From the IMG/VR virus record IMGVR_UViG_2831987924_000001: a stretch of 64,000 nucleotides of DNA. One strand, written 5' to 3'. This DNA comes from a virus. Taxonomy: Duplodnaviria > Caudoviricetes. The position numbers and the translations under genes are program-made. Under the pieces are notes generated by a model. It was not told the origin of the DNA, did not search any database, and was given only the letters and a program-made list of their open reading frames with translations. Below are positions 1 to 64,000 of this stretch, one piece after another. Each line of letters opens with the position of its first letter. Within the stretch, counting starts at the first letter, position 1.

Positions 1-1281
1 TGCCATTGTTAAAGCAAAGTTTTCAATATGCTCGGACAGTGGTGCGCTTTTGTATAAATCGCTTGCTTGTACATCAATACGTCCTTCGTATTTTCCACCG
101 TCTTCCCATTCGACGCGGAAAGCTGTTTTGTCATATCCACCAGTGTCTTTTCTAAAAGCTATATCTTTTATAATTTTGTTAGCTTCTTCCCATGTTGTAA
201 CGGTTGTGTCGTCTTTAATTACTGGTGATTCAGACCATAAAAATGTAATTGATTTTACTTTAATTTTTTGCGTTTGTTCTTTTTCAGTTTGTAACCGTTC
301 TTTTGCTTGTTGCGTGTTATCGTGTTCCGATTCGGTTACATATTCGGACTTTAGGATATTAAAAAGTTCGCTATTTTGTAAAGCATTAACGGCATTGTAA
401 ACGTCAATAGGTTGCACAAATGAATATTTGTTATTCTCTTTGACGTCATAGTAGGCATTTTGCAAAGTAACGATATAAGGTTTCAAGTCTGTCATACGCA
501 GAGCGTCATTAAACGGTCTATTTGTTGCGATTAAATCAATAAGTGATTTATGGGCATTGTAAGCGTCCGCTAATGTTTCGACTTGTTGTGGATCTTGTTG
601 CTCTTCCGACTGTTCCGCTACTTCTTCCATTTGTTCTTTTGCCTCACCTGCTAACATTTTCGCGAATTGTAAACGATCAGCAGTTTGTTTTGCATACCAT
701 ATTTTTTTGTATTTACTCCAGCGAAAACCTTGCGCCTTTAGCTCGTTTCTTACTTCTTCACTTGGTATGCTTGTAAAAGAAATTTCGATGCCGTTTAATT
801 GTTCGTTTAGTGTGTATTTAGCTTGTGCTTCTGAATGTCGCGGCTCTTGTTGGGCTTCTTTTGGTTGTTTCGGCTGTTCTTGTTGAGCTTCTTTTTGGCT
901 CTCAAGTGCTTCTAAATACTCTAAATACATTTTTTCGGCTGTTTCGTTAAATGCTCTATAATAGCAAGCGCGGTCATTTAAATAAGATTCACCATAATTT
1001 GCGCGGACTTCCGTTTCAATTTTGTTTTTTAGTTCGTTAGTCCATTCTTGACGAGTGAAAACGAATAAATTACCACCTGACAGAATTTCACCTGTTACTT
1101 CGCAACGTTGCACTTGTTCATATTTTGAAATGACTTCTTCGACGGCTTTTTCTGTAGGGAAATTGGTCCATCTAACATTGATCGAGCCGGAACGTTCGCA
1201 ACGTACAGAAAACTTTGTAAAAGGAAATTTTTCTTTTAACTCTTGACGGATTTTTTTAGCTGTTTCTTTTGTGTTCATCAT
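1..1281 (-). CDS. Polyvalent protein with N-terminal LPD29-like and C-terminal LPD25-like domains (3' end runs off the window; absent from ORF track)
   Basis: Manual translation: MMNTKETAKKIRQELKEKFPFTKFSVRCERSGSINVRW... ...LNGIEISFTSIPSEEVRNELKAQGFRWS... ...KSITFLWSESPVIKDDTTVTTWEEANKII...GGYDKTAFRVEWEDGGKYEGRIDV. GGAGG SD at 1291-1295. Domain names come from motif recall. Confidence 0.8.
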   Translation of the reverse strand, partial: MMNTKETAKKIRQELKEKFPFTKFSVRCERSGSINVRWTNFPTEKAVEEVISKYEQVQRCEVTGEILSGGNLFVFTRQEWTNELKNKIETEVRANYGESYLNDRACYYRAFNETAEKMYLEYLEALESQKEAQQEQPKQPKEAQQEPRHSEAQAKYTLNEQLNGIEISFTSIPSEEVRNELKAQGFRWSKYKKIWYAKQTADRLQFAKMLAGEAKEQMEEVAEQSEEQQDPQQVETLADAYNAHKSLIDLIATNRPFNDALRMTDLKPYIVTLQNAYYDVKENNKYSFVQPIDVYNAVNALQNSELFNILKSEYVTESEHDNTQQAKERLQTEKEQTQKIKVKSITFLWSESPVIKDDTTVTTWEEANKIIKDIAFRKDTGGYDKTAFRVEWEDGGKYEGRIDVQASDLYKSAPLSEHIENFALTMA

Positions 1282-1320
1282 AATTAACTACCTCCATATA
1301 ATTTATTATAATTTACTTAA

Positions 1321-1349
1321 ATTATATCATGGTCATTTAATAAAATCAA
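1321..1349 (-). promoter_or_regulatory. sigmaA promoter
   Basis: TTGATT-17-TATAAT with extended TG. Confidence 0.85.
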
Positions 1350-1377
1350 CTTTTTATATAAAACAAAAGCCCACTCT

Positions 1378-1602
1378 TTAAGAGTGGACAGTGTACGGGA
1401 TAGCGTAGTTATTTGCAATCATTTTAATACCTCTTGCTTCTTCTTGCGTTTTTGGGTAAACGGTTAATGTTTGACGATCTCCTTTTATGCTTAAATATCC
1501 ATATCCTTCCCTAATCTCTTTTAGACCTTCTCTCACATTGTTGCGCCAAATTTTAAACTCCTTGTCATTGTTACGTTTAATTTTTTTAAGTACGATCATC
1601 AT
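1378..1602 (-). CDS. Early-region hypothetical protein (74 aa)
   Basis: ORF with AGGAGA SD, own promoter upstream and hairpin terminator at the stop. Confidence 0.75.
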   Translation of the reverse strand: MMIVLKKIKRNNDKEFKIWRNNVREGLKEIREGYGYLSIKGDRQTLTVYPKTQEEARGIKMIANNYAIPYTVHS

Positions 1603-1643
1603 TTAAACCATCTCCTTTATTATTATATTTTCCCTACAAGTAC

Positions 1644-1672
1644 ATTATAAACCTGCTAATTACTAAAGTCAA
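1644..1672 (-). promoter_or_regulatory. sigmaA promoter
   Basis: TTGACT-17-TATAAT. Confidence 0.85.
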
Positions 1673-1936
1673 CGACTAAATTATAAAAGTAACATCGTTT
1701 TCAACGCACATAAACGGCTTATTTTCGCATTTTGCAGCGTTTAAATGGTATAGCATTAGGGTACTATCTAAAACGCAAAATTGGGCGATTTTAAGCGTAT
1801 GGGAGCGTGTGAAGTGGATAGGTGAAGGGAAACAAAATGATTGGCTGAATGTGAAAAAATAATAAAAGCAACCTTCTACCATATTGGCAAAAGGTTGCTC
1901 GTTATGGTGGGAATATGTACATTGTATCAGCTCCAG

Positions 1937-2146
1937 TCATACGATTAGGAAGTATTCTTTCAAGCGATGTTTAGCAAGTAACCGATCTATAACTGGCTCT
2001 ACTTCTTCCGCATAGGCAAGCTCCTTAATTTCATCATCGGTTAGGTTTGGGTAGACTTCATTTATTAAAAATTCGTATGCTTCTTTTAGTTCCTCGCGCT
2101 CCTTTTTAATTGCGTAATATGATGAAAAGTTATAGATGATCGCCAT
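1937..2146 (-). CDS. Early-region hypothetical protein
   Basis: MAIIYNFSSYY start with GAGGT SD. Confidence 0.7.
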   Translation of the reverse strand: MAIIYNFSSYYAIKKEREELKEAYEFLINEVYPNLTDDEIKELAYAEEVEPVIDRLLAKHRLKEYFLIV

Positions 2147-2185
2147 TTTTATTACCTCACTTTCCATATTATATTTTTCAATATT

Positions 2186-2214
2186 ATTATATTGTTTTCC
2201 ATTTCAAAAATCAA
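2186..2214 (-). promoter_or_regulatory. sigmaA promoter
   Basis: TTGATT-17-TATAAT. Confidence 0.85.
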
Positions 2215-2254
2215 CCATTTTTTATATTTTGATACAAAAAATTAACCGATCTTT

Positions 2255-2449
2255 TTATGATCGGTCGAGAATTCCTTGCTTAATATTGTTAATCCAGTCC
2301 TCAACATCTAAATATAAATCATCGAATGATTTTTCAAACGGATACCATTCGGCGAATAAATCAGCGTCAATGTTTTCGCTTTCGACTTCCTCCATTAATT
2401 GTAACCATGCTTTTTTAAAGTTTTCTAATGCTTGTAATGTATGGTTCAA
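2255..2449 (-). CDS. Small acidic hypothetical protein (64 aa)
   Basis: ORF with AAGGAGTG SD. Confidence 0.7.
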   Translation of the reverse strand: MNHTLQALENFKKAWLQLMEEVESENIDADLFAEWYPFEKSFDDLYLDVEDWINNIKQGILDRS

Positions 2450-2517
2450 TTTTATTCACTCCTTTTTTATATAAAATCGTGTTTTTATCGTACCTATGAG
2501 GGATTAAAACTCGGGAT

Positions 2518-2820
2518 TCACTGACGCAATCGGTCACTCCAAAACAGTAAACGTTCTTTCCACAAATCTTTATCGCAAACTCGCAAAGTATTGTTTTTGT
2601 CATAGTAGGCGACAATGTCGCCCATGTCGAGGGCAACATCCCAAATATTGTCATTGTTATTCCAATTGATTTCCCATCCTCCTTCCCAGTCCGAGAAATC
2701 ATCATTAAGAGATGAAGCGTTAAGAAAGCAATATAAAGTTCGTTCATCAACCGGAAAAACTCCTTTTTCCGTGATAACCGCATCATAAGCTCCCGTATGG
2801 ACATAAATTGCTTGATACAT
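2518..2820 (-). CDS. Acidic hypothetical protein (100 aa)
   Basis: ORF with AGGAGA SD. Confidence 0.75.
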   Translation of the reverse strand: MYQAIYVHTGAYDAVITEKGVFPVDERTLYCFLNASSLNDDFSDWEGGWEINWNNNDNIWDVALDMGDIVAYYDKNNTLRVCDKDLWKERLLFWSDRLRQ

Positions 2821-2932
2821 GTTATCATCTCCTTTTTTTAAATTGTAATAAAATCAATGTCTAAAACACTTTTTAGACACTCATTTTATTACAATTCGCT
2901 TGCAGGGAATTCAATCCCTGCAAGCTATGGAA

Positions 2933-3142
2933 TTATTGCATAACTATGCTTGTCACATACTTATAATAAACATTGTTATATTCATCTGTTTTTTCTTCAA
3001 ACAGATGAGCAAACTTTTTCCCGTGTGCTTTCGCTTCTTCTCTTGCTTCGTCAGTGTCTTCGACAATTTGATAATAGAGCTCTGCTCCTTCTTCAATTCG
3101 ATCAACGGCGAATTGTGAATTATAAGTGTAGATTGCGAACAT
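2933..3142 (-). CDS. Hypothetical protein
   Basis: MFAIYTYNSQF start with AGGAGTG SD. Confidence 0.7.
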   Translation of the reverse strand: MFAIYTYNSQFAVDRIEEGAELYYQIVEDTDEAREEAKAHGKKFAHLFEEKTDEYNNVYYKYVTSIVMQ

Positions 3143-3266
3143 TTTAAACACTCCTTTTTTTAATTTATTTTTTTTGGGATCACTCACCTTATCGTCGGCA
3201 CAAGCTCCCTTATGCCGACTGTAAGAGAAGCGATCATTTTTAAAAGTGCACGTCTACCAGCAACGG

Positions 3267-3725
3267 TCAGCGATCAGTATAATCAATGATCACATACTCA
3301 TCCGGTCGATATTCAACTGTGATGGGACGGATGCGGACGTGCAAGCTTGTCGGTGTGTATTCATCCGTATAGACGATGCCATCGTATTCTTCACCGTCCC
3401 AAGCGTCATGAGACAACCCGACAAGCTCCCCTGTCCGCTGGGAGCGGATAAGCCGGACATCGCGGAACGGTGAGCGGATTTCAAACCATTCTGCCAATTC
3501 GTTCGGGAAACCCAATTCTTCCCATAGTTCGACTACCGCGTCGAAATCATCTTCTTCTGCTGGAAAATTCGCCGGATTGTCGTTCAATCCACACCAGACG
3601 AAATCAGCTGTCCGGTTCTCAAAGTCGATAGTCACGTATACAACGTCGTCGCCGCGGACTTGATCAAGCCGGTCGGCTTCGGCTTCAAAGTATTTGCGAG
3701 CATCAACAGAAAATTGGACTTTCAT
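3267..3725 (-). CDS. Acidic hypothetical protein (152 aa), visibly GC-richer than its neighbours
   Basis: ORF with GGAGGT SD. Confidence 0.75.
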   Translation of the reverse strand: MKVQFSVDARKYFEAEADRLDQVRGDDVVYVTIDFENRTADFVWCGLNDNPANFPAEEDDFDAVVELWEELGFPNELAEWFEIRSPFRDVRLIRSQRTGELVGLSHDAWDGEEYDGIVYTDEYTPTSLHVRIRPITVEYRPDEYVIIDYTDR

Positions 3726-3815
3726 AACTTTCTACCTCCATTCATCGTTCCCAAAAATGCTTCCATTTTTAAATTTCCCCTTTCGATTTTTAATTTTTTT
3801 AACCTTTCTGATTAT

Positions 3816-3844
3816 AGTATATCACCATTTTATTTAGCTGTCAA
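3816..3844 (-). promoter_or_regulatory. sigmaA promoter
   Basis: TTGACA-17-TATACT with extended TG. Confidence 0.85.
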
Positions 3845-3894
3845 CAATATTTTTTATTATATTTTAGTCGAATTGATCTCATGAAATACTGATT

Positions 3895-4311
3895 TTATTT
3901 AGAGTTATGAAAATCAATAAATTCATTTAACTTGTATATTGACCATTTATAACAATCTGTTAATTTTTGATATTTGTCATGCATACTACACATGTTGTTA
4001 ATATCTTCATTTTCTAATTTTAATAAATCTGTTTCAAGTTCTTTTGCATCCTTATACCAGTCCAAATAAATAATAGAGCATCTAATATAATAATCACCTT
4101 CATAATGTTTAAATAAATGTAATTCCGGTAAATTTCTTTTGATCAACTTAACGGTTAACAATGTATCAGTGATTCTATAAAATTCATTTGCTGAAATCGT
4201 AAATAATTCATTAAAGTTTGTGATTTCTTTAAATTTAGGCTTAAATGTTGGATTATCAAAAATAGTCATCCCGTTTTTCGTGTAGTTAAATGAAAATATT
4301 GCACTTAGCAT
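3895..4311 (-). CDS. Hypothetical protein (138 aa)
   Basis: ORF with GGAGGT SD. Confidence 0.75.
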   Translation of the reverse strand: MLSAIFSFNYTKNGMTIFDNPTFKPKFKEITNFNELFTISANEFYRITDTLLTVKLIKRNLPELHLFKHYEGDYYIRCSIIYLDWYKDAKELETDLLKLENEDINNMCSMHDKYQKLTDCYKWSIYKLNEFIDFHNSK

Positions 4312-4404
4312 TGTGAAGACCTCCTATAAAATCATTTTAAAGTTGATAAATTTAGTTAGGTTGCAGGTGTTCGGCTGTTATTGTGAACACCTGCAGAAAT
4401 GGTG

Positions 4405-4617
4405 TCACATCATCACCGCTTGATCTTGCAACGCATAGAATTTCTCTTTGTCAAAGCCATATTCGCGTTTAAGTCTGTTATACAGCTTATTCATTTTATA
4501 AGTGTATTCTTGCTGCTTTCGCTCCTGCTTCTCAAAGTGTTCAATTGTGCCATCCCATTGATATTCTTGCAATTCATCCATCCATTTTCTAATAAGTAAA
4601 GCGTAGACTTTCATCAT
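4405..4617 (-). CDS. Hypothetical protein (70 aa)
   Basis: ORF with AGGAGA SD. Confidence 0.7.
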   Translation of the reverse strand: MMKVYALLIRKWMDELQEYQWDGTIEHFEKQERKQQEYTYKMNKLYNRLKREYGFDKEKFYALQDQAVMM

Positions 4618-4651
4618 TAATGATCATCTCCTTTTTTTAATGCTTTAAGTA

Positions 4652-4822
4652 TTAAAACAGAATCATGTCGCCGTATTGCTGTTTATATGCTTCGTATTCA
4701 TCCGGCATAATTGAGTAGCATTTTTCCATTTTTACCTTAATGCCTAGACCATTGATCATTTTGTCAATGTAAGCATTCATTTCCTTTTTGTCATCCCATT
4801 GTGATACGTTGATAATAATCAT
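4652..4822 (-). CDS. Small hypothetical protein (56 aa, below ORF-track cutoff)
   Basis: MIIINVSQWDDKKEMNAYIDKMINGLG... with AGGAGTG SD. Confidence 0.7.
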   Translation of the reverse strand: MIIINVSQWDDKKEMNAYIDKMINGLGIKVKMEKCYSIMPDEYEAYKQQYGDMILF

Positions 4823-4873
4823 TCTAAACACTCCTTTTTATAATTTTCTTTAAAAGTAATATTTTATCGGCTT

Positions 4874-4936
4874 GCCATCGTCAGGTAGCAAGTTGCCATC
4901 TTGCTACGACAAGGGAATAACTTCCCTTGTTTCGGC
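4874..4936 (-). ncRNA. Type II hammerhead ribozyme
   Basis: Minus strand reads gcc-GAAA-caagggaa(guua)uucccuug-UC-guagcaag(auggcaa)cuugcuac-CUGACGA-u-ggc. Full catalytic core, perfect stems I and III, 3-bp stem II, GUC cleavage triplet at 4910-4908. Confidence 0.8.
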
Positions 4937-5101
4937 TTATTCTTCGAAAAATTCATCGAGTAAACGATCAAATTCATATATATTAAATTCATGCATATTA
5001 ATTTGATTAACCATTTCACCAGTCATTTCCTCTTTGTCACGAACGAATTCTTCTACACGGTCAGAAATCGAAAAGTTTAAACGTGTAAATTCTTTTTTCA
5101 T
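4937..5101 (-). CDS. Small acidic hypothetical protein (54 aa)
   Basis: MKKEFTRLNFSISDRVEEF...DEFFEE with AGGAGG SD; its stop codon abuts the hammerhead. Confidence 0.7.
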   Translation of the reverse strand: MKKEFTRLNFSISDRVEEFVRDKEEMTGEMVNQINMHEFNIYEFDRLLDEFFEE

Positions 5102-5127
5102 TTTTTCATTTCCTCCTTATAATTTTT

Positions 5128-5253
5128 AATAAAAACCAAACAACAGCCAGCAAACTGTCGTCGCGTGACCGTCACATGTATTATGGTGCTGCTCCCTCTT
5201 TCGAGATCGTCGCCAGCTCCGCTCGGTTTATTGGCTCTTGTTTAGTTTTTATT
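5128..5253 (-). ncRNA. Candidate structured RNA / 5' leader
   Basis: About 30-bp imperfect closing stem around a GC-rich core with a GAAA tetraloop and tandem GA pairs, just downstream of a sigmaA promoter. Confidence 0.55.
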
Positions 5254-5269
5254 GCCTTATCTGATTATT

Positions 5270-5298
5270 ATTATACAGGTGATTAGGTGATAAGTCAA
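5270..5298 (-). promoter_or_regulatory. sigmaA promoter
   Basis: TTGACT-17-TATAAT. Confidence 0.85.
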
Positions 5299-5360
5299 TA
5301 GTTTTTTATATTTTAGTTAGATTTTTTGAATAGATCAAAGCAATAAAAAATGACTAGCGG

Positions 5361-5531
5361 TCAGCTAGTCTTTAAATAATCCATCATTGCAATATATGCT
5401 ATTGCGTCAGCATCTTGCAGGCTTTCACCTGCTTCTATGCATGCCTTGTATACAATGTTAGAAGCTTGTTGCATCGTTGATCCTGTTTCCATCGCTTCCA
5501 TAAAGATTTTCAGCGCTTTTTCGTGTGTCAT
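5361..5531 (-). CDS. Small hypothetical protein (56 aa)
   Basis: MTHEKALKIFMEAMETG... with GGAGG SD; ATGA overlap with the upstream gene; terminator hairpin at the stop. Confidence 0.65.
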   Translation of the reverse strand: MTHEKALKIFMEAMETGSTMQQASNIVYKACIEAGESLQDADAIAYIAMMDYLKTS

Positions 5532-6070
5532 TGTGAAACCTCCTTCATCATCTGGTAAACTTCTTCCTTCTCATCATCCGAAACATCATATATAGATGTT
5601 ATGCCTTCCTCTTTAATATATTTGTATATTTTGTATATCTTTTGATCGGCTTCAAGAAAACTGATCAGAACTTCTTTTTCATGTCGTTTTGGTTTAACTC
5701 TTAATACGATGTCAAAGAAGTGTATTATATCTAATTCATACAATCCATTTGCATATGCAAGTTTGACTATTTCTAATTTTTCCGCAAACGAAAGTTTTTT
5801 ATAAATTACTTCTGCTTGCTTGCGGCTGATAAAGTTTTTTTGTTCATAATAGCGACAAACCGACTGTATAAATTGATCATTATGATGTTTAACAGCTTCA
5901 TAAATTGCTTTAGCTTTGACTCGAGCAACGAACAGCCGGAATTTTTCTTGTTCAATTTTCATGCGTTCAATCTCCGGCAACGCGACGCGCTTCCAACATT
6001 CTTTTCCGTATGGTCGACCATTCCAAAAAAGCGGTTTTTCGATTGGACGATTACAAGCGGCACATTTCAT
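5528..6070 (-). CDS. Hypothetical protein with N-terminal Cys motif (possible zinc finger)
   Basis: CAACNRP...YGKEC; AGGAG SD. Confidence 0.75.
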   Translation of the reverse strand: MKCAACNRPIEKPLFWNGRPYGKECWKRVALPEIERMKIEQEKFRLFVARVKAKAIYEAVKHHNDQFIQSVCRYYEQKNFISRKQAEVIYKKLSFAEKLEIVKLAYANGLYELDIIHFFDIVLRVKPKRHEKEVLISFLEADQKIYKIYKYIKEEGITSIYDVSDDEKEEVYQMMKEVSQ

Positions 6071-6106
6071 AATTTGTCGCTCCTTTTATATATTTTACTT
6101 ACTTAT

Positions 6107-6135
6107 ATTATACACTTATATCATATAAATATCAA
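6107..6135 (-). promoter_or_regulatory. sigmaA promoter
   Basis: TTGATA-17-TATAAT. Confidence 0.85.
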
Positions 6136-6155
6136 TACTTTTATAATTTAGTTAA

Positions 6156-6185
6156 ATAAAAAATGGCTAGCAATTAGCTAGCCAT
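6156..6185 (-). terminator. Rho-independent terminator
   Basis: ATGGCTAGC/GCTAGCCAT hairpin followed by a T-run on the minus strand. Confidence 0.75.
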
Positions 6186-6617
6186 ATCAAGTGGAATCAT
6201 ATTATGTTTAATAAGTAAATCTAAATGTTGATTTTCGATATATTGCCATTCATTAGCATAAATTAGGTTAATCAAATCAACAAGTATCAATTCTTCGTTT
6301 TTTGTTAATTGGTTTCTGAATTTACTCCATAGTTTACGAGCTTCTTTTGTAGACATTTGCTTTAATACGTTCATTGCCTGCTTTCTTTGCTCCTCTTTTT
6401 GTTCCATTTCATTTTTTACAAATCCTAATTGCTCCAGCTCTTTAGATACTTTTACAAAATCCTTTTTTCCGTGAATCCATTCAGGAATTTCTATGCCTGC
6501 TTGTAAGTGTCTTTTAATGAATAAATCCCATGCAGCATGCGGATCGTTGTTAGTTTTTAAAAGATATTCGGTTACTTCTTCACGCATCCACTTCATTTGT
6601 AATTTATTACGTCTCAT
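6174..6617 (-). CDS. Hypothetical protein (147 aa)
   Basis: ORF with AGGAGA SD. Confidence 0.75.
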   Translation of the reverse strand: MRRNKLQMKWMREEVTEYLLKTNNDPHAAWDLFIKRHLQAGIEIPEWIHGKKDFVKVSKELEQLGFVKNEMEQKEEQRKQAMNVLKQMSTKEARKLWSKFRNQLTKNEELILVDLINLIYANEWQYIENQHLDLLIKHNMIPLDMAS

Positions 6618-6670
6618 TATGTACCATCTCCTTTAGATTTATTATAATTTTATTAATTCCTTTACTTATA

Positions 6671-6699
6671 ATTATAATGTTTATTGTGATGGATGTAAA
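6671..6699 (-). promoter_or_regulatory. sigmaA promoter
   Basis: TTTACA-17-TATAAT. Confidence 0.75.
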
Positions 6700-6720
6700 G
6701 GATATTTATATAATTTAGAT

Positions 6721-6758
6721 AAATAAAAATGACTTTCGGCGCTCTTTGCCGAAAGTCA
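6721..6758 (-). terminator. Rho-independent terminator
   Basis: TGACTTTCGGC/GCCGAAAGTCA hairpin plus T-run. Confidence 0.75.
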
Positions 6759-6949
6759 CGAATGACGAAACGCGAAGCGTAGCGAGCGTTGAGTTATGAG
6801 GAGAAAGGAAAAGAGTAGCGGGAAGGTGCTACTCTTGGATAGATAAAAATTTGGCTAATTACTTTCCTAATTAAGTAAAATATAAAAAAATGAACATTTA
6901 AAGGTTATTAATACTCATCTAGTATATATAAGGTTATATTGTTCAATTT

Positions 6950-8164
6950 TTAAAATTTATGATCGAGTCGCTTCTTATCTTTATCAATCAATGTTTCTGT
7001 AAGTGTTTTAGTGTTTTCTATATACTTTTCATTTCTTCTAGCAAGCAATAGCTCGTTTTTGTTTTCGGGAAAATAATTAAAGTCGAAAAATATATCATCA
7101 ATTTCCTTTGCTTTTTGGTGACGCTTTTCAGCATTTTCTATTATGCGTTCTTTAACAGCGTTATTAAGTAATTCCTCATAGATTGCCTTTTGCATTACTT
7201 CCAGTTTATTATGTATTAATTCCTTATCTCTGTTTATGTATTTGCGATTTAATACGATATAATAAGCGTCATAATAATAAAGGATATTAGCACGCTCGAA
7301 AAGAATGTCATTTACTTCTTTATAAAATTTATTAGCTAATCCCTTTTTATATAATTCTCTTATATAATATTTTTTCTCTTTTTCTTGTTTAGTTGCTTCT
7401 TTATAGTAATTAGTTGTATCTATACCATACTTTTCAAGTATTTCTTTTTCAGTTTCCATGATTAATTCTATTTCTTCATCGTTTGCCTTTTTGTATCGAT
7501 GTACTGGCTTTGTTGGATTAGATGGCTCGTATATATATTGTTCTCCTTCAATTTCTTGATCATTGTAAATCGGTTTTTTGTATCTCTTTACTTTTACCTT
7601 GCCTAGTTCATTTATTTCTATTTGTGAATCTAAATAACATATTGCGGTTACATATGACCAATGTGCCAGTGATTGTTGACGTAAACGTCTTAATGCGGTT
7701 TCTATATTGCTTGTAAGTGTATTATTCGATGATTCGTAGAAATCTTTTATTTCTTCCTCTGAAATATTTATGTATTCAGATAGTTTATTAGTTTTGTCAC
7801 GATAAAATAAGTAATTAGTATTAATCATTTTTAATAAGTATAAAAGTTTACTTTTTGAAAGTAATAACGTTCGTTGTTCCTGTTCCGCATATTCTGCAAA
7901 GAGATTAAGAAGTAATATTTCTATGTAATCAATATAATAAGCTGCATTGTTGCCTAATATACGCTTATCGTCTCTTTCTTTTGGCTCGTTGTATATTTCA
8001 GTAATGATAAATTTGTGACCGTCTTTTGTATATGAGAAATAGCGTTCCCATTCTTTTAATTGTGCTTTCTTGGAGTTTCCTGCCATTACTTTTTCACCTA
8101 ATACGCTGCAAAGTTCTTTGTAGTTTTTAAATGTTTGACCTGCTTTGATGTTGGATAGATTCAT
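6950..8164 (-). CDS. Conserved phage DNA-binding protein, possible replication initiator (404 aa)
   Basis: N-terminal GQTFKNYKELCSVLGEK...GNSKKAQLKEWERYF motif recalled from large Bacillus phages; function is inference. Confidence 0.6.
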   Translation of the reverse strand: MNLSNIKAGQTFKNYKELCSVLGEKVMAGNSKKAQLKEWERYFSYTKDGHKFIITEIYNEPKERDDKRILGNNAAYYIDYIEILLLNLFAEYAEQEQRTLLLSKSKLLYLLKMINTNYLFYRDKTNKLSEYINISEEEIKDFYESSNNTLTSNIETALRRLRQQSLAHWSYVTAICYLDSQIEINELGKVKVKRYKKPIYNDQEIEGEQYIYEPSNPTKPVHRYKKANDEEIELIMETEKEILEKYGIDTTNYYKEATKQEKEKKYYIRELYKKGLANKFYKEVNDILFERANILYYYDAYYIVLNRKYINRDKELIHNKLEVMQKAIYEELLNNAVKERIIENAEKRHQKAKEIDDIFFDFNYFPENKNELLLARRNEKYIENTKTLTETLIDKDKKRLDHKF

Positions 8165-8250
8165 GAATCAACCTCCTTTTATTATATTTTAGTTTGGTGT
8201 TTGGTTTTATTGGTGTTTAATGATCACTACTTTCTATGTGCCTAAAGTTT

Positions 8251-8280
8251 ATTGTATAATAAAATGATGGTTGGTGTCAA
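8251..8280 (-). promoter_or_regulatory. sigmaA promoter
   Basis: TTGACA-18-TACAAT. Confidence 0.7.
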
Positions 8281-8325
8281 TGGTATTTTATAATTTGGTT
8301 AAATAAAAAAAAGCTAGTCGAGTGA

Positions 8326-8436
8326 CTAGCTTATCTTTTCATATAATTGGTACATGTTGAATTGTTCGAGATATGAAACGATTTCTATTTTTTCGCCTTG
8401 TGGATTGAATAGAGTTAAGCCGATGTAGTTTGTCAT
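8326..8436 (-). CDS. Very small hypothetical protein (36 aa)
   Basis: MTNYIGLTLFNPQGEK... with AGGAG SD, own promoter and terminator. Confidence 0.5.
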   Translation of the reverse strand: MTNYIGLTLFNPQGEKIEIVSYLEQFNMYQLYEKIS

Positions 8437-8476
8437 TGTGAACATCTCCTTGAAATGATTTGTATTGTTTACTATT

Positions 8477-8505
8477 ATTATATTGTATTTAATTAGTGAA
8501 GTCAA
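8477..8505 (-). promoter_or_regulatory. sigmaA promoter
   Basis: TTGACT-17-TATAAT. Confidence 0.85.
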
Positions 8506-8544
8506 ACATTTATTATAATTTTGTTAAATAAAAAAAGCAACCTT

Positions 8545-8784
8545 TTAACAAGGTTGCCCAAGTCTTTTCTTTATGTCCATTAGTCTATAGTACATTTGTT
8601 CCGCTTCTTGTTTTACTTGTTTGTAGGTTTTCCCGGCTACTTCGTTTCTATATCCTTTTATCTCGAAGTTGAATTTTGCTACTATTTGAAAATTGTAGTT
8701 TCTTGTTTCGTCTTTGTAAATTTTGCCTACTTCTTTCCCATTTACTAGCATGATGTATTCTTTACCATTTTTAATGAATTCCAT
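8545..8784 (-). CDS. Hypothetical protein (79 aa)
   Basis: ORF with AGGAG SD. Confidence 0.75.
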   Translation of the reverse strand: MEFIKNGKEYIMLVNGKEVGKIYKDETRNYNFQIVAKFNFEIKGYRNEVAGKTYKQVKQEAEQMYYRLMDIKKRLGQPC

Positions 8785-8829
8785 TTGTAATAACTCCTTT
8801 ATTATAATTTTAATTATTTACTTACTTAT

Positions 8830-8858
8830 ATTTTAATGCTTGCATAGTTTAAAGTCAA
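8830..8858 (-). promoter_or_regulatory. sigmaA promoter
   Basis: TTGACT-17-TAAAAT. Confidence 0.8.
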
Positions 8859-8907
8859 TAGTATTATTATATTTTTATCAAATAAAAAAAGAGTAGTTTT
8901 TACTACT

Positions 8908-9264
8908 CTATATATAACAGTATCCCAGATCATCGGCTAATTCTGATAATGTCGTATATTTTAATACTTCTTGTAAGGTTGTGCCATTTTCTATACATTC
9001 TTGCTCGATGAGTTTGATAATATCCTCATTTGTGCGTATTTGAATGATAGCAACGTCTAAACGTTCAAGGTCTGTTTTGTATGGTGCATTGTCAATGTCT
9101 TTGATGTAACCGTAAAATATACCATTGCCTATTGAATCGGCTTGCCATGAATGATCGCATGGGAAAGGGCGTTGAGCGCAAAGGACTGTATAACCGCTTT
9201 GAAATGCTTCTTTCATTTCAGGAGTAAATGAAGGATGTAAAGGATTAATGTATAATGTTTTCAT
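8908..9264 (-). CDS. Hypothetical protein (118 aa)
   Basis: ORF with AGGAGG SD, ATGA-coupled to the upstream gene. Confidence 0.75.
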   Translation of the reverse strand: MKTLYINPLHPSFTPEMKEAFQSGYTVLCAQRPFPCDHSWQADSIGNGIFYGYIKDIDNAPYKTDLERLDVAIIQIRTNEDIIKLIEQECIENGTTLQEVLKYTTLSELADDLGYCYI

Positions 9265-9602
9265 GCGATTTCCTCCTTTAAGATGTATTCAGCGATTTCA
9301 CCTTTTAGTATTATTATATTATCTTTTATTAGATCGGATAATGTGTCATATGTACGATGTCCTAACGGTTGCATGTTACGGTCAAAGTCGGTTATTTGAT
9401 ACGTTTTGTCATAGAAAGATGGTGAAATGATGTAAGTTAGAAAGTCAGTTTTGATTGTGCATGCTTGGTATTTGGATAGTGTAGTGATCATTTTTTCGGT
9501 TTGCTGTTTCTCCCATGCTTTGTATTGTTGGCGATATTCTTTGTCTTTTAGGTAGCGTTTGGAGTGTTCGAGCCCTTTGAGCGGTTGAAACATGATGATC
9601 AT
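9261..9602 (-). CDS. Hypothetical protein
   Basis: ORF with AGGAGA SD; the true start may be a few codons in. Confidence 0.75.
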   Translation of the reverse strand: MIIMFQPLKGLEHSKRYLKDKEYRQQYKAWEKQQTEKMITTLSKYQACTIKTDFLTYIISPSFYDKTYQITDFDRNMQPLGHRTYDTLSDLIKDNIIILKGEIAEYILKEEIA

Positions 9603-9625
9603 CTCCTTTGGGTTACTTTACTATT

Positions 9626-9654
9626 ATTATAATTTAGTTTGATTTGGGAGTCAA
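9626..9654 (-). promoter_or_regulatory. sigmaA promoter
   Basis: TTGACT-17-TATAAT. Confidence 0.85.
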
Positions 9655-10099
9655 TACTTTTTTTATAACTTGTTTATAATGTGGATAAGTTTGTGGAAAG
9701 GATGTGGGTAGAGTGTGAGTGAAATTTAATATCAATTTGAGATAAATTTATTATATATTTATCTTATTTTGATATTGATGTCATCGCGCTGCCTCGGCTT
9801 GTTATGAAACCGACCAAATGACTAAATTTGTATTTTGGTCAGTTTTGTTGGGATTAAATGGGATTTTTATTGGCTGCAAGATGGATCATGTGAGAATGAA
9901 ATATAAAAATGATGGTGAGAGCAATCTCCTATATAACAAACATTATGCAGGCAATTCAAAAGGTATCCGGGGCTGTTTTACATCCTAAAAATGGAAATAA
10001 ATGGAAATTTTTGGCATAGCACATTCTCTCATGCACCCTTAAAATTTTCCAGTCGATTACCAAAAAATTTTTCTAATTTCTACCAAAAATCACCCATTT

Positions 10100-10345
10100 T
10101 CAATCGCAAATGCAATCGCAAACCCCTTGATATTCCTGCATTTTTCACACTTCCCACTTTCTCAATTTTACCCATTTTCTCCTCAAAATCCACCAAAAAC
10201 CCTTGTCATACAAGGCTTTTCACGATACACACCCATCGATTCACCTGTCTCAATCTACCCAATCATTCAAAAATCCTTGTCATATCAACATTTTCACATA
10301 TTTCACCCAACCTCTCACGATAACCAATTTTCAACCTCACGATAA
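10100..10345. repeat. Three ~28-bp repeats (AAA.CCTTG..AT......TTTTCAC) at ~75-bp period, plus short tandem duplications
   Basis: CCTTG cores at 10125, 10201 and 10275; CAATCGCAAA x2; CAACCT(CT)CACGATAA x2. Confidence 0.6.
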
Positions 10346-10364
10346 ACAAAAAAAGAGTAGGTCG

Positions 10365-12575
10365 TCACCTACTCTCCATCAACATATCCTTCAAAAACGT
10401 ATTTCTCTTCCCACTATGATCTATTCTAATTGCATATCTCAAAGCTCTATGTTCACACAACATAATACATCCCTTACTCGCACGGGTTATTCCAGTATAC
10501 ACAAATTGTCGGCTTAATAAAGTATAAGAAGAATAATCAAACACAAACAACACAATCGGAATAGTTGAACCTTGACTTCTATGACAAGTAATTGCATAAG
10601 CTAGTTCAATTTGATCAATCTCATCTCCTTCATAACAAACCACCTCATCTATATCCTCAAATTGAATATACAACTGGTCTTTCCCAACATCTTCAGCTTT
10701 ACGGACATCTACAATGTACCCTATCGTACCATTAAAAATAGAAATATCTCCATTTTCACCAGCTTCATAATTATTACCATTTTGAATAATCTTATCTCCT
10801 GCTTTGTAGCAATAACCATTTCTTGAAATACAAGGTTTCTCATCTGGATTAAATATTTGCTGCAATTCTATATTCAATTTCTTTACACTTAGGTCGCCAC
10901 GCTCTTTTACACCGCATATCACTTGAAAATCTTGTACTTTATTTTTATATTTTTCACTAATCAATAATACTTTATTTATTATATTTTCTTTATTCCTTTC
11001 GGACAACACAACAAAATCCTTTAATTCTCCAAATACATGCTTACCAAATTCATCATTACCAAGAATTTGTTTCCCATCTCTAATTATATTAGCACAAGAT
11101 AAAATCCCTGACTTCTGTGCTTGGCGTTGAACAATAGTCAATTCCTGCATTGGAAACACACCAGATTGAATCAGGTCATCAAATACATTACCTGCTCCAA
11201 TAGGTGATAATTGTCCTGAATCGCCAACAATAATTACTTTTGAACCTTCTTTTACGGCAGACAATAATTGATACATGATATAGTTAGAATTCATACCTGC
11301 CTCGTCTACAACAATGATGGGATATGGCAATTTATTATCTTGATTAAAAGTAAATCCTTTTCCGTTATATCCTAATGCTCTATGTATAGTCATTGCATTT
11401 AATCCATGAGAACTCATGATTTTAGACGCTTTGCCACTTAATGCACAACAAATATGATCGTATTGGTTAAGAATCTTTAATATCGCTTTTAACGTGAACG
11501 TTTTCCCTGTACCTGCTTTGCCATTCAAAATAAATACATTATTTTCTACAGCTAACCGTATTGCTTGTTTTTGTTCATGGGTATATGTTACATTATTTGC
11601 TTTCTCTATAGCAGCAATTCGTTTATCAACATCTTTTACTTTAATCATGGATTCAGTTTGTAATAAATCAAACAATATTTCTTTGATTCGCTTTTCATAA
11701 AAGTAATTTCTATATAAAGCAACTTTATTGTCGGTTATGTATAGTTCTTTTTGGTCTGTATTTTTTAATTCATCAAGCAGTTTATGTATATGTACCCTAT
11801 CAATCTCTAACAATTTTTCACTTTCATTCAGCATATCCTCTAAAGTAATCCATGAATGACCATTTTGTTCTTCTTGTTCCAATATGTATTTAATTCCAGC
11901 GGTAATTCTATTCTTATGATGTTTATCATCTCCACGATTTAATGCAAAAGCGTCCACTTTTTTAAATCCAAATCCATGTATATTTGTCAAACAATAAATA
12001 TTTTCTTTAATCTTTTTGGTAGCTAACAATGCACTTCCAAAGTGATCTAATATTTTTTGTGCTTGTTTCGGTGTTAATTTTAATTCATGCAAATCCACTA
12101 ATATATCTTGAATTTCTAAGTTGCTTAATAAATCTCTTTTGATTTTTTCAAATCTCACCTTTTTAATTCCTTTAATGCCTTTATAATCGAATGTACCATC
12201 TTGAATCATATCAATAATTTTGTGGTTTGGATATTTTGCAATAATTGCTTCTGCATATCGTGGGTGCAATATAGTGCGTATGTATAATTGTTGGTCTTCC
12301 ACAGTTGTTGGTCTCTTGAATTTGACCATTACAATGTCATATCCATGTCCGTATTTTGGGTGGTTGCTTTCAGTAACAATAACATCATATTCTTTACCAA
12401 CAAATAATTCAGGCATTGTGCCACGAATAGTAATATTATTGTATCGGTTTAGTTGAATTTGATCTTTATTGGTTAACGGTTTGACAGCAAATACACCAAA
12501 AGATGAATCTTCGTTATAATAAATTTTTCTATCCACCAATACCTTTAATTCTACTTCTTGTGACAATAACAACAC
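10365..12575 (-). CDS. recD2: RecD2-like SF1B ATP-dependent DNA helicase
   Basis: N-terminal OB/HhH-like region, Walker A GKAGTGKT, VDEAGM, GDSGQL, AYAITCHRSQGS, YTGITRA. Confidence 0.9.
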   Translation of the reverse strand: MLLLSQEVELKVLVDRKIYYNEDSSFGVFAVKPLTNKDQIQLNRYNNITIRGTMPELFVGKEYDVIVTESNHPKYGHGYDIVMVKFKRPTTVEDQQLYIRTILHPRYAEAIIAKYPNHKIIDMIQDGTFDYKGIKGIKKVRFEKIKRDLLSNLEIQDILVDLHELKLTPKQAQKILDHFGSALLATKKIKENIYCLTNIHGFGFKKVDAFALNRGDDKHHKNRITAGIKYILEQEEQNGHSWITLEDMLNESEKLLEIDRVHIHKLLDELKNTDQKELYITDNKVALYRNYFYEKRIKEILFDLLQTESMIKVKDVDKRIAAIEKANNVTYTHEQKQAIRLAVENNVFILNGKAGTGKTFTLKAILKILNQYDHICCALSGKASKIMSSHGLNAMTIHRALGYNGKGFTFNQDNKLPYPIIVVDEAGMNSNYIMYQLLSAVKEGSKVIIVGDSGQLSPIGAGNVFDDLIQSGVFPMQELTIVQRQAQKSGILSCANIIRDGKQILGNDEFGKHVFGELKDFVVLSERNKENIINKVLLISEKYKNKVQDFQVICGVKERGDLSVKKLNIELQQIFNPDEKPCISRNGYCYKAGDKIIQNGNNYEAGENGDISIFNGTIGYIVDVRKAEDVGKDQLYIQFEDIDEVVCYEGDEIDQIELAYAITCHRSQGSTIPIVLFVFDYSSYTLLSRQFVYTGITRASKGCIMLCEHRALRYAIRIDHSGKRNTFLKDMLMESR

Positions 12576-12744
12576 TCTCCCTTATTATAATTTACTTAAA
12601 AAATCTATTCTACAAAATAAAAAAATCAATATAACCAACCTGCTTAATATAAAACCATTACCCAACAGACTTCACTCGATTTTTTCAATATTTATATTGA
12701 GAAAAATAACAAAAAACCACCTCCTAACTGAATCGTATAGTATT

Positions 12745-12772
12745 ATTATAATTTATTTAAATTAAATGTCAA
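12745..12772 (-). promoter_or_regulatory. sigmaA promoter for the helicase
   Basis: TTGACA-16-TATAAT, immediately after the terminator of the upstream operon (about 12776-12802). Confidence 0.7.
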
Positions 12773-12810
12773 GAATAAAAAGACCACTCGTTTTGAGTGG
12801 TCTATATTGA

Positions 12811-13005
12811 TTAAGCTAATACTTTTAACATTCGCATAGCTTCATCGTAGCTGATTTCATTCCAATAGTTGTTAAGGTAAAATGCTTCTGTGTCAAAATC
12901 ATATCCTAAAACATCTCCGTTTGGTAAAATTACAAAATATCTTGTGTCACAATCCCATTCTTGTTCCCAATTTAATAAGATATACGCTTTTAATGTGTTT
13001 TCCAT
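12811..13005 (-). CDS. Small hypothetical protein
   Basis: ORF overlapping the FtsK stop, GGAG SD. Confidence 0.6.
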   Translation of the reverse strand: MENTLKAYILLNWEQEWDCDTRYFVILPNGDVLGYDFDTEAFYLNNYWNEISYDEAMRMLKVLA

Positions 13006-15119
13006 TTGCTTAACTCCTCCTCATTTGCAATAATTTTATAACCCCTGCTCTCTTTTTCTAACCAGCCTTCTTCCACTAATTGTTTCATCAATTCAGCTAC
13101 TTCTGCCGTCCGTATTCCCATTTGTTGTTGTAGTTCTTTTACCCTTGTTTCTTTAGTGTCGGCAATTATGCGTTTTAGCCGACAGATTGGTGGTTCTTCA
13201 ATAACGGTTTCGTGTGGTACGAATTCGCCTTTTAGGTATCTCTTTAAGTTTTCAAAAAACTCCACCTCTTCATTTTCATCCAATGTAATGACAGGGGCTT
13301 GGAATCGAATAAATTCTTCTGTTTGACCAATGTATTTCACTACACCGTCACCAAAACCAAGTAATTGATATGGGATACCTGTTCCAAATACAGTTTTATA
13401 TTCATTAGAATTGTCAAGACGGAACGAAATTCTTGAAGGAAGATTAGTTTTTATTACGCCACTCATTACTTCTTTATCAGGTCTTTGTGTACAGATAATA
13501 AGGTGAATGCCTGACGCTCTTGCTTTTTGACCAAGACGTTCAATTAGTTCTTCAACTTCTGGATGTTGCATTTTTAAATCGTTGTATTCATCTATAGCGC
13601 ACACGATGTAAGGTAGTTTATTTTTATGTTGTTTATTGTAACCTGCAATATTTTTTACTTTTGCTTTAGACATTAATTCATATCTTGTTTCCATTTCATT
13701 TACTAGGAAATTTAATGTATTAACTGCTTCAGTCATATCAGTTACAACTTTTTCAACATGAGTAACACCTTCATATTGAGTAAATTCTACTTTTTTTGGA
13801 TCAATGAGATACATTTTTAATTCTTTTGGTGAACGTAATAAAATGAGTGTAATAAGTAATGCATTAACAAATATAGATTTTCCACTGTTAGTTGCTCCGG
13901 CTATCAGTAAATGTGGGGCTTTTGTTAAACATTTGAATACAGGTTGATTATACATATCTATTCCACATGTGAACGGTAACGGATTTTCTTCTGCAAATTT
14001 AATAAAATCATGGTTTTCAAGGATTGTTTTAAGATAAATAATATCACGTTGCTTGCAAGGGATAAGGAATGTAATTGTATTCGGTTCATTCCCTTGAATG
14101 ATAGATAAATCAGTTGCCATTGCTGCTTTGATGTCTTCATATCGTCTTTTGATGTCGGAATACACTAATCCTTTTGGAATCTTAAAGGTGACTCGCTGTA
14201 CAGTTGCGCCTAGTTCTGTGTCAATGATTTCAATTTTATGATCTTTGATTACTTTTGCTTTTTGTAATGCTTTTGGAATTTCATAAATCAACTCTTCATC
14301 TAATTGTCTCTCCATTTTTTGACCAATCGGCAATAATTGAATAGCTGATTGATGTGTAGATATAATTTCAATGGTTTCTGTTTCTTGTTTTTGTTCAATT
14401 GTTTTACTGATTTCATCACATAATAATGCTTTGATTTCATGCTCAGATAAGATTTGTCTGTAAGTGTTGTCAAATATTCGATTGGTAGTAAGTTGATGCA
14501 AATTCGGCTCTTTTTCTATAACAAATTCATTATAATAACTTAGTTTATTGAAGATAGTTTGGATTGTTGATATATCTTCATCAACAAACAGTCGGATGTT
14601 GAAAAAGTAACAACATGATAATATTTTTTCTTCGGCTTCTAAAATGCGCTCTCTTTGCTCGATTTCTGTGAACCTTTCTAAGAAAGATATGACTTTTTTC
14701 TGCCCCTTTCGTATCCATTTGTTGTAACTAGGTGAATCTAATCCGTTTAGATAATCTTCATATTGATCTAAAATGTTGAACATTTGATTTTGGTTTGCTT
14801 TTTTAAATAGAAATTGTATGAATATAGGTTTACCTTGTAGTTTAGAAAACAATTGTATGGTTTGGTCGTGTAGTAACGGTAAGAATGTAGGGAATGCTAA
14901 TCGTATAGAATAGCTAGTTGAAGGTAAATTTTCAAAAGTACAATTGTTAGCGGCTTCTTGAATACGGATATACGGGGGCGTGATTAAACATAAATCACGC
15001 CCATTGTATTCTACACCCCATACACCAGTTAATTTGGAATTGAATATTTTCATTAACAGTTCTTCATCAATTTTATCTATTTGCCAAGTTTTATAGTTCG
15101 TTTTAATATCGGTTAACAT
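12990..15119 (-). CDS. FtsK/SpoIIIE-family ATPase with long N-terminal extension and C-terminal winged helix
   Basis: APHLLIAGATNSGKS, IDPKKVEF, IDEYNDL, ARASGIHLIICTQRP, LLGFGDG. Confidence 0.9.
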   Translation of the reverse strand: MLTDIKTNYKTWQIDKIDEELLMKIFNSKLTGVWGVEYNGRDLCLITPPYIRIQEAANNCTFENLPSTSYSIRLAFPTFLPLLHDQTIQLFSKLQGKPIFIQFLFKKANQNQMFNILDQYEDYLNGLDSPSYNKWIRKGQKKVISFLERFTEIEQRERILEAEEKILSCCYFFNIRLFVDEDISTIQTIFNKLSYYNEFVIEKEPNLHQLTTNRIFDNTYRQILSEHEIKALLCDEISKTIEQKQETETIEIISTHQSAIQLLPIGQKMERQLDEELIYEIPKALQKAKVIKDHKIEIIDTELGATVQRVTFKIPKGLVYSDIKRRYEDIKAAMATDLSIIQGNEPNTITFLIPCKQRDIIYLKTILENHDFIKFAEENPLPFTCGIDMYNQPVFKCLTKAPHLLIAGATNSGKSIFVNALLITLILLRSPKELKMYLIDPKKVEFTQYEGVTHVEKVVTDMTEAVNTLNFLVNEMETRYELMSKAKVKNIAGYNKQHKNKLPYIVCAIDEYNDLKMQHPEVEELIERLGQKARASGIHLIICTQRPDKEVMSGVIKTNLPSRISFRLDNSNEYKTVFGTGIPYQLLGFGDGVVKYIGQTEEFIRFQAPVITLDENEEVEFFENLKRYLKGEFVPHETVIEEPPICRLKRIIADTKETRVKELQQQMGIRTAEVAELMKQLVEEGWLEKESRGYKIIANEEELSKWKTH

Positions 15120-15225
15120 CTGCTTTCATTCCTTTGATGACGTTATTGCTAAAAATCATCAATACAGTTAGATTTGTAACGATCATTGTTGTATTAAGAA
15201 TCAAGATTACCTCTAATCCAGTCAT
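15103..15225 (-). CDS. Small single-pass membrane protein (40 aa)
   Basis: MTGLEVILILNTTMIVTNLTVLMIFS with AGGAGTG SD. Confidence 0.55.
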   Translation of the reverse strand: MTGLEVILILNTTMIVTNLTVLMIFSNNVIKGMKADVNRY

Positions 15226-15304
15226 TATTTTTCACTCCTTATTGTTTATTTTTAAGTCTTTCTAAATTTTTCTTAATCAATTATTCAATGTACTCTTTTT
15301 CTTC

Positions 15305-16456
15305 TTACTTTTTCTGTTTGTATTTATCAATGTGTGGTTTAATTTCTTTGTTAAAGAATTCAATTGGAACAAATTTCTTTAAGGTGAAAGTGTTGATTAA
15401 CTCTTTGCCAATTGACCATGAATCTTTACCCGTATCCCCTGCTGCCAATACAAAAGTAGGTGGATTTGCTAATCTCCATAAGCCTCCTGCAATAATCATT
15501 AGTTTAACAATGAATACAAATGCGCCTTCTGGTGTAAAGTTTCTTGTTCCGAAGATGAGAACTCCCAATAAGCAAATGAAGATGGAGTAGGTAATCTGCA
15601 TTAATGATAATTGTTTCATATGTTTCCACCATTTATGGAATAAATGGCGGTAATCATCAAAAATCCAAGTGGTTAATGCTAATGGTGTTAATGTACCTAA
15701 AGTAAGAATGTCAAAATATCTGCGTCCGTTTTTCAGGAATATCGGGAAAAGTAAGCTAATTAATACAAGATCAAAACCAATGACAGCAATTAAGTCTAAT
15801 GTTGACCAATTAAAAGTGATCGCTTGTTCTTTAGCAATGTAACTTCTTCCAATTGATGAGATGGATTGTGATAATTTGTTTAGTAATTCAAATGCTTTTT
15901 CATAAAGAATTGGCGCAAATCCTGCTCCTGCCACAGCAACAGGGAATCGTTTTAGAATAGTGGAGAATTTCGTATAGTGAATGCTTTTGTGGTTATACAT
16001 TTTTTTAAGGCTTTCGATGATGGTCAAGATGATCACTACAGCTACTGAAAGGATAGAAAATACAAGTGTTGTATTAGAGAACCATGCGTTTTTAAATAAC
16101 CAAATTGGCGTAATTAATATGAATTTAGATAGCAATTCGTAAATCCATGACAGTAAATTAACAGACATTTGAGGAATGTGTTCAGGTAAATGATTAAACC
16201 ATTCGATTCCCTTATTGATTTGTTGCCATATTGTTTCCCACTGTTCTAATGACTCTTGAATTTTTTGTAGTGTTCCTTCATTTTGTAAATTTTCTTTAGA
16301 AAATGGATTGTTTTTTATGTTTCCTCTTTCATATAGCCATTCGCCAATTGTTTGTGCTTTTGCTTGATGAATAGTAAAGAATAATGAAGATGTAGACACT
16401 ACTGTAAAAGGTATAGCGAGTTTTTTGATGAGTTTTAGAATGGACTTATAAACCAA
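15305..16456 (-). CDS. Polytopic membrane protein, VirB6/TrbL-like architecture (start uncertain)
   Basis: Signal-like N-terminus (QAKA), then about 6 hydrophobic segments including GTLTPLALTTWIF...WWK; the first ~70 codons of the track ORF overlap the neighbouring gene. Confidence 0.6.
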   Translation of the reverse strand: MVYKSILKLIKKLAIPFTVVSTSSLFFTIHQAKAQTIGEWLYERGNIKNNPFSKENLQNEGTLQKIQESLEQWETIWQQINKGIEWFNHLPEHIPQMSVNLLSWIYELLSKFILITPIWLFKNAWFSNTTLVFSILSVAVVIILTIIESLKKMYNHKSIHYTKFSTILKRFPVAVAGAGFAPILYEKAFELLNKLSQSISSIGRSYIAKEQAITFNWSTLDLIAVIGFDLVLISLLFPIFLKNGRRYFDILTLGTLTPLALTTWIFDDYRHLFHKWWKHMKQLSLMQITYSIFICLLGVLIFGTRNFTPEGAFVFIVKLMIIAGGLWRLANPPTFVLAAGDTGKDSWSIGKELINTFTLKKFVPIEFFNKEIKPHIDKYKQKK

Positions 16457-16989
16457 CCTGAAGTGCCTAATAATTTGTTTGCTACAAACCAAATCAGAAG
16501 AATTAATGGAGCTGCGATAATGACTTGAAGAAATCCTCGTAGAATTGCATTGTTCCATTCCTTCACAAGTTTTTCTATCTTTGAGTTTGGTATCATTCTT
16601 AACATCCCTGACATTACCAACATGATTAATGCTTGTGATACTCCGATCCCTACCGATATTGTTAGAACCCATTTTACTAAACTGATGATTTCTTTTGGAA
16701 ACGTTGCTTCTGCTGGATTGTCTACGATTGTTGTTGGAATTGTATTTACAACCTCTGTCGTTGTTGCTGAAGCTATTGTTGGCAGTATGAGTGCCAAAAA
16801 CGATGTTGCAGTTACTATGAACTGTTTTGCCGTCTTTTTTATCTTCTTCTTTTCGGATGGTCTTAAACTCATCACCTCCTTGATTAGATTTGGATGTATA
16901 AAATTTTCTTTATTATATTCTGTTTGAAAAGGAATATATTTAACCCCTTGCTGCAAGTTTTTCGCGGAGATCGTCAAGATTGGAGTCAT
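16435..16989 (-). CDS. Membrane protein with internal signal (ASA) and two TM helices, TrbC/VirB2 pilin-like
   Basis: LALILPTIASA then two hydrophobic helices separated by a short basic loop; AAGGAG SD. Confidence 0.55.
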   Translation of the reverse strand: MTPILTISAKNLQQGVKYIPFQTEYNKENFIHPNLIKEVMSLRPSEKKKIKKTAKQFIVTATSFLALILPTIASATTTEVVNTIPTTIVDNPAEATFPKEIISLVKWVLTISVGIGVSQALIMLVMSGMLRMIPNSKIEKLVKEWNNAILRGFLQVIIAAPLILLIWFVANKLLGTSGWFISPF

Positions 16990-17149
16990 TATAAGCACGC
17001 TCCTTTCTTGTTTTGTTATTTCTTTTAATTTGATCAATGTGAACAGAATGGATGTAGTTTAATCCTGCATTAAGACCTAGCACTAATCCAGACAATAAAC
17101 CAAGTTTAAGAATGAACTTAGTAGTAACAACAAAAACACCTGTTTCCAT
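16940..17149 (-). CDS. Small membrane protein
   Basis: Single TM segment; GGAGG SD. Confidence 0.6.
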   Translation of the reverse strand: METGVFVVTTKFILKLGLLSGLVLGLNAGLNYIHSVHIDQIKRNNKTRKERAYNDSNLDDLREKLAARG

Positions 17150-17150
17150 T

Positions 17151-17309
17151 TTATTTTCCTCCTACTCGGTAATATTTAAATTTACCTTGTTTTTTGATTA
17201 GTGTTAATTGAACTGTATTTTTTAATGTCTGTTTCGCAATTTTATAGCTAATATAAACTGTTGATGTCACTACACACATTGTTTGAATGCCAATTAATGT
17301 CGTTAACAT
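17151..17309 (-). CDS. Small membrane protein
   Basis: MLTTLIGIQTMCVV; AGGAGTG SD. Confidence 0.55.
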   Translation of the reverse strand: MLTTLIGIQTMCVVTSTVYISYKIAKQTLKNTVQLTLIKKQGKFKYYRVGGK

Positions 17310-17425
17310 GATGTTCACACTCCTTTTGTTGTTGTTAGTATACATTATGCTTTAAATTACATATTTTGCCTGTCCGTTCAAAATTTTTTTATTTTTATTG
17401 AACCGATTCAAATAAATAAAAGTGC

Positions 17426-17857
17426 CTATTCTGGCACTTTGTAAAACATTTCTTCGATTGGTGGAAAATCAAGTGCAGCCCATATTTTAAGAAAAACTTC
17501 TAATGTTGGTTGAGTGCGATTGTTGACAATAAGATTGATGGTGGATTTATCTAATCCCGTTAGTTCAGCAAGGTCTAATTGTTTTATGTTTTTCTCTTTC
17601 AGAATTTTTTTGATGTTGTTTTTTAATTTGTACTCCCCAGTAATATCAAATCCATGAACAATTTTTTCATTGTATGTCTCAATTTTTCTAATGATTTCTA
17701 TACAGCAGCCAGCTATAAAATCTTCAACAGTTGTATATGGTTTATCTTTATTAAATAAGCGATTTTTCTTGTTTTCGTATTCCACGATGTTTTCAATAAA
17801 TTGTAATGTTGATTCCCTTAATCTTACTGGTACTTCAATCAGTTTTTCTTTTGTCAT
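17426..17857 (-). CDS. XRE-family HTH regulator with N-terminal RHH-like extension
   Basis: IKQLDLAELTGLDKSTINLIVNNRTQPTLEVFLKI. Confidence 0.85.
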   Translation of the reverse strand: MTKEKLIEVPVRLRESTLQFIENIVEYENKKNRLFNKDKPYTTVEDFIAGCCIEIIRKIETYNEKIVHGFDITGEYKLKNNIKKILKEKNIKQLDLAELTGLDKSTINLIVNNRTQPTLEVFLKIWAALDFPPIEEMFYKVPE

Positions 17858-18035
17858 GTATAACCCACCTCATTATTGGAGAATATATAAACAGCAACAT
17901 AACACAAAAGGAGATGCTAGTCGTCATGTATTTGTTTAAAAAAGGTGTTGAAGAATATATTGAACAAATTATCGATCAAGGGAGAAAACGCTAATGTATT
18001 GGCAAGATTATGAAAAACCTTCATGGGAAATTCGA

Positions 18036-18647
18036 TTAGAAAATACTCCAGAGTATGTCATACAGAAAACTGGTATGACACGCAAGGAACTGGAAAGACT
18101 TCTTCATTATTTGCAAGAGGAGGGTATAATAATTGACTTCCCCTACAAAGATGTGTATGAATTGAAACTTTATTGATGACAAGGTGTCGGAAATCATTTG
18201 AATAAATTGTGTCCCATTCAATGTTACAGTATCAGAAGCATGTTGCATTTTTGCTAAAAATGAAGGATTGTTCATGTTTTGGATAAAGTCTATATAGGGG
18301 GAGGGATCAATAAAGCGTCCTCCCTCTTTTACAGCAAAATGTAAGTGTGCGCCTGTACTATGTCCAGTGTTGCCGGAATAGCCAATTAAATCCCCTGCTT
18401 GAACAATATCGCCTTGTTTGACAGTTATCTGAGAAAGATGTCCATAAATAGCTGTCTTTCCGTCTTGCCATTTGATAAATACACCTTTACCAATGTTAGA
18501 TGAACCAAAATCAACTACTCGTTCTACAATACCATCTTTTATTGAGCGTAATGGTGTGTTTTCGGGCATTGCAAAATCAATTCCCGTATGTGGTCTTGTT
18601 CTGAATGGCTCTTGTTCAAGAAATCGAGATGTGATTCTGTAAGTCAT
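18036..18647 (-). CDS. M23-family peptidoglycan endopeptidase
   Basis: HTGIDF, YGHLS, GNTGHSTGAHLHF motifs. Confidence 0.9.
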   Translation of the reverse strand: MTYRITSRFLEQEPFRTRPHTGIDFAMPENTPLRSIKDGIVERVVDFGSSNIGKGVFIKWQDGKTAIYGHLSQITVKQGDIVQAGDLIGYSGNTGHSTGAHLHFAVKEGGRFIDPSPYIDFIQNMNNPSFLAKMQHASDTVTLNGTQFIQMISDTLSSIKFQFIHIFVGEVNYYTLLLQIMKKSFQFLACHTSFLYDILWSIF

Positions 18648-18802
18648 GATGTCACCCTCTTGATGAATTTTTAATTACAAAGTTGAATGAAAAATTTAGG
18701 TGATTTTTTTAAGTTGGATTTATAGGACAAATTTTATAGGTTGTTTTTTAGTATAGAAATTTTGAAGCAATTTTCTCTTTTCCTTTCACACTCTCAAAAC
18801 CA

Positions 18803-18900
18803 CGTTTCCGATGGCAAAAATCGTTTCCCACTATGGGAAACGTTCATGGGAAACGATTGGGAAACCATCGGGAAACGATGAGGAAACGTTGTGGGAAACG
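18803..18900. repeat. Iteron array, candidate tubC-like centromere
   Basis: Six direct (G/A)GGAAAC(G) copies at 18835, 18848, 18859, 18870, 18881 and 18893, plus two inverted copies at 18803 and 18822. Confidence 0.75.
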
Positions 18901-18994
18901 ATAATTAGGTATATTGGTATATTAGTTTTTATGAGTTAATAATCGAATGAAATGCTTCATTTTTTGTCCAAAATTATTCACCATATTGCATGAA

Positions 18995-20116
18995 TTAACG
19001 TTTAAATTTATTAATAAGACTACTTATATCCTTTACCTTTTCTTTTTTCGGTTGCTCATTTTTGATTTTGCTTAAAATATCCACAGCATTTGATTTATAA
19101 ATAGTACGGGTTTTGATATGTTCCATTGCTTTTGTAGCCTCTTTCGTTTTTTCTTCTATTGTTTTTAAACGTGAATGACACCAGTCTAATCCAGTTAATA
19201 CGGTTGTGATTATATTTGATTCGCTTGTGTAATACCCTTCAAATAAGTGTAAGGGCATTTTATTATTGAACGGTGAAAAGATTTTTTGGTGATTTAAAAT
19301 GCTCATAAACTCCTCTTCTCCATCAAAGATGATCCCAGCACTAATGATTTGATTGTATTCAATATCTGCGAAGCAGCTTTGATGCCATGATTCTTTGATT
19401 AGATTAGCAATGTCTGATTCGGAAATTTCGGTTTGATGCTTGAGATCATTTAAATTGCATTGTGCTATTGTACCTAAACCTTTAGTTTGGAATAGTGCTT
19501 TTAAATCTTTCTTATCAAATACACCATATTTTGAACTTTGTTCTGTGTATTGTTCTAATTGTTGAATGATTTGAATGACTTTTTGATTAACGGTTTTATA
19601 AAATACATTTTTCCCAAACTGGAGCGAGTTTGCGCGAAATTTCTCATTGTCGATCGGCAATGTGCAAATATCTAATTGAGATAAATCTTCAAAGCATTCT
19701 AAGCAATTCTTTTGAGATATATAAGCTTCAGTGGAGTCAGGAATAATTGGCATAGAGACAAATACTTTATCGGGCATTTCTTGACAAAGTATTTCCAATA
19801 AGACTGGTGCAATGCCACTTCCACTTCCCCCTGCTGTTGAAAATGGAACAAAAATGATTTCTATAGATGAATGTGAGAAGTTTTCTTTAACAAATGTGGT
19901 AGCTAAATCCCAGTTGTTAGCCATTAAACGTATTGCTTCACTTCTTGCTTTACCAATGCCTTCGCTTCCAATGAGTTTTAATTTTAGATTAACGTATTCA
20001 AGCGATTCAAGGTCACGTTCAGAGTAGTTTATGGAAGCGGAATAAAATCCTTGTTTCGCTGCTTCATCTGCAATATTTCCTCCAGCCTGCCCCAAACCTA
20101 AGAATGAAATAAACAT
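18995..20116 (-). CDS. tubZ: Tubulin/FtsZ-family GTPase (TubZ/RepX-like)
   Basis: GLGQAGGNIA, GSEGIGK, tubulin signature AGGSGSG, IDNEK, T7-loop-like FDKKDL. Confidence 0.85.
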   Translation of the reverse strand: MFISFLGLGQAGGNIADEAAKQGFYSASINYSERDLESLEYVNLKLKLIGSEGIGKARSEAIRLMANNWDLATTFVKENFSHSSIEIIFVPFSTAGGSGSGIAPVLLEILCQEMPDKVFVSMPIIPDSTEAYISQKNCLECFEDLSQLDICTLPIDNEKFRANSLQFGKNVFYKTVNQKVIQIIQQLEQYTEQSSKYGVFDKKDLKALFQTKGLGTIAQCNLNDLKHQTEISESDIANLIKESWHQSCFADIEYNQIISAGIIFDGEEEFMSILNHQKIFSPFNNKMPLHLFEGYYTSESNIITTVLTGLDWCHSRLKTIEEKTKEATKAMEHIKTRTIYKSNAVDILSKIKNEQPKKEKVKDISSLINKFKR

Positions 20117-20400
20117 TACAAACAACTCCCCTCATAAAGTTTTTGAATAGCTTGCAACCCATATTGATTAATGTGAATGAGATGTTTTCTATTACCTGTA
20201 GCCACTTCAATAAAGTTCATTGCTTCCAGTCGGCAAATGATTTTTCTTAATGTTGGTTCGCTGAAATTTAGTTCTGATACGATTTCTTGTTTTGTTCGTC
20301 CACTGAAGCGTGTTGTTGCTTCTTTATTGATGAGATAGTTAAGCAATTCGATTTCCTCAAGCGTTAAACGTTCCACTAATGATGTGAAATGTTGTTCCAT
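20116..20400 (-). CDS. Winged-helix DNA-binding protein (TubR-like adaptor)
   Basis: KQEIVSELNFSEPTLRKIICRLEAMNFI...IHINQYG; translationally coupled to the tubZ-like gene. Confidence 0.7.
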   Translation of the reverse strand: MEQHFTSLVERLTLEEIELLNYLINKEATTRFSGRTKQEIVSELNFSEPTLRKIICRLEAMNFIEVATGNRKHLIHINQYGLQAIQKLYEGSCL

Positions 20401-20553
20401 TTCGCCCCTCCTTGTTTAAAAATGTTCAAATTAGATATTTGCCGAACGAATATGTGCAAGTTCGCTCAACAAATATCTTGATACAGTTATATGTCAGTGC
20501 GCTTGTACAGTTTGCATGTCACAAAAAATTTTTAAAAATTTTACGATAAGGGG

Positions 20554-20582
20554 TTGATTTAAGTAAAATATAATAATATAAT
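20554..20582 (+). promoter_or_regulatory. sigmaA promoter starting the rightward arm
   Basis: TTGATT-17-TATAAT, overlapped by the 19-bp operator-like motif. Confidence 0.8.
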
Positions 20583-20636
20583 AACATTAGTTAAATAAAT
20601 TATAATAAAGGGAGACGAAGAAAGGAGGTGTAAATA

Positions 20637-20819
20637 ATGTCTTATAATAAATCTGAGGAGGTGATCGGTTTTCTAGAACTAAAAATCCTAGAAGACCGAG
20701 CAAGTGATGAAGAGTTGGAGTTTTACGAGAATTACATATGGTTTGGTAAGCTGGATAAGAAGTCTGGTACATATAAAAAATTGCTGAATGAATTAAAACG
20801 AGAATGGGAGGGTAAATAA
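20637..20819 (+). CDS. Hypothetical protein
   Basis: AGGAGGT SD. Confidence 0.7.
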   Translation: MSYNKSEEVIGFLELKILEDRASDEELEFYENYIWFGKLDKKSGTYKKLLNELKREWEGK

Positions 20820-21079
20820 TGGGATATTCGAGAGATGAACAAGAAACAGTGTTGGTGTATAGTGATGGCGAATGGAGTGTTTATTCAACTGTGCCAAAGC
20901 ATATTCGTAAGTTTTTAGAGATTGCTGAAATGGAAATATTAGAGTATGAGGATGATAGGCCAATAGCAATCAAAGGTAAGTTATCAGAACGTAATATTTC
21001 CATCAAAAAAGAACGTAATTTAAGTGAAGAACAAAGAAGAAAAATTGCAGAAAGGTTATTACAAGGTAGAAAAAGTTAG
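20819..21079 (+). CDS. Conserved phage hypothetical protein
   Basis: Coupled ORF, GGAGG SD. Confidence 0.75.
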   Translation: MGYSRDEQETVLVYSDGEWSVYSTVPKHIRKFLEIAEMEILEYEDDRPIAIKGKLSERNISIKKERNLSEEQRRKIAERLLQGRKS

Positions 21080-21299
21080 GTGGATTTTTTAATTGTGTAG
21101 AATGAAAAAATACATAAATGTTTAGGTTTGAGTTTTTAATTATACATAATAAAAATAATTATAATAATATTTGTTTGATTAATTGTATTAGGTTAAGGTA
21201 AGAGCTAAAGTTTTATATTGTACATAATGAAAAAATAGATGGGAAACTGATGTTGGATGGATATGTATTGTTGATATATAAGAAGGACGGTGTTGGTAA

Positions 21300-22001
21300 A
21301 TGGGTGTAGTTAAACGGGATGTACATAAGAATGAATATTTATATCGAGTTATTAGCTTTTCTGATGTAGATTGCATTAAAGGTCTTATTAAACATAGATC
21401 AATGATCGATATTTATTATGAACCTGCTTTAAAGCATATTGATGAAATTAATCAAATTGCCATTCAAATTGCCGAAATTGAAATGAATAAAAAGAATCAA
21501 GAACGTTTCGAGAAATTGAAGAAAGAGGGTAAAATTCCTAAAAATAAAAAATATAAATATAAAAAATTTTATAAGAATAAAAGAGATGACATCATTGAAG
21601 CAAGCAATATTACAGAATTAAATCAAGAATTGATTTGTGTATATGCTGATTTAGATAATTTAATCAAAAAAACATCTTTAACAGACAAACAAAGGGATAT
21701 TATTGAAAAATTCATGTCTGGATTAGATGAATATGACATTGGGTTGCTTTATAAACAACGAGCAGACAAAATTTTAAACATTTTAGATACTGCTTGTGAA
21801 AAAATTTGTAATGAGTACAAAAAGAGATGGAAATATGTAATGGCTGAACAAGATTATATTAAGGTTGAGTGGGATTATAAGAAATGTAGTAAATGTGGAG
21901 AATTGTTACCTTTAACTGAAGATTTTTATAGAAAACGCGAAGATAGTGCTGATGGATTTAGAAATGAATGTAGAAAATGTGAAGTTTCGGCGAAAAAATA
22001 G
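21300..22001 (+). CDS. Sigma70 region-4-like HTH protein with C-terminal Cys4 zinc ribbon
   Basis: LTDKQRDII...GLDEYDIGLLY...ILDTACEKI; CSKCGE...CRKC. Confidence 0.6.
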   Translation: MGVVKRDVHKNEYLYRVISFSDVDCIKGLIKHRSMIDIYYEPALKHIDEINQIAIQIAEIEMNKKNQERFEKLKKEGKIPKNKKYKYKKFYKNKRDDIIEASNITELNQELICVYADLDNLIKKTSLTDKQRDIIEKFMSGLDEYDIGLLYKQRADKILNILDTACEKICNEYKKRWKYVMAEQDYIKVEWDYKKCSKCGELLPLTEDFYRKREDSADGFRNECRKCEVSAKK

Positions 22002-22052
22002 GGAGAAATTAAAGACTTTTTGTAGTATGAAATATAGTGAGGAGGTATAATT

Positions 22053-22955
22053 TTGTATTTTTATATTAAAACGCCAGATGGTAAAGTTACAATTACTTTT
22101 GATAAAAATACAACTTTTGAAGAGAAACTTGAAATTTTAAATAAAAAAATTTTTGATCAATATAAAGATTTTTTAATGGAATATAAACATACAGCTAAAG
22201 CAAAGAAAATGTTGCTTGATTGTACAAATTTTTTAATTATGGGAAGAAATAATAAAACTACTTTAACACCAAGAAAACTTAAAAGGATTAATGAGAAAGA
22301 ATTGCCTTTAACATATATGAAAAATAAATTTATTGAAGAGTATTTATATGGTTCTCCAAGCGAAGATTATGATGATTACTATGTTTTTGATAGTGAAACA
22401 GAATATGTTGAGCAAGATATACCCAAAGAATTACTTAAAGATTATTGTAATTTGAGAATCAAGGAAATAAATCGAATTGAAGATTCACGAAAACAAAAAG
22501 ACAATGATGATAAAAGTAGTTGGGAGAACTCAAAAACATATAAAATTAATCAATTATACTCCTCTGCCGATAAGTATGGGGAAGTTACAGACGACAGAGT
22601 AAGTATATATTACATAAGTAAAGATAAATTAGTCGAATACATAAACAATGAAAACCTTAAATTTAAAGGTGATATAAAAACAAAGAAAATATTAGTACAT
22701 AAAGGTAGACAAGGAATAATTGATAAAAATAAACCTTACATAGCTGAATGGAAACGAGTTAATACAAATAATGAGTTCGAATTTAATAAAAATAAATATA
22801 AAATATCTAACAAATTAAAACAATATCAATTGGACTTAGACAGTAATAAATACATAATGGATTCGGTTTTGTGCTATTACATACCACATGAAGATAAGTA
22901 TTATTTCTTTGATGAAAACATTGATGAAATTACTAAGTATGTTAAACAGGTTTAA
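22053..22955 (+). CDS. Hypothetical protein (300 aa)
   Basis: Long ORF, GAGGAGGT SD. Confidence 0.75.
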   Translation: MYFYIKTPDGKVTITFDKNTTFEEKLEILNKKIFDQYKDFLMEYKHTAKAKKMLLDCTNFLIMGRNNKTTLTPRKLKRINEKELPLTYMKNKFIEEYLYGSPSEDYDDYYVFDSETEYVEQDIPKELLKDYCNLRIKEINRIEDSRKQKDNDDKSSWENSKTYKINQLYSSADKYGEVTDDRVSIYYISKDKLVEYINNENLKFKGDIKTKKILVHKGRQGIIDKNKPYIAEWKRVNTNNEFEFNKNKYKISNKLKQYQLDLDSNKYIMDSVLCYYIPHEDKYYFFDENIDEITKYVKQV

Positions 22956-23005
22956 TCGCCTGTTTAAAATAAAAATTCTAAAGGAGTAAAAGGAGGAAAT
23001 TTATT

Positions 23006-23278
23006 ATGAATAAAAAGGAATTGATTAAAGATGTTGTGGAAGCTACTGGATTCCCTAAGAAAGATGTGACTGCTGTAGTTGATGCTACATTTGATAAAAT
23101 CACGAAGGCTCTTAAAAATGGTGATAAGGTTAAATTGTCTGGATTCGGTAATTTTGAAGTTCGTGAACGTGCTGCTCGTAAAGGAAGAAATCCACAAACG
23201 GGTGAAGAAATTGAAATTCCAGCAAGTAAAACCCCTGCTTTCAAACCTGCTAAAGCACTTAAAGAAAGTTTAAAATAA
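23006..23278 (+). CDS. hup: Histone-like DNA-binding protein HU (SPbeta YonN-like)
   Basis: [41 protein letters not shown]. Confidence 0.95.
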
Positions 23279-23346
23279 ATTATAAAAATTAATCCGAGTA
23301 GGCACTCTCCCCTACTCGGAAATCTATATAAAGGTGGGTTTGGGGT

Positions 23347-24591
23347 GTGGGGAAATATTATGTAGCAGATACGAATGTTCTTTTAGATTCTATTGAGCAG
23401 TTACAAGGATATAAAGTAGTCCTTCTTTCACATACACTTAGGGAATTAGAAAAACATAAATCAAACCATAACTTTCAATTAGCATATAAAGCCCGTAAAG
23501 CTAGTCGATTTATTAAAGAAAATATTGATCAGTTCCATTTTGATTCCAAAGATTATGATGGTAGCTTAATGGGTTCACAATACTCTAAGGACTATGAAGA
23601 CAACAATATTATTAGGGCTTGTTTTGAAAATGATTATGGTTTAATTACTAAAGATGTATTGCTTCAATTCAAAGCTAAATCTTTTGGTATTGAAGTAATT
23701 GATTTAAACACTGATTTAGATACTGGCTATAAAGGCTATAAAGAGATTTATCTTGATACGACCAAAGATGAAGACAACGTGATTTTAGCTAGTTTATATG
23801 AAAATCCTGAAAATAATACATATAATCTTTTGACAAATGAATACTTAATTGTTTGGGATTTATCTAAACCCACATACAAAAATGGTGTAAAAGTTGGTTA
23901 TGAACCGATTGATAAGTTTAAATTTAACGGTCATAAACTAACTAAATTAAATTATAAAAGATTAAATAATACATTCACAGGAAAAGTTAAACCAATTAAT
24001 GTAAAACAAGAAATCGCTTTTGACATGCTTCAAGATAATAATATCAAAGTTAAATCGTTATTTGGTAATTTCGGAACAGGTAAAGATTTTTTAATGATTA
24101 CTCATGCAGTTGATATGCTACTAGACAAATCTAATAAGATTGAAAAAATCGTATGGGTGCGAAATAACATTCAAGTTGCTGATACAAATGATATTGGCTT
24201 TTTACCTGATTCACTTGAGGATAAACTAAAACCATTTCTCGCTCCCCTACTCGATCATATTGGTGGAGATGAAGGTTTGAATTTCTTAGGAAATAAGATT
24301 GAAATCCAACATTTGGGATTTATTAGAGGGCGAGATATTAAAAACGCCATAGTGTATGTAACTGAGTGCCAATCTAATACAGAAGATCATATTAAGTTAC
24401 TGTTGGGACGTGTTGGTGAAGGTTCAATGATTTTCTTTAATGGTGATACACGTCAAGTTGATGCGGATAAATTTAAGTATAACAATGGGGTATTAACTTT
24501 AAAAAGACTTGCTGGCAATCCATTGTACGGTCAAGTTGAATTAGATAAAGTTGAACGTTCTGAAGTTGCTAGATTGGCTGATTTGTTGTAA
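23347..24591 (+). CDS. PIN-PhoH fusion protein (PhoH2/YlaK-like)
   Basis: VADTNVLL PIN start, GNFGTGKD, IGFLP, FIRGRDI, GDTRQVD. Confidence 0.9.
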   Translation: MGKYYVADTNVLLDSIEQLQGYKVVLLSHTLRELEKHKSNHNFQLAYKARKASRFIKENIDQFHFDSKDYDGSLMGSQYSKDYEDNNIIRACFENDYGLITKDVLLQFKAKSFGIEVIDLNTDLDTGYKGYKEIYLDTTKDEDNVILASLYENPENNTYNLLTNEYLIVWDLSKPTYKNGVKVGYEPIDKFKFNGHKLTKLNYKRLNNTFTGKVKPINVKQEIAFDMLQDNNIKVKSLFGNFGTGKDFLMITHAVDMLLDKSNKIEKIVWVRNNIQVADTNDIGFLPDSLEDKLKPFLAPLLDHIGGDEGLNFLGNKIEIQHLGFIRGRDIKNAIVYVTECQSNTEDHIKLLLGRVGEGSMIFFNGDTRQVDADKFKYNNGVLTLKRLAGNPLYGQVELDKVERSEVARLADLL

Positions 24592-24672
24592 TTATATTTG
24601 GGTGACGCGTTGGGGGATACGCTCCAACTGCCACATTAAAATTTTACTTAGAGTAAAAGGAGGATTTATAAA

Positions 24673-24864
24673 ATGGCTAAAAAAGTACATTCTGTTTCAC
24701 TAAAGGGTATTTTAGATATGAATAACGTTGAAATTCATGAAATCACTAAAGATGGTGAATTTGTTTATGATTTAAAGAAAATTTTACATGAATTTCATGA
24801 TAAACAAGTTAGTTTGGTGATTAAAGAGGAAAATGAGTTGCCTACTAAAGATATGGAAGAATAG
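24673..24864 (+). CDS. yonK: YonK-family protein
   Basis: MAKKVHSVSLKGILD...KEENELP resembles SPbeta YonK and sits in the syntenic position. Confidence 0.8.
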   Translation: MAKKVHSVSLKGILDMNNVEIHEITKDGEFVYDLKKILHEFHDKQVSLVIKEENELPTKDMEE

Positions 24865-24876
24865 TGAGGTGGTTCG

Positions 24877-26088
24877 ATGGAATACAAACGCAAACCATCG
24901 GAATCACTGGATGAATATAAAATTAGATTATGTAGAAATAAAGATTTATATGATCTGCGCTGGCAAGATATAAGTGAATTGTGGTATGAAGAGACTGGAG
25001 AACAAAAATCTCCAGATTGGTTTAGAAAATTTTATCGCTACTTTAATGAAGGATATGAATGCGCCCTCAAAGAAAATCCTACCAATGAAGAATATATTAA
25101 AGAACTTGAAGAGAAAAAGATTGAATTTGAAAAAGCTAAATATCAATATCAAGATCAACGTAGAGAATATAACAAACTGATTCGTGAGCAGGCAAGAATT
25201 GACCATGTACGGAATACTCTAGTTCAAGAAGTAAGAAAACTGAATAATACAAAGCCTCTTCAGTGGTATGAAAGAGTTGTTTACTCTAACAGTGATAATC
25301 GTGAAGCGTTATTGCTTATCTCTGATACACACTATGGAAAATTTGCGAACAATCATTGGAATCAATTTAATAATGATGAATTTAAGCGTAGAATGAAAGT
25401 ATTGATTAGTAAAACGATTCAATATTCAAAAGAGCATCGTGTAAAAACTTTGAATGTATTTATTCTTGGCGATTTGATCGAAGGACTTTTACATAATATC
25501 ACACGGATTACAAGTACAGAAGATGCTGTTTCTCAAACTATACATATTTCTGAAATATTATCTGAAGTCTTGTGTGAGTTAGCGAATGAGTTTGAACAAT
25601 TGAAAGTATATAACTGTCGTGGTAATCATGAAAGAGCGATTCAGAATAAGAAAGAGGAAATTGCAAAAGAAAGCTTTAATGATTTGATTATTTGGTATCT
25701 AAAAGCAAGATTGGGTAACGTGAAAAATATTCAATTTATGAACAATGAAATTGATGATGAAATTATTGTTGCGGATATTTTAGGTTACAAAATATTTGGG
25801 GTACATGGTCATAGAGATAAAGTTTCTGATGTTGTACAGAATTTAACGTTAATGACCAAAATATTCCCTGATTATGTATGTATGGGACATTATCATCACC
25901 ATGAGGAAAATGAGGTTCATGGTGTTGAAGTAATTATGAATAGTAGTTTTGCTGGAACAGATGAATATACGAAAAATATTCGTAAAACATCTAAGGCTGC
26001 TCAAAAATTGATTATCTTTGATAAAGATGAAGGAAGATTGTGTACATATAACATAATTTTAAATAAAAAGGAGAAATTTTATGGCTGA
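24877..26088 (+). CDS. Calcineurin-like metallophosphoesterase (SPbeta YonJ-like)
   Basis: SDTHYG, LGDLIEG, GNHER, GVHGH, GHYHH. Confidence 0.85.
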   Translation: MEYKRKPSESLDEYKIRLCRNKDLYDLRWQDISELWYEETGEQKSPDWFRKFYRYFNEGYECALKENPTNEEYIKELEEKKIEFEKAKYQYQDQRREYNKLIREQARIDHVRNTLVQEVRKLNNTKPLQWYERVVYSNSDNREALLLISDTHYGKFANNHWNQFNNDEFKRRMKVLISKTIQYSKEHRVKTLNVFILGDLIEGLLHNITRITSTEDAVSQTIHISEILSEVLCELANEFEQLKVYNCRGNHERAIQNKKEEIAKESFNDLIIWYLKARLGNVKNIQFMNNEIDDEIIVADILGYKIFGVHGHRDKVSDVVQNLTLMTKIFPDYVCMGHYHHHEENEVHGVEVIMNSSFAGTDEYTKNIRKTSKAAQKLIIFDKDEGRLCTYNIILNKKEKFYG

Positions 26089-26341
26089 TATTTTCAAATT
26101 CCAAAAAGATGATGAATGTTGTTCTTATTGTCAATTGGTTAATGAATATTTTACATACATTATGGAAGCTGACTCGGCAAATGAAGTTCATGATTTGTTG
26201 CATGAATTGGTATCAAAAGTGAAAGATATGGCTTATTTGGATGGATACAAAAAATGTCTGATTGATGATGTAGAAGCTAAGCTGAATACATTGAATTGTA
26301 TTGATGGCGAATGTGATTGTGGAGAATGTGATTATAATTAA
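26081..26341 (+). CDS. Small Cys-rich acidic hypothetical protein
   Basis: CCSYC ... CDCGEC; AGGAG SD. Confidence 0.7.
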   Translation: MADIFKFQKDDECCSYCQLVNEYFTYIMEADSANEVHDLLHELVSKVKDMAYLDGYKKCLIDDVEAKLNTLNCIDGECDCGECDYN

Positions 26342-26415
26342 CAAAAATATAATGGTATGACGGTGAATTAATCGTCCGATGCCACTTCCCTACTTTTAAA
26401 ATTTGTGGAGGTGGT

Positions 26416-27045
26416 TTGATGGAGAAAGTTAAAAAGTCTAAACTTTGGGATATTGAATTTGAAACAATTAGCTCTACTCCCCCACTTATTGATTATGTAC
26501 AATACGAATTATTGGAAGATAGGCGTATTTATCTTACTTCTGACATTGGTTCAGACACAATTGAATATGTGAATACGTTAATTGAAAAATTTAATTATGA
26601 GGATGAAAAGAATAGTATTAATCCAGAAGAAGCCAAACCTATCCGCCTGTACATTAACTCATACGGTGGGTCTATATATGATGGGTTGTCTATTGTAAAC
26701 ACTATTCTTACTTCAAAGACAAAGGTTATTGGTATTTGTACGGGATACGCAATGAGCATGGGATTAGGTATTTATGTTGCATGTCATGAACGTTGGGCTA
26801 TGCCGTATACGAATTTTATGTATCATGAACTCAGTTCAAGTGCTTCTGGAAGAGCTGAAGAAATTAAACGTGCCACTCAAGAATATGAACGTTTACAAAA
26901 GATGTATGACCATATTTTGACAAGTCGTACTTCATTATCACAAAAGAAATTGAATACCGTGAAGAAATCGGCAAACGATTGGTTTTTTGATGTTTATGAA
27001 GCGAAGAAATATGGTGTGGTACATAAGATTATTGGTGTTGATTAG
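26416..27045 (+). CDS. ClpP-family protease
   Basis: INSYGGSIYDG, GYAMSMG (Ser), FMYHE (His), EAKKYGVVHKI. Confidence 0.85.
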   Translation: MMEKVKKSKLWDIEFETISSTPPLIDYVQYELLEDRRIYLTSDIGSDTIEYVNTLIEKFNYEDEKNSINPEEAKPIRLYINSYGGSIYDGLSIVNTILTSKTKVIGICTGYAMSMGLGIYVACHERWAMPYTNFMYHELSSSASGRAEEIKRATQEYERLQKMYDHILTSRTSLSQKKLNTVKKSANDWFFDVYEAKKYGVVHKIIGVD

Positions 27046-27187
27046 TAAAATATAAACAAAATCACAATTTTATATAGTCATCTCCCCTCTCCTTTTCATA
27101 CATAAAGCCTTTTTCAAGCATCTGTCACTTGACATCCCTCTTGTGACGGGTGCTTTATAAAGGGTTTTATAAATAAATTATAATGGG

Positions 27188-27379
27188 GTGTTTAATTTGA
27201 ATAAGAGTGATTTGTTTTATTGTTACAGTGGTAAATTGAAAAGATTTCTACTTAAAGAAAAGAAAATTCAATATTTACATAAAGGATTCAATGAAAGAAC
27301 ACAAAAATACTTTTGGGTCTTTATAAGAAATGAAGAATTAAATAACGCTTTAACAGAGTGGTCACAAAATAAATTATAA
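27188..27379 (+). CDS. Small hypothetical protein preceding the endonuclease
   Basis: FYCYSGKLKRFL...FWVFIRNEELNNALTEW. Confidence 0.65.
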   Translation: MFNLNKSDLFYCYSGKLKRFLLKEKKIQYLHKGFNERTQKYFWVFIRNEELNNALTEWSQNKL

Positions 27380-27433
27380 TTTTAAAATAGATTAATTTGA
27401 ATAAATAAATTATATAGAAAGGAATGATTAATT

Positions 27434-28726
27434 ATGTTAATTACTAAAAATGTTAAAGTTAAATGGTGTAAACAAAATAGAGAACATTATGAAAAATTGG
27501 GTTATAAATTTACAAAATATCTGGATTCATTTGTAGTGAAAATTGAAGATTTAACTTCACAAAGCCATGTTGAAGTAGAAATGATTTGCGATAACTGTAA
27601 TAAAACAAAAATGACGCTTCCTTATAGAGAATATTTAAAAAGATATAAAGATAAAACTTATTTTTGTAACAATTGTAAAAAAGAAATTAAATTCAACGAT
27701 TTAAAACAAAGATTTGAAAATAAAGGATATATTTTAGTTTCAGATATATCTGAATATGAAAATGTATTTTCTTATGTTAATTATATTTGTAAAAAGCATA
27801 AAGAAAAGGGTGTTATGAAAATTTTAGTTAATTCATTTAATAATGGTTCAGGTTGTAAATATTGTGGAATTGAAAAGATGATAAATAAAAATAAAAAATC
27901 TTATGAAGAAGTAAAAGAGTTGTTTAAAAGTAAAAATCTAATTCTTTTAACAGATAATTATGAATCTGCTAATCAATTATTAAAATTTATTTGTGAAAAT
28001 CATAAAGATAAGGGCGTACAAAAAATTAGATATAGAGCTGTTGCAGACGGACAAGGTTGTAAATATTGTGGCTATGAAAGAATATCAAATAAAATGAAAC
28101 ATAATTACGATTTTGTAAAATCAGAGTTTGAAAAAAGAAATTATATTTTATTAGATAAGGAATATAGATGGACAAAAAATAAACTAAAATATATCTGTAA
28201 AAAACACCCAAATAAAATTCAAGAAATTGAATTTAGAGCGTTATATAATCAAAATCAAGGGTGTAAGTTCTGTGCTTTAGAAAAGGTTTCTGGCGAAAAT
28301 AGCGTACATTGGAAAGGCGGTATTTCTTCATTATCCGCATATTTAAGAACCTTTTTAAATGATTGGAAAATGGAATCTTTTAAAAAATGCGATTATAAAT
28401 GTGTTATAACTGGCAAGAAATCTAATGGTGATTTTGAAGTTCATCATCTACTATCAGTTGATTTAATTATACAAAAAATACTTTCTGAAATAAACATGGA
28501 ACTAAAACCAAAAATTTCAGATTACTCTAAAGATGAATTGAAAATATTGAAAAATTTATTTACAAAAGAAAACAATAAGTTGCATGGAGTAGTTTTAGAC
28601 CCGAAAATTCACCGTTTATACCACAAAATTTATGGATACGGTAACAATACACCTGAACAATTTGAAGAATTTAAAGAAAGATATAAAAATGGTGAATTTG
28701 ACGATTTGATTGGAGAAGCGGTTTGA
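27434..28726 (+). CDS. Free-standing HNH-type homing endonuclease with repeated C-x2-H...GC-x2-C modules
   Basis: Three ICxxH...GCKYC/GCKFC repeats, WKGG, CVITG..FEVHHL...HRLYHKIYG.GNNT. Confidence 0.75.
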   Translation: MLITKNVKVKWCKQNREHYEKLGYKFTKYLDSFVVKIEDLTSQSHVEVEMICDNCNKTKMTLPYREYLKRYKDKTYFCNNCKKEIKFNDLKQRFENKGYILVSDISEYENVFSYVNYICKKHKEKGVMKILVNSFNNGSGCKYCGIEKMINKNKKSYEEVKELFKSKNLILLTDNYESANQLLKFICENHKDKGVQKIRYRAVADGQGCKYCGYERISNKMKHNYDFVKSEFEKRNYILLDKEYRWTKNKLKYICKKHPNKIQEIEFRALYNQNQGCKFCALEKVSGENSVHWKGGISSLSAYLRTFLNDWKMESFKKCDYKCVITGKKSNGDFEVHHLLSVDLIIQKILSEINMELKPKISDYSKDELKILKNLFTKENNKLHGVVLDPKIHRLYHKIYGYGNNTPEQFEEFKERYKNGEFDDLIGEAV

Positions 28727-28777
28727 TGTTTGATACCGTTTCTCTTTTTATTTTAAACGAAACGGAGGTGAAATTTT

Positions 28778-29617
28778 ATGTCACGTAAGAAACAAGAAAA
28801 GAAAAGATGTTTAAAATGTGAAAGAGAATTAGCTCCACTTAATTTTTATAGCGGTAATGAAATTATATTTCCTGATGGAAAAATACATTTATGTAAGAAT
28901 TGCTGCTCACAAATTATAGATCAACATGGTTTTGAAGGATTCAAAATGATACTTCGCATTATTGACAAACCATTTTTACAAGATGTTTATAATGATGATC
29001 CAAAGGCATACATAAGACAAGTAAATAGTTTACCTCAATATCGTAATATGACTTATGATGATAGCGATTTTGTAGGTAATACAGTTAATAACACTATTGA
29101 AATTAACAAAGAAAAAGAAAAATTTTTAAATATTGATGATGAGGTTCGGAAAAGATGGATAGGATTCACCTCTGAAGAAGATATTATGTTTTTAGAAAAT
29201 TTTTATCAAGAATTAATTGCGACCTATGAATCTAAAACTCCTATTCAAAGAAATTTATATAAAAATATAGCTGAAACACAATTATTAGCTAATAAGGCAA
29301 GAGAGCAAGGAAAAATTAAAGAATATCAAGATTTATTAAAAACCATGAGTACGCTAATGACAGATGCTAAAGTTAAACCGTTACAAGAAACTGGTGCAGA
29401 AGATGGTGGTTTATCTACTTGGGGACAATGGGTTAAAAAGATTGAAGAAACTGAACCCATTCCTGAAGCCGAAGGAGAATTTAAAGATCCTGATGGTATT
29501 ATGAAATATTTTCAGAAATTCTTTGTTAATCATTTTGCTAGAGTGTTTGGTTTGGAAGATAGAAACACCATCGAAAAAGATTTAGAAGATATGATGAAGG
29601 AAGATGGTGTTAGATAA
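28778..29617 (+). CDS. Putative terminase small subunit (SPbeta YonG-like)
   Basis: N-terminal CLKC/CKNC, IEETEPIPE motif; coupled to the large terminase. Confidence 0.6.
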   Translation: MSRKKQEKKRCLKCERELAPLNFYSGNEIIFPDGKIHLCKNCCSQIIDQHGFEGFKMILRIIDKPFLQDVYNDDPKAYIRQVNSLPQYRNMTYDDSDFVGNTVNNTIEINKEKEKFLNIDDEVRKRWIGFTSEEDIMFLENFYQELIATYESKTPIQRNLYKNIAETQLLANKAREQGKIKEYQDLLKTMSTLMTDAKVKPLQETGAEDGGLSTWGQWVKKIEETEPIPEAEGEFKDPDGIMKYFQKFFVNHFARVFGLEDRNTIEKDLEDMMKEDGVR

Positions 29618-31696
29618 TGGCAGGATATAAACATTTTCAAATAGATCGAAATAAATATAAAAATGGAATTATAGATATTTATAAAAAAGAAATTAATCCA
29701 AATAAAGTTGATGAAAATTTGAGTAAAAATGAACGTTTAAGAAATGGATTTAAAAAATGGAGTTCCTTTTTTCGAAGTAATCCTCATCGTTTTGCCGAAT
29801 CATATTTAGGGCTTAAACTTAAAACTTACCAAAAAATTCTATTATATTTAATGTTTCATGTTTCGGCGTTCATGTATTTTGCTGCAAGGGGTCAGGGCAA
29901 GAGTTACATAATTTCCATTTTCTGTATAATACGTTGTATACTATATCCCAACACAAAAATTGTGATTGCCTCTGGTAATTGTATTGCCGTCTAATGTGGA
30001 AACACATTAGATCATCAGCGCGGAAGAAAACAGGAAGGCTGAGATGCTAACCTGAGTGGAAGGCTAAGAGTAACATCTTAGTCACACGCAACGCATAGAC
30101 GGTGAAACTCCGATTAAGGAGAATATAATCCGTCCACGAGTCCGCGCCACCTAAGTCCTTTAAAGGATATGGTGAAAACGTATGCTGAACTAACGGGAAA
30201 TGAACCGTTAGAAGTACAGGATAAAAAGCCTGTACGGTAACATTTTGACAAAGGGGCAAGCCAAATTAATTATAACAGAAAAAATTCAAAAAGAATTAAT
30301 GCAATATCCTAATATAGCAAGAGAAATAAAAGAAATTAAAACAGGTAGCAACCAAGTAGTTGTAGTATTTCAAAATGGAAGCACAATTGAAGCCGTAGTT
30401 TCGAACGATAATGCACGAGGATACCGATGTCAAATTTTAGTGCTTGACGAATTTCGTATGATTAAAGAAGACGTTTATGAAAAAGTTTTAAAACACTTCT
30501 TAAACGTACAACGTCAACCTCCTTACCTTAATAATCCTAAATATGCTCATTTAAAAGAAGAAAACAAACAGATATTTATTTCTAGTGCTTGGTTTAAAAA
30601 TCATTGGAGCTATGAAAAATTTATTGATTATAGAAACGCCATGCTTAAAGGTAAAGATTATTTTGTTTGTGCTTTACCTTATACAGTATCTTTATATCAT
30701 GGATTATTAAGTAGAAAATTTGTTGAAGATGAACGTTCTCATGATAATTTTGACCCTATCGCATGGCAAATGGAAATGGAATGTTTGTTCTTTGGGGAAT
30801 CTGAAAAAGCATTTTTTAAATTTGAAGATTTACAAAAAAACAGAAGTTTAATTAAACCATTTTACCCTTTAACAAATGTAGAATATTTAGAAAATAAAGG
30901 TAAACGTAAAAAATCAACTAAAATGGAAGGCGAAATTCGTCTAATTGGTGTTGACGTTGCTATTATGGGCGGTAATGATAACGACAACACCATTTTTACT
31001 TGTATGAGATTATTACCTAATGGTGATTCATATATTAAACAAGTTCCTTATATTGAAAGTTTAAACGGTCAACACAGTGAGAAACAAGCCATAAGATTAA
31101 AACAATTATTTGAAGACTTTGAAGCAGATTATGTTGTAATGGATACATCAGGTAACGGTATATCTTTATATGATGATTGCGGTCGTATCCTTTATGATGA
31201 GGAAAGAGATATTGAATATCCTGCTTGGTGTGCATTTAATAACGATGAAATGAAAAATCGTGTTTTAGATAAAAATGCCTTGCCTGTCATCTATTCTTTA
31301 AAAGTCGTAAAACAAGAAGTAAACCATGATATTGCAATGTCTCTAAGAGCTGATTTAGAAAAAGGTCGGATTAAGTTACTCATTAATGAATTAGATGCAA
31401 AAGATTATTTAACTGAAAAACATGGATTTTTAAAGAAAACTCCAGAAGAACAAGCTATTCTATTAAATCCTTATATTCAAACAACAATTTTAATTAATGA
31501 GATGATTAACCTTGAATATGAAATTAGAAATGGATTTGTAAAATTAAGTGAAGTTGGCAAAAATAGGAAAGACCGTTACAGTAGTTTGGCTTATTGCAAT
31601 TACTATGCTCGTGAATTAGAAACGAAATTAAAAAAGAAAAAGAATGCAGTTGATCCAACTAAACTATTCCTATTCAAATCCCCTACCATAATGTAA
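29617..31696 (+). CDS. terL: Terminase large subunit; exons 29617-29976 and 30248-31696 (602 aa spliced)
   Basis: AARGQGKS Walker A, spliced junction KIVIASG|TKGQA, ARGYRCQILVLDEFR, IGVDVA, KDRYSS. Confidence 0.9.
29977..30247 (+). ncRNA. Group I intron (271 nt, no ORF) in terL
   Basis: 5' exon ends in U (GGU) and pairs with IGS UUGCC; P3 GCGCGGA/UCCGCGC; P7 GCAUA/UAUGC; terminal G; removal restores the frame. Confidence 0.9.
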
Positions 31697-31703
31697 AGAA
31701 AGG

Positions 31704-33173
31704 ATGTGCGACATGAGCGATATAGTGATTAATCAACCGACTAAATTAGATTTTGCAAAAATATCTAAATTAATTATAAACGATTTGAATGATTCTACAC
31801 CATCATCTTCCATTAATAAAAAATATACAAAAGAAGATATTATTCGATTCATGCAAAATCCACGCAAAAATCAAAAACAATTGCGTGAAGTGAGTCGATA
31901 TTTATATGAAGTAAGCCCTAATTATAAACGATTAATTTTATATTTTGCTTGTTTGCCTACATTCGACTATATTGTTGAACCTTATGGATTAAATACAGAA
32001 AAAATAAATAAGAAAACATTTAAAACACAATATCAAAAAACACTTGAATTATTAGAAATAATGAATTTACCACATGAATTTTTAAAAGTGCTAAAAATCG
32101 CTTTTAAAGAAGATGTGTTTTATGGATATGAGCATATATCAGATGATTCTTATTTCATTCAACCTTTAGATCCTGATTATTGTCAAATTTCAAGTATCGA
32201 AGACGGTGTATATAATTTTGCTTTTGATTTTTCGTATTTTAATAAATATCCTAAAAAGTTAAAACAGTATCCAGAAGAATTTCAACAAAAATATAAAAAA
32301 TATGAGAAAGATAAAAAGAATTATCGTTGGCAAGAATTAGATTCGAATAATACGATTTGCATTAAAGTCAATGAAGAATTAGACTATCCTCTCCCTCCTT
32401 TCAATGCGGTTTTTGAATCGGTATTTGATATTGAGGATTATAAAAAATTAAAGAAAGTAAAAACAAAATTAGACAACTATATGGTATTAACTCAACAAAT
32501 TCCTATTGATGATAAGAATAGTGAACCAAATAATTTTTTGATTGATTTAGATACAGCTATTGCTTTTCATAATCGTGCAGTTCAAGCATTACCTGAAGCA
32601 GTTGGGTTAATTACCTCTCCAATGAAAATTGATGCAATTAAATTAGATCGCAAACAAACAGATACTGACCAAGTAGCTCAAGCTGAACGTGATTATTATA
32701 ATGCTGCCGGAGTTAGTCAATTCTTATTTAACAGTGAAAAAGTAACAAGTGTTGGATTGAGTAAATCCATTAATACAGATGAACAAATTGTTTTTGCTTT
32801 ATTACGTCAATTTGAACGTTGGGTAAATCGTAAATTAAAGAATTTTAATACTAAATATAAATTTAGAATTCGTTTTCTCAATACAACTGTATTTAATGTA
32901 GATAATGTGTTTGAGAAATATTTAAAAGCAGCACAATACGGTATGCCAGTGAAATTGGCATTAGGAGCTTCGCTTGGATTGTCAGGAAGTGAAATGGCAA
33001 ATATGGTGTTCCTTGAAAATGAGATTATGGAGTTACATGACACATTAATCCCTCTCTCCTCTTCTCACACACAATCTAGTAAAGGTGAAAAAGGAAGACC
33101 ACAAAAGTCTGAAGATGAACTTACTGAAAGTGGAGTTAAAACAAGAGATACAGATGGCAATGTAAGAGAATAG
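31704..33173 (+). CDS. Portal protein (SPbeta YonE-like)
   Basis: Follows terL; typical C-terminal LIPLSSSHTQS..GRP. Confidence 0.8.
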   Translation: MCDMSDIVINQPTKLDFAKISKLIINDLNDSTPSSSINKKYTKEDIIRFMQNPRKNQKQLREVSRYLYEVSPNYKRLILYFACLPTFDYIVEPYGLNTEKINKKTFKTQYQKTLELLEIMNLPHEFLKVLKIAFKEDVFYGYEHISDDSYFIQPLDPDYCQISSIEDGVYNFAFDFSYFNKYPKKLKQYPEEFQQKYKKYEKDKKNYRWQELDSNNTICIKVNEELDYPLPPFNAVFESVFDIEDYKKLKKVKTKLDNYMVLTQQIPIDDKNSEPNNFLIDLDTAIAFHNRAVQALPEAVGLITSPMKIDAIKLDRKQTDTDQVAQAERDYYNAAGVSQFLFNSEKVTSVGLSKSINTDEQIVFALLRQFERWVNRKLKNFNTKYKFRIRFLNTTVFNVDNVFEKYLKAAQYGMPVKLALGASLGLSGSEMANMVFLENEIMELHDTLIPLSSSHTQSSKGEKGRPQKSEDELTESGVKTRDTDGNVRE

Positions 33174-33201
33174 TTTTATTTATTGAAAGGAGGTGAAATG
33201 A

Positions 33202-34647
33202 TTGGAGAAAAAAGTTGAAAAATTTATTCCTTTAATCTTTCAAAAAGTTCAAGATTATGAAGCTAATGATACACGTTTTACTAAAGTGAAAATTTGGCTA
33301 ATGCATATCCATGAAAATCTGAATGGAAGCTACTTTTCAAAAGAAGTAGTAACTGAAGCTATTCCTACTCTTGCCAATACACCAATTTTAGCTTTTATTG
33401 AAGAAAATTCTGATGGTGAAATTGATTTTTCAGATCATCGAATGGTTTTAGTTAAAAAAGATGGTGAAATTTCTATTAAATATTTGGGTCAAGCCATTGG
33501 TGTGATTCCATCTGATAATAATGCTCACTTTGAGACACGATTATGTGACGATGGAATTGAGCGAGAATTTCTTGTTTGTGAGGGTTTAATTTGGAATAAA
33601 TGGGATGATCCTATTGATATTTTTAATCGTGATGTGGTTAAGTGGCAATCGATGGAACTACATGATGACTATGAAGGTTATTGGGGCGATGATGGATTAT
33701 TCCATTTTACTAAATTTAAATTCTTTGGTGCTTGTGCATTAGGTAAAGATGTACTACCTGCTATGCATAATGCTACTATTGAAGCTCAATTTTCTTATAA
33801 TGACATTTTTAAAGAGATTCAAGAAAAAATGGAGCAGTTTAAAGCTTTTTCTCAAGAAGGAGGTCAAGTCATGGAAGATAATAAAAATGTAAAAACGGAT
33901 AACAAAACTAATTTTGCTTTAACTGCTGGACAACTAAGAGATGAAATCCGAGCTGAATTACACAAAGTATCTTCTATTGATGAGTGGGGATATGAATATC
34001 ATAGATATTGGTATGTTGATCATACTGATAATTTAGTTATTGCAGAAGATGGTGAAGATAGTTTTAGATTAGTTGGATTTAATTATACAGTAGAAAATGA
34101 TAAAGTTACTATTGATTTTGAATCCAAAAAACGAGTGAGAATTGTATATGAGTTAATTGAAAATGATACACAACAATTAGAATTTAATATTGTATCTAAA
34201 GATAGAGTTGAATACAATTTGAAAGTAAAAGAAAAAGAACTTGAACAAACTTTCTCTACTCAAAAAGATGAAGAAGTTAATAAAGTCAAACAAGAATTTA
34301 CTTCACTAGAAGAAAAATATAATAAATTAGAACAAGAAGTAAATGAACTTCGTCAATTCAAATCTAATAAATTGGCAGAAGAACGCGCTAAAGCTGAGCA
34401 AGAATTATATGAGCGTTTTTCCGCTGAATTAACTGAAGAAGAAATTGAAGAAGTGAAAGCAGTTGCAAGTGAATATACACTTGAACAATTAGAGGAAAAA
34501 CTATTTACTTTAGTTGGTAAGAAAAAAGCTAATTTCTCTAAACAAACTAAAAAAGAAAAACAGCCTGTGAAAATTGCTTTAGAAATTGAAACAAAAGAAA
34601 AAACATCTAGATATGGAGATTTATTCGAAAGATTTGGTACTAAGTAA
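33202..34647 (+). CDS. Prohead protease/scaffold protein (YonD-like)
   Basis: NLNGSYF, LANTPIL, WQSMEL, ACALG; coiled-coil C-terminus. Confidence 0.75.
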   Translation: MEKKVEKFIPLIFQKVQDYEANDTRFTKVKIWLMHIHENLNGSYFSKEVVTEAIPTLANTPILAFIEENSDGEIDFSDHRMVLVKKDGEISIKYLGQAIGVIPSDNNAHFETRLCDDGIEREFLVCEGLIWNKWDDPIDIFNRDVVKWQSMELHDDYEGYWGDDGLFHFTKFKFFGACALGKDVLPAMHNATIEAQFSYNDIFKEIQEKMEQFKAFSQEGGQVMEDNKNVKTDNKTNFALTAGQLRDEIRAELHKVSSIDEWGYEYHRYWYVDHTDNLVIAEDGEDSFRLVGFNYTVENDKVTIDFESKKRVRIVYELIENDTQQLEFNIVSKDRVEYNLKVKEKELEQTFSTQKDEEVNKVKQEFTSLEEKYNKLEQEVNELRQFKSNKLAEERAKAEQELYERFSAELTEEEIEEVKAVASEYTLEQLEEKLFTLVGKKKANFSKQTKKEKQPVKIALEIETKEKTSRYGDLFERFGTK

Positions 34648-34717
34648 TTAAGCATCATTCTGTAAAGAGTGGTGCTTTTATTATTTATAAAAAATAAAAA
34701 AATAGGAGGAATAAAGA

Positions 34718-35269
34718 ATGGCTTACTCTGTTGTTCGATTGGATAATGTAAAAGCTGCTTACACTGGTCACATTTTTTCAGTTAAAGCTCCAGAAGAATT
34801 GCAAAATGGATTTGTTGGTCATTTAGGTGGTTTTGTAAATGGCGAGCGTGAAGTTCGCACTCTTGAGAAACCCACTACAGCTTCAATTAGCCAAAAAGGA
34901 TTGGTATTGATTGCTCACTCCCCTATTAACTATGATGAATCTACAATGGCTTCTGCTTCTGAACAAAATTATAAAATTGAAGCTGGTGAAGTTGTTCGTG
35001 CTTATGAATTGCATGAATATGATATCTTCTCTGTAACAAAAGAAGGAATTGATTTAATTGGTGCTGATGCAGGTGTAGGCAACTATGTTGTTGCAAAAGA
35101 TGGTTCTTTCAAATTAAAAGAAGTTGCAACTCCTGCTGGTACAGAAGCATTTGTAGGTAAAATTATTGCTCAAGAAGCTGTTGGTACAACAACAGTTGTT
35201 GGTGCTAATGGTGCAGTTGGTCGTGTACTTGAGTATGTAGTTATTGAAGTTATCAAAAACGTAAAATAA
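34718..35269 (+). CDS. Head decoration/structural protein (YonC-like)
   Basis: Between scaffold and capsid genes; highly expressed codon style. Confidence 0.65.
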   Translation: MAYSVVRLDNVKAAYTGHIFSVKAPEELQNGFVGHLGGFVNGEREVRTLEKPTTASISQKGLVLIAHSPINYDESTMASASEQNYKIEAGEVVRAYELHEYDIFSVTKEGIDLIGADAGVGNYVVAKDGSFKLKEVATPAGTEAFVGKIIAQEAVGTTTVVGANGAVGRVLEYVVIEVIKNVK

Positions 35270-35310
35270 TTAGTTTTATAAATAAAATATAATAATAGGA
35301 GGATTCAGAA

Positions 35311-36309
35311 ATGAAACAAGAATTGGTTAAGCTTTGTGTAGATACAGTTTACAATCGTGTTCAAAACTATTCTAAATATGAAGCTGATGAAGTTATTCGT
35401 AAAGCATTTTTTGAAATTTTGGGTACTGACAAACCAACTTACAAAGATGTTCGCAAACATAAAGTTGAAGTTTTTGAAATTATTGAAGAAGTATTAGATC
35501 AAACTATTGTTTCTGGCATGACTGAAAACAACTTCTTCCTTCAATTTGCGGAAGTCCGCAATCTTGCTTTGGGTGATTCTCAAGAATTCTATGTTCCTGA
35601 TAACAGTGTACTAGTGGCTGCTGAACATGCAGGAAACCATTGGAACATCAGAAGACAAAAATTAGATGTTGGAACAAGCTTTACAGTAAAAACTAAAGCT
35701 TATGCTGTGGCTGTATATGCTGACTTCTTGCAATTCTTAGCAGGTCGTATTGATTTCGCTGGTTTAGTTGCAAAAGTAGCTAAGGCTATGCAAGAAAAAT
35801 TGAATGAAGAAGTTTATGCTTCTTTCATGGGTTCAATGAACTACTTACCTGCTCAATTTAAATCTACTGGTACATATGATGAAGACACATTAATGGATAT
35901 TATTGCTCATGTTGAGGCAGCTACTGGTTCTCCTGTTCTTGTAGCAGGTACTCGTAAAGCATTGAGCAAAGTGCTTGCAGGTGTAAATACTACGTTTATT
36001 TCTGAAAACATGAAAGATCAAGTAAATCGTCAAGGTATGGTTCAATACATTAACGGTATTCCATTGTTACAAATTCCTAACTATCATAAACCTAATACAT
36101 TTGACTTTGCTATTTCTGATTCTCGTCTTATGATTTTACCGACTGCTGATGTAAAACCAATTAAAATTGTATACGAAGGAGATTCTTTAGTTAAAGAAGT
36201 ATCTGATGGTACTGATAATATGGATATGTCTCTTGAATACAAATTCATTACACGCTTTGGTGTAAACGTTGTATTTAATACGCTTTATGGTATGTACGAA
36301 ATCGCTTAA
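35311..36309 (+). CDS. Major capsid protein (YonB-like)
   Basis: 332 aa, VFEIIEEVLD, NLALGD, position in the head module. Confidence 0.8.
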   Translation: MKQELVKLCVDTVYNRVQNYSKYEADEVIRKAFFEILGTDKPTYKDVRKHKVEVFEIIEEVLDQTIVSGMTENNFFLQFAEVRNLALGDSQEFYVPDNSVLVAAEHAGNHWNIRRQKLDVGTSFTVKTKAYAVAVYADFLQFLAGRIDFAGLVAKVAKAMQEKLNEEVYASFMGSMNYLPAQFKSTGTYDEDTLMDIIAHVEAATGSPVLVAGTRKALSKVLAGVNTTFISENMKDQVNRQGMVQYINGIPLLQIPNYHKPNTFDFAISDSRLMILPTADVKPIKIVYEGDSLVKEVSDGTDNMDMSLEYKFITRFGVNVVFNTLYGMYEIA

Positions 36310-36382
36310 TAAATAAATTATAAAAATATATCAGGGGATTTTATATCCCCTGATTCTATTGAGTAAAAGGAGGAAAATTTAT

Positions 36383-36937
36383 ATGGCTGCTCGTAAACGT
36401 ACAAATTCACCAAAAAACCAAGTAGAAGTAATTCAAGAAAATACTGTTACACAAGAAAATACACAAGAAACAAAGGTTATGCGTAAAAAACAAATTGATT
36501 TAGATATGCTAGTACCTTGTCGCAATGTAACAGATGGTCGTTTGATTTATAAGTCTCGTAAAACAGGGCTACAAACTGTTTGGATGAATCACGGCGATAT
36601 TGAGTATATGGATGTAGGCGAATTGCTCACCATGAAAGCTTCGCAACCTAAATTTTTAAATGAACCGTGGTTAGTTATTGAAGATGAAGATATTGTAGAA
36701 TATTTAGGGCTAAAACATTTATACAAGCAATTAGTAGATACAGAGGATTTAGATTCCTTCTTTGCAAAAAGTCATGAAGAAATGGCGCAAATTTTAGATT
36801 GTATTCCTAATGGAACAAAAGATGCTATTGCTACTCGTGCAAGAAAAATGGTTGAAGAAGGTACATTGTATGATAATCGTAAAATTCGCGTATTAGAAGA
36901 AAAACTAAAAATTGATTTATCTTTGTTTGAAAAATAA
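36383..36937 (+). CDS. Head-associated hypothetical protein (YonA-like)
   Basis: AGGAGG SD before ATG 36383; synteny. Confidence 0.65.
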   Translation: MAARKRTNSPKNQVEVIQENTVTQENTQETKVMRKKQIDLDMLVPCRNVTDGRLIYKSRKTGLQTVWMNHGDIEYMDVGELLTMKASQPKFLNEPWLVIEDEDIVEYLGLKHLYKQLVDTEDLDSFFAKSHEEMAQILDCIPNGTKDAIATRARKMVEEGTLYDNRKIRVLEEKLKIDLSLFEK

Positions 36938-36950
36938 GGAGGTGTCTTAA

Positions 36951-37379
36951 ATGGCAACTCCGTTTAAAGAAGTATACGACAGAGTTTACAATAAGATTTC
37001 TGATTATTCTTTTGTCAAACTAACAGAAGATGAAGTTGAGGAGATATTAGAAAAATATCTTCTTTCTGCAATTGTAAAATTTAAGGGATGTAAGAAAGAT
37101 TTAAGGGATCGTGATGAAACATTAAATCAATTCAATCAAGATTTAACTGATGAAGAAAAAGAAATTTTAGCTACCCTTCTTTGTGTTGAATATTTAACAT
37201 CACAACTTATTACTTCCGATTTATTAAAGCCACGTTTAGGCACAAAAGATTGGAATTTATATTCACAAGCCAATCACATAAAAGAGATTCGTGAGATAAG
37301 AGATCAAATGAAATCAGAAGCTAATCAAATGATGATTAGCTATTCTTATTCTGAAAACAGTTTGGATGATTTGCTATGA
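36951..37379 (+). CDS. Head-tail adaptor/connector protein
   Basis: MATPFKEVYD...YSQANH; synteny. Confidence 0.6.
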   Translation: MATPFKEVYDRVYNKISDYSFVKLTEDEVEEILEKYLLSAIVKFKGCKKDLRDRDETLNQFNQDLTDEEKEILATLLCVEYLTSQLITSDLLKPRLGTKDWNLYSQANHIKEIREIRDQMKSEANQMMISYSYSENSLDDLL

Positions 37380-37693
37380 TTAATCAGAATAATCCAATGT
37401 TTTTTAGTTATTTAGAAACTTTAAAGAATCGATTGTTTAAAATCATTCCCCTATTTGAAGAAAATAATGAGGGAATTTATAAATATATAGATTCTTTACT
37501 GTTTGAATTAGGTGGAATGATTTATGTGGTTAAAGAGTTAAAAAACAATAGTATGTTTTTATCTCTTATCGCAACATTAGAATCTCTTTTAGATGAATCT
37601 CTTGCTGGTGAATACAACATCCCTTTAGTTAGACGCGAAGTATTTCGATGTTTAAATATTGTTGAAAAGTTGCAACAGAAGGCTGGTGAATAG
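37376..37693 (+). CDS. Hypothetical neck-region protein
   Basis: Coupled ORF. Confidence 0.65.
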   Translation: MINQNNPMFFSYLETLKNRLFKIIPLFEENNEGIYKYIDSLLFELGGMIYVVKELKNNSMFLSLIATLESLLDESLAGEYNIPLVRREVFRCLNIVEKLQQKAGE

Positions 37694-37696
37694 CAA

Positions 37697-38338
37697 ATGA
37701 GTTTCGAATTGTATAAAAAGCGTCTTTTATCGTATGGAAATGATGACAAAGATGTAGTTTTAAATAATACTCAACACATGATTAACAAATCATTTGCTGA
37801 TTCATTCGGCTATTCTGTTGTAAAAATTGATGATGTTGATACAGAAGTAGTCATTGTCAATAAAGATGACTCAACACAAAAGGAATTGCTATTAAGACCA
37901 AACCAAACAGTTAAAAAAGGTGCAACTGTTCTTATTGGCACACAATATTATCTTGTTACTGATTTTAATGGTAATGGGATTAATCAGAAAGCTAAAATTA
38001 AGTTGTGCAATAATTTCTTTGTTTTAAAAGGAGAAGTTACACGAATTATTGTTAGTTATGATATATTTGGAGACCCTATTTATGAGGAAATTAATGGGTC
38101 TAGTATAGAAATTCCTTGTATTGTTGAAACATCAATTACTACTGACGACACAGATGAAGCTATCAATCTTCCAGAAGGAAGAATTCGTGTAACCATTCCT
38201 TATACAGAGCATGAAGATGTTGCGATTGATAAAGAATTTATAATGTATAATGAAAAATATAAAATTATTGGAATTGATCATACACAATCCATAAACAATG
38301 AAGGATTACTTATTATTCATGGGCAAAGGGTGGTGTAG
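37697..38338 (+). CDS. Putative head closure/neck protein
   Basis: Synteny within the neck module. Confidence 0.55.
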   Translation: MSFELYKKRLLSYGNDDKDVVLNNTQHMINKSFADSFGYSVVKIDDVDTEVVIVNKDDSTQKELLLRPNQTVKKGATVLIGTQYYLVTDFNGNGINQKAKIKLCNNFFVLKGEVTRIIVSYDIFGDPIYEEINGSSIEIPCIVETSITTDDTDEAINLPEGRIRVTIPYTEHEDVAIDKEFIMYNEKYKIIGIDHTQSINNEGLLIIHGQRVV

Positions 38339-38341
38339 AGA

Positions 38342-38815
38342 ATGAATCTGAGAAAAAATTTAATTGATATTTTAAATCGAATATCAAATGATGAAACATT
38401 ATTACGACTTCTCTACTACCCTGTTGACCCACTAAATACTTCTAAACTAGATGTAAAAAGTTTAAGTGATTTTTCAGCAATAAAAAAAGAAAGAATTTTT
38501 CTTTCTCCTAAAACAAATGATTTGAATGATAAAGCAATTTGTAGAGTTTGTATGTACATGGGCAATCGAGATAATACACAAAATAAAAAAGTAGCTTTAC
38601 AAGATGTTGTATTTGATGTTTATGCACATATTGACCAATATGATAAAAATGATGCACGAGCTTTGTGGATTTGTGATAGAATTAATGAAATATTACATGA
38701 TGAATGGATTACAGGTGTTGGCAAAATGGAAAGTTATCGCAGCCTTATTATTCCTAACGCACCTTCGGGATACATTGGATATCGAATGATATTTACTTTT
38801 GGAAGTGTAAAATAA
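38342..38815 (+). CDS. Putative tail terminator
   Basis: FDVYAH...ICDRINEIL...GYRMIFTF. Confidence 0.55.
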   Translation: MNLRKNLIDILNRISNDETLLRLLYYPVDPLNTSKLDVKSLSDFSAIKKERIFLSPKTNDLNDKAICRVCMYMGNRDNTQNKKVALQDVVFDVYAHIDQYDKNDARALWICDRINEILHDEWITGVGKMESYRSLIIPNAPSGYIGYRMIFTFGSVK

Positions 38816-39531
38816 TGAAGGATATTAAAGATTTCTACATACTAGGACTTCCAATTGATACCGAAATTGGTCAATGCGAATTCATTAAAGTAAAGGAGTA
38901 TCCTGATTATTTTGCTGATTTACAAATTATGTCACTTAATAAATTACATATTATCTATAAATATCATGAGATAAATAAAAATCATGAATTGGATGATTTA
39001 ATTAAAGAATTGGAAAAGTTAACTTTATTTGAAATTGTTACAAATATACCTGAACTACAAATAGCTTATTATCGAGTATTTCTTAAAGTATTTGGTAATG
39101 AAGAAGCTTTATATAAGATTAATAATCAAAATTTTGATTATTATAGAAAATTAATTATGGATATGAATTGTGTTAAAGAAGAGGTTATCAATCCTAATCC
39201 AGAGATTCAAAAATTTATTGAAAAAAGTAAACGTGTAAAACAGCAAGAAAATGAACCGTTGACATTTGCTGATATTGTTTCAAGTGTGGTTGGCTATAAT
39301 GGATTAAGCTATCGTGACATTAATGAAATGACAGTATATCAATTATACATGACATTCCATCGTATTGCTCAAATTAAGGGATATGACACCAGTACTTTAT
39401 TTGCTACTGTTTCTACTGAGAAAATTAAAATTGAGAGCTGGTGTAAACATATTAATTTATTTGAAGAAGAAAAACATGCTATAGAATACAATACATTTAA
39501 ACAAACTACAGGGAGTATTGTTAATGAGTAG
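38815..39531 (+). CDS. Putative tail assembly chaperone-like protein
   Basis: INEMTVYQLY motif; synteny. Confidence 0.5.
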   Translation: MKDIKDFYILGLPIDTEIGQCEFIKVKEYPDYFADLQIMSLNKLHIIYKYHEINKNHELDDLIKELEKLTLFEIVTNIPELQIAYYRVFLKVFGNEEALYKINNQNFDYYRKLIMDMNCVKEEVINPNPEIQKFIEKSKRVKQQENEPLTFADIVSSVVGYNGLSYRDINEMTVYQLYMTFHRIAQIKGYDTSTLFATVSTEKIKIESWCKHINLFEEEKHAIEYNTFKQTTGSIVNE

Positions 39532-39585
39532 ATTACATTCTACTCATTAATATAAATTATATTATTTCAAGGAGGAGAATTAATA

Positions 39586-40320
39586 ATGAAATTATTAGTT
39601 ATGGATACTGCTGATGTAGTAATGAAAAGAAAATCTGATGGTCATGTTTTTATCACTGCTGAAGCACAATTAACATCGATTAGTCAAACGCTTGGAATTA
39701 ATGAAAAAATTTATGGTGGTATTGGTAATAAACCACTTGCCATTATGAAAGGGCAAAAAGAAGTTACGTCTACACTTCGCAACGCTTTTTATGATTTAGA
39801 ATTCCTTTCTATGACTCAAGGTGTTGCTATTGATGAAAATGGTACTGCAACAGTTTACAAAACTGAAAAAGAATTGACTGTTGTAGATAATGCAGGAACT
39901 CTTGAAGTAACGATTACAGGAACACCTGTTGATAATACAGTATATGTAAGAAATGCGGCTGGTGAAGTTGAACAGGCAACAGCTACATCTAGAAAAGTGA
40001 CTATTCCAACTGGACATGCTGGTGCAGGTGAAATTGTTTCTGTAACTTATCAAGAAAAAGTTACAGGCAATATTGTTGAATTGGATGCAGAAAAATTTGC
40101 TGAAGCATATACACTTGAGTATCATACGATTGCTTATGATCCTGCTACAAATAAAGTTGTAAAAGATATTTATATTCAATTAGATCATGTTGTTCCAACT
40201 GGTGAATTCGAACTTTCTTTAGAAAATGGTACTGCTATTGCTCCTGAAATCAACTTTGAATGTTTAGCAGCTCCGGGCACAAATAAAATTGGACGTGTTA
40301 TTGAAGTTGATCGTGTCTAA
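39586..40320 (+). CDS. Major tail (tube) protein (YomU-like)
   Basis: Beta-rich 244 aa protein, strong SD, synteny. Confidence 0.7.
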   Translation: MKLLVMDTADVVMKRKSDGHVFITAEAQLTSISQTLGINEKIYGGIGNKPLAIMKGQKEVTSTLRNAFYDLEFLSMTQGVAIDENGTATVYKTEKELTVVDNAGTLEVTITGTPVDNTVYVRNAAGEVEQATATSRKVTIPTGHAGAGEIVSVTYQEKVTGNIVELDAEKFAEAYTLEYHTIAYDPATNKVVKDIYIQLDHVVPTGEFELSLENGTAIAPEINFECLAAPGTNKIGRVIEVDRV

Positions 40321-40425
40321 TTAATAAAAATATAAAAATACATATATAAAATGTCAATTTTATTTAGAGGGTAGATTCTCCCTACCCTCCCCCTATTTTA
40401 TGAGGAATAAAAGGAGGTCAAATAA

Positions 40426-40953
40426 ATGGCTCGTAAAAAATCTAATCTGTTGAAAATGACAGATGTTAAAAAGAAATATAAAGAACTTGATACAGTTGAA
40501 ATTTACACATTTGATGATGGAAAAGAATTAAAATTCTCCCCTTTCTTCAAGGTTTCGGTAATTGAAGAATTGCTTCGTGAATTAGCTGAAAAAATGAATT
40601 ATGCACATGAAAAAGGCATTGAAATTAACGATGCATTTGTTCTTCATTATATCAATTTCCTCTGCATTAAATATTTCACTCATCTGAAAGATAGTATTTC
40701 TGATGAATTTGAAAAACAATTACAAGAAATGGAATGGCTTATTGATACTGGTTACTATGCAAAAATTATTAATGAAGTGTTCTTACCTCAAGAGCTACAT
40801 AAAGTAATGGATGCGGTGACTGATATTAATAGCCGTGCGATCTTCTTTGAGAAATTAGAAAAAGATTTACAACGTAAATTAGAGAAATTGGATATTTTCC
40901 GTATGCAAATTTTAAGTAAGTTTGAAGATAACGCTGGAGAAAGCGTGGAATAG
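40426..40953 (+). CDS. Tail-region hypothetical protein (possible chaperone)
   Basis: Follows the tail tube gene; AGGAGGT SD. Confidence 0.6.
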   Translation: MARKKSNLLKMTDVKKKYKELDTVEIYTFDDGKELKFSPFFKVSVIEELLRELAEKMNYAHEKGIEINDAFVLHYINFLCIKYFTHLKDSISDEFEKQLQEMEWLIDTGYYAKIINEVFLPQELHKVMDAVTDINSRAIFFEKLEKDLQRKLEKLDIFRMQILSKFEDNAGESVE

Positions 40954-40956
40954 ATT

Positions 40957-41379
40957 ATGCCAGTAATCAGAAATATAAATGAATTAAAAAAGTATATAAA
41001 TGAACAAGCTAAAAAAGCTTTGCAGAACGGTAAATATGTGAAAAATACGGTTATTGAAACTGGTAAGAAACATGTTGATAAAGATGTTTATTCCGTGTAT
41101 ACCCCAAAAATCTACGAACGTACTGGATTATTAAGAGAATCATGGGATGTAGAAAATACTGATGATGGAATTGCTGTGTTCAACACAAGAACAGATGGTG
41201 AAAAGTATATTCCTGAGACTATAGAGTATGGGATTAATTATGATTATTCTGGATATGGCTATGCATATGAAAAGCCAAGACCATTCATAGCAAACGCGCG
41301 TGAAGAATTGCGTAATTCTAATGCTCTAAAAGAAGCGATGAAAAAGGATTTGAAAGATGTTGGGTTTGATGTTAAGTAA
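40957..41379 (+). CDS. Tail completion-like protein (HK97 gp10-like)
   Basis: YERTGLLRESW...IEYG...PRPF. Confidence 0.6.
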   Translation: MPVIRNINELKKYINEQAKKALQNGKYVKNTVIETGKKHVDKDVYSVYTPKIYERTGLLRESWDVENTDDGIAVFNTRTDGEKYIPETIEYGINYDYSGYGYAYEKPRPFIANAREELRNSNALKEAMKKDLKDVGFDVK

Positions 41380-41400
41380 GTTTTAAAGGCAATTGTAAAG

Positions 41401-42387
41401 GTGGTGATATTGTTGGAGAAAATTAAAGAAGTTACCACTGAAGAGTGGGAACAAGTAAATGAATTCAATAGACAAATTACTCAAGAATTTCTTGAGCAAC
41501 AACACCTTTCCCCTCAAACTCTTAAACAATATGAATCTGCTTTAAAAATTTTCTTTAGATGGGTAAAAGATTATTGCCAAAATAAACCTATTACTGAATT
41601 AAAACCTCGTGATGCTTTACGTTATCAAAACTATTTAATTAGTCGCAACCTATCTTCTAATGCAGTTAAATTTAAACGCTCTGCTGTTTCTTCTTTATGT
41701 GGTTATATTGAATTGTATTATGCTGATGAATATCCGTTGTTTAGAAATATTTATAATAAGAAAATTCCTAATCCAGCTAAATCATTAAGATATAATAAAG
41801 AACCATTAACTGAAGAAGAATTTAATATGTTAATTGAAGAATTAAAGAAACGTGAAGAGTGGCAAATGGTTGCTTATCTAATTTTTACATATACAACAGG
41901 CTGCCGTAGAGAAGAAAGTCGTCAATTACTAAAAGAAGTTGTGAATTATAGTAAAGTAAAAGATCCGAAAACTGGTGAAGAGAAAAATTATTATTTAACA
42001 CATGAGATTCGATGCAAAGGAAGAGGCAAAGATGGGAAGATTCGGCGTTTCCCATATGATGATTATACAATGGAAGCTTTGAAAAAATGGCTTGAAGTTC
42101 GTGGCGAAGATGATTGTCCTTATATGTTTGTGACTAAAACAAAAGATGGTAAAGTAAGACAAATTTCTGCTTCTACTTTTAATTACTGGTGTCAAGAAAT
42201 CTTTAGTGAGATTGTTGGTAAACGTGTCCACCCTCACCTACTCCGTTCAAGTCGTGCAACAAATTTGGCATTAGCCGAAAATAAGTCAATTGATGCTATC
42301 CAGAAATTGCTTGGACATGAATCTCCTGATACAACACAAATTTATATTGTTAAGAATAGTGATGATGAGATTGATGAAATTTTTTAG
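41401..42387 (+). CDS. Tyrosine recombinase (SPbeta YomM-like)
   Basis: Intact catalytic residues: TGCRREE, KGRG, HLLRSS, LLGH, TTQIY. Confidence 0.9.
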   Translation: MVILLEKIKEVTTEEWEQVNEFNRQITQEFLEQQHLSPQTLKQYESALKIFFRWVKDYCQNKPITELKPRDALRYQNYLISRNLSSNAVKFKRSAVSSLCGYIELYYADEYPLFRNIYNKKIPNPAKSLRYNKEPLTEEEFNMLIEELKKREEWQMVAYLIFTYTTGCRREESRQLLKEVVNYSKVKDPKTGEEKNYYLTHEIRCKGRGKDGKIRRFPYDDYTMEALKKWLEVRGEDDCPYMFVTKTKDGKVRQISASTFNYWCQEIFSEIVGKRVHPHLLRSSRATNLALAENKSIDAIQKLLGHESPDTTQIYIVKNSDDEIDEIF

Positions 42388-42596
42388 AGGAAACTCCCCT
42401 TTTATTCAAATCCATTTGAACTGGACATATGTACAATAGGTACATGTGTCCAATTGAGGTGGGTTTGGATTAAATCCCTCATTCTTTTGTAAAATTTGGA
42501 TAGAAATCTTCTATTCTTCAATATATAATAGAATTAACTCTAGTTTGATAGATGTATGGTATAATATAGTAAACTACTATAAGGGGGAGGAGTAGA

Positions 42597-42773
42597 ATGA
42601 GTGTAGCTTTAAGAGAAAGACCTGTTGTAAAGGGAAATGATGCAAGAAGATTTATTCGAAAAGCAAAAATTAACAATAGAAATTTAATGGATAGAGTCAA
42701 AAATAGAATTAAAAGTTTAGAAAGAGAAGGTATTGATGAAAGCAATGTCAAATATCTTCATAAAACCTATTGA
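42597..42773 (+). CDS. Small basic putative antitoxin (58 aa)
   Basis: MSVALRERPVVKGNDARRFIRKA; GGAGG SD, TGnTATAAT promoter; overlaps the GNAT start. Confidence 0.6.
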   Translation: MSVALRERPVVKGNDARRFIRKAKINNRNLMDRVKNRIKSLEREGIDESNVKYLHKTY

Positions 42774-43263
42774 ATTAAAAGATATGGAAGCAATACAAAA
42801 ATTTGATTGTAATAATACATCAATGAATAATTTTTTAAAGAAGGAAGCATATTATTATCATATAGCAAGAGAAGCTAGTACAAGTTTAGTATACCTTAAT
42901 TCTCAATTAGTTGCTTATTTTACTTTAACGAGATCTGAATTAAACATTGAATCAGACGAATTTGAAGAAATTACTCATAAAACTTCTTTAGACTTGGCTA
43001 GATTAGCAGTTCAAAAAGAATATCAAAAAAATGGAATCGGCACTTACATTATTGATGAAATTAAAAAGATTGGCTATATGATTAATGAAAGATTTATTAC
43101 CACTGATGCATTATATGAATATTGGAAATGGTATAAAAAAAGAGGGTTTGAATATTTAATTGAAGATGAAATTAAATCAGACAATAACAGAGGATTAGTT
43201 TATATGATTATGGATTTATATGATGAACGTTTATTAGATGAGTATTTTGATGAAGTAGTTTGA
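42733..43263 (+). CDS. GNAT acetyltransferase, putative type II TA toxin
   Basis: FDCNNTSMNNFLK, LVAYFTL, LARLAVQKEYQKNGIG, ITTDA, WYKKRGF. Confidence 0.8.
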   Translation: MMKAMSNIFIKPIELKDMEAIQKFDCNNTSMNNFLKKEAYYYHIAREASTSLVYLNSQLVAYFTLTRSELNIESDEFEEITHKTSLDLARLAVQKEYQKNGIGTYIIDEIKKIGYMINERFITTDALYEYWKWYKKRGFEYLIEDEIKSDNNRGLVYMIMDLYDERLLDEYFDEVV

Positions 43264-43320
43264 AGTAAAATTTCGTTCTAATTGTTGGATCACCTCATAA
43301 ATTTTAATGAGGTGATCTAT

Positions 43321-43425
43321 ATGGCTATCCATAAAAGAAAAAAGCCTATTGTAAAAGGTAAAGATGCAGAAAAGTTCATAAAAAAAGCATTAGAAAATCA
43401 AAAGAAAATGAAAAAGAGAAAATAA
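43321..43425 (+). CDS. 34-aa paralogue of the upstream putative antitoxin
   Basis: MAIHKRKKPIVKGKDAEKFIKKALEN; GAGGTG SD; terminator follows. Confidence 0.55.
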   Translation: MAIHKRKKPIVKGKDAEKFIKKALENQKKMKKRK

Positions 43426-43602
43426 ATTAGGACTTCACCAAGAGGTGGAGTTTTTATTTTGGAGATGCCACTCCCCTTATCGCTGGCTATTATAAATGAG
43501 GATTTTAAAATAATTATAAAAATAAAATAGGAGGATAAATTTATTTATCTCTCCTACCCTGTTTGATTTATGTATGTAAAGCCTCAAATGGATTGAGGCA
43601 TA

Positions 43603-43776
43603 TTATTCATATAATCCTTTTTTCTTGAAGTCTTCGATCAGTAATTCGATGGCTCTATCTAGAAGTTTAGAGATTGGAATGTCTGTTGTTTCGGATAGCT
43701 TTCTCAATTCTTCATGAAGTTTAGGATCAATTGTAGATGTGATTTGTGAACGATGTCTTAAAATTTTCTTAGCCAT
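43603..43776 (-). CDS. Ribbon-helix-helix protein (57 aa)
   Basis: RSQITSTIDPKLHEELRKLSETTDIPISKLLDRAIELL; GGGAGG SD. Confidence 0.75.
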   Translation of the reverse strand: MAKKILRHRSQITSTIDPKLHEELRKLSETTDIPISKLLDRAIELLIEDFKKKGLYE

Positions 43777-44000
43777 ATGATCCTCCCTTTTATTTATATA
43801 ATACCTTACACTTCTTTAAGGTTAATTAAACTTCTATAACATATGATACCACAATGCCGTCACTTTGCAACCACTTTTATAAAAAAATCAGAAAAATTTA
43901 ATTAAACTACTTTACAATACATTAAGTGTAAGGTATTATAAGTACAGAAGGTGCAACAAGTGAACGGCATCAAAAATAACAAATTAAGGGAGGATTCAAG

Positions 44001-44228
44001 ATGAAAAATGAAATTTACGGGGAAATCACATTGGGTGTTAAAATGCCAGTGAGTGCCAACAACGAAAGACTAGCAATGTTGGAAGCTCATTACAAGGTAA
44101 GCAATGAAATAACTGACATTGTAGACATAGTGGCAATTGATCACATAACAGGAAAGATACATAAGATTGATATTGTTGATTGGAATATTAATTGGCAAAG
44201 ATTCTTTCGTGGAGATGAGGTAGTTTGA
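44001..44228 (+). CDS. Hypothetical protein divergent from the RHH gene
   Basis: GGGAGG SD; TTTACA-17-TATTAT promoter at 43911-43939. Confidence 0.7.
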   Translation: MKNEIYGEITLGVKMPVSANNERLAMLEAHYKVSNEITDIVDIVAIDHITGKIHKIDIVDWNINWQRFFRGDEVV

Positions 44229-44364
44229 GGTGGTTTGGTATCTAGGCAGGTGAACTACGGACTGATCACCCGTAGTCGCGCAGCTCAACTCCCCTGCCTC
44301 ACCTGCCTAGTTTCTTTTTAATACATAATGGGAGTTGAAATAATGTGGATGGGAGTTGGATGAT

Positions 44365-45675
44365 GTGATTGTTCTTGATCAGAAAGTCAAGGTAAAATGG
44401 CATGGTAGTAATAAAAAACATTATGAATCTTTAGGGTATAAATTTACAAAAATTGGAGATGAATTTGAAGTAGATATTAAACATTTATCTTTAGGTTCTA
44501 ATGCTCTTGTTAAGTGTTATTGCGATTATTGTAATGAGCTTTTTAACAGAAAATATTGTCAGGTAAATGAATGTAAATTTCATTTTTGCAGTCAAAAATG
44601 TCAAGCATTATGGCAGTCTCAGTTTAGAGTCGGTGAAAAATCTTCAAATTATAAAAAAGATATACCTATTGAAGATAGAACAATTACATGTCAATGGTGC
44701 AGAAGAAAATTTACTGTTATGCCAAGTGAAATAAATAAAACTAAATTTTGTTCAAAAAAATGTAGGCAAGAATGGTATGCTAAAGTATGGTCGCAAAATC
44801 CTGAATGGAGAGAAAAAAGCAAACGCCGAGCTGTAAAAATTCTTTCTGAAGGCAAAATAGAAAAAGTTAATACAGAATGTCAAATAATTGTAAATAATTT
44901 GTTAGATGAATTAAATATAAAGTATATTAATGAATATAATTGTGAATATGTTACAATTGACAACTATTTACCAGATTATAATTTAATGATTGAAGTTATG
45001 GGTACTTATTGGCATGTAGACCCAAGATTCTATGAGAAGATTTATTATCAAATGCAATTTGACAGAATTATTCATGATAAAAGAAAAAATAGTATCATAA
45101 AAAGTTTGTATAATATAGATATATTATATTTATGGGAACATGATATATTGAGCAATAAGGAACTATGTAAAGAGTTAATAAAAATGTATATTAATAAAAA
45201 AGGGGAATTAGATGAATACAATTCATTTAATTATGAAATATTGGATGGTTGCTTAATTTTAACTAATAAATATAAGCCTTTTATAGTTTATGATATTGAA
45301 GAATTGCATAATTTATTTGAGTTAAAATCGGGAGAAAAGAAAAGTTTAAAACAAGAAGACAAGTGGATCAAATTTAATTGTGATTGTTGTGGTAAAGAAA
45401 CTGAACAATTAAAATCTAGATATAATAAAGCAAAACATCATTTTTGTAGTCAAAAATGTAAAAAGATTTTTCAACAAAAAGGAAATAATAAAACTTTAGG
45501 TGTTGAAGTTAAATGTGACTATTGCGGAAAACCAAAAATAGTGACTAATTATCAATATAATGATTATCTTGCTGGTAAAAAGAAAAATTTCTTTTGTAAC
45601 TATGAATGTTTTAATAAATGGAAAAAGGTAAATTTTAAAGGTGAAAATAACCCGAATTATAAAGGTAGAAAATAA
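44365..45675 (+). CDS. Free-standing endonuclease, Vsr/DUF559-like PD-(D/E)XK core flanked by CxxC...FCSxxC zinc repeats
   Basis: IDNYLPDYNLMIEVMGTYWH..., LYLWEHDI; GTG start chosen from the GGGAG SD at 44351. Confidence 0.75.
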   Translation: MIVLDQKVKVKWHGSNKKHYESLGYKFTKIGDEFEVDIKHLSLGSNALVKCYCDYCNELFNRKYCQVNECKFHFCSQKCQALWQSQFRVGEKSSNYKKDIPIEDRTITCQWCRRKFTVMPSEINKTKFCSKKCRQEWYAKVWSQNPEWREKSKRRAVKILSEGKIEKVNTECQIIVNNLLDELNIKYINEYNCEYVTIDNYLPDYNLMIEVMGTYWHVDPRFYEKIYYQMQFDRIIHDKRKNSIIKSLYNIDILYLWEHDILSNKELCKELIKMYINKKGELDEYNSFNYEILDGCLILTNKYKPFIVYDIEELHNLFELKSGEKKSLKQEDKWIKFNCDCCGKETEQLKSRYNKAKHHFCSQKCKKIFQQKGNNKTLGVEVKCDYCGKPKIVTNYQYNDYLAGKKKNFFCNYECFNKWKKVNFKGENNPNYKGRK

Positions 45676-45707
45676 TTATTGTTATAAAAAATCAAAAGGT
45701 GATTCCC

Positions 45708-45866
45708 ATGTTTAATAACTACTCCCCCACTCCACAAGAAACTAAACTAAAAGAATCAATTATTAAAGCACTCAAAGAAGTTGAACTAATACGTGAAGGT
45801 AAGCTTCCTAAGAAAACAGCACGTGAAATGTTAAAAGAGGTTAAGGAGGAATTGTATCCAGAATGA
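45708..45866 (+). CDS. Small orphan antitoxin-like protein (52 aa)
   Basis: ALKEVELIREGKLPKKTAREML; AGGTGA SD; family assignment is inference. Confidence 0.45.
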   Translation: MFNNYSPTPQETKLKESIIKALKEVELIREGKLPKKTAREMLKEVKEELYPE

Positions 45867-46070
45867 ATTCACAAAAGAATGGTTTGTTAAAAGAATTAGT
45901 TAGTGATGTAACAACTAGATTGATTTTAAGATTAAATAAAAAATGTGATTGAGGGTAGAATAATCTCTACCCTCCTCTATTGAAGTGAGAAAATCTTTAA
46001 GAATCAAGAAATATGTGGTATAATTTTCATAAAAATTGCATATACTACACCTCTAAGGAGGTGATAGTAT

Positions 46071-46253
46071 ATGCGTGAGAAGGAGGAAAAGGAAATGTTA
46101 GCTACTTCTAAAAAATACAAAAGACCAAAAATTGCACATAATAAATTTGCCAATATGAGTAAAAAAGACTGGAAGGAAGCTAATGAACAAAGTAAAAAAA
46201 CACGTGGAGTTTCAAGACTTACTTATGAAGATATTTTTGGTTGTCGGGGGTAA
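46071..46253 (+). CDS. Putative antitoxin upstream of the PemK-like gene
   Basis: Small ORF overlapping the toxin start, TGnTATAAT promoter. Confidence 0.55.
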   Translation: MREKEEKEMLATSKKYKRPKIAHNKFANMSKKDWKEANEQSKKTRGVSRLTYEDIFGCRG

Positions 46254-46855
46254 TTTGTTTGGTGTCGTTTATCTCTAAAGAAAACTGGTTAAATATTTAT
46301 AGAGGACATGAATATGAAGCTGCCCTACCCTATCCATCTGATACAAAAAGACCTCTTTCGTTTTTTATTCCAGATGATAATGATCCAGAAAGAGGTCGAA
46401 TCGTAGAATCCAATGGGAATTTTAAACCGATTTATATTAATGGTAAACCAATAGCTAAAGAACAGAAAATTATTATGACAGTTAAACCAAGAAAAGTTGT
46501 TGTATTAACTAATGATGAAATTAATCAAAATGAATATTTTGAATATATTTTAGTCGCCCCTATTAATACAATTAAACCAAATGAAAAACATAAAGAATGG
46601 TATCATAAATTAATAAATGATGAACATCCGATTTTTACATATATACCCAAAGGTAAATTAGAAAGATATGTAGATTTAAGTCAGACAATGAGTATACACA
46701 AAAGTTTACTTTTACGTAAGAGTGACCATATCCCTGAAGATCGCATGAAAGTAATTGATGATAACTTAGTACAATGTTTAGCACTAGGGATAATAAATGA
46801 TGATGACATTGAAGAAACTATATATTTGGAAAATATAGAAAAACAAAATAAATAA
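46241..46855 (+). CDS. PemK/MazF-family putative toxin (extended)
   Basis: KPRKVVVLTND..N, ILVAPINT, YVDLSQTMSIHKSLL. Confidence 0.7.
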   Translation: MSGVICLVSFISKENWLNIYRGHEYEAALPYPSDTKRPLSFFIPDDNDPERGRIVESNGNFKPIYINGKPIAKEQKIIMTVKPRKVVVLTNDEINQNEYFEYILVAPINTIKPNEKHKEWYHKLINDEHPIFTYIPKGKLERYVDLSQTMSIHKSLLLRKSDHIPEDRMKVIDDNLVQCLALGIINDDDIEETIYLENIEKQNK

Positions 46856-46957
46856 TTTTGTATCCAGTCGTCACAAAGACGGCTTTTATTTTTGTCATCC
46901 CTCCCCTACCCTTCTTTTGATGAATATGTTATAATAATGTAAATATTACCAAAAGAG

Positions 46958-47191
46958 GTGAAGGGTGTGAATAAGAAAGAACAAATTAAACTTCAAATAA
47001 AAGCCTATTTGTTTTTTATCGTTGTGGGATTACTTATATTTTTCATATTTATTAAACCGATTATTGGTGGTTTGGTAAATGATTATAAACATGATCGAGA
47101 AATAATTACGAATCGTGAATGGAAAGAGTTTCAAGAGTGGGAACAAAAACAGGAACAAAAAGAATGGGAAAATCAAGAAGTTAATCATTAA
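46958..47191 (+). CDS. Small single-TM membrane protein (moron-like)
   Basis: Own TGnTATAAT promoter and terminator. Confidence 0.6.
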   Translation: MKGVNKKEQIKLQIKAYLFFIVVGLLIFFIFIKPIIGGLVNDYKHDREIITNREWKEFQEWEQKQEQKEWENQEVNH

Positions 47192-47248
47192 TTAACCACT
47201 AACAAATGTCGTTAGTGGTTTTATTTTTTTGTAAAGGATGGTGGTGAT

Positions 47249-50200
47249 ATGCCTAATAATGATTCTCTAAAAATACTGATAACCGCACAATTAGATGAAA
47301 ATGCTTCTAAAGATACTATTCAAAAACAACTTAATACAATTCAAAGTAAATTAAATCTAACAATAGGAATAGATGCTCAACAAATTAGCCAAATTGCTAA
47401 TCAAGTTAAACAGTTACAAGCACAATTTGAAAGACAATCAAAAGGAATAAAAATTATTGATGATGAGAATGTAATATCAAGTATAAATCAAATTAAAAAA
47501 GGAATGCCTGAAATATATACTTCTATAGATAAAGCACTTGAAAAATATAAACAGTTTGGTCAAGTTAAAATTGAAAAATCATTTGATCCTGTAACAAGAG
47601 AATTAAATGGCTTTACATTGCAATTGCAAAAGGCTCAAGGACTTATTGAACGCATTAAATTTGATTTAGTGCAATTAAAAATGCCAGATGGTACTCAAAA
47701 TGTATTCCAAGTTACAAATAGAAAGATTACTGATGATACAGAAAAAATTAGAGAAAAGCAATTACAACTAGAACAAAAAGTTGATACTCAAATACAAAAA
47801 CAAAATGAAAAATTACAACAGCAATTAGAACTTTTTAAACGTCAAGCAGAAATTAATGCAAAAAACCTACAAAGACGATATGGTGATGCAGTCGACACTA
47901 ATGCATTGAATAATTATTTAGCAAGTGTAAGAAGTTTAAGTGCTTCTACTCCAGATGTAAAACGAAAAATGGATGAACTTAATATGACATTCAAAGAGAT
48001 TTCTGCGAATGTCAAATCATCCTCTTCACATGTTTTAGATTTCGGGGAAGCTTTAAAAACAGCAATGGTAAATTTTGCCGTCTAGTATAGAAATATACTA
48101 GATTATTATCGCGGTATCAAGCGGGGAGGCTGAGATGCTAACCCGAACCGAAGGCTAGGTTTAAAAGCCTAGTCAGGGGCAGAGCATACGGACTGAACCT
48201 GCGAAAGCAGAATATAATGTCCGCACGAGACCGCGACACCCTAACACATTATGGTGAGGGTGAAAATGTATGCCGAGCTTGTGCGAATATGAAGCACAAG
48301 AACTATCGGATAAAAAGCCGATAGGGTAACATAACTGAAAATTCCCCGTCTGGCTAATTAGTGGTACGGCGATTGTGCAATCAATTAATTTCTTTCAAAA
48401 AGGTATTGAGTATGTGAATGAATTGAACAAGGCTCTCACAGAAATAGCAATTGTTACGGGACAAACACAACAAGAAGTTGCAAAATTGGGTGAAGAATAT
48501 AATAAACTTGCTTATCAAATGGGAGTCACTACTAACGAAGTAGCTCGTGCAAGTGTCGAATTCTTGCGTCAAGGTCTATCTCAAGAAGAAACAATGAAAC
48601 GTGTTCAAGTTGCTACAGAATATGCAAAAATTTCATCATTAGATTTTAATAAAGCAGCAGAAATTTTAACAGCTACAACAAATTCAATGAATGTAGATAT
48701 TGAACGTGCAGCAGACGTGTTTTCAGCATTGGGAGATGCGACAGCAACTGGTGCAGATGAGATTGGGATAGCTTTTCAGCGCGTTGGCGGATCGGCATCA
48801 GCTCTGAATTTGGAATTCGAAAAGGTGGCTAGCTGGATTGCAGTACTATCGTCAAGAACTCGTGAGGGTGCTGCTACTGTCGGTAAATGAGTTGCCGCCT
48901 AGCATAGTAATATGCTAGTGAAAATCTCCTCTAATTGACTTGGAAGCCCTAACAGATAATGCTGAGGGTGACAAGGCGCAAGCAGGCTGTGTGCCGTGCA
49001 GCGTGAACGACTGAACGAGGAGACTACCCTTTTGGGTAGAAGCGACAGTCTGAACTCTATGGAAACATAGAGAGTAAGGTTGAAGTGCCTTACCGCCATG
49101 TTAATACATGGTCAGTAGCCCTTTATTCGGGTGAAAGTAACAGAATGAACAGTATCAAAAGCATTCTTGCGAGAATCCAAAACCTAAAAGAAACAGGTTT
49201 TGATGAGACAGATGGTACACAGATAAACGAGGTTGCAAAAGCATTAGCTACAGTTGGCATACAATTAGTAGATGCAAATGGTCAATTTAGAAATTTTGGT
49301 CAAGTAATGGATGAGATTGGAAATAAATGGAAGAACCTAGATAGCAGGACTAAGGCTTATCTCGCAACTACCATCGCCGGGACGTATCAGCAATCTCGAT
49401 AAATAGATGTCGAGACTAAATCCCTTCTGATTAATTGGGGAAGTCCTAACGTAAAGCCGAGGATCACCCACAACAAGCAAGGTCTAATGACCTGTGCAGT
49501 TGCAACGACTGAGCGAAGGGACATCCTTATACAGAGGATGAAGCGACAGTCTGAACTCTACAGAAATGTAGAGAGAGAAGGTCGAGTGTAAAGACACTCT
49601 TGGAAGTACCTTCTCCGCCATACCTATTATCAATAGGTATGGTCAGTAGCCATTGACTGTTTTTCAATGGTGAAAGTAACAGTATGTTCTAAACCTTATG
49701 GAAGGTTATGCTGATACGATTCCACTATACGAACAAGCTTTACAATCGGCTGGCACAACACAACAAAAATTTAATACATATTTAGAATCAAATGAAGCAG
49801 CGTTAAATAGACTTAAAGCTTCGTGGGAAGGTTTATGGCAATCAAGTTTTGATTCTGAAGCAATTAGAGCAGGAATTAATATTTTAGATGGATTTGTAAA
49901 AGTTTTAAAAGCAGTAATTGACAATATCGGACTATTCCCTACCGTTATTGGTATTGCTACAGCTTCGTATTTGGCTCTTAATAATACAACCAGACAATCA
50001 ATAATGCAACAAGGTTTGCTGTCTGCAAGCTTAGTAAAAGCTGGAGACTCAATGAAAATTGCTTCAGGTGCAGCTAGAGCATATCAAATATCATTATATA
50101 ATCTTACTTTAGCTGCCAGAGGTGCTGGCGCAGCTTTAACAGTTGCAGGAACAGCTATAAGAAGTATTGGCACTTTCTTAGGAACTATTGCTCTCCCTAC

Positions 50201-53200
50201 CGCCGCATTCATGGCTCTTGGCTGGGCAATCGGTAAAGTTACAGAGAAAATTATCGAATATAAAGAACACCAAAAACAAATCAAACAAGAAGCCCAACAA
50301 CTCGCCAACACTTACGCAACAAATAAAGAAAAAATCCAAAGCCTTGCTGACCAATATGAACGTTTATCTAATGAAGTTCAAAAAGGTTTACGTCCTAAAG
50401 ACGATGAAGAATATTTAAAAGTACAACAAGAACTTTATAATTTGATCCCGACAGTCGCGTCATACGTTGATCAGAAGGGTCAAGCGCATTTACGCAGTGC
50501 AGAGGCTGTTCGCAAAGAGATTGACAGCATTAAGGAGTTATCTAAACTTGAAAGTAATAAATTCATTGACAATTTTTCTAACAATATTGACAAAATAAAA
50601 AATAAAATTGATAACCTACAAAATCAAATTAACAACATTAAAAACCCTGTTTTCGATGGCGGATTTACTATTCCTAATTACCAACCAACTTCAGAAGAAC
50701 AAATTGAAATTGCCATTAAGCAACGTGAAATTAACGCTGCTATTGAACAAGCAATCGGTTTATATAAACAATATGCTGATGCTTATGCGGATACTCTTGG
50801 TGTTAAAAAACAACTAAATGAAGAAGATAAAAAATATATAGAAACTATCATTGAAGAAAATCGCGCAAAATTATTAACGGCAAAAGGTCAAGAAGAAGTA
50901 ACTAAAAAGATTAAAGATTATATTGGCGAAGTTGGCAACGCACGTAAAGCAGTTGGTGATTTATTTACAGGCGAAGAAATTAGAAACTTTACAGATAAAC
51001 AAAAAGGTGTCATTGAATCTATTTCCAAATCTTTAAAAAACAGTTATACTGATTGGGAGCAATATAAAAAAGTATTGGAGCAAGTAGGATTTAGTTCTGA
51101 TCAAGTTGATAAAATTATTAACCGTCTAACAGGAACTACAAATCAACAAACAAACGCCAATATAAAAGCTGCCAATTCATTTGAAATATTAGCAGGTAAA
51201 ATTGATGAAAGTGGCAAAGCAACAGAACGTAAATTATCTGTATCTGAAAAACTGTTAGGTATTTCTAATTCTGAAATTGATGCGGCTTTTCAAGCTATCT
51301 CTACTTATCAACTTCTAAGCAATCAAGAAAATCTCAACACCCAACAATCCCTTATGCTTGCAGACGCTAAAGAATATCTTGCTAACCTCTATCCTCACCT
51401 AGTCGAAGGTACAGAATTAAACATCGCAGCAATGAGAAGAGAAGCAGAACAAAATCAAATCCTACTCAAAGCTATTGATGCACTCAAAGATGGTCATTTA
51501 ACAGCAGAGCAACAAATGACATTAGCAACAGCTCTCAATGCAAAATCTCGTTTACAAATTCTCATGCAACAAGCAGCAGTATATGAACAAGCAGCGCAAA
51601 ATTTTGCAAAAATGTCTGACGGTACAGACGAAAATGCAATTCAGGCTGAAAAATTCTATCGCAGAGCACAACAAAGTCAAGCAAGTTTAAAACAAGAAAT
51701 TGAAGCCATCATGCCTGACATGGATAAATGGATTCAACAATTAGCTGATGCAACAAATTATCAAGGACAAATATATCAAGCAGATGAAGAAGCAAAGAAA
51801 AAGAATAAAAAATCTACTGAAGAGTCTATTTATGTCACAGATAAATATAAACAAGCACTATCTAAACTTAATGCTGAAATTCAGAAATTGCAAACACTTC
51901 AATCAAAATACCCTAAACAATCAGAAAGTTATCGAAATGCTTTAAAACAAGAAATTACCCTTTTACAACAAAAGAAACAATTAATGCAAGAGCAAGCGAA
52001 ATCGCTTGAACAACAAATTAAGTCAGGTAAAATACAGCAAACAGGGATAATAAGTACAAAATCAACTAGTGTCAGTGGAAATAGTAAAGAAGCTATTATT
52101 TGGAACTTTTTTAAATCAAAAGGATTTTCTGATAGTGTTGTAGCTGGAATCCTCGGAAATCTAAAACATGAATCCGGATTAAGTACCACAATTGTTAATC
52201 CTACAAGTGGTGCAACAGGATTGGCACAATGGCTCGGTAGTCGTTTAACAGGTCTTAAAAATTATGCTGCTTCATTGGGAAAAAGCTGGACTGATTTAAA
52301 TGTACAACTTGATTACATGTGGAAAGAATTAAATTCCACAGACAAGAAAACGTTAAATTGGTTATTAAGCAATCAAGATGCAATTCCTTCCACAGTAGCA
52401 ACCATGTTTGAAAAATTATATGATCGCGCTGGCGGTGCTGGTTTAAGTAGTCGTATTTCCTACGCTAATCAATATTATCAAAAATTTGCAAACGGCAATG
52501 TATCTGGTGATGTATCTAAACAAATTGCAGAACAACAACAATCTATTGACCAAGCCAAAGAAGATTTAAATAGTTTGAAAGCAGAAATTAGCGATTTAGA
52601 TGCTCAAATTGCTGAACGATATATGGAAATCCATCGTTCCAAAATTGCTGAATTTGACTTAGCGCGTGAAAGAATACGTAATCATCAAGAATTGTATGAA
52701 TTAGAAAAACAATCTCTTGATGAAAATTCTAAAGCATATCGTCAACGCATTCAAAATCAAATTATTTTAGAACAAAAAACAAATAAGGCATTACAAACAG
52801 AGATTAAGTGGGCAGAAAATCAGATTAAAAATGATAAGAAGATTAGTGCATCTCATAAGGAAGAACTTCGTCAGTTTATTGCTGAACGTCAAAAAATGTT
52901 GAAAGAATCTAATCAGAAAATTGTTGAATGGCAAGAAGAAATCATAATAAGCTCTCTTCATGAGATGTATGAGCAAATAGATAAAGCATTTAATGCAATG
53001 GAAGATCGTGTAAGTCGTCTTCAACATCAGTTAAAAATGTTGGGTGATGTAGAATTTCATCCTTTTAAAATTGATATTATGACCGATGAAATTGATGCAT
53101 TAATCCAAGAACGTGAACAAACACGAAAAGATTTAAATAGATTAAAACAAGAACAAAAGAAACTAAAGAAAGATAGTAAACCTTATAAAGAAAATTTAGC

Positions 53201-54686
53201 AAAAATTGCAGAATTAGAAAAAAGATTAATGACCGTTGATGAAAATATAGTCCAAGCTGACGCAGACTTAAAAGATTATTATACTAGAGTTGCAGAACAA
53301 GTAATCGAAGCACAAAAAAAATATTATGAAGAAAAGAAACAAGCTGCTTTAAGTTCCCTTGATGCAGAGAGACAAGCAATTGAATCAACTTACGAAGCTC
53401 AAATGAAAGCAATTGAAGAAGCTCATGACGCTAAAATGAAAGCAATTGATGAAGAACTTAGAGCATTAGAAAAATTAAAAGATGAAGAAGATTATAATAA
53501 GCAATTAGATAAGTTAAACAAAGAAAGACAAGAGATTTTAAATAAAATTAATAAATTGGCACTAGATGATAGTCAAGAAGCGAATGCAAAACGTATAGAA
53601 TTGCAAAAACAATTAGCTGAAAAAGAAGATGAAATTAATGAGTTTAAACATAACCGAGAATATGAATTAAGACGACAAAATCTTGAAGATTTAAGAGAAA
53701 AGCTAAATGAAGAATACGAAAACGAAAGAGAAACACGAGAAAAGTCTTATGAAGACCTTACAGAAAATTTGGATAAGAGAAGAGAAGAAATCGAAAAGTA
53801 TTACGATGACATAATTAATGATACTCGAAGATGGGATAATGTTACTCAGCAAATATTGAGTGGGCAATTTAATAATTTACGCACAGAGTTAAACAATATT
53901 CAAGTTGATATAGATAAAACAATGAATTCAGCAAGTAGTTATGTTTATGAATTAGTTAAAGCGTTAGAAGATGCTCAAAAAGCAATGGCTTCTTTAGGAA
54001 ATGGTACTACAACCAATTACAATGAAACACATAAACAAATTAATGAAACATTAGATGATCCTGTTTATTGGGACGGTGCAGAACTAAAAGACGGACAAAT
54101 TGGTAGAATTAAAATTCTTAAACCAATCAATTTGTGGAAACGTGATGCACAAGGAAAATTACAATTTGTCCGTGTTTTAAAACCGGGAGAAGTATTTCGA
54201 GTATATGGATATGATGAAAAATACGGTGGTCAATACAATGTAGGTTCAGGATATTGGATTACCAATATGAAGGGATATGTTCAATACGAAACACCATCTA
54301 AAGAAAAATTACGTGAAGCACAAATGTTTGATACAGGTGGATACACGGGTGAAGATGAAGGATTAGCTTATTTACATAAAAAAGAAATAGTATTAAATGA
54401 AACAGACACTAAAAATTTCTTAGATACAGTCAAAGAATTGCGTTCATTTGACTCAATGCAAATTTTAGACTCACTCAAAGCAGCAACAATGAGTTTTATG
54501 CGTATTCCAAAAATACAATTACCTAATCTTTCCCCTGCTCTTGCAGGCGGTGGAACAATTCAAATTGATAATTTAATTCACATTGATAAAGTGGAAAAAG
54601 ATGCAAATATCAATATTGAAAAATTAGCAGACCAAGCAATTGATCGTTTAATAACTAAATTAAAACCGTATGGATTTTTTAAATAA
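47249..54686 (+). CDS. Tape measure protein; four exons 47249-48069, 48338-48884, 49148-49400, 49687-54686 (2206 aa spliced)
   Basis: Spliced junctions give TAMV-KFPVW, ATVG-NSIKSILAR and QQSRF-LNLM; TP901-type TMP core, phage tail lysozyme domain, coiled coils, C-terminal FDTGGYTG. Confidence 0.9.
48070..48337 (+). ncRNA. Group I intron 1 of the tape measure gene (268 nt)
   Basis: GGU|AA pairs with IGS UUGCC; P3 UCGCGGU/ACCGCGA; P7 GCAUA/UAUGC; terminal G; clearly homologous to the terL intron. Confidence 0.9.
48885..49147 (+). ncRNA. Group I intron 2 of the tape measure gene (263 nt)
   Basis: CGGU|AA pairs with UUGCCG; R element AACGACUGA, S element AAGCGACAGUCU; terminal G. Confidence 0.9.
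49401..49686 (+). ncRNA. Group I intron 3 of the tape measure gene (286 nt)
   Basis: UCUCGAU| pairs with IGS GUCGAGA; AACGACUGA / AAGCGACAGUCU; terminal G. Confidence 0.9.
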
Positions 54687-54731
54687 GGAGGGTTAATCCC
54701 TCCTTTCTTATTTATAGTGAGGTGATTCCTC

Positions 54732-55493
54732 TTGGATATGTATTTTTACTATAACGGAAAAACCAGCGAAGAACTTGGAGTTTATTTAGTTTCTTTAGAA
54801 AAAGGTTTACAAACAAGACCATTTTTAGCTGAGCGTGAAATCATTTCTGAACAAATTATGGGCAATGATATCCCTTATGTGTATGGAGTTAAATATAACC
54901 CCTTATCACTAAAACTAACTTTATCTTGTTTAGATGGCACATGGACATTTGAAAAAAGGCGTGAATTGGCGAGATGGTTAGATATTCAACAATTTGCTGA
55001 ATTTTATACAGCAGATAATCCAAGTCAAATTTATTACTTGATGTATAAAGGTGGAATTGATTTATCTTACAATGGAGAATTAAAGGGTTATATTCAATTG
55101 GAAATGCAAAACATTTCTCCTTATACATATAGCCCTGTTTACATAAAAACGTATGATTTATCAGACATTACCTCTCCTACTTTCATTGAATTTGCTAATG
55201 AGGGTGATAATGATTTAAAACCTGAAATTTGGATTTATAAAATTGGCGATGGTGATTTCTCTATTGTCAATTATTCAAACGGTGGTAAAGAATTTAAATT
55301 CACAGGTTTAGCAGATAAAGAAACGGTTTATGTTGATTGCTTTAATCGATATATTGAAACTGATATGCCTCTTACCTATCGTTACGATAATTTTAATGGA
55401 GAATATTTATCTCTCCCTAGAGGTGTAAATCGTTTATTAGTGAATAGCTCTTGTCAATTGCAGATTAGATATCAATTCGAATTTAAGGGATAA
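54732..55493 (+). CDS. Distal tail protein (Dit, YomH-like)
   Basis: FYYNGKTSEELGV..., LPRGVNRL; follows the TMP. Confidence 0.8.
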   Translation: MDMYFYYNGKTSEELGVYLVSLEKGLQTRPFLAEREIISEQIMGNDIPYVYGVKYNPLSLKLTLSCLDGTWTFEKRRELARWLDIQQFAEFYTADNPSQIYYLMYKGGIDLSYNGELKGYIQLEMQNISPYTYSPVYIKTYDLSDITSPTFIEFANEGDNDLKPEIWIYKIGDGDFSIVNYSNGGKEFKFTGLADKETVYVDCFNRYIETDMPLTYRYDNFNGEYLSLPRGVNRLLVNSSCQLQIRYQFEFKG

Positions 55494-55505
55494 GGAGGTG
55501 AAAAA

Positions 55506-58500
55506 ATGCTTGGAATAATTGATCGAAGTAAGCAACCAGAAAAGTCAAGATTATTTCTTTGTAAACCTAATCGACAAACAATTGCAGAATTGCATGAGGC
55601 TTATGATAAAAATATAAAAACATCTTACAACGGTATTCATGAATTAACTTTTAAAATCCCTTATGTTGTTGAAAGACATAAAAAATTTGTTAGGAATCCG
55701 CACATTGATTTAATTCGAGGACATTATCTGATTCGTTATGAAAAAGGAAACATTAAAGAATATTTTGTAATTGCTAAACCAAAAAATTCAACATCAGATG
55801 GCAAAGAGGTAAAAGAAGTTCAATGTTACCTTCTCCCCTATCAATTGAAAGATATACGAGTTAGATTATACAATGACACAAAACCTCTTTATGATCCTGT
55901 TGGCACAAATGGGATATTGAATGATACACTACTTCGCAAAACAAATTGGTCGGTTGGACATATTGATTCAGATATTTTAGTTAAACATCGAACAATCGAT
56001 GTTTCAGAAATGAGTATGATTGAGTTTATTGATAAACTATGTGAAGCATTTGATTGTATTGTTGTTTATGACACAGTAAATAAACGTGTTAACTTTTACA
56101 CAGAAGAAAATTATGGAAGTGATAAAGGACTAGTTATTGAATATGGCAAGTATTTAAAAAATATCGAAGATGATCCTGATTTTGATAATGTAGTTACAAG
56201 ATTATATGTGTACGGTAAAGATGATATTAGCATCAACAAATATAATCCTACGGGAACGGATTACATTGATTCATTTGATTACTACCTCTACCCTTTTGAA
56301 CGTGATGAAAATCGAAATGTAATTAAACATTCAAATTATATGAGTGATGAGCTTTGTCATGCAATATTGGATTATCAAGAATTTGTAAATACGAAACAAG
56401 GTGAGTTTACTCATTTATTGAATCAAAAAGAGTCTTTAGAACAGACATTGACCACTAAAGAAAATGAAATGTTTACACTTCAGACTGATTTACAAATAAT
56501 ACAAGATCAAATTGATGTAGCAATGGCTAATAATGAAGACACAACTCAATTAAATATAGATAAGCAAAATAAACAAAATGAAATTAACGCTAAACAAGCA
56601 GAAATTGATTCAATCAAATCTCAAATCGCCAATATTGACGGTCAAATTGAGGCATTAAAAAATGACATAAAATTAGAAAATCATTTCTCCCCTACCCTAC
56701 TTCAAGAATTAAATGAATATATTCATGAAAAAGTTTGGACGAATGAATACATTTATGATGAACAAGAATTGTATGAGGAAGCCAAAAAACAAATTATAAA
56801 AATGAATCAACCTATTGTTCATTATAAAATTGATATTGTTGATTTTACAAAAGTAGTTCAATGTCAAAGAGATTGGGATAAGTTAAAGTATGGTGATATT
56901 GTAACAATTCGATATCCTAATTTTAATATTAATATTAAAGCGCGGATTATTAGTATTGATCATAACGAAGACAATAACCAAATTAACATAGAAATTGCTA
57001 ATGCAAATGATATTAAAAATGGATTTCTTACATTAAAAGATTTGTATCAAAAATCAGTATCTACTTCTACTCAAGTAGATATGAGCAAATATAAATGGAA
57101 TCAAAGTGTTGAAAATGTAAATTCAATTAATGAAATTATAAATAATACATGGGATGCGACAAAAAGACGTATTGTTGCTGGAACAGATGAATCAGTTGAT
57201 ATTACAAGACGTGGAATTATTGTAACTAATCCTAAATTCCCTAATGAAATGGTCATTATTCAAGCTGGTGTAGTTGGGGTTTCAAATGATGGTGGAGAAA
57301 CATTTAAGAATGCGATTGTCGGTTCGGGCATAATTGGCGAACGTATCTTCGGTAAAATTATTGCAGGTGTTAATTTAACTATTGAAAATGATTCAGGGAA
57401 ATATAGATTCGATTCACAAGGTTTTACCATTGATGGTGGCTCTATTAATATCGTTGGGGGTTTACCAAAAAATCAATTAGACCCATCATTTGCAGATGGA
57501 TTAGTTAGCTTTGACCAAGATTATTCTAACGGTGTTCGAATAGATACTGCACAAGGGATTGTAGTAACAAGAAGTGATAATAGAGTTAAATCCATTTTTA
57601 ATGCCACAGATGGAATTAAAATTCAAGTTAAAGAAGGATCAAACTGGACGGATAAATTTTATTTTGATGCTACAACAGGAAATTTAAATATTGATGGAGT
57701 TGTAAATGCAAGAGACTTAAAAGTAAATGGAAGTAGTGTTTTGACTGCTGATAAATTAAAAATTAATGGTGGGGCAATAGACAAGATTAAAGTTGAACAA
57801 TTAGATGCTAGTACGGCAAAGATTACAACTGCAATGATTGAAACTTTAGAAGTTGGAAGAAATGTAATCCTTGGTGAAAATGCGTATATAAGCTGGAATC
57901 AAGTTACAAGTAAACCTTTTATTCCCCAAACCGCAAGTGATGTAGGAGCTTTACCTATTGATTCTCCAAGATTAACATATATTGATGCGTATGGTGTTTA
58001 TACAGGTACGGTACAAGCAAATAATATTGTTGGTAGTGTTTTTACAGTTGGTAACGGTACAGGGCAATCTACAAAATTAGAACTATGGACGGGAGATAAT
58101 AATGCTCACTACATAAAATCAACACAGGCAGCAGGATTTAGAATTGAATCAACAGGGTCATTAAGTCTTCAAGCCGGAAGTCGCTATGGTATCTATACGA
58201 ATGGCGCTCCTCTTGTTGCAAATGCGGGGCTTCGTGTCGATGGAGGAACGACGCAGTTTAATACAGGAGCAACAGTAAATGGCACTTTAAAGGCTACAAC
58301 AATATATGAAGGTGATACACCATTGTCAAGTAAGTATGCTCCTTATTATCATTCGCACAGCGAGTATGCAAGCGTCTCTCATGACCATTCTTATATCAAC
58401 GGTTACAGTTTCAGCTCAGCATATAAATTACAGTTTCCTACTTACGGCTGGGGCGGTATTCTTAAAGACTTGGCGAGTGGAATGGAAATAAAGGACAGTA

Positions 58501-58808
58501 GTGATTCAAGATACAAAGCTCTGTATGCTTCTTCATTTGTTCCAGCCTCAAGACGCGAATGGAAAAAGAATATTGAGTTAACACAGATCAATGCACTTCA
58601 GTTAGTGACAGAAACACCTGTATTTGAGTACAACTTCAAGGAAGAACCTGATGGTGCGATGAAATCGATTGGTTTGATTTACGAAGATAGCCCGATCGAG
58701 GTGCTAGACTTATCAGGTCGAGGCATTGACCTTTACGCTATGGCAAGTGTTCTTTGGAAAGCTGTTCAAGAATTAAACCAAAAAATGGAGGAGTTGAGAA
58801 ATAGATGA
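55506..58808 (+). CDS. Tal/tail spike protein with C-terminal peptidase S74 intramolecular chaperone
   Basis: VVTRLYVYGKD prophage-tail domain; SRREWKKNI...IGLIYED...WKAVQEL. Confidence 0.8.
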   Translation: MLGIIDRSKQPEKSRLFLCKPNRQTIAELHEAYDKNIKTSYNGIHELTFKIPYVVERHKKFVRNPHIDLIRGHYLIRYEKGNIKEYFVIAKPKNSTSDGKEVKEVQCYLLPYQLKDIRVRLYNDTKPLYDPVGTNGILNDTLLRKTNWSVGHIDSDILVKHRTIDVSEMSMIEFIDKLCEAFDCIVVYDTVNKRVNFYTEENYGSDKGLVIEYGKYLKNIEDDPDFDNVVTRLYVYGKDDISINKYNPTGTDYIDSFDYYLYPFERDENRNVIKHSNYMSDELCHAILDYQEFVNTKQGEFTHLLNQKESLEQTLTTKENEMFTLQTDLQIIQDQIDVAMANNEDTTQLNIDKQNKQNEINAKQAEIDSIKSQIANIDGQIEALKNDIKLENHFSPTLLQELNEYIHEKVWTNEYIYDEQELYEEAKKQIIKMNQPIVHYKIDIVDFTKVVQCQRDWDKLKYGDIVTIRYPNFNINIKARIISIDHNEDNNQINIEIANANDIKNGFLTLKDLYQKSVSTSTQVDMSKYKWNQSVENVNSINEIINNTWDATKRRIVAGTDESVDITRRGIIVTNPKFPNEMVIIQAGVVGVSNDGGETFKNAIVGSGIIGERIFGKIIAGVNLTIENDSGKYRFDSQGFTIDGGSINIVGGLPKNQLDPSFADGLVSFDQDYSNGVRIDTAQGIVVTRSDNRVKSIFNATDGIKIQVKEGSNWTDKFYFDATTGNLNIDGVVNARDLKVNGSSVLTADKLKINGGAIDKIKVEQLDASTAKITTAMIETLEVGRNVILGENAYISWNQVTSKPFIPQTASDVGALPIDSPRLTYIDAYGVYTGTVQANNIVGSVFTVGNGTGQSTKLELWTGDNNAHYIKSTQAAGFRIESTGSLSLQAGSRYGIYTNGAPLVANAGLRVDGGTTQFNTGATVNGTLKATTIYEGDTPLSSKYAPYYHSHSEYASVSHDHSYINGYSFSSAYKLQFPTYGWGGILKDLASGMEIKDSSDSRYKALYASSFVPASRREWKKNIELTQINALQLVTETPVFEYNFKEEPDGAMKSIGLIYEDSPIEVLDLSGRGIDLYAMASVLWKAVQELNQKMEELRNR

Positions 58809-58960
58809 TGAAGTTTGAATTTAATGAAGCACAACTTAATAATTTATTCGTGTTTTTAGATCGTGTAGAAATTAAAGGATTAAATGAAATTCAAGCTATG
58901 AATGAGATTTTGAATATTCTACATAATCCATTAAAAGAAGAAAATAAGGATAATGAATAA
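58805..58960 (+). CDS. Small hypothetical protein (51 aa)
   Basis: ATGA-coupled, GGAGGAG SD. Confidence 0.55.
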   Translation: MMKFEFNEAQLNNLFVFLDRVEIKGLNEIQAMNEILNILHNPLKEENKDNE

Positions 58961-59089
58961 AATATGCATTTTATAGTGACTTAAAATCAATATATAGTAT
59001 GAGTTGGATTGAATAAATACTATATATTGCGTTTTAGAGAGTGAGATTATAAAAATCTCACTCTTTTTATTTGTAAAGGAGGTTGTTCA

Positions 59090-60835
59090 ATGTCTTTTGG
59101 TGATATTTATCGTGATCCTTTGATATATCAATGGTATGATACACGATTTCAATATACTGAAACTATTAGAGTTGTTGGTGGTAAAGCATTATTGACATAT
59201 GTTCCTGATGAGTTTCAAAGAGTAACTATTATAGGTAAATATGAAACTGTTAATACACCTCAAAATTCAAATGAATATAAAGTAAATTATCAAACAGGTT
59301 TTATTGAGTTTCATACTTCCGTTGCAGATAATACTGCATTAACAGCTACCTATTATGCAAGAGGTATTATTAAACACCCTGCTGCAAGAACAATGATTTT
59401 AGATAATGGAAATTTAATTACTGCTGATAATGTTGAAGATGCTTTACAAGAAATTGTGACAAAAATTAATTCAAATAACTCTAGAATCACTCAAATTGAA
59501 CAAAACGCAATCAACCGTCACAACTCACATGTCAACTCATCAACCGCACACGCAGCCGAAAATATCACGTTTTCTTCATCGCAAGTGACAGGTGTAAGCA
59601 ATGTTAAGTCAGCGATTGAAAAAGTCGATACACGCATCAACAATATTGTTGGTCAAGCAGGGCAATCAAATACTGAAATAGTTGACGCTCGACTTGGTGT
59701 TGATGGCACAGCGCATCCAACACTCAAAAGCCGACTAGACAAAATGGAAAACGAACAAGTGAAATCAAATCAACAAACTACTACCCTTACGCATGGTTTA
59801 AACATCATCAACGCTAGTCAAAACTCACCATTAGACGTGCGGATTGAGGGGCGGACGTTGGTGAACTTGCTTGGTCAGGCTGGGGACTGTGAAGACGTAA
59901 GTAAATGGTCGGAATACCAAACGACACGTACAACAGATTCCAGCAATTTCGTTTATAGTACGTCGGGAATGAAAGTAACAATAAAGAGTGGTTTTTATAT
60001 CGGTTCAACTTTTCACACAATTCTAGGAGGTTTGAAAGCAAACAAATATTACATTCTGATTGGAGAGGTCAAGAATGGGAACGCTTCAAAGGGAGTTAAG
60101 ATTGGTTTTGGTGGAAGTGGATCTGATCTCGGGACTTCTGCTGTTATTGATGATACGTCCAAGTTCAACACTGTATGGGTAAAAGCAAATCCAAAAATAG
60201 ATAAAGTAGTCGTAAATGTAGATTTGATTGTTGATGGCAATGAAGGGCAATACGGTTACTTTGACGGTATCCGCCTCTACGAAATCACAGCCGAAGAATA
60301 CGCCAACATCGGCACGGTATGGAACGATGAAGAAGTAGCAAGACGTTATCCGTACGTTGATTCTGTTCAACACGTTCAAAATCCGTATGTGATTGCGGAA
60401 GGCGAGAACTTGTTACCGCCGTTTACGGAGTGGACGTTACATGCGAATGCAATAGTGAAAAGTCCGTATGAGTTGGAGTTGAATGCGACAGAGGGGTATC
60501 AAGATTCATATGTTTTGATTCCTGTAATTAAAAATCAAACATATACAATATCGCAGGAAGGCACTGGGAGAATTTATATTGCAACATACGACCGAATAAA
60601 TGGCACTCTCGTCAGCACGAAAGTTGATACAACGAACAAAACAGCAACATTTACGATTACGGAATCAAATGTTAGTTATATAAAGGTCGTATTTAGTTGC
60701 ACAACTAGTGGTACATTCTCCTTTATCAATCCAATGCTTACACTCGGAAGCCAGCCGAAACCATTCGTACCACGCAATCCAAGTATGCTCCTAATTTCTG
60801 GTGGAACTAAAACTATTGCGGGTGTTCGCTTATGA
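59090..60835 (+). CDS. Tail fibre/receptor-binding protein, N-terminal part
   Basis: EIVDARLG...TLKSRLD, IEGRTLVNLLG, YPYVDSVQH, carbohydrate-binding-like modules. Confidence 0.75.
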   Translation: MSFGDIYRDPLIYQWYDTRFQYTETIRVVGGKALLTYVPDEFQRVTIIGKYETVNTPQNSNEYKVNYQTGFIEFHTSVADNTALTATYYARGIIKHPAARTMILDNGNLITADNVEDALQEIVTKINSNNSRITQIEQNAINRHNSHVNSSTAHAAENITFSSSQVTGVSNVKSAIEKVDTRINNIVGQAGQSNTEIVDARLGVDGTAHPTLKSRLDKMENEQVKSNQQTTTLTHGLNIINASQNSPLDVRIEGRTLVNLLGQAGDCEDVSKWSEYQTTRTTDSSNFVYSTSGMKVTIKSGFYIGSTFHTILGGLKANKYYILIGEVKNGNASKGVKIGFGGSGSDLGTSAVIDDTSKFNTVWVKANPKIDKVVVNVDLIVDGNEGQYGYFDGIRLYEITAEEYANIGTVWNDEEVARRYPYVDSVQHVQNPYVIAEGENLLPPFTEWTLHANAIVKSPYELELNATEGYQDSYVLIPVIKNQTYTISQEGTGRIYIATYDRINGTLVSTKVDTTNKTATFTITESNVSYIKVVFSCTTSGTFSFINPMLTLGSQPKPFVPRNPSMLLISGGTKTIAGVRL

Positions 60836-61977
60836 TTGCAAGTGAACACCTTTTTAATTTAGAAGAATTTAAGAAAGATTATTTTAATCTAAAAAGAACA
60901 GATATTTTAAATAAATATAATTTAAATGATACGAAATATTATAAATTAGTAAAAGAGTTGAATTTACCAAGTAAAAATCCAATGTTAGAAACAATGTTAA
61001 GTCAAGATGAATTAGATCAAGTAATTAAAATGTTTAAAGAAGGTAAAAGCTTAAATGAAATAGGAAGAAAATTTGGTGTAGCAGGAGCAACAATAAAGAA
61101 ATATTTAAAGAAGCAAGGCTATGAATACAAAGCTAAAGAAACAAATTCATTTGATGAATTTTTATCTAAATATTCCTCCATGTTTGTGTATGATTATTTT
61201 TCAAATAGATTAACAAATCAAGAAATAATGGAAAAGTATAAAATTACTGAGTGGATATTTAGAAGAATGATTGATTATTATAAATTATCAAAAAAGAAAT
61301 TAAAAATAGAGGAAATTTTAACAGATGAACAACAATCAAATTTAATTAATGATATAAAAAGTGGAATGTATATAAGTCAATTAGCAAAGAAATATAATGT
61401 ATCTAAAGATATGATAAAAAGATTTGCTGAAAGCCATCAGTTACAACTTAATCATTTTGATAGAAAATACGACATTAACATTGAAGAAATAGTTGATGAT
61501 TATGTAAATAAAAATATGTTTTTAAGTGAAATAGCTGAAAAATATGGATGCTGTGCAATGGTTATAAAAGATAGACTTATTAAACATGGTATTGAAATAA
61601 GAGATAATAGTGAAAATATCGAATTGTTAATTCAGAAAGGAAAATTTCATTCTGGATATAAAGGAAAACAAATACCCTACAAGCAATATATGCTACGTTC
61701 AGAATGGGAGCTAGATGTAGCAAAATTCTTAGATAAATATAATTATAAATGGTCTTATGAAACGCAAACATTTAAGTTGGGTGAATTTAGATATACGCCC
61801 GACTTTTTTATTTATGATGAAAATGGAAATTTACAATTTATTTTAGAAGTCAAAGGCTGGCTTAAAGAAAAGGATATTAGAAAGTTTCAGTTAATGGAAA
61901 CTCTTTATCCAGAAATTGAACTGATTTTAGTTGATAGAGAACTTTATTATTACATTAAGAAAGAGGTGTCTTATTAA
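60832..61977 (+). CDS. Endonuclease: tandem HTH repeats plus C-terminal PD-(D/E)XK domain
   Basis: LRSEWE...WSYETQTF...YTPDFF...LEVKGW; AT-rich; overlaps both neighbours. Confidence 0.75.
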   Translation: MIASEHLFNLEEFKKDYFNLKRTDILNKYNLNDTKYYKLVKELNLPSKNPMLETMLSQDELDQVIKMFKEGKSLNEIGRKFGVAGATIKKYLKKQGYEYKAKETNSFDEFLSKYSSMFVYDYFSNRLTNQEIMEKYKITEWIFRRMIDYYKLSKKKLKIEEILTDEQQSNLINDIKSGMYISQLAKKYNVSKDMIKRFAESHQLQLNHFDRKYDINIEEIVDDYVNKNMFLSEIAEKYGCCAMVIKDRLIKHGIEIRDNSENIELLIQKGKFHSGYKGKQIPYKQYMLRSEWELDVAKFLDKYNYKWSYETQTFKLGEFRYTPDFFIYDENGNLQFILEVKGWLKEKDIRKFQLMETLYPEIELILVDRELYYYIKKEVSY

Positions 61978-63074
61978 TGCCTTTAGTTTGGAGTCAACAT
62001 TCTACTGGAACTGGCTATAAAGTTGTAAAGGCATATTTACAATATGACACAGTAGACGGTAGCGCAATTGTAAGAAAGGGAGATGGAACTAAATTAACAA
62101 AAGTTTCATCTCCATCTTCTTTTACGGGGATTGATCAACAATGTTTGCAGCAAGATTATTTATATGTTTCAATACCTGATACTGTTACTGATTTTCAATC
62201 TTATTTTTCAACTAATGTTTATACAGTTGATTATGATGTGAACGACAGATTTAAATTAGGTGCGATTGGTGATAAAAAAGATATTTTATGGAAAGATGGA
62301 CAGGATTGGAAGGTTTTGAAGTGGGTTGAGAAATCTGAAACATTAACAATTACTAATAATACTGCTACACTAGCGAATAATGCTCAAGCGGATACAGCTA
62401 TTATTGTTGATGAGTCAACAGGGGAAATTTACAAACGTGTTGTTGCCTTGAGTGGAAGTGGCAAGGAATTTACACAAGGTGGAAGTGGGAATAAAACCAT
62501 TACGTTCAATGAGGGTTATGTTCCTACTTCTCCGAAAGCTCACTATGTCCTTGCAACACCGCAAACGATTGTTGTAACGGATAAAGTCGAAGGCGATTTG
62601 GTTGTCAACGGGCAGACACAGATTGAGGTTGGTTCGGGAGTTGTGATTAGAGAAAAAGTAATACCTTATCTTGACGCTAACAATATTTATCGAATCAATA
62701 ATCATTGGGGAGGTAATAGTGATTTAAAATATAAAACAACAAAGATATTAAAAATTTATAAATCAAGTATTGATAACACAAGCGTATGGACAATAATAAA
62801 TGATAACGATAATGGATATGCAAACGGAAACGCTTGGGCTTGTACTCAAAAAACAAATTTCGACCAAGCAGCCGAATATACTGTCACATACTTGCTACTA
62901 GACCGTCATCTATTCACAGCCAACATTCTTGCGGTTACAGCAACCTATGATTCTTCATTGAAGTCGGTTGTGGATTCGGTGGTAGCGAAGCAAAGTGATA
63001 TTGCTGCAACTGTTTCTGTCAACGTAAGAGCGATTGCTGAACTTTATAAACGTGTGAAGGCGTTAGGCGGATAA
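61977..63074 (+). CDS. Tail fibre protein, C-terminal part
   Basis: KLGAIGDKKDIL, YVLATPQT, IEVGSGVVIREK; continues the upstream fibre style. Confidence 0.7.
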   Translation: MPLVWSQHSTGTGYKVVKAYLQYDTVDGSAIVRKGDGTKLTKVSSPSSFTGIDQQCLQQDYLYVSIPDTVTDFQSYFSTNVYTVDYDVNDRFKLGAIGDKKDILWKDGQDWKVLKWVEKSETLTITNNTATLANNAQADTAIIVDESTGEIYKRVVALSGSGKEFTQGGSGNKTITFNEGYVPTSPKAHYVLATPQTIVVTDKVEGDLVVNGQTQIEVGSGVVIREKVIPYLDANNIYRINNHWGGNSDLKYKTTKILKIYKSSIDNTSVWTIINDNDNGYANGNAWACTQKTNFDQAAEYTVTYLLLDRHLFTANILAVTATYDSSLKSVVDSVVAKQSDIAATVSVNVRAIAELYKRVKALGG

Positions 63075-63103
63075 TGTCTGTATGATGCTTATTTTATGGG
63101 GAG

Positions 63104-63325
63104 GTGAAATATATGGATTTAGAAACGCTACGGGAGTGGTTGATTCAGAATGGAGTGAGCGCAGAGGAACTCGACGAAGTAAAAACTCCGCCAGCACTCG
63201 AAGATATTGCTAATACTTTAGTGATTGCGATTCAAAACAACGATCAACTAGGCGAATTGATCGTTATGTTGCTGTCAGAAATCGAGTCATTAAAACAAAT
63301 AGTGGAGGCGTTGGAAAATGCTTAA
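63104..63325 (+). CDS. Small tail-fibre-associated protein
   Basis: GGGAGGT SD; position after the fibre gene. Confidence 0.6.
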   Translation: MKYMDLETLREWLIQNGVSAEELDEVKTPPALEDIANTLVIAIQNNDQLGELIVMLLSEIESLKQIVEALENA

Positions 63326-63422
63326 TTTATATCGTTATCTTGTTGAAAAAGGAATGAAGCGTCTTTCTGATGTACCGGAGCCATATCAAAGTATGTTAAG
63401 AGCAGAAGGGTACACGGACTAA
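63318..63422 (+). CDS. XkdX/CD1375-like peptide (34 aa)
   Basis: MLNLYRYLVEKGMKRLSDVPEPYQ. Confidence 0.55.
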   Translation: MLNLYRYLVEKGMKRLSDVPEPYQSMLRAEGYTD

Positions 63423-63537
63423 TAAAATGACGCTTTTATCCAAAATATGAGTTTCAAAAACCCTTGAAAATCAATGACTTCTGAGGGTGGTGATTACAAA
63501 ATCACCACCCTCTAATTTTAATGAAAGGTGGATCAAA

Positions 63538-63786
63538 ATGAATGAAGATATTCTTCGTGATTTATATGAAAGAATGGGAAGATTAGAAGCAAAAATTGAT
63601 GATGTTCGTTCTATTCGTGAAACGGCAGATAGTGCGTTTCGATTAGCAGAAAAAGCAATGGTTAAAGCAGAAGATAACGAAAGTGATATTAGTAAATTAT
63701 CAGCTACACTTAAATGGACAACAGGAACAATTTTAACTGTTTTAGTTCCTCTCGTCCTTTTTGTTTTAGGAAAAATTTTTAATTAA
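63538..63786 (+). CDS. XhlA/BhlA-like holin accessory protein
   Basis: Coiled coil plus C-terminal TM; AGGTGG SD. Confidence 0.7.
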   Translation: MNEDILRDLYERMGRLEAKIDDVRSIRETADSAFRLAEKAMVKAEDNESDISKLSATLKWTTGTILTVLVPLVLFVLGKIFN

Positions 63787-63790
63787 GGAG

Positions 63791-64000
63791 ATGATTAACA
63801 TGAAACGTTGGCAAAACTATGGTCTTTGGGTAGCTATTGCTAGTTTATTGTTTATGATTGTTCAGGATTTAGGTTTTCATATTACACCTGAAAAATGGAA
63901 TGCTTATGTAGATTTGATTTTAGGGATTTTAGTTATGTTAGGTATTATTAGCAATCCAAAAGAAGGAAAATGGTTTAGTGATAATAATGGTGGTGAGTAA
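63791..64000 (+). CDS. Holin
   Basis: RWQNYGLWVAIASL, two TM helices, GIISNP. Confidence 0.85.
   Translation: MINMKRWQNYGLWVAIASLLFMIVQDLGFHITPEKWNAYVDLILGILVMLGIISNPKEGKWFSDNNGGE

Follow-up and report, generated by a model that had tools for sequence, protein, structure and literature searches.

In the accessible text of Perreault et al. (2011, PMC3088659), type II hammerhead ribozymes with a pseudoknot are found beside prophage genes, and the processing of long phage transcripts is proposed as their role. In these RNAs, loop I forms at least four pairs with bases just downstream of stem II, and mutation and rescue demonstrated that this pseudoknot is needed for fast cleavage, according to the same text. 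A processing role for phage hammerheads is likewise suggested in the available part of PMC6765202, which describes the biological role as unresolved across the whole hammerhead class. In Desulfovibrio vulgaris, in vivo cleavage has been demonstrated by cyPhyRNA-seq for three hammerheads of type II (Olzog et al. 2021, PMC8782182, accessible text). Of the phage records, only that of Geobacillus virus E3 (GVE3) is similar in sequence to the element described here. This virus, a temperate siphovirus of 141 kb whose host is Geobacillus (Parageobacillus) thermoglucosidasius, is cultured at 60°C and inserts itself into the chromosome of its host (PMC8303945, accessible text).

We analyzed a 64,000-nucleotide stretch of viral DNA (here called the window) from within a genome of 3.73 Mb. 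On its minus strand, which is also the strand of the flanking genes, positions 4936 to 4874 contain a complete type II hammerhead, with the core and stems I, II, and III (Table 1). Its layout is UAA/GCC-GAAA-(CAAGGGAA GUUA UUCCCUUG)-UC/(GUAGCAAG AUGGCAA CUUGCUAC)-CUGACGA-U-GGC-AAGCCG, where the slashes mark the end of a stop codon and the predicted cut. Because loops close stems I and III and stem II is open, the topology is type II. Every conserved position is present, namely, C3 U4 G5 A6 N7 G8 A9, G12 A13 A14, the A15.1-U16.1 pair, and an H17 that is not G. A preliminary description of this DNA, made from its letters alone, had recognized a complete core with perfect stems I and III (8 bp and 9 bp, respectively) and had placed the cut between 4908 and 4907, in agreement with the consensus position. 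It had also remarked on a stem II of only 3 bp with an extra U (4877). This observation is confirmed, and the arrangement is a trait of a large subfamily (at least 125 loci) rather than a defect. The window's genome and E3 each contain a single hammerhead copy, not a cluster.

The minimum-energy fold of positions 4945 to 4860, calculated with ViennaRNA, is exactly the hammerhead three-way junction (-26.4 kcal/mol, z = -3.98), and none of 200 shuffled sequences folds as well. The junction is still the minimum-energy fold at 55 to 70°C. A strict motif search matched once in the window and not at all in 100 shuffles, while a looser type II descriptor of our own design matched once in the window and once in total across 30 shuffled windows. 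The window element is a real type II hammerhead, with its catalysis predicted from sequence and fold.

Table 1. Positions of the hammerhead and of the surrounding early transcription unit in the window
Feature	Coordinates	Strand	Remarks
Terminator-like hairpin of preceding unit	5370-5352	-	
Candidate promoter TTGACT-17-TATAAT heading the transcription unit	5270..5298	-	11/12 consensus matches
Conserved structured 5' leader	5115..5263	-	~150 nt
54-aa acidic ORF	4937..5101	-	Shine-Dalgarno AAGGAGG; UAA 4939-4937 abuts the ribozyme
Stem II 5' strand GCC	4936-4934	-	G11.3 C11.2 C11.1; sequence and fold
GAAA, 3' of stem II GCC	4933-4930	-	G12 A13 A14 = 4933-4931
Stem III hairpin with G12 A13 A14	4909..4933	-	9 bp, A4930-U4909 to A4922-U4917
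Stem III loop GUUA	4921-4918	-	
A15.1-U16.1 pair closing stem III	A4930-U4909	-	Hammerhead consensus
Predicted cleavage site	4907..4908	-	After C17 (C4908), before G1.1 (4907); consensus position
Stem I hairpin	4885..4907	-	8 bp, G4907-C4885 to G4900-C4892
Stem I loop AUGGCAA	4899-4893	-	
Core C3-A9 CUGACGA	4884-4878	-	
Extra U	4877	-	Between A9 and G10.1
Stem II 3' strand GGC	4876-4874	-	
3' tail AA then GCCG	4868..4873	-	GCCG = 4871-4868
Next cistron, 56 aa	4652..4837	-	Shine-Dalgarno AAAGGAG 4837-4831; ATG 4822
70-aa ORF	4617-4405	-	
138-aa ORF	4311-3895	-	

Scanning IMG/VR for a pattern made of the same core, a GCC/GGC stem II, and the extra U identified at least 125 viral-contig loci that share these features. 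By a strict ungapped count, 92 of the 125 distinct elements among the matches listed have clean stems, and N7 is U in 66, C in 19, A in 4, and G in 3 of these 92 listed relatives. We then aligned the window and E3 elements with those of 63 viral loci picked from the 125 listed, giving 74 rows, three of which are reverse-strand hairpin fragments. The loci were picked for distinct sequence and formed stems and the alignment was fitted to a model, both of which bias it toward structure; within it, 96.2% of cells are paired, compared with 64.7% in shuffles, and none of 500 shuffles reaches the observed value. Sliding the 3' partner by one to three columns lowers pairing in the 74 rows to 28 to 46%. 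In this structure-selected alignment, two-sided changes are found at all eight stem I pairs and at seven of the nine stem III pairs. Stem II, which is fixed by the search pattern so that its covariation is barely testable, varies in one U-A row out of 71 rows and in four G.U variants within the closest subfamily.

These relatives also bear on loop I. The preliminary description noted that the loop I sequence repeats the 3' strand of stem II and could thus compete for the 5' GCC. The repeat itself stands, since the 8-mer GAUGGCAA is present at both 4900-4893 and 4879-4872. The proposed competition is not supported. Loop I pairs with the 3' tail in a pseudoknot that covaries, with two-sided changes at all five pseudoknot pairs of the 74-row alignment and pairing in 85.9% of the pseudoknot cells. 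In the window, U4898 G4897 G4896 C4895 of loop I pair with G4871 C4870 C4869 G4868, forming 4 bp (one of them G.U), in keeping with the minimum of about 4 bp that defines a pseudoknot linking loop I to the nucleotides immediately 3' of stem II. Mean pseudoknot length is 4.79 bp in the relatives among the matches listed, versus 3.71 +/- 0.085 bp when tails are permuted, and the partner sequences are diverse (UGGUCU/AGACCA, UGACC/GGUCA, UUGCC/GGCAA, and UUGGGG/CCCCAA are examples from a much longer series). Only 18 of the 92 listed relatives have GGC in loop I, and we therefore rejected the competing GCC:GGC pairing as a conserved feature. Judging from the sequences, the repeat in loop I makes better sense as part of the known loop I/3'-tail pseudoknot.

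The preliminary description proposed checking the element against hammerhead models. No Rfam hammerhead model reports the window element, even at E <= 10. A scan of the 64-kb window at gathering thresholds gave no hammerhead model match, and neither did searches at E <= 10 of 451 nt and 96 nt around the element. RF02276 searched over the whole 3.73-Mb genome had no match at the hammerhead; it gave five weak matches elsewhere (14.2 to 16.4 bits), and the same search gives matches in 11 of 14 control genomes. The window element thus falls below the RF02276 gathering cut-off of 37 bits, which is an operational database criterion and not a feature of the RNA. The only match from the Rfam scans of the element, to Clostridiales-2 at 15.8 bits against a cut-off of 58.6, was taken as chance.

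The relatives behave differently from the window element with the same model. When 20 relative loci were analyzed with cmscan, RF02276 was reported at 17 elements in 13 loci, eight of them at or above 37 bits (38.9 to 54.9); in the same run, RF02276 gave no report for the E3 copy at E <= 0.1. The alignments of these relatives place the 'ug' after A9 as an insertion relative to the model. Conversely, a covariance model built from the window and E3 elements retrieves 69 elements in the 63 viral loci supplied (E values of 1e-16 to 8e-4), including loci that score 38.9 to 54.9 bits with RF02276. It also found an additional hammerhead (L033 103-174) that lacks the extra U and has a G-U-C/G-A-C stem II. 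Since relatives are matched by both models, the window element is an AU-rich outlier of a subfamily that Rfam covers, and we attribute the Rfam miss to AU-rich stems confronted with a GC-rich model together with the 2-nt insertion.

In a separate observation on RF02276, its consensus structure line pairs model positions 2 and 3 with the 'Gc' after the core, so that one pair is G with G. Based on the printed consensus, the stem II register of the model may be shifted by one position.

Like the RF02276 type described in the accessible text of PMC3088659, the window element has the same core, a loop I/3'-tail pseudoknot of at least 4 bp, and a position between prophage genes. It differs in being a single copy instead of a cluster and in having a thermophile host that grows at about 60°C (PMC8303945, accessible text). 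Further differences are the AU-rich stems of 8 to 9 bp that the window shares with the E3 clade, scores that place the window copy and its E3 clade below every Rfam threshold (with E3 absent at E <= 0.1), and a stem II of 3 bp with a bulged U, where the RF02276 model has two paired positions. The hammerhead nevertheless belongs to the well-known phage kind, the RF02276 type, and the kind itself is not new. Taking these results together, we are confident, on the strength of sequence, modeled fold, and covariation among relatives, that it is a functional pseudoknot-stabilized type II hammerhead of the kind common in phages, located in an early operon of a GVE3-related prophage.

The E3 element (KP144388, 138435-138512) is identical to that of the window at 72 of 78 aligned bases and lies in a 680-nt gap without annotation in the E3 record. 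As in the window, a promoter-leader block is followed on the same strand by a small acidic ORF whose UAA is flush with the ribozyme. The two differ only at N7 (U in E3, C in the window), in loop III (CAAA versus GUUA), and in the tail (GCCA versus GCCG), the last of which gives E3 a U-A pseudoknot pair where the window has U.G. The ORF before the ribozyme encodes 45 aa in E3 and 54 aa in the window, an extra gene follows in E3, and the ORFs neighboring the hammerhead show no DNA match between window and E3.

A search pattern with loop I and the tail fixed defined a closest subfamily of 12 genome loci (mostly Lachnospiraceae metagenome-assembled genomes) and 32 viral loci, together comprising 30 distinct sequences. 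A tighter pattern yielded seven metagenome loci that form, with the window and E3, a GVE3-like clade of nine loci. The leader is upstream in six of these nine, where three types of ORF separate it from the ribozyme: 54 aa (window and L204), 45 aa (E3, L208, and L202), and an unrelated 119 aa (L206/L200). The seven metagenome loci keep the hammerhead beside different genes. In three of them (L203, L205, and L207), the unit has its own promoter but no leader, and the ribozyme lies 26 to 36 nt after a homologue of the window ORF at 3187-2933; related phages therefore carry it in different intergenic slots.

Among 48 genomes of the host family (one per species), the only other hammerhead match is a CRISPR spacer. 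This 39-nt spacer, at L149 1511-1549 in G034, a genome from another genus of the family, copies the part of the hammerhead that runs from where stem III ends as far as stem II. It agrees with the L205/L207 variant in 38 of its 39 bases; compared with the window, four stem I pairs carry changes in both partners. A related host has therefore gained immunity directed at the ribozyme region of a GVE3-like phage. The early region of the window itself contains a candidate RNA anti-CRISPR (Racr, in the sense of the accessible text of PMC10651486), a solitary CRISPR repeat at 2481-2510 on the minus strand that matches Rfam CRISPR-DR2 at 42.6 bits and lies 6 nt after a stop codon. This repeat is identical at 29 of 30 positions to that of the host genome's own CRISPR arrays (contigs C4 and C5, with a variant in C2), and the spacers of two host arrays that were checked against the window gave no match. 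In a 60-nt palindromic element of E3, located between GP198 and GP197 (L019 3030-3090), the CRISPR repeat's first 10 bases form the start and the reverse complement of those bases forms the end.

Two further observations concern the wider relatives. Over about 8.4 kb of one 112-kb viral contig (L043-L049, contig positions 5908-14326), ten hammerheads belonging to the same subfamily are spread singly across the intergenic gaps. In addition, a twister-sister (L025 120-203, 74 bits) and a type P5 twister (L110 32-103, 43.2 bits) lie within about 200 nt of hammerheads, in line with the known tendency of self-cleaving ribozymes to cluster.

The genomic setting agrees with the placement of the ribozyme in an early operon by the preliminary description, as the small genes here lie behind sigma-A-type promoters recognized by consensus matches. 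The promoter layout of the unit is the same in E3 and L200. The leader that follows the promoter consists of a closing helix of about 25 bp around a domain of about 70 nt, ends in a terminator-like hairpin with a U run (5162-5130), and is conserved in E3, L200, and four of the seven metagenome loci. Compared with Rfam at E <= 10, it gave a weak caiA match alone (23.6 bits against a cut-off of 55.5). Possible functions of the leader are attenuation, action as a small RNA, and 5' stabilization. Its coordinates are 2200-2345 in L019 (E3) and 452-590 in L200, and the changes among the three sequences include one that is compensatory and two that are half-compensatory.

The 54-aa ORF between leader and ribozyme has a close homologue in L204 and a weak likeness (E = 0.013) to the 45-aa ORF at the same place in E3. 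No PHROG family was found for eight small ORFs around the hammerhead, including those of 54, 56, 70, and 138 aa, and terminator prediction found none between the downstream ORFs and none before 3895. An AU-rich block of about 27 nt is repeated, 93% alike, at 3140-3166 and 4831-4857, before a ribosome-binding site, and such a block recurs before early genes in the window and in E3-like loci.

The most likely role of the hammerhead is to cut the early polycistronic mRNA between cistrons. Transcription from the promoter at 5298-5270 would produce an RNA that folds into the three-way junction, in which loop I UGGC would pair with the tail GCCG and dock stem I against the short stem II. The RNA would then cut itself after C4908, presumably cotranscriptionally. 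The upstream product would contain the leader and the 54-aa gene. Its end, at the 9-bp stem III hairpin, would bear a 2',3'-cyclic phosphate and lie 29 nt past the stop codon, which should leave room enough for normal termination. The downstream product would carry the next three genes, have a 5'-OH at the foot of the 8-bp stem I, and keep the pseudoknot. We propose that, joined by only 3 bp in stem II, the products would separate immediately at about 60°C, so that the cut could not be reversed. Stability and translation of the first cistron would thereby probably be uncoupled from those of the remaining ones. Hairpins of this kind protect Bacillus-type mRNAs from exonucleases (RNase J1 and 3' exonucleases). 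We infer that type II suits intercistronic processing, as it is the only topology in which both products are capped by closed hairpins.

Other in-mRNA ribozymes provide points of comparison. The glmS ribozyme of Bacillus is metabolite dependent, and its 5'-OH product is degraded; RiboJ, a synthetic hammerhead insulator, leaves a hairpin at the new 5' end. The window element resembles both in its predicted self-cleavage within an mRNA and in a 5'-OH product whose fate would be unlike that of the uncut transcript. Unlike either, both of its products would end in hairpins, and no ligand is implied. The Desulfovibrio vulgaris hammerheads share with it the type II topology and a location near hypothetical and phage-like genes; those copies are active in cells (PMC8782182, accessible text), whereas activity of the window copy is predicted. 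As to expression, no sequencing run in our run search exceeded 0.06 of sampled words. Four runs gave only contigs, and two metatranscriptome contigs cross the predicted cut site; contigs are uninformative about RNA ends, and such libraries may also contain DNA. Contigs from hot-spring metatranscriptomes match the ribozyme (4863-4940) and the leader (5120-5275) and then diverge, which indicates presence only.

The position of the ribozyme relative to the upstream gene raises the possibility of a link to translation. As the preliminary description stated, the first base of the ribozyme directly follows the TAA of the 54-aa gene. The same flush stop codon is seen in E3 and is habitual across the family. 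A4937, the last base of UAA, is the conserved A before stem II. Among 99 distinct viral relatives in the matches listed, the base before GCC is A in 81, and a frame of at least 40 codons ends within 1 nt of the first G in 64, compared with a background of 1.6% at other positions of the same loci. These flush frames number 28, 25, and 11 at offsets of -1, 0, and +1, in listed relatives that are not mutually independent. Of 70 stop triplets found there in the 99 listed relatives, 64 close a frame of at least 40 codons, versus a background of 13%. In 46 of the same 99, a Shine-Dalgarno-like pentamer starts 5 to 14 nt after GGC, and 12 of the 30 distinct members of the closest subfamily are exactly flush. 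A full-text literature search did not find such a stop-codon habit of hammerheads, and the term 'stop codon' occurs 0 times in the main text (figures and supplements aside) of PMC3088659, PMC8782182, and PMC6765202.

We considered whether these frequencies reflect gating by translation. In this reading, which builds on the coupling suggested in the preliminary description, a ribosome terminating at the UAA would sit over GCC-GAAA plus the start of stem III and keep the ribozyme from folding, so that cleavage and the fate of the downstream genes would depend on how strongly the 54-aa gene is translated. The flush stops in the window and E3, their excess over background in the listed relatives and among stop triplets, and the flush members of the closest subfamily speak for this idea. 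However, tight gene packing combined with the conserved A before GCC explains flushness equally well, given that UAA or UGA can supply this A and UAG can share its G with the ribozyme. Moreover, in three of the nine loci of the GVE3-like clade, the ribozyme is not flush but 26 to 36 nt after the stop. Timing is a further difficulty. In Bacillus-type hosts, the polymerase outruns the first ribosome. Pseudoknot-stabilized hammerheads cleave fast (PMC3088659, accessible text), and on both counts, cleavage would usually occur before termination. Based on the nonflush clade copies, fast cleavage, and transcription that outruns translation, we favor tight packing with a stop-supplied conserved A and regard translational gating as unlikely.

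A different explanation is that the promoter-leader block and the ribozyme are kept mainly as stretches of homology that bound a swappable cassette, between which related phages would swap small early genes, with cleavage secondary or lost. The leader and ribozyme are indeed conserved while the ORF between them differs (the 54-aa, 45-aa, and 119-aa kinds), and the hot-spring contigs match ribozyme and leader before running into unlike sequence. Yet variation is found at N7, in the loops, and as compensatory stem pairs, with the core unchanged; because differences within the ribozyme follow RNA rules, selection appears to act on the RNA and not on DNA homology alone. The three clade loci L203, L205, and L207 also carry the ribozyme without the leader, after a different gene. 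We therefore consider a boundary role in place of ribozyme function very improbable, though the boundary and functional-ribozyme readings are compatible and not mutually exclusive. A combined scheme can be formulated for GVE3-like thermophilic phages, in which promoter, leader, and hammerhead would make up a self-contained expression cassette whose small early gene can be exchanged for another. In it, the leader would fix the 5' end, the ribozyme would set the 3' end 29 nt past the stop, the flush stop would make cleavage ribosome sensitive, and translation of the cassette gene would tune downstream release. We put this scheme forward as a speculative one that is probably not correct as a whole.

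Finally, a noncatalytic structure, whose two hairpins serve as an RNase entry site, stabilizer, or weak terminator around a core that is a chance occurrence or a relic, would accord with the Rfam silence and with catalysis that is predicted only, but is hardly credible given that all 13 conserved core positions are intact and kept in more than 100 relatives with differing stems, that the strict motif is absent from the shuffles, that no U tract follows either hairpin, and that the pseudoknot covaries in a manner sensible only for a folded ribozyme.

Cleavage of the early mRNA between cistrons by a functional hammerhead thus remains the reading we prefer. For the family, the results indicate that the Rfam type II model misses AU-rich members of its own family. 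For the phages, a cultivable temperate virus and a genetically tractable Geobacillus-type host make the processing and stop-codon questions testable at the bench, and the locus adds a thermophile example to a ribozyme class whose role in phages is unsettled.

Follow-up and report, generated by a model that had tools for sequence, protein, structure and literature searches.

Three predicted self-splicing-type group I introns split the tape measure gene of an SPbeta-like prophage

The window analyzed here is a stretch of 64,000 nucleotides from a virus of the Caudoviricetes (IMG/VR record IMGVR_UViG_2831987924_000001), and its tape measure protein (TMP) gene lies on the plus strand in four pieces. 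Exon 1 (47249..48069, 821 nt) matches phrog_4211 (tail length tape measure protein) and corresponds to residues 322–429 of the TMP of Psychrobacillus phage Perkons. Exon 2 (48338..48884, 547 nt) matches TIGR01760 tape_meas_TP901 with 69.9 bits and positions 5–132 of the PF10145 profile, and is 69% identical to Perkons TMP. Exon 3 (49148..49400, 253 nt) continues the PF10145 match at profile positions 137–201 and reaches up to Perkons residue 690, and exon 4 (49687..54686, 5000 nt) resumes from residue 692; the latter matches phrog_4211 with an E value of 8.7e-154 and includes a tail lysozyme domain (PF18013 Phage_lysozyme2). Removal of the three intervening segments joins the exons into a single open frame of 6621 nt, that is, 2207 codons with one terminal stop, encoding 2206 residues with neither a frameshift nor an internal stop. 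A previous sequence-only reading had proposed introns of 268, 263, and 286 nt at this locus, separating exons that sum to 2207 codons; its coordinates and lengths proved exact.

We compared the joined product with the uninterrupted TMP of Perkons. The alignment has no gap at junction residues 274, 456/457, and 541, and 346 of 587 positions are identical over residues 170–750. Together with the rejoining of PF10145 across exons 2 and 3, this bears out the restoration of TMP-like motifs that had been claimed for the joined exons. Left unjoined, the gene consists of ORFs of 278, 171, 105, and 1662 aa, the first of which (47249..48085) extends 16 nt inside intron 1; it would thus be annotated as four fragments though it codes for one 2206-residue protein. 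The G+C content is 0.46, 0.46, and 0.43 in introns 1, 2, and 3 vs 0.28–0.40 in the exons and 0.317 in the whole window. The TMP gene of this SPbeta-like prophage is confirmed as split in four by three small group I introns of the self-splicing type.

All three introns lie on the plus strand and carry the expected boundary signals. The base preceding each is T and the final base of each is G, and a P1 helix with a U.G pair at the splice site can be drawn as fully paired, judged by complementarity only, over 4–7 bp. P1 is ATGGT/GCCGT in intron 1 (48070..48337, 268 nt), which belongs to what we call family A; CGGT/GCCG in intron 2 (48885..49147, 263 nt) and TCTCGAT/GTCGAGA (7 bp) in intron 3 (49401..49686, 286 nt), both of family B. 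The first in-frame stops end at intron nucleotides 16, 6, and 2, corresponding to codons 6, 2, and 1 past the junction, and in intron 3 a TAA is created across the exon/intron junction itself. The U.G pair, the terminal G, and a stop within six codons of each 5' end, all of which the sequence-only reading had listed, were found in all three. No plus-strand ORF of at least 40 aa lies wholly within any intron, and hence none holds an internal homing endonuclease gene. On the minus strand, we noted only short ORFs within the introns, the longest of which (66 aa, 48899..49099) lies over the ribozyme core. Other types of insert were considered and rejected: an intein because of the in-frame stops, a programmed frameshift because the inserts are 263–286 nt long, and a group II intron on account of size and core.

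A fourth intron, likewise anticipated as an additional splicing event, interrupts the large terminase gene (terL) on the same strand. Exon 1 of terL (29617..29976, 120 codons) matches positions 9–123 of phrog_15503, and exon 2 (30248..31696) takes up the profile at 124–243, so that the match is continuous over the junction, before matching phrog_26582. Exon 2 is 47% identical to yonF of SPBc2, annotated as 'terminase family protein'. The 271-nt intron between them (29977..30247) is of family A; its P1 (TGGT/GCCG) is again fully paired with the U.G at the splice site, its last base is G, and its stop ends at intron nucleotide 18. Locus L042 has a near-identical intron at the same terL site. Intron 1 and the terL intron are 72–73% identical and introns 2 and 3 are 63% identical; the members of each pair are paralogues.

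Next, we investigated whether the predicted secondary structures are conserved among homologues. A pattern scan for family B returned 120 matches, mostly an unrelated coding gene; the 35 with ACGACTGA upstream were kept, and of these, the 16 that were compact, differed from one another, and showed the 5' strand of P3 were aligned. The corresponding scan for family A returned 44 matches, about 10 of which were judged to be homologues and eight were aligned. Covariation was run on MAFFT alignments unfitted to structure, namely A2 (family B, 18 sequences, with intron 3 as a row) and A3 (family A, 10 sequences, with the terL intron as a row). As the structures were worked out manually on the introns of the window itself, they have an advantage over slid controls on the share of cells paired: 91.0% vs 35–44% for family B, and 89.8% vs 33–42% for family A. 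Both sides change in 30 of 40 pairs (family B) and in 49 of 70 pairs (family A), and in neither family did any of 500 shuffles reach the covariation score. Since covariation lies far above both the shuffled and the slid controls, the pattern is beyond chance.

At the level of single helices, P3 of family B is paired in 100% of cells with five of its seven pairs covarying, P8 in 95.7%, and P6 in 96.3%; the invariance of P7 reflects the search pattern used to gather the homologues, which contained it. In family A, P3 is paired in 84.3% of cells, P8 in 90%, and P7, P9, and P9.1 in 100% each. Since the homologues of family A are not flanked by homologous exons, P1 of this family is paired in only 40% of their cells. 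Both families have a P3–P9 core with a P3/P7 pseudoknot, in which P8 is nested between P3' and P7'. In family A, represented here by intron 1 and the terL intron, two further helices (P7.1 and P7.2) follow P7 and precede the 3' strand of P3; all five pairs of P7.1 (helix 9) change on both sides, with 93.9% of cells paired, and P7.2 (helix 10) is paired in 89.7%. We take this architecture to be subgroup IA-like (the label being that of Michel and Westhof, 1990). Collectively, covariation strongly supports a predicted group I core with a P3/P7 pseudoknot in both families, in agreement with the recognizable core described earlier.

Searches with the Rfam model RF00028 (Intron_gpI) recovered family B. 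Intron 2 matched at 48875–49072 (40.3 bits, E = 3.8e-9) and intron 3 at 49391–49573 (34.5 bits, E = 2.1e-7), each over the whole model, and the model alignment gives the same P1 for both. The two scores are under the gathering cut-off of 50 bits, which is a curated cut-off rather than a biological criterion. By contrast, a search over 301 nt with the threshold relaxed to E ≤ 10 gave no RF00028 match for intron 1, and the genome-wide RF00028 matches did not include the terL intron. Introns 2 and 3 were found by this model only in short-range and genome searches: Intron_gpI was not matched in the whole window at the gathering threshold, nor in 46900–50200 at E ≤ 10, and a control on three phage loci returned nothing, though one of them has Intron_gpI annotated in Clostridium phage phiCD211. 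Because the short-range and genome searches recovered introns 2 and 3, we attribute the earlier large-range blanks to search filters; and because those searches missed introns 2 and 3 as well as the Intron_gpI of phiCD211, blanks with RF00028 are weak evidence.

We then compared the locus with that of relatives, using contigs from sequencing runs, material from which splicing cannot be read. Intron 2 is exactly absent (net –263 nt) in contigs from all four runs compared, and one contig from run X1 lacks intron 1 just as exactly (net –268 nt). One contig of 2055 nt has introns 1 and 3 but not intron 2. Run X1 also contains a joint from 49315 to 49690 in a 270-nt contig, which amounts to a net loss of 286 nt if 88 letters lie between its sides, and which could be an allele without intron 3. 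In the RNA library X17, a joint at the intron 1 site (net –268 nt, with 32 diverged letters between) could be either spliced RNA or an allele without intron 1. As near-relative contigs lack intron 1 or intron 2 exactly, the introns are, on sequence grounds, evidently dispensable.

Further afield, the distribution is equally patchy. Perkons and five IMG/VR homologues (L005–L009) have a TMP gene without introns; L010, L011, L183, and L184 are interrupted at other positions of the gene; and L058 and L143 have a homologous intron at the same site as intron 2. There are at least six distinct insertion positions in this TMP lineage, at about residues 274, 407–412, 426–448, 456, 534, and 541. A pattern search of genome contigs confirmed six loci of 70 pattern matches. 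In the phage collection, a search with exon 2 found three records, with Perkons alone close, and a search with intron 3 alone found two weak records. Homologues of both intron families occur in other phage genes, and some follow endonuclease ORFs, as in the split RecD-like helicase of Bacillus phage PJN02. Patchy distribution combined with varied sites is the pattern of selfish, dispensable elements.

This distribution bears on the proposal, made in the sequence-only reading, that stacked splicing gates morphogenesis. According to it, four late-gene introns would splice slowly or conditionally and so tie virion assembly to temperature, Mg2+, or GTP. Production of two essential late proteins does require four splicing events, and every intron blocks translation within six codons so that unspliced RNA would give no product; early in-frame stops are, however, described as a general feature of such introns in the excerpts of PMC2504315. 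Relatives at 90–97% identity carry only some of the introns, the intron-less genes of Perkons and L005–L009 do without any, and L010, L011, L183, and L184 are interrupted elsewhere. Moreover, the capsid and tail introns of cluster J mycobacteriophages are reported to be efficiently spliced (excerpts of PMC3706429), and we saw no condition-sensing element in the introns. Hence, while the three tandem ORF-less introns and the terL intron stood up, the functional part of that reading found no support, and we regard gating as very improbable. It is just as doubtful that the combined splicing of the four introns is rate-limiting and sensitive to GTP, Mg2+, temperature, and translation load; if it were, full-length terminase and TMP, and hence infectious particles, would be made only in hosts able to support a burst.

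We also considered that the prophage is cryptic, that its inserts no longer splice, and that the TMP gene is a pseudogene in pieces. The element does sit in a bacterial chromosome (genome G000, contig C5), exon 2 found no close copy (E ≤ 1e-20) in the 47 other genomes searched from the host's family, and expression data for the locus were not found in the sequencing-run search, where the best share of sampled words was 0.25 and no run reached half. Against such decay stand the intact frame over 6621 nt of exons and the intactness of all helices in four introns with each P1 fitting its own exons. In addition, one run from a soil metagenome contains a near-identical stretch including intron 3, with 5 differences over 556 nt. 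The prophage may be defective; decay of the kind described is in our view very unlikely.

Less remote, though still unlikely, is that the introns are mobile in trans. A free-standing homing-endonuclease-like ORF (44356..45675, plus strand; phrog_12131 homing endonuclease and phrog_1271 HNH endonuclease) lies 1.6 kb upstream of the TMP gene, and over 79 residues its N-terminus shares 42% identity with an ORF upstream of terL (27434..28726). The products of these two related genes might cut intron-less alleles in a form of collaborative homing, for which psbA of cyanophage S-PM2 is said to be a precedent. Compared with alleles without intron 2, the opening six codons of exon 3 have 7 of 18 bases changed yet specify the same residues (our own translation), reminiscent of a co-conversion tract or an altered cleavage site. 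In Perkons, whose TMP gene has no introns, no ORF of this kind lies upstream of that gene. Nevertheless, distances of 0.9 and 1.6 kb separate the two ORFs from the genes, and the intron sites lie over 2 kb away from them; in addition, according to the excerpts of PMC3706429, such phages commonly have free-standing endonuclease genes whether or not introns are present.

Comparable arrangements exist in other phages. In phiCD211 (LN681537.2), Intron_gpI is annotated between 'Minor tail protein' and 'Tail tape measure protein', and a stretch like intron 1 (H13, 73.7% over 133 nt) lies directly before it, in the TMP region as here. By our own sequence reading of the boundaries, an exon of about 33 nt separates the two. 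That phage has two introns rather than three, the second of another type and the upstream one unannotated in the record. Gene orf142 of Staphylococcus phage Twort reportedly contains three group I introns, whose splicing is said to have been shown experimentally by Landthaler and Shub in 1999. Twort thus resembles the present case in having three group I introns in one phage gene, although gene and phage type differ and the introns described here are known from sequence alone.

According to excerpts of Pope et al. (2013; PMC3706429), cluster J mycobacteriophages, which are likewise large temperate siphophages with many free-standing HNH genes, have introns in virion structural genes (capsid and tail), including one ORF-less intron of 265 bp in a tail gene that was found, as here, by comparison with intron-less relatives. 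These phages differ from the present one in that each such gene has a single intron, the host is high-GC, and RT-PCR has confirmed splicing. For Lactobacillus phage LL-H, too, the large terminase gene is on record as containing a group I intron (Mikkonen and Alatossava, 1995, as cited in excerpts of PMC4299906); LL-H is an unrelated phage, and the parallel with terL is by description.

The closest parallel is in Bacillus cereus-group prophages, where excerpts of Tourasse and Kolsto (2008; PMC2504315) describe the group I introns TMP-IVS1, IVS2, and IVS3a/b in TMP genes; the E33L prophage additionally has term-IVS1, in its terminase gene. By description, those introns share several features with ours: they are small, they lie in the conserved part of the TMP gene at several sites per gene, and similar ones recur at different sites; most of them lack a complete endonuclease gene, they are inserted in frame and bring stops at or close to their 5' end, and the prophage also has a terminase intron. 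In the same excerpts, E33L, KBAB4, AH820, and G9842 have two introns per TMP gene vs three here, in lambda01-like rather than SPbeta-like phages. As far as that source goes, TMP introns are already in print for Bacillus prophages, and the present case is well supported as a further example and not a new regulatory device.

Taken together, we consider it very probable that the TMP gene carries three ORF-less group I introns and terL a fourth; most likely they are remnants of homing elements that have lost their endonuclease genes. By the standard mechanism of the class, each would fold after transcription into the P3–P9 core with its P3/P7 pseudoknot, free guanosine would attack directly 3' of the exon U paired to G in P1, and the freed exon end would then attack after the terminal G to ligate the exons. 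Because each intron stops translation within six codons, only fully spliced mRNA would yield the 2206-residue TMP; self-splicing in vivo, and its efficiency, we infer. As remnants, the introns would target the most conserved stretch of the TMP gene and be carried passively.

The finding opens no new question. It does suggest that, since one of the two intron families here (family A) is invisible to the standard Rfam model, counts of phage introns based on that model are too low. Group I introns are known to insert into the conserved core of TMP genes, and this locus contributes an example with three.

The tape measure gene (TMP; 47249-54686, + strand) is broken into four ORFs of 278, 171, 105 and 1662 aa. 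Joining the exons 47249-48069, 48338-48884, 49148-49400 and 49687-54686 gave 6621 nt in which the sole stop codon was the terminal one. A tblastn search with the uninterrupted tape measure protein of Psychrobacillus phage Perkons, the closest relative of the joined product, recovered the four pieces in the right order and in the expected frames. By blastp, 346 of 587 residues were identical between the joined product and the Perkons protein over residues 170-750, and the alignment was gap-free at the junction residues 274, 456/457 and 541. Whole-protein identity was 37%, hence the introns lie where the gene is best conserved. Exon 2 matched Pfam PF10145 at profile positions 5-132 and exon 3 at 137-201, and exon 2 was also matched by TIGR01760 (tape_meas_TP901).

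The three inserts, intron 1 (48070-48337, 268 nt), intron 2 (48885-49147, 263 nt) and intron 3 (49401-49686, 286 nt), have a G+C content of 43-46% vs 28-40% in the exons. Each is preceded by a T, ends in a G, and allows a P1 helix of 4-7 bp that is paired throughout and has a U.G at the splice site; the stop codon that each brings ends at intron nucleotide 16, 6 or 2, respectively. The numbers of the sequence-only reading for these introns and exons were all correct. The terminase large subunit gene (terL) carries an insert with the same features, placed by reading the sequence at 29977-30247 (271 nt): positions 9-123 of phrog_15503 correspond to ORF 29617..29994, and positions 124-243 to the start of ORF 30245..31696.

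The window falls within contig C5 of a complete bacterial genome of 3.73 Mb. Starting ~21 kb in, the late genes of a large, temperate siphophage form a + strand block that encodes a sigma factor, PhoH, head protease, portal, structural proteins, integrase, tape measure, Dit, tail proteins and holin. Since the gene preceding the portal gene shares 47% identity with SPBc2 yonF ('terminase family protein') and the TMP is closest to that of Perkons, the element is, by gene similarity, an SPbeta-like prophage. Its tyrosine integrase gene (41401-42387) sits amid the structural genes, an arrangement as in Perkons. Products of the minus strand, on which the intervals 18995-20125 and 12990-15119 lie, include proteins of tubulin/FtsZ-like and FtsK/SpoIIIE type and a RecD2-like helicase. 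ORF 46241-46855, in the position expected of a tail chaperone directly 5' of the TMP gene, carries a PemK/MazF-like toxin domain (residues 82-178; PF02452, E 8.8e-8) and gave no PHROG match. A lone 30-nt CRISPR repeat (2481-2510 (-), Rfam CRISPR-DR2, 42.6 bits) sits between two minus-strand prophage genes; it is one base off 19 repeats in the host's own arrays (contigs C4 and C5) and 2-3 bases off seven further host repeats. Solitary phage-borne repeats acting as RNA anti-CRISPRs are an idea from the literature, and this mimic of host repeats could act in that way.

Initial Rfam searches over large ranges matched none of the inserts; a control locus from a phage, where Intron_gpI is annotated, was likewise blank, hence this result was not trusted. 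Searching the whole genome with RF00028 recovered introns 2 and 3, and short-range cmscan placed them at 48875-49072 (40.3 bits, E 3.8e-9) and 49391-49573 (34.5 bits, E 2.1e-7). Both matches spanned model positions 1-253, with scores below the gathering score of 50, and the P1, P3, P4-P6, P7, P8 and P9 helices of RF00028 coincided with those drawn by hand. Intron 1 gave no RF00028 match in a short-range search. RF00028 also matched, at 105.9 bits (E 2.4e-28), a fifth group I intron that lies outside the window, ~48 kb before its start (C5 1377774-1378121 (-); positions 1501-1848 of locus L187). The gene it interrupts is DNA polymerase III alpha-like, with PHP and DNA_pol3_alpha 3-99 on one side and 174-259 and the finger domain on the other, and the intron is probably part of the same prophage.

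The four introns in the window belong to two families. Family A comprises intron 1 and the terL intron (72-73% identity) and family B introns 2 and 3 (63%); identity across families is 53-57%. BLAST of the host genome found copies of both families limited to these four introns. Homologues were gathered from IMG/VR by two short conserved patterns. For family B, 120 pattern matches were obtained, 35 of them also with the P7 5' motif, and 16 non-identical compact homologues were aligned by MAFFT with introns 2 and 3; for family A, eight homologues were aligned with intron 1 and the terL intron. Standard pairs filled 91.0% of 700 cells of the hand-drawn family B core (35-44% with slid partners) and 89.8% of 677 cells in family A (33-42%), although taking the structures from the window's own sequences favours both counts over the slid controls. 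Two-sided changes occurred in 30 of 40 pairs in family B and 49 of 70 in family A, and in neither family did any of 500 shuffles reach the observed covariation score. In family B, all P3 cells were paired (100%) and five P3 pairs covaried; its P7 was invariant, which is uninformative because the collection pattern contains P7. The family A P1 was paired in just 40% of cells, since the other loci are flanked by non-homologous exons. Family A also has two helices, P7.1 and P7.2, that follow P7 and precede the 3' strand of P3, and we take these to mark subgroup IA. The 15-nt motif that family A has in its P5 loop recurs in introns of two IMG/VR loci (L027 and L051) with an otherwise family B-type core, and is therefore a module common to both families.

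Next, contigs of relatives (~90-97% identity) were compared over 47249-50200. At the intron 2 site, each of four sequencing runs gave a contig that passes from 48886 to 49166 through 16 other letters and is 263 nt shorter on balance, the length of the intron; by our translation, this stretch codes for the six residues that open exon 3 but differs at seven bases. A contig of run X1 joins 48063 to 48338 with six letters between, a net loss of 268 nt that equals intron 1, and by our reading keeps the frame. A 2055-nt contig of run X2 retains introns 1 and 3, with intron 2 absent. Because their exons differ, these contigs represent DNA-level alleles, not spliced RNA. Homologous genes at seven loci (L005-L009, L181 and L182) are uninterrupted; those at L010, L011, L183 and L184 are interrupted elsewhere, at about residues 407-412, 426-448 and 534, some by inserts of 1.4-1.6 kb. 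A family B intron occupies the intron 2 site also in L058 and L143, and L042 has the terL intron at the identical terL site.

None of the three tape measure introns contains an endonuclease-sized ORF. Two endonuclease-like genes, related to each other, lie upstream of terL and the tape measure gene respectively, and might as free-standing genes mobilize the introns in trans, which we consider improbable. Bacillus phage PJN02 has a split helicase gene in which family A relatives follow endonuclease ORFs. A tail-region gene (59090-63074) matching phrog_13022 (933 profile positions) is also in two pieces, ORF 59090..60835 (profile 13-471) and ORF 61977..63074 (653-822). Between them, ORF 60832..61977 is HNH/HTH endonuclease-like and overlaps its neighbors at start and stop; the three ORFs are in three different frames, and a free-standing endonuclease gene, rather than an intron or intein, seems to have split the gene.

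Late transcripts would most likely undergo standard group I self-splicing, with the early stops releasing ribosomes ahead of the catalytic core, a role that is established for such introns. The same early-stop pattern occurs in the introns described by Tourasse and Kolsto (PMC2504315), who report that B. cereus-group prophage TMP genes have group I introns at three sites, similar introns lie at different sites, endonuclease genes are lost, and a terminase intron occurs within the same prophage. TMP introns at several sites plus a terminase intron are found there as in the window. In phiCD211 (L004, LN681537.2; locus 1857-2430), an annotated Intron_gpI (locus 2152-2417) precedes the TMP gene, and an unannotated stretch just upstream (2001-2132) resembles intron 1; we read it as a putative second intron ending near 2129, with an exon of ~33 nt between the two. 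In the cluster J mycobacteriophages, introns in capsid and tail genes are spliced (PMC3706429). Among the papers listed by literature searches on tape measure group I introns and three-intron phage genes, none was on a three-intron tape measure gene.

Collectively, the three-intron tape measure gene is real, well supported and ordinary. The proposal that splicing gates morphogenesis found no support, the introns being variable among close relatives. Because they come and go in this manner and occupy at least six positions in one gene lineage, the introns behave as selfish elements, dispensable and mobile in origin.
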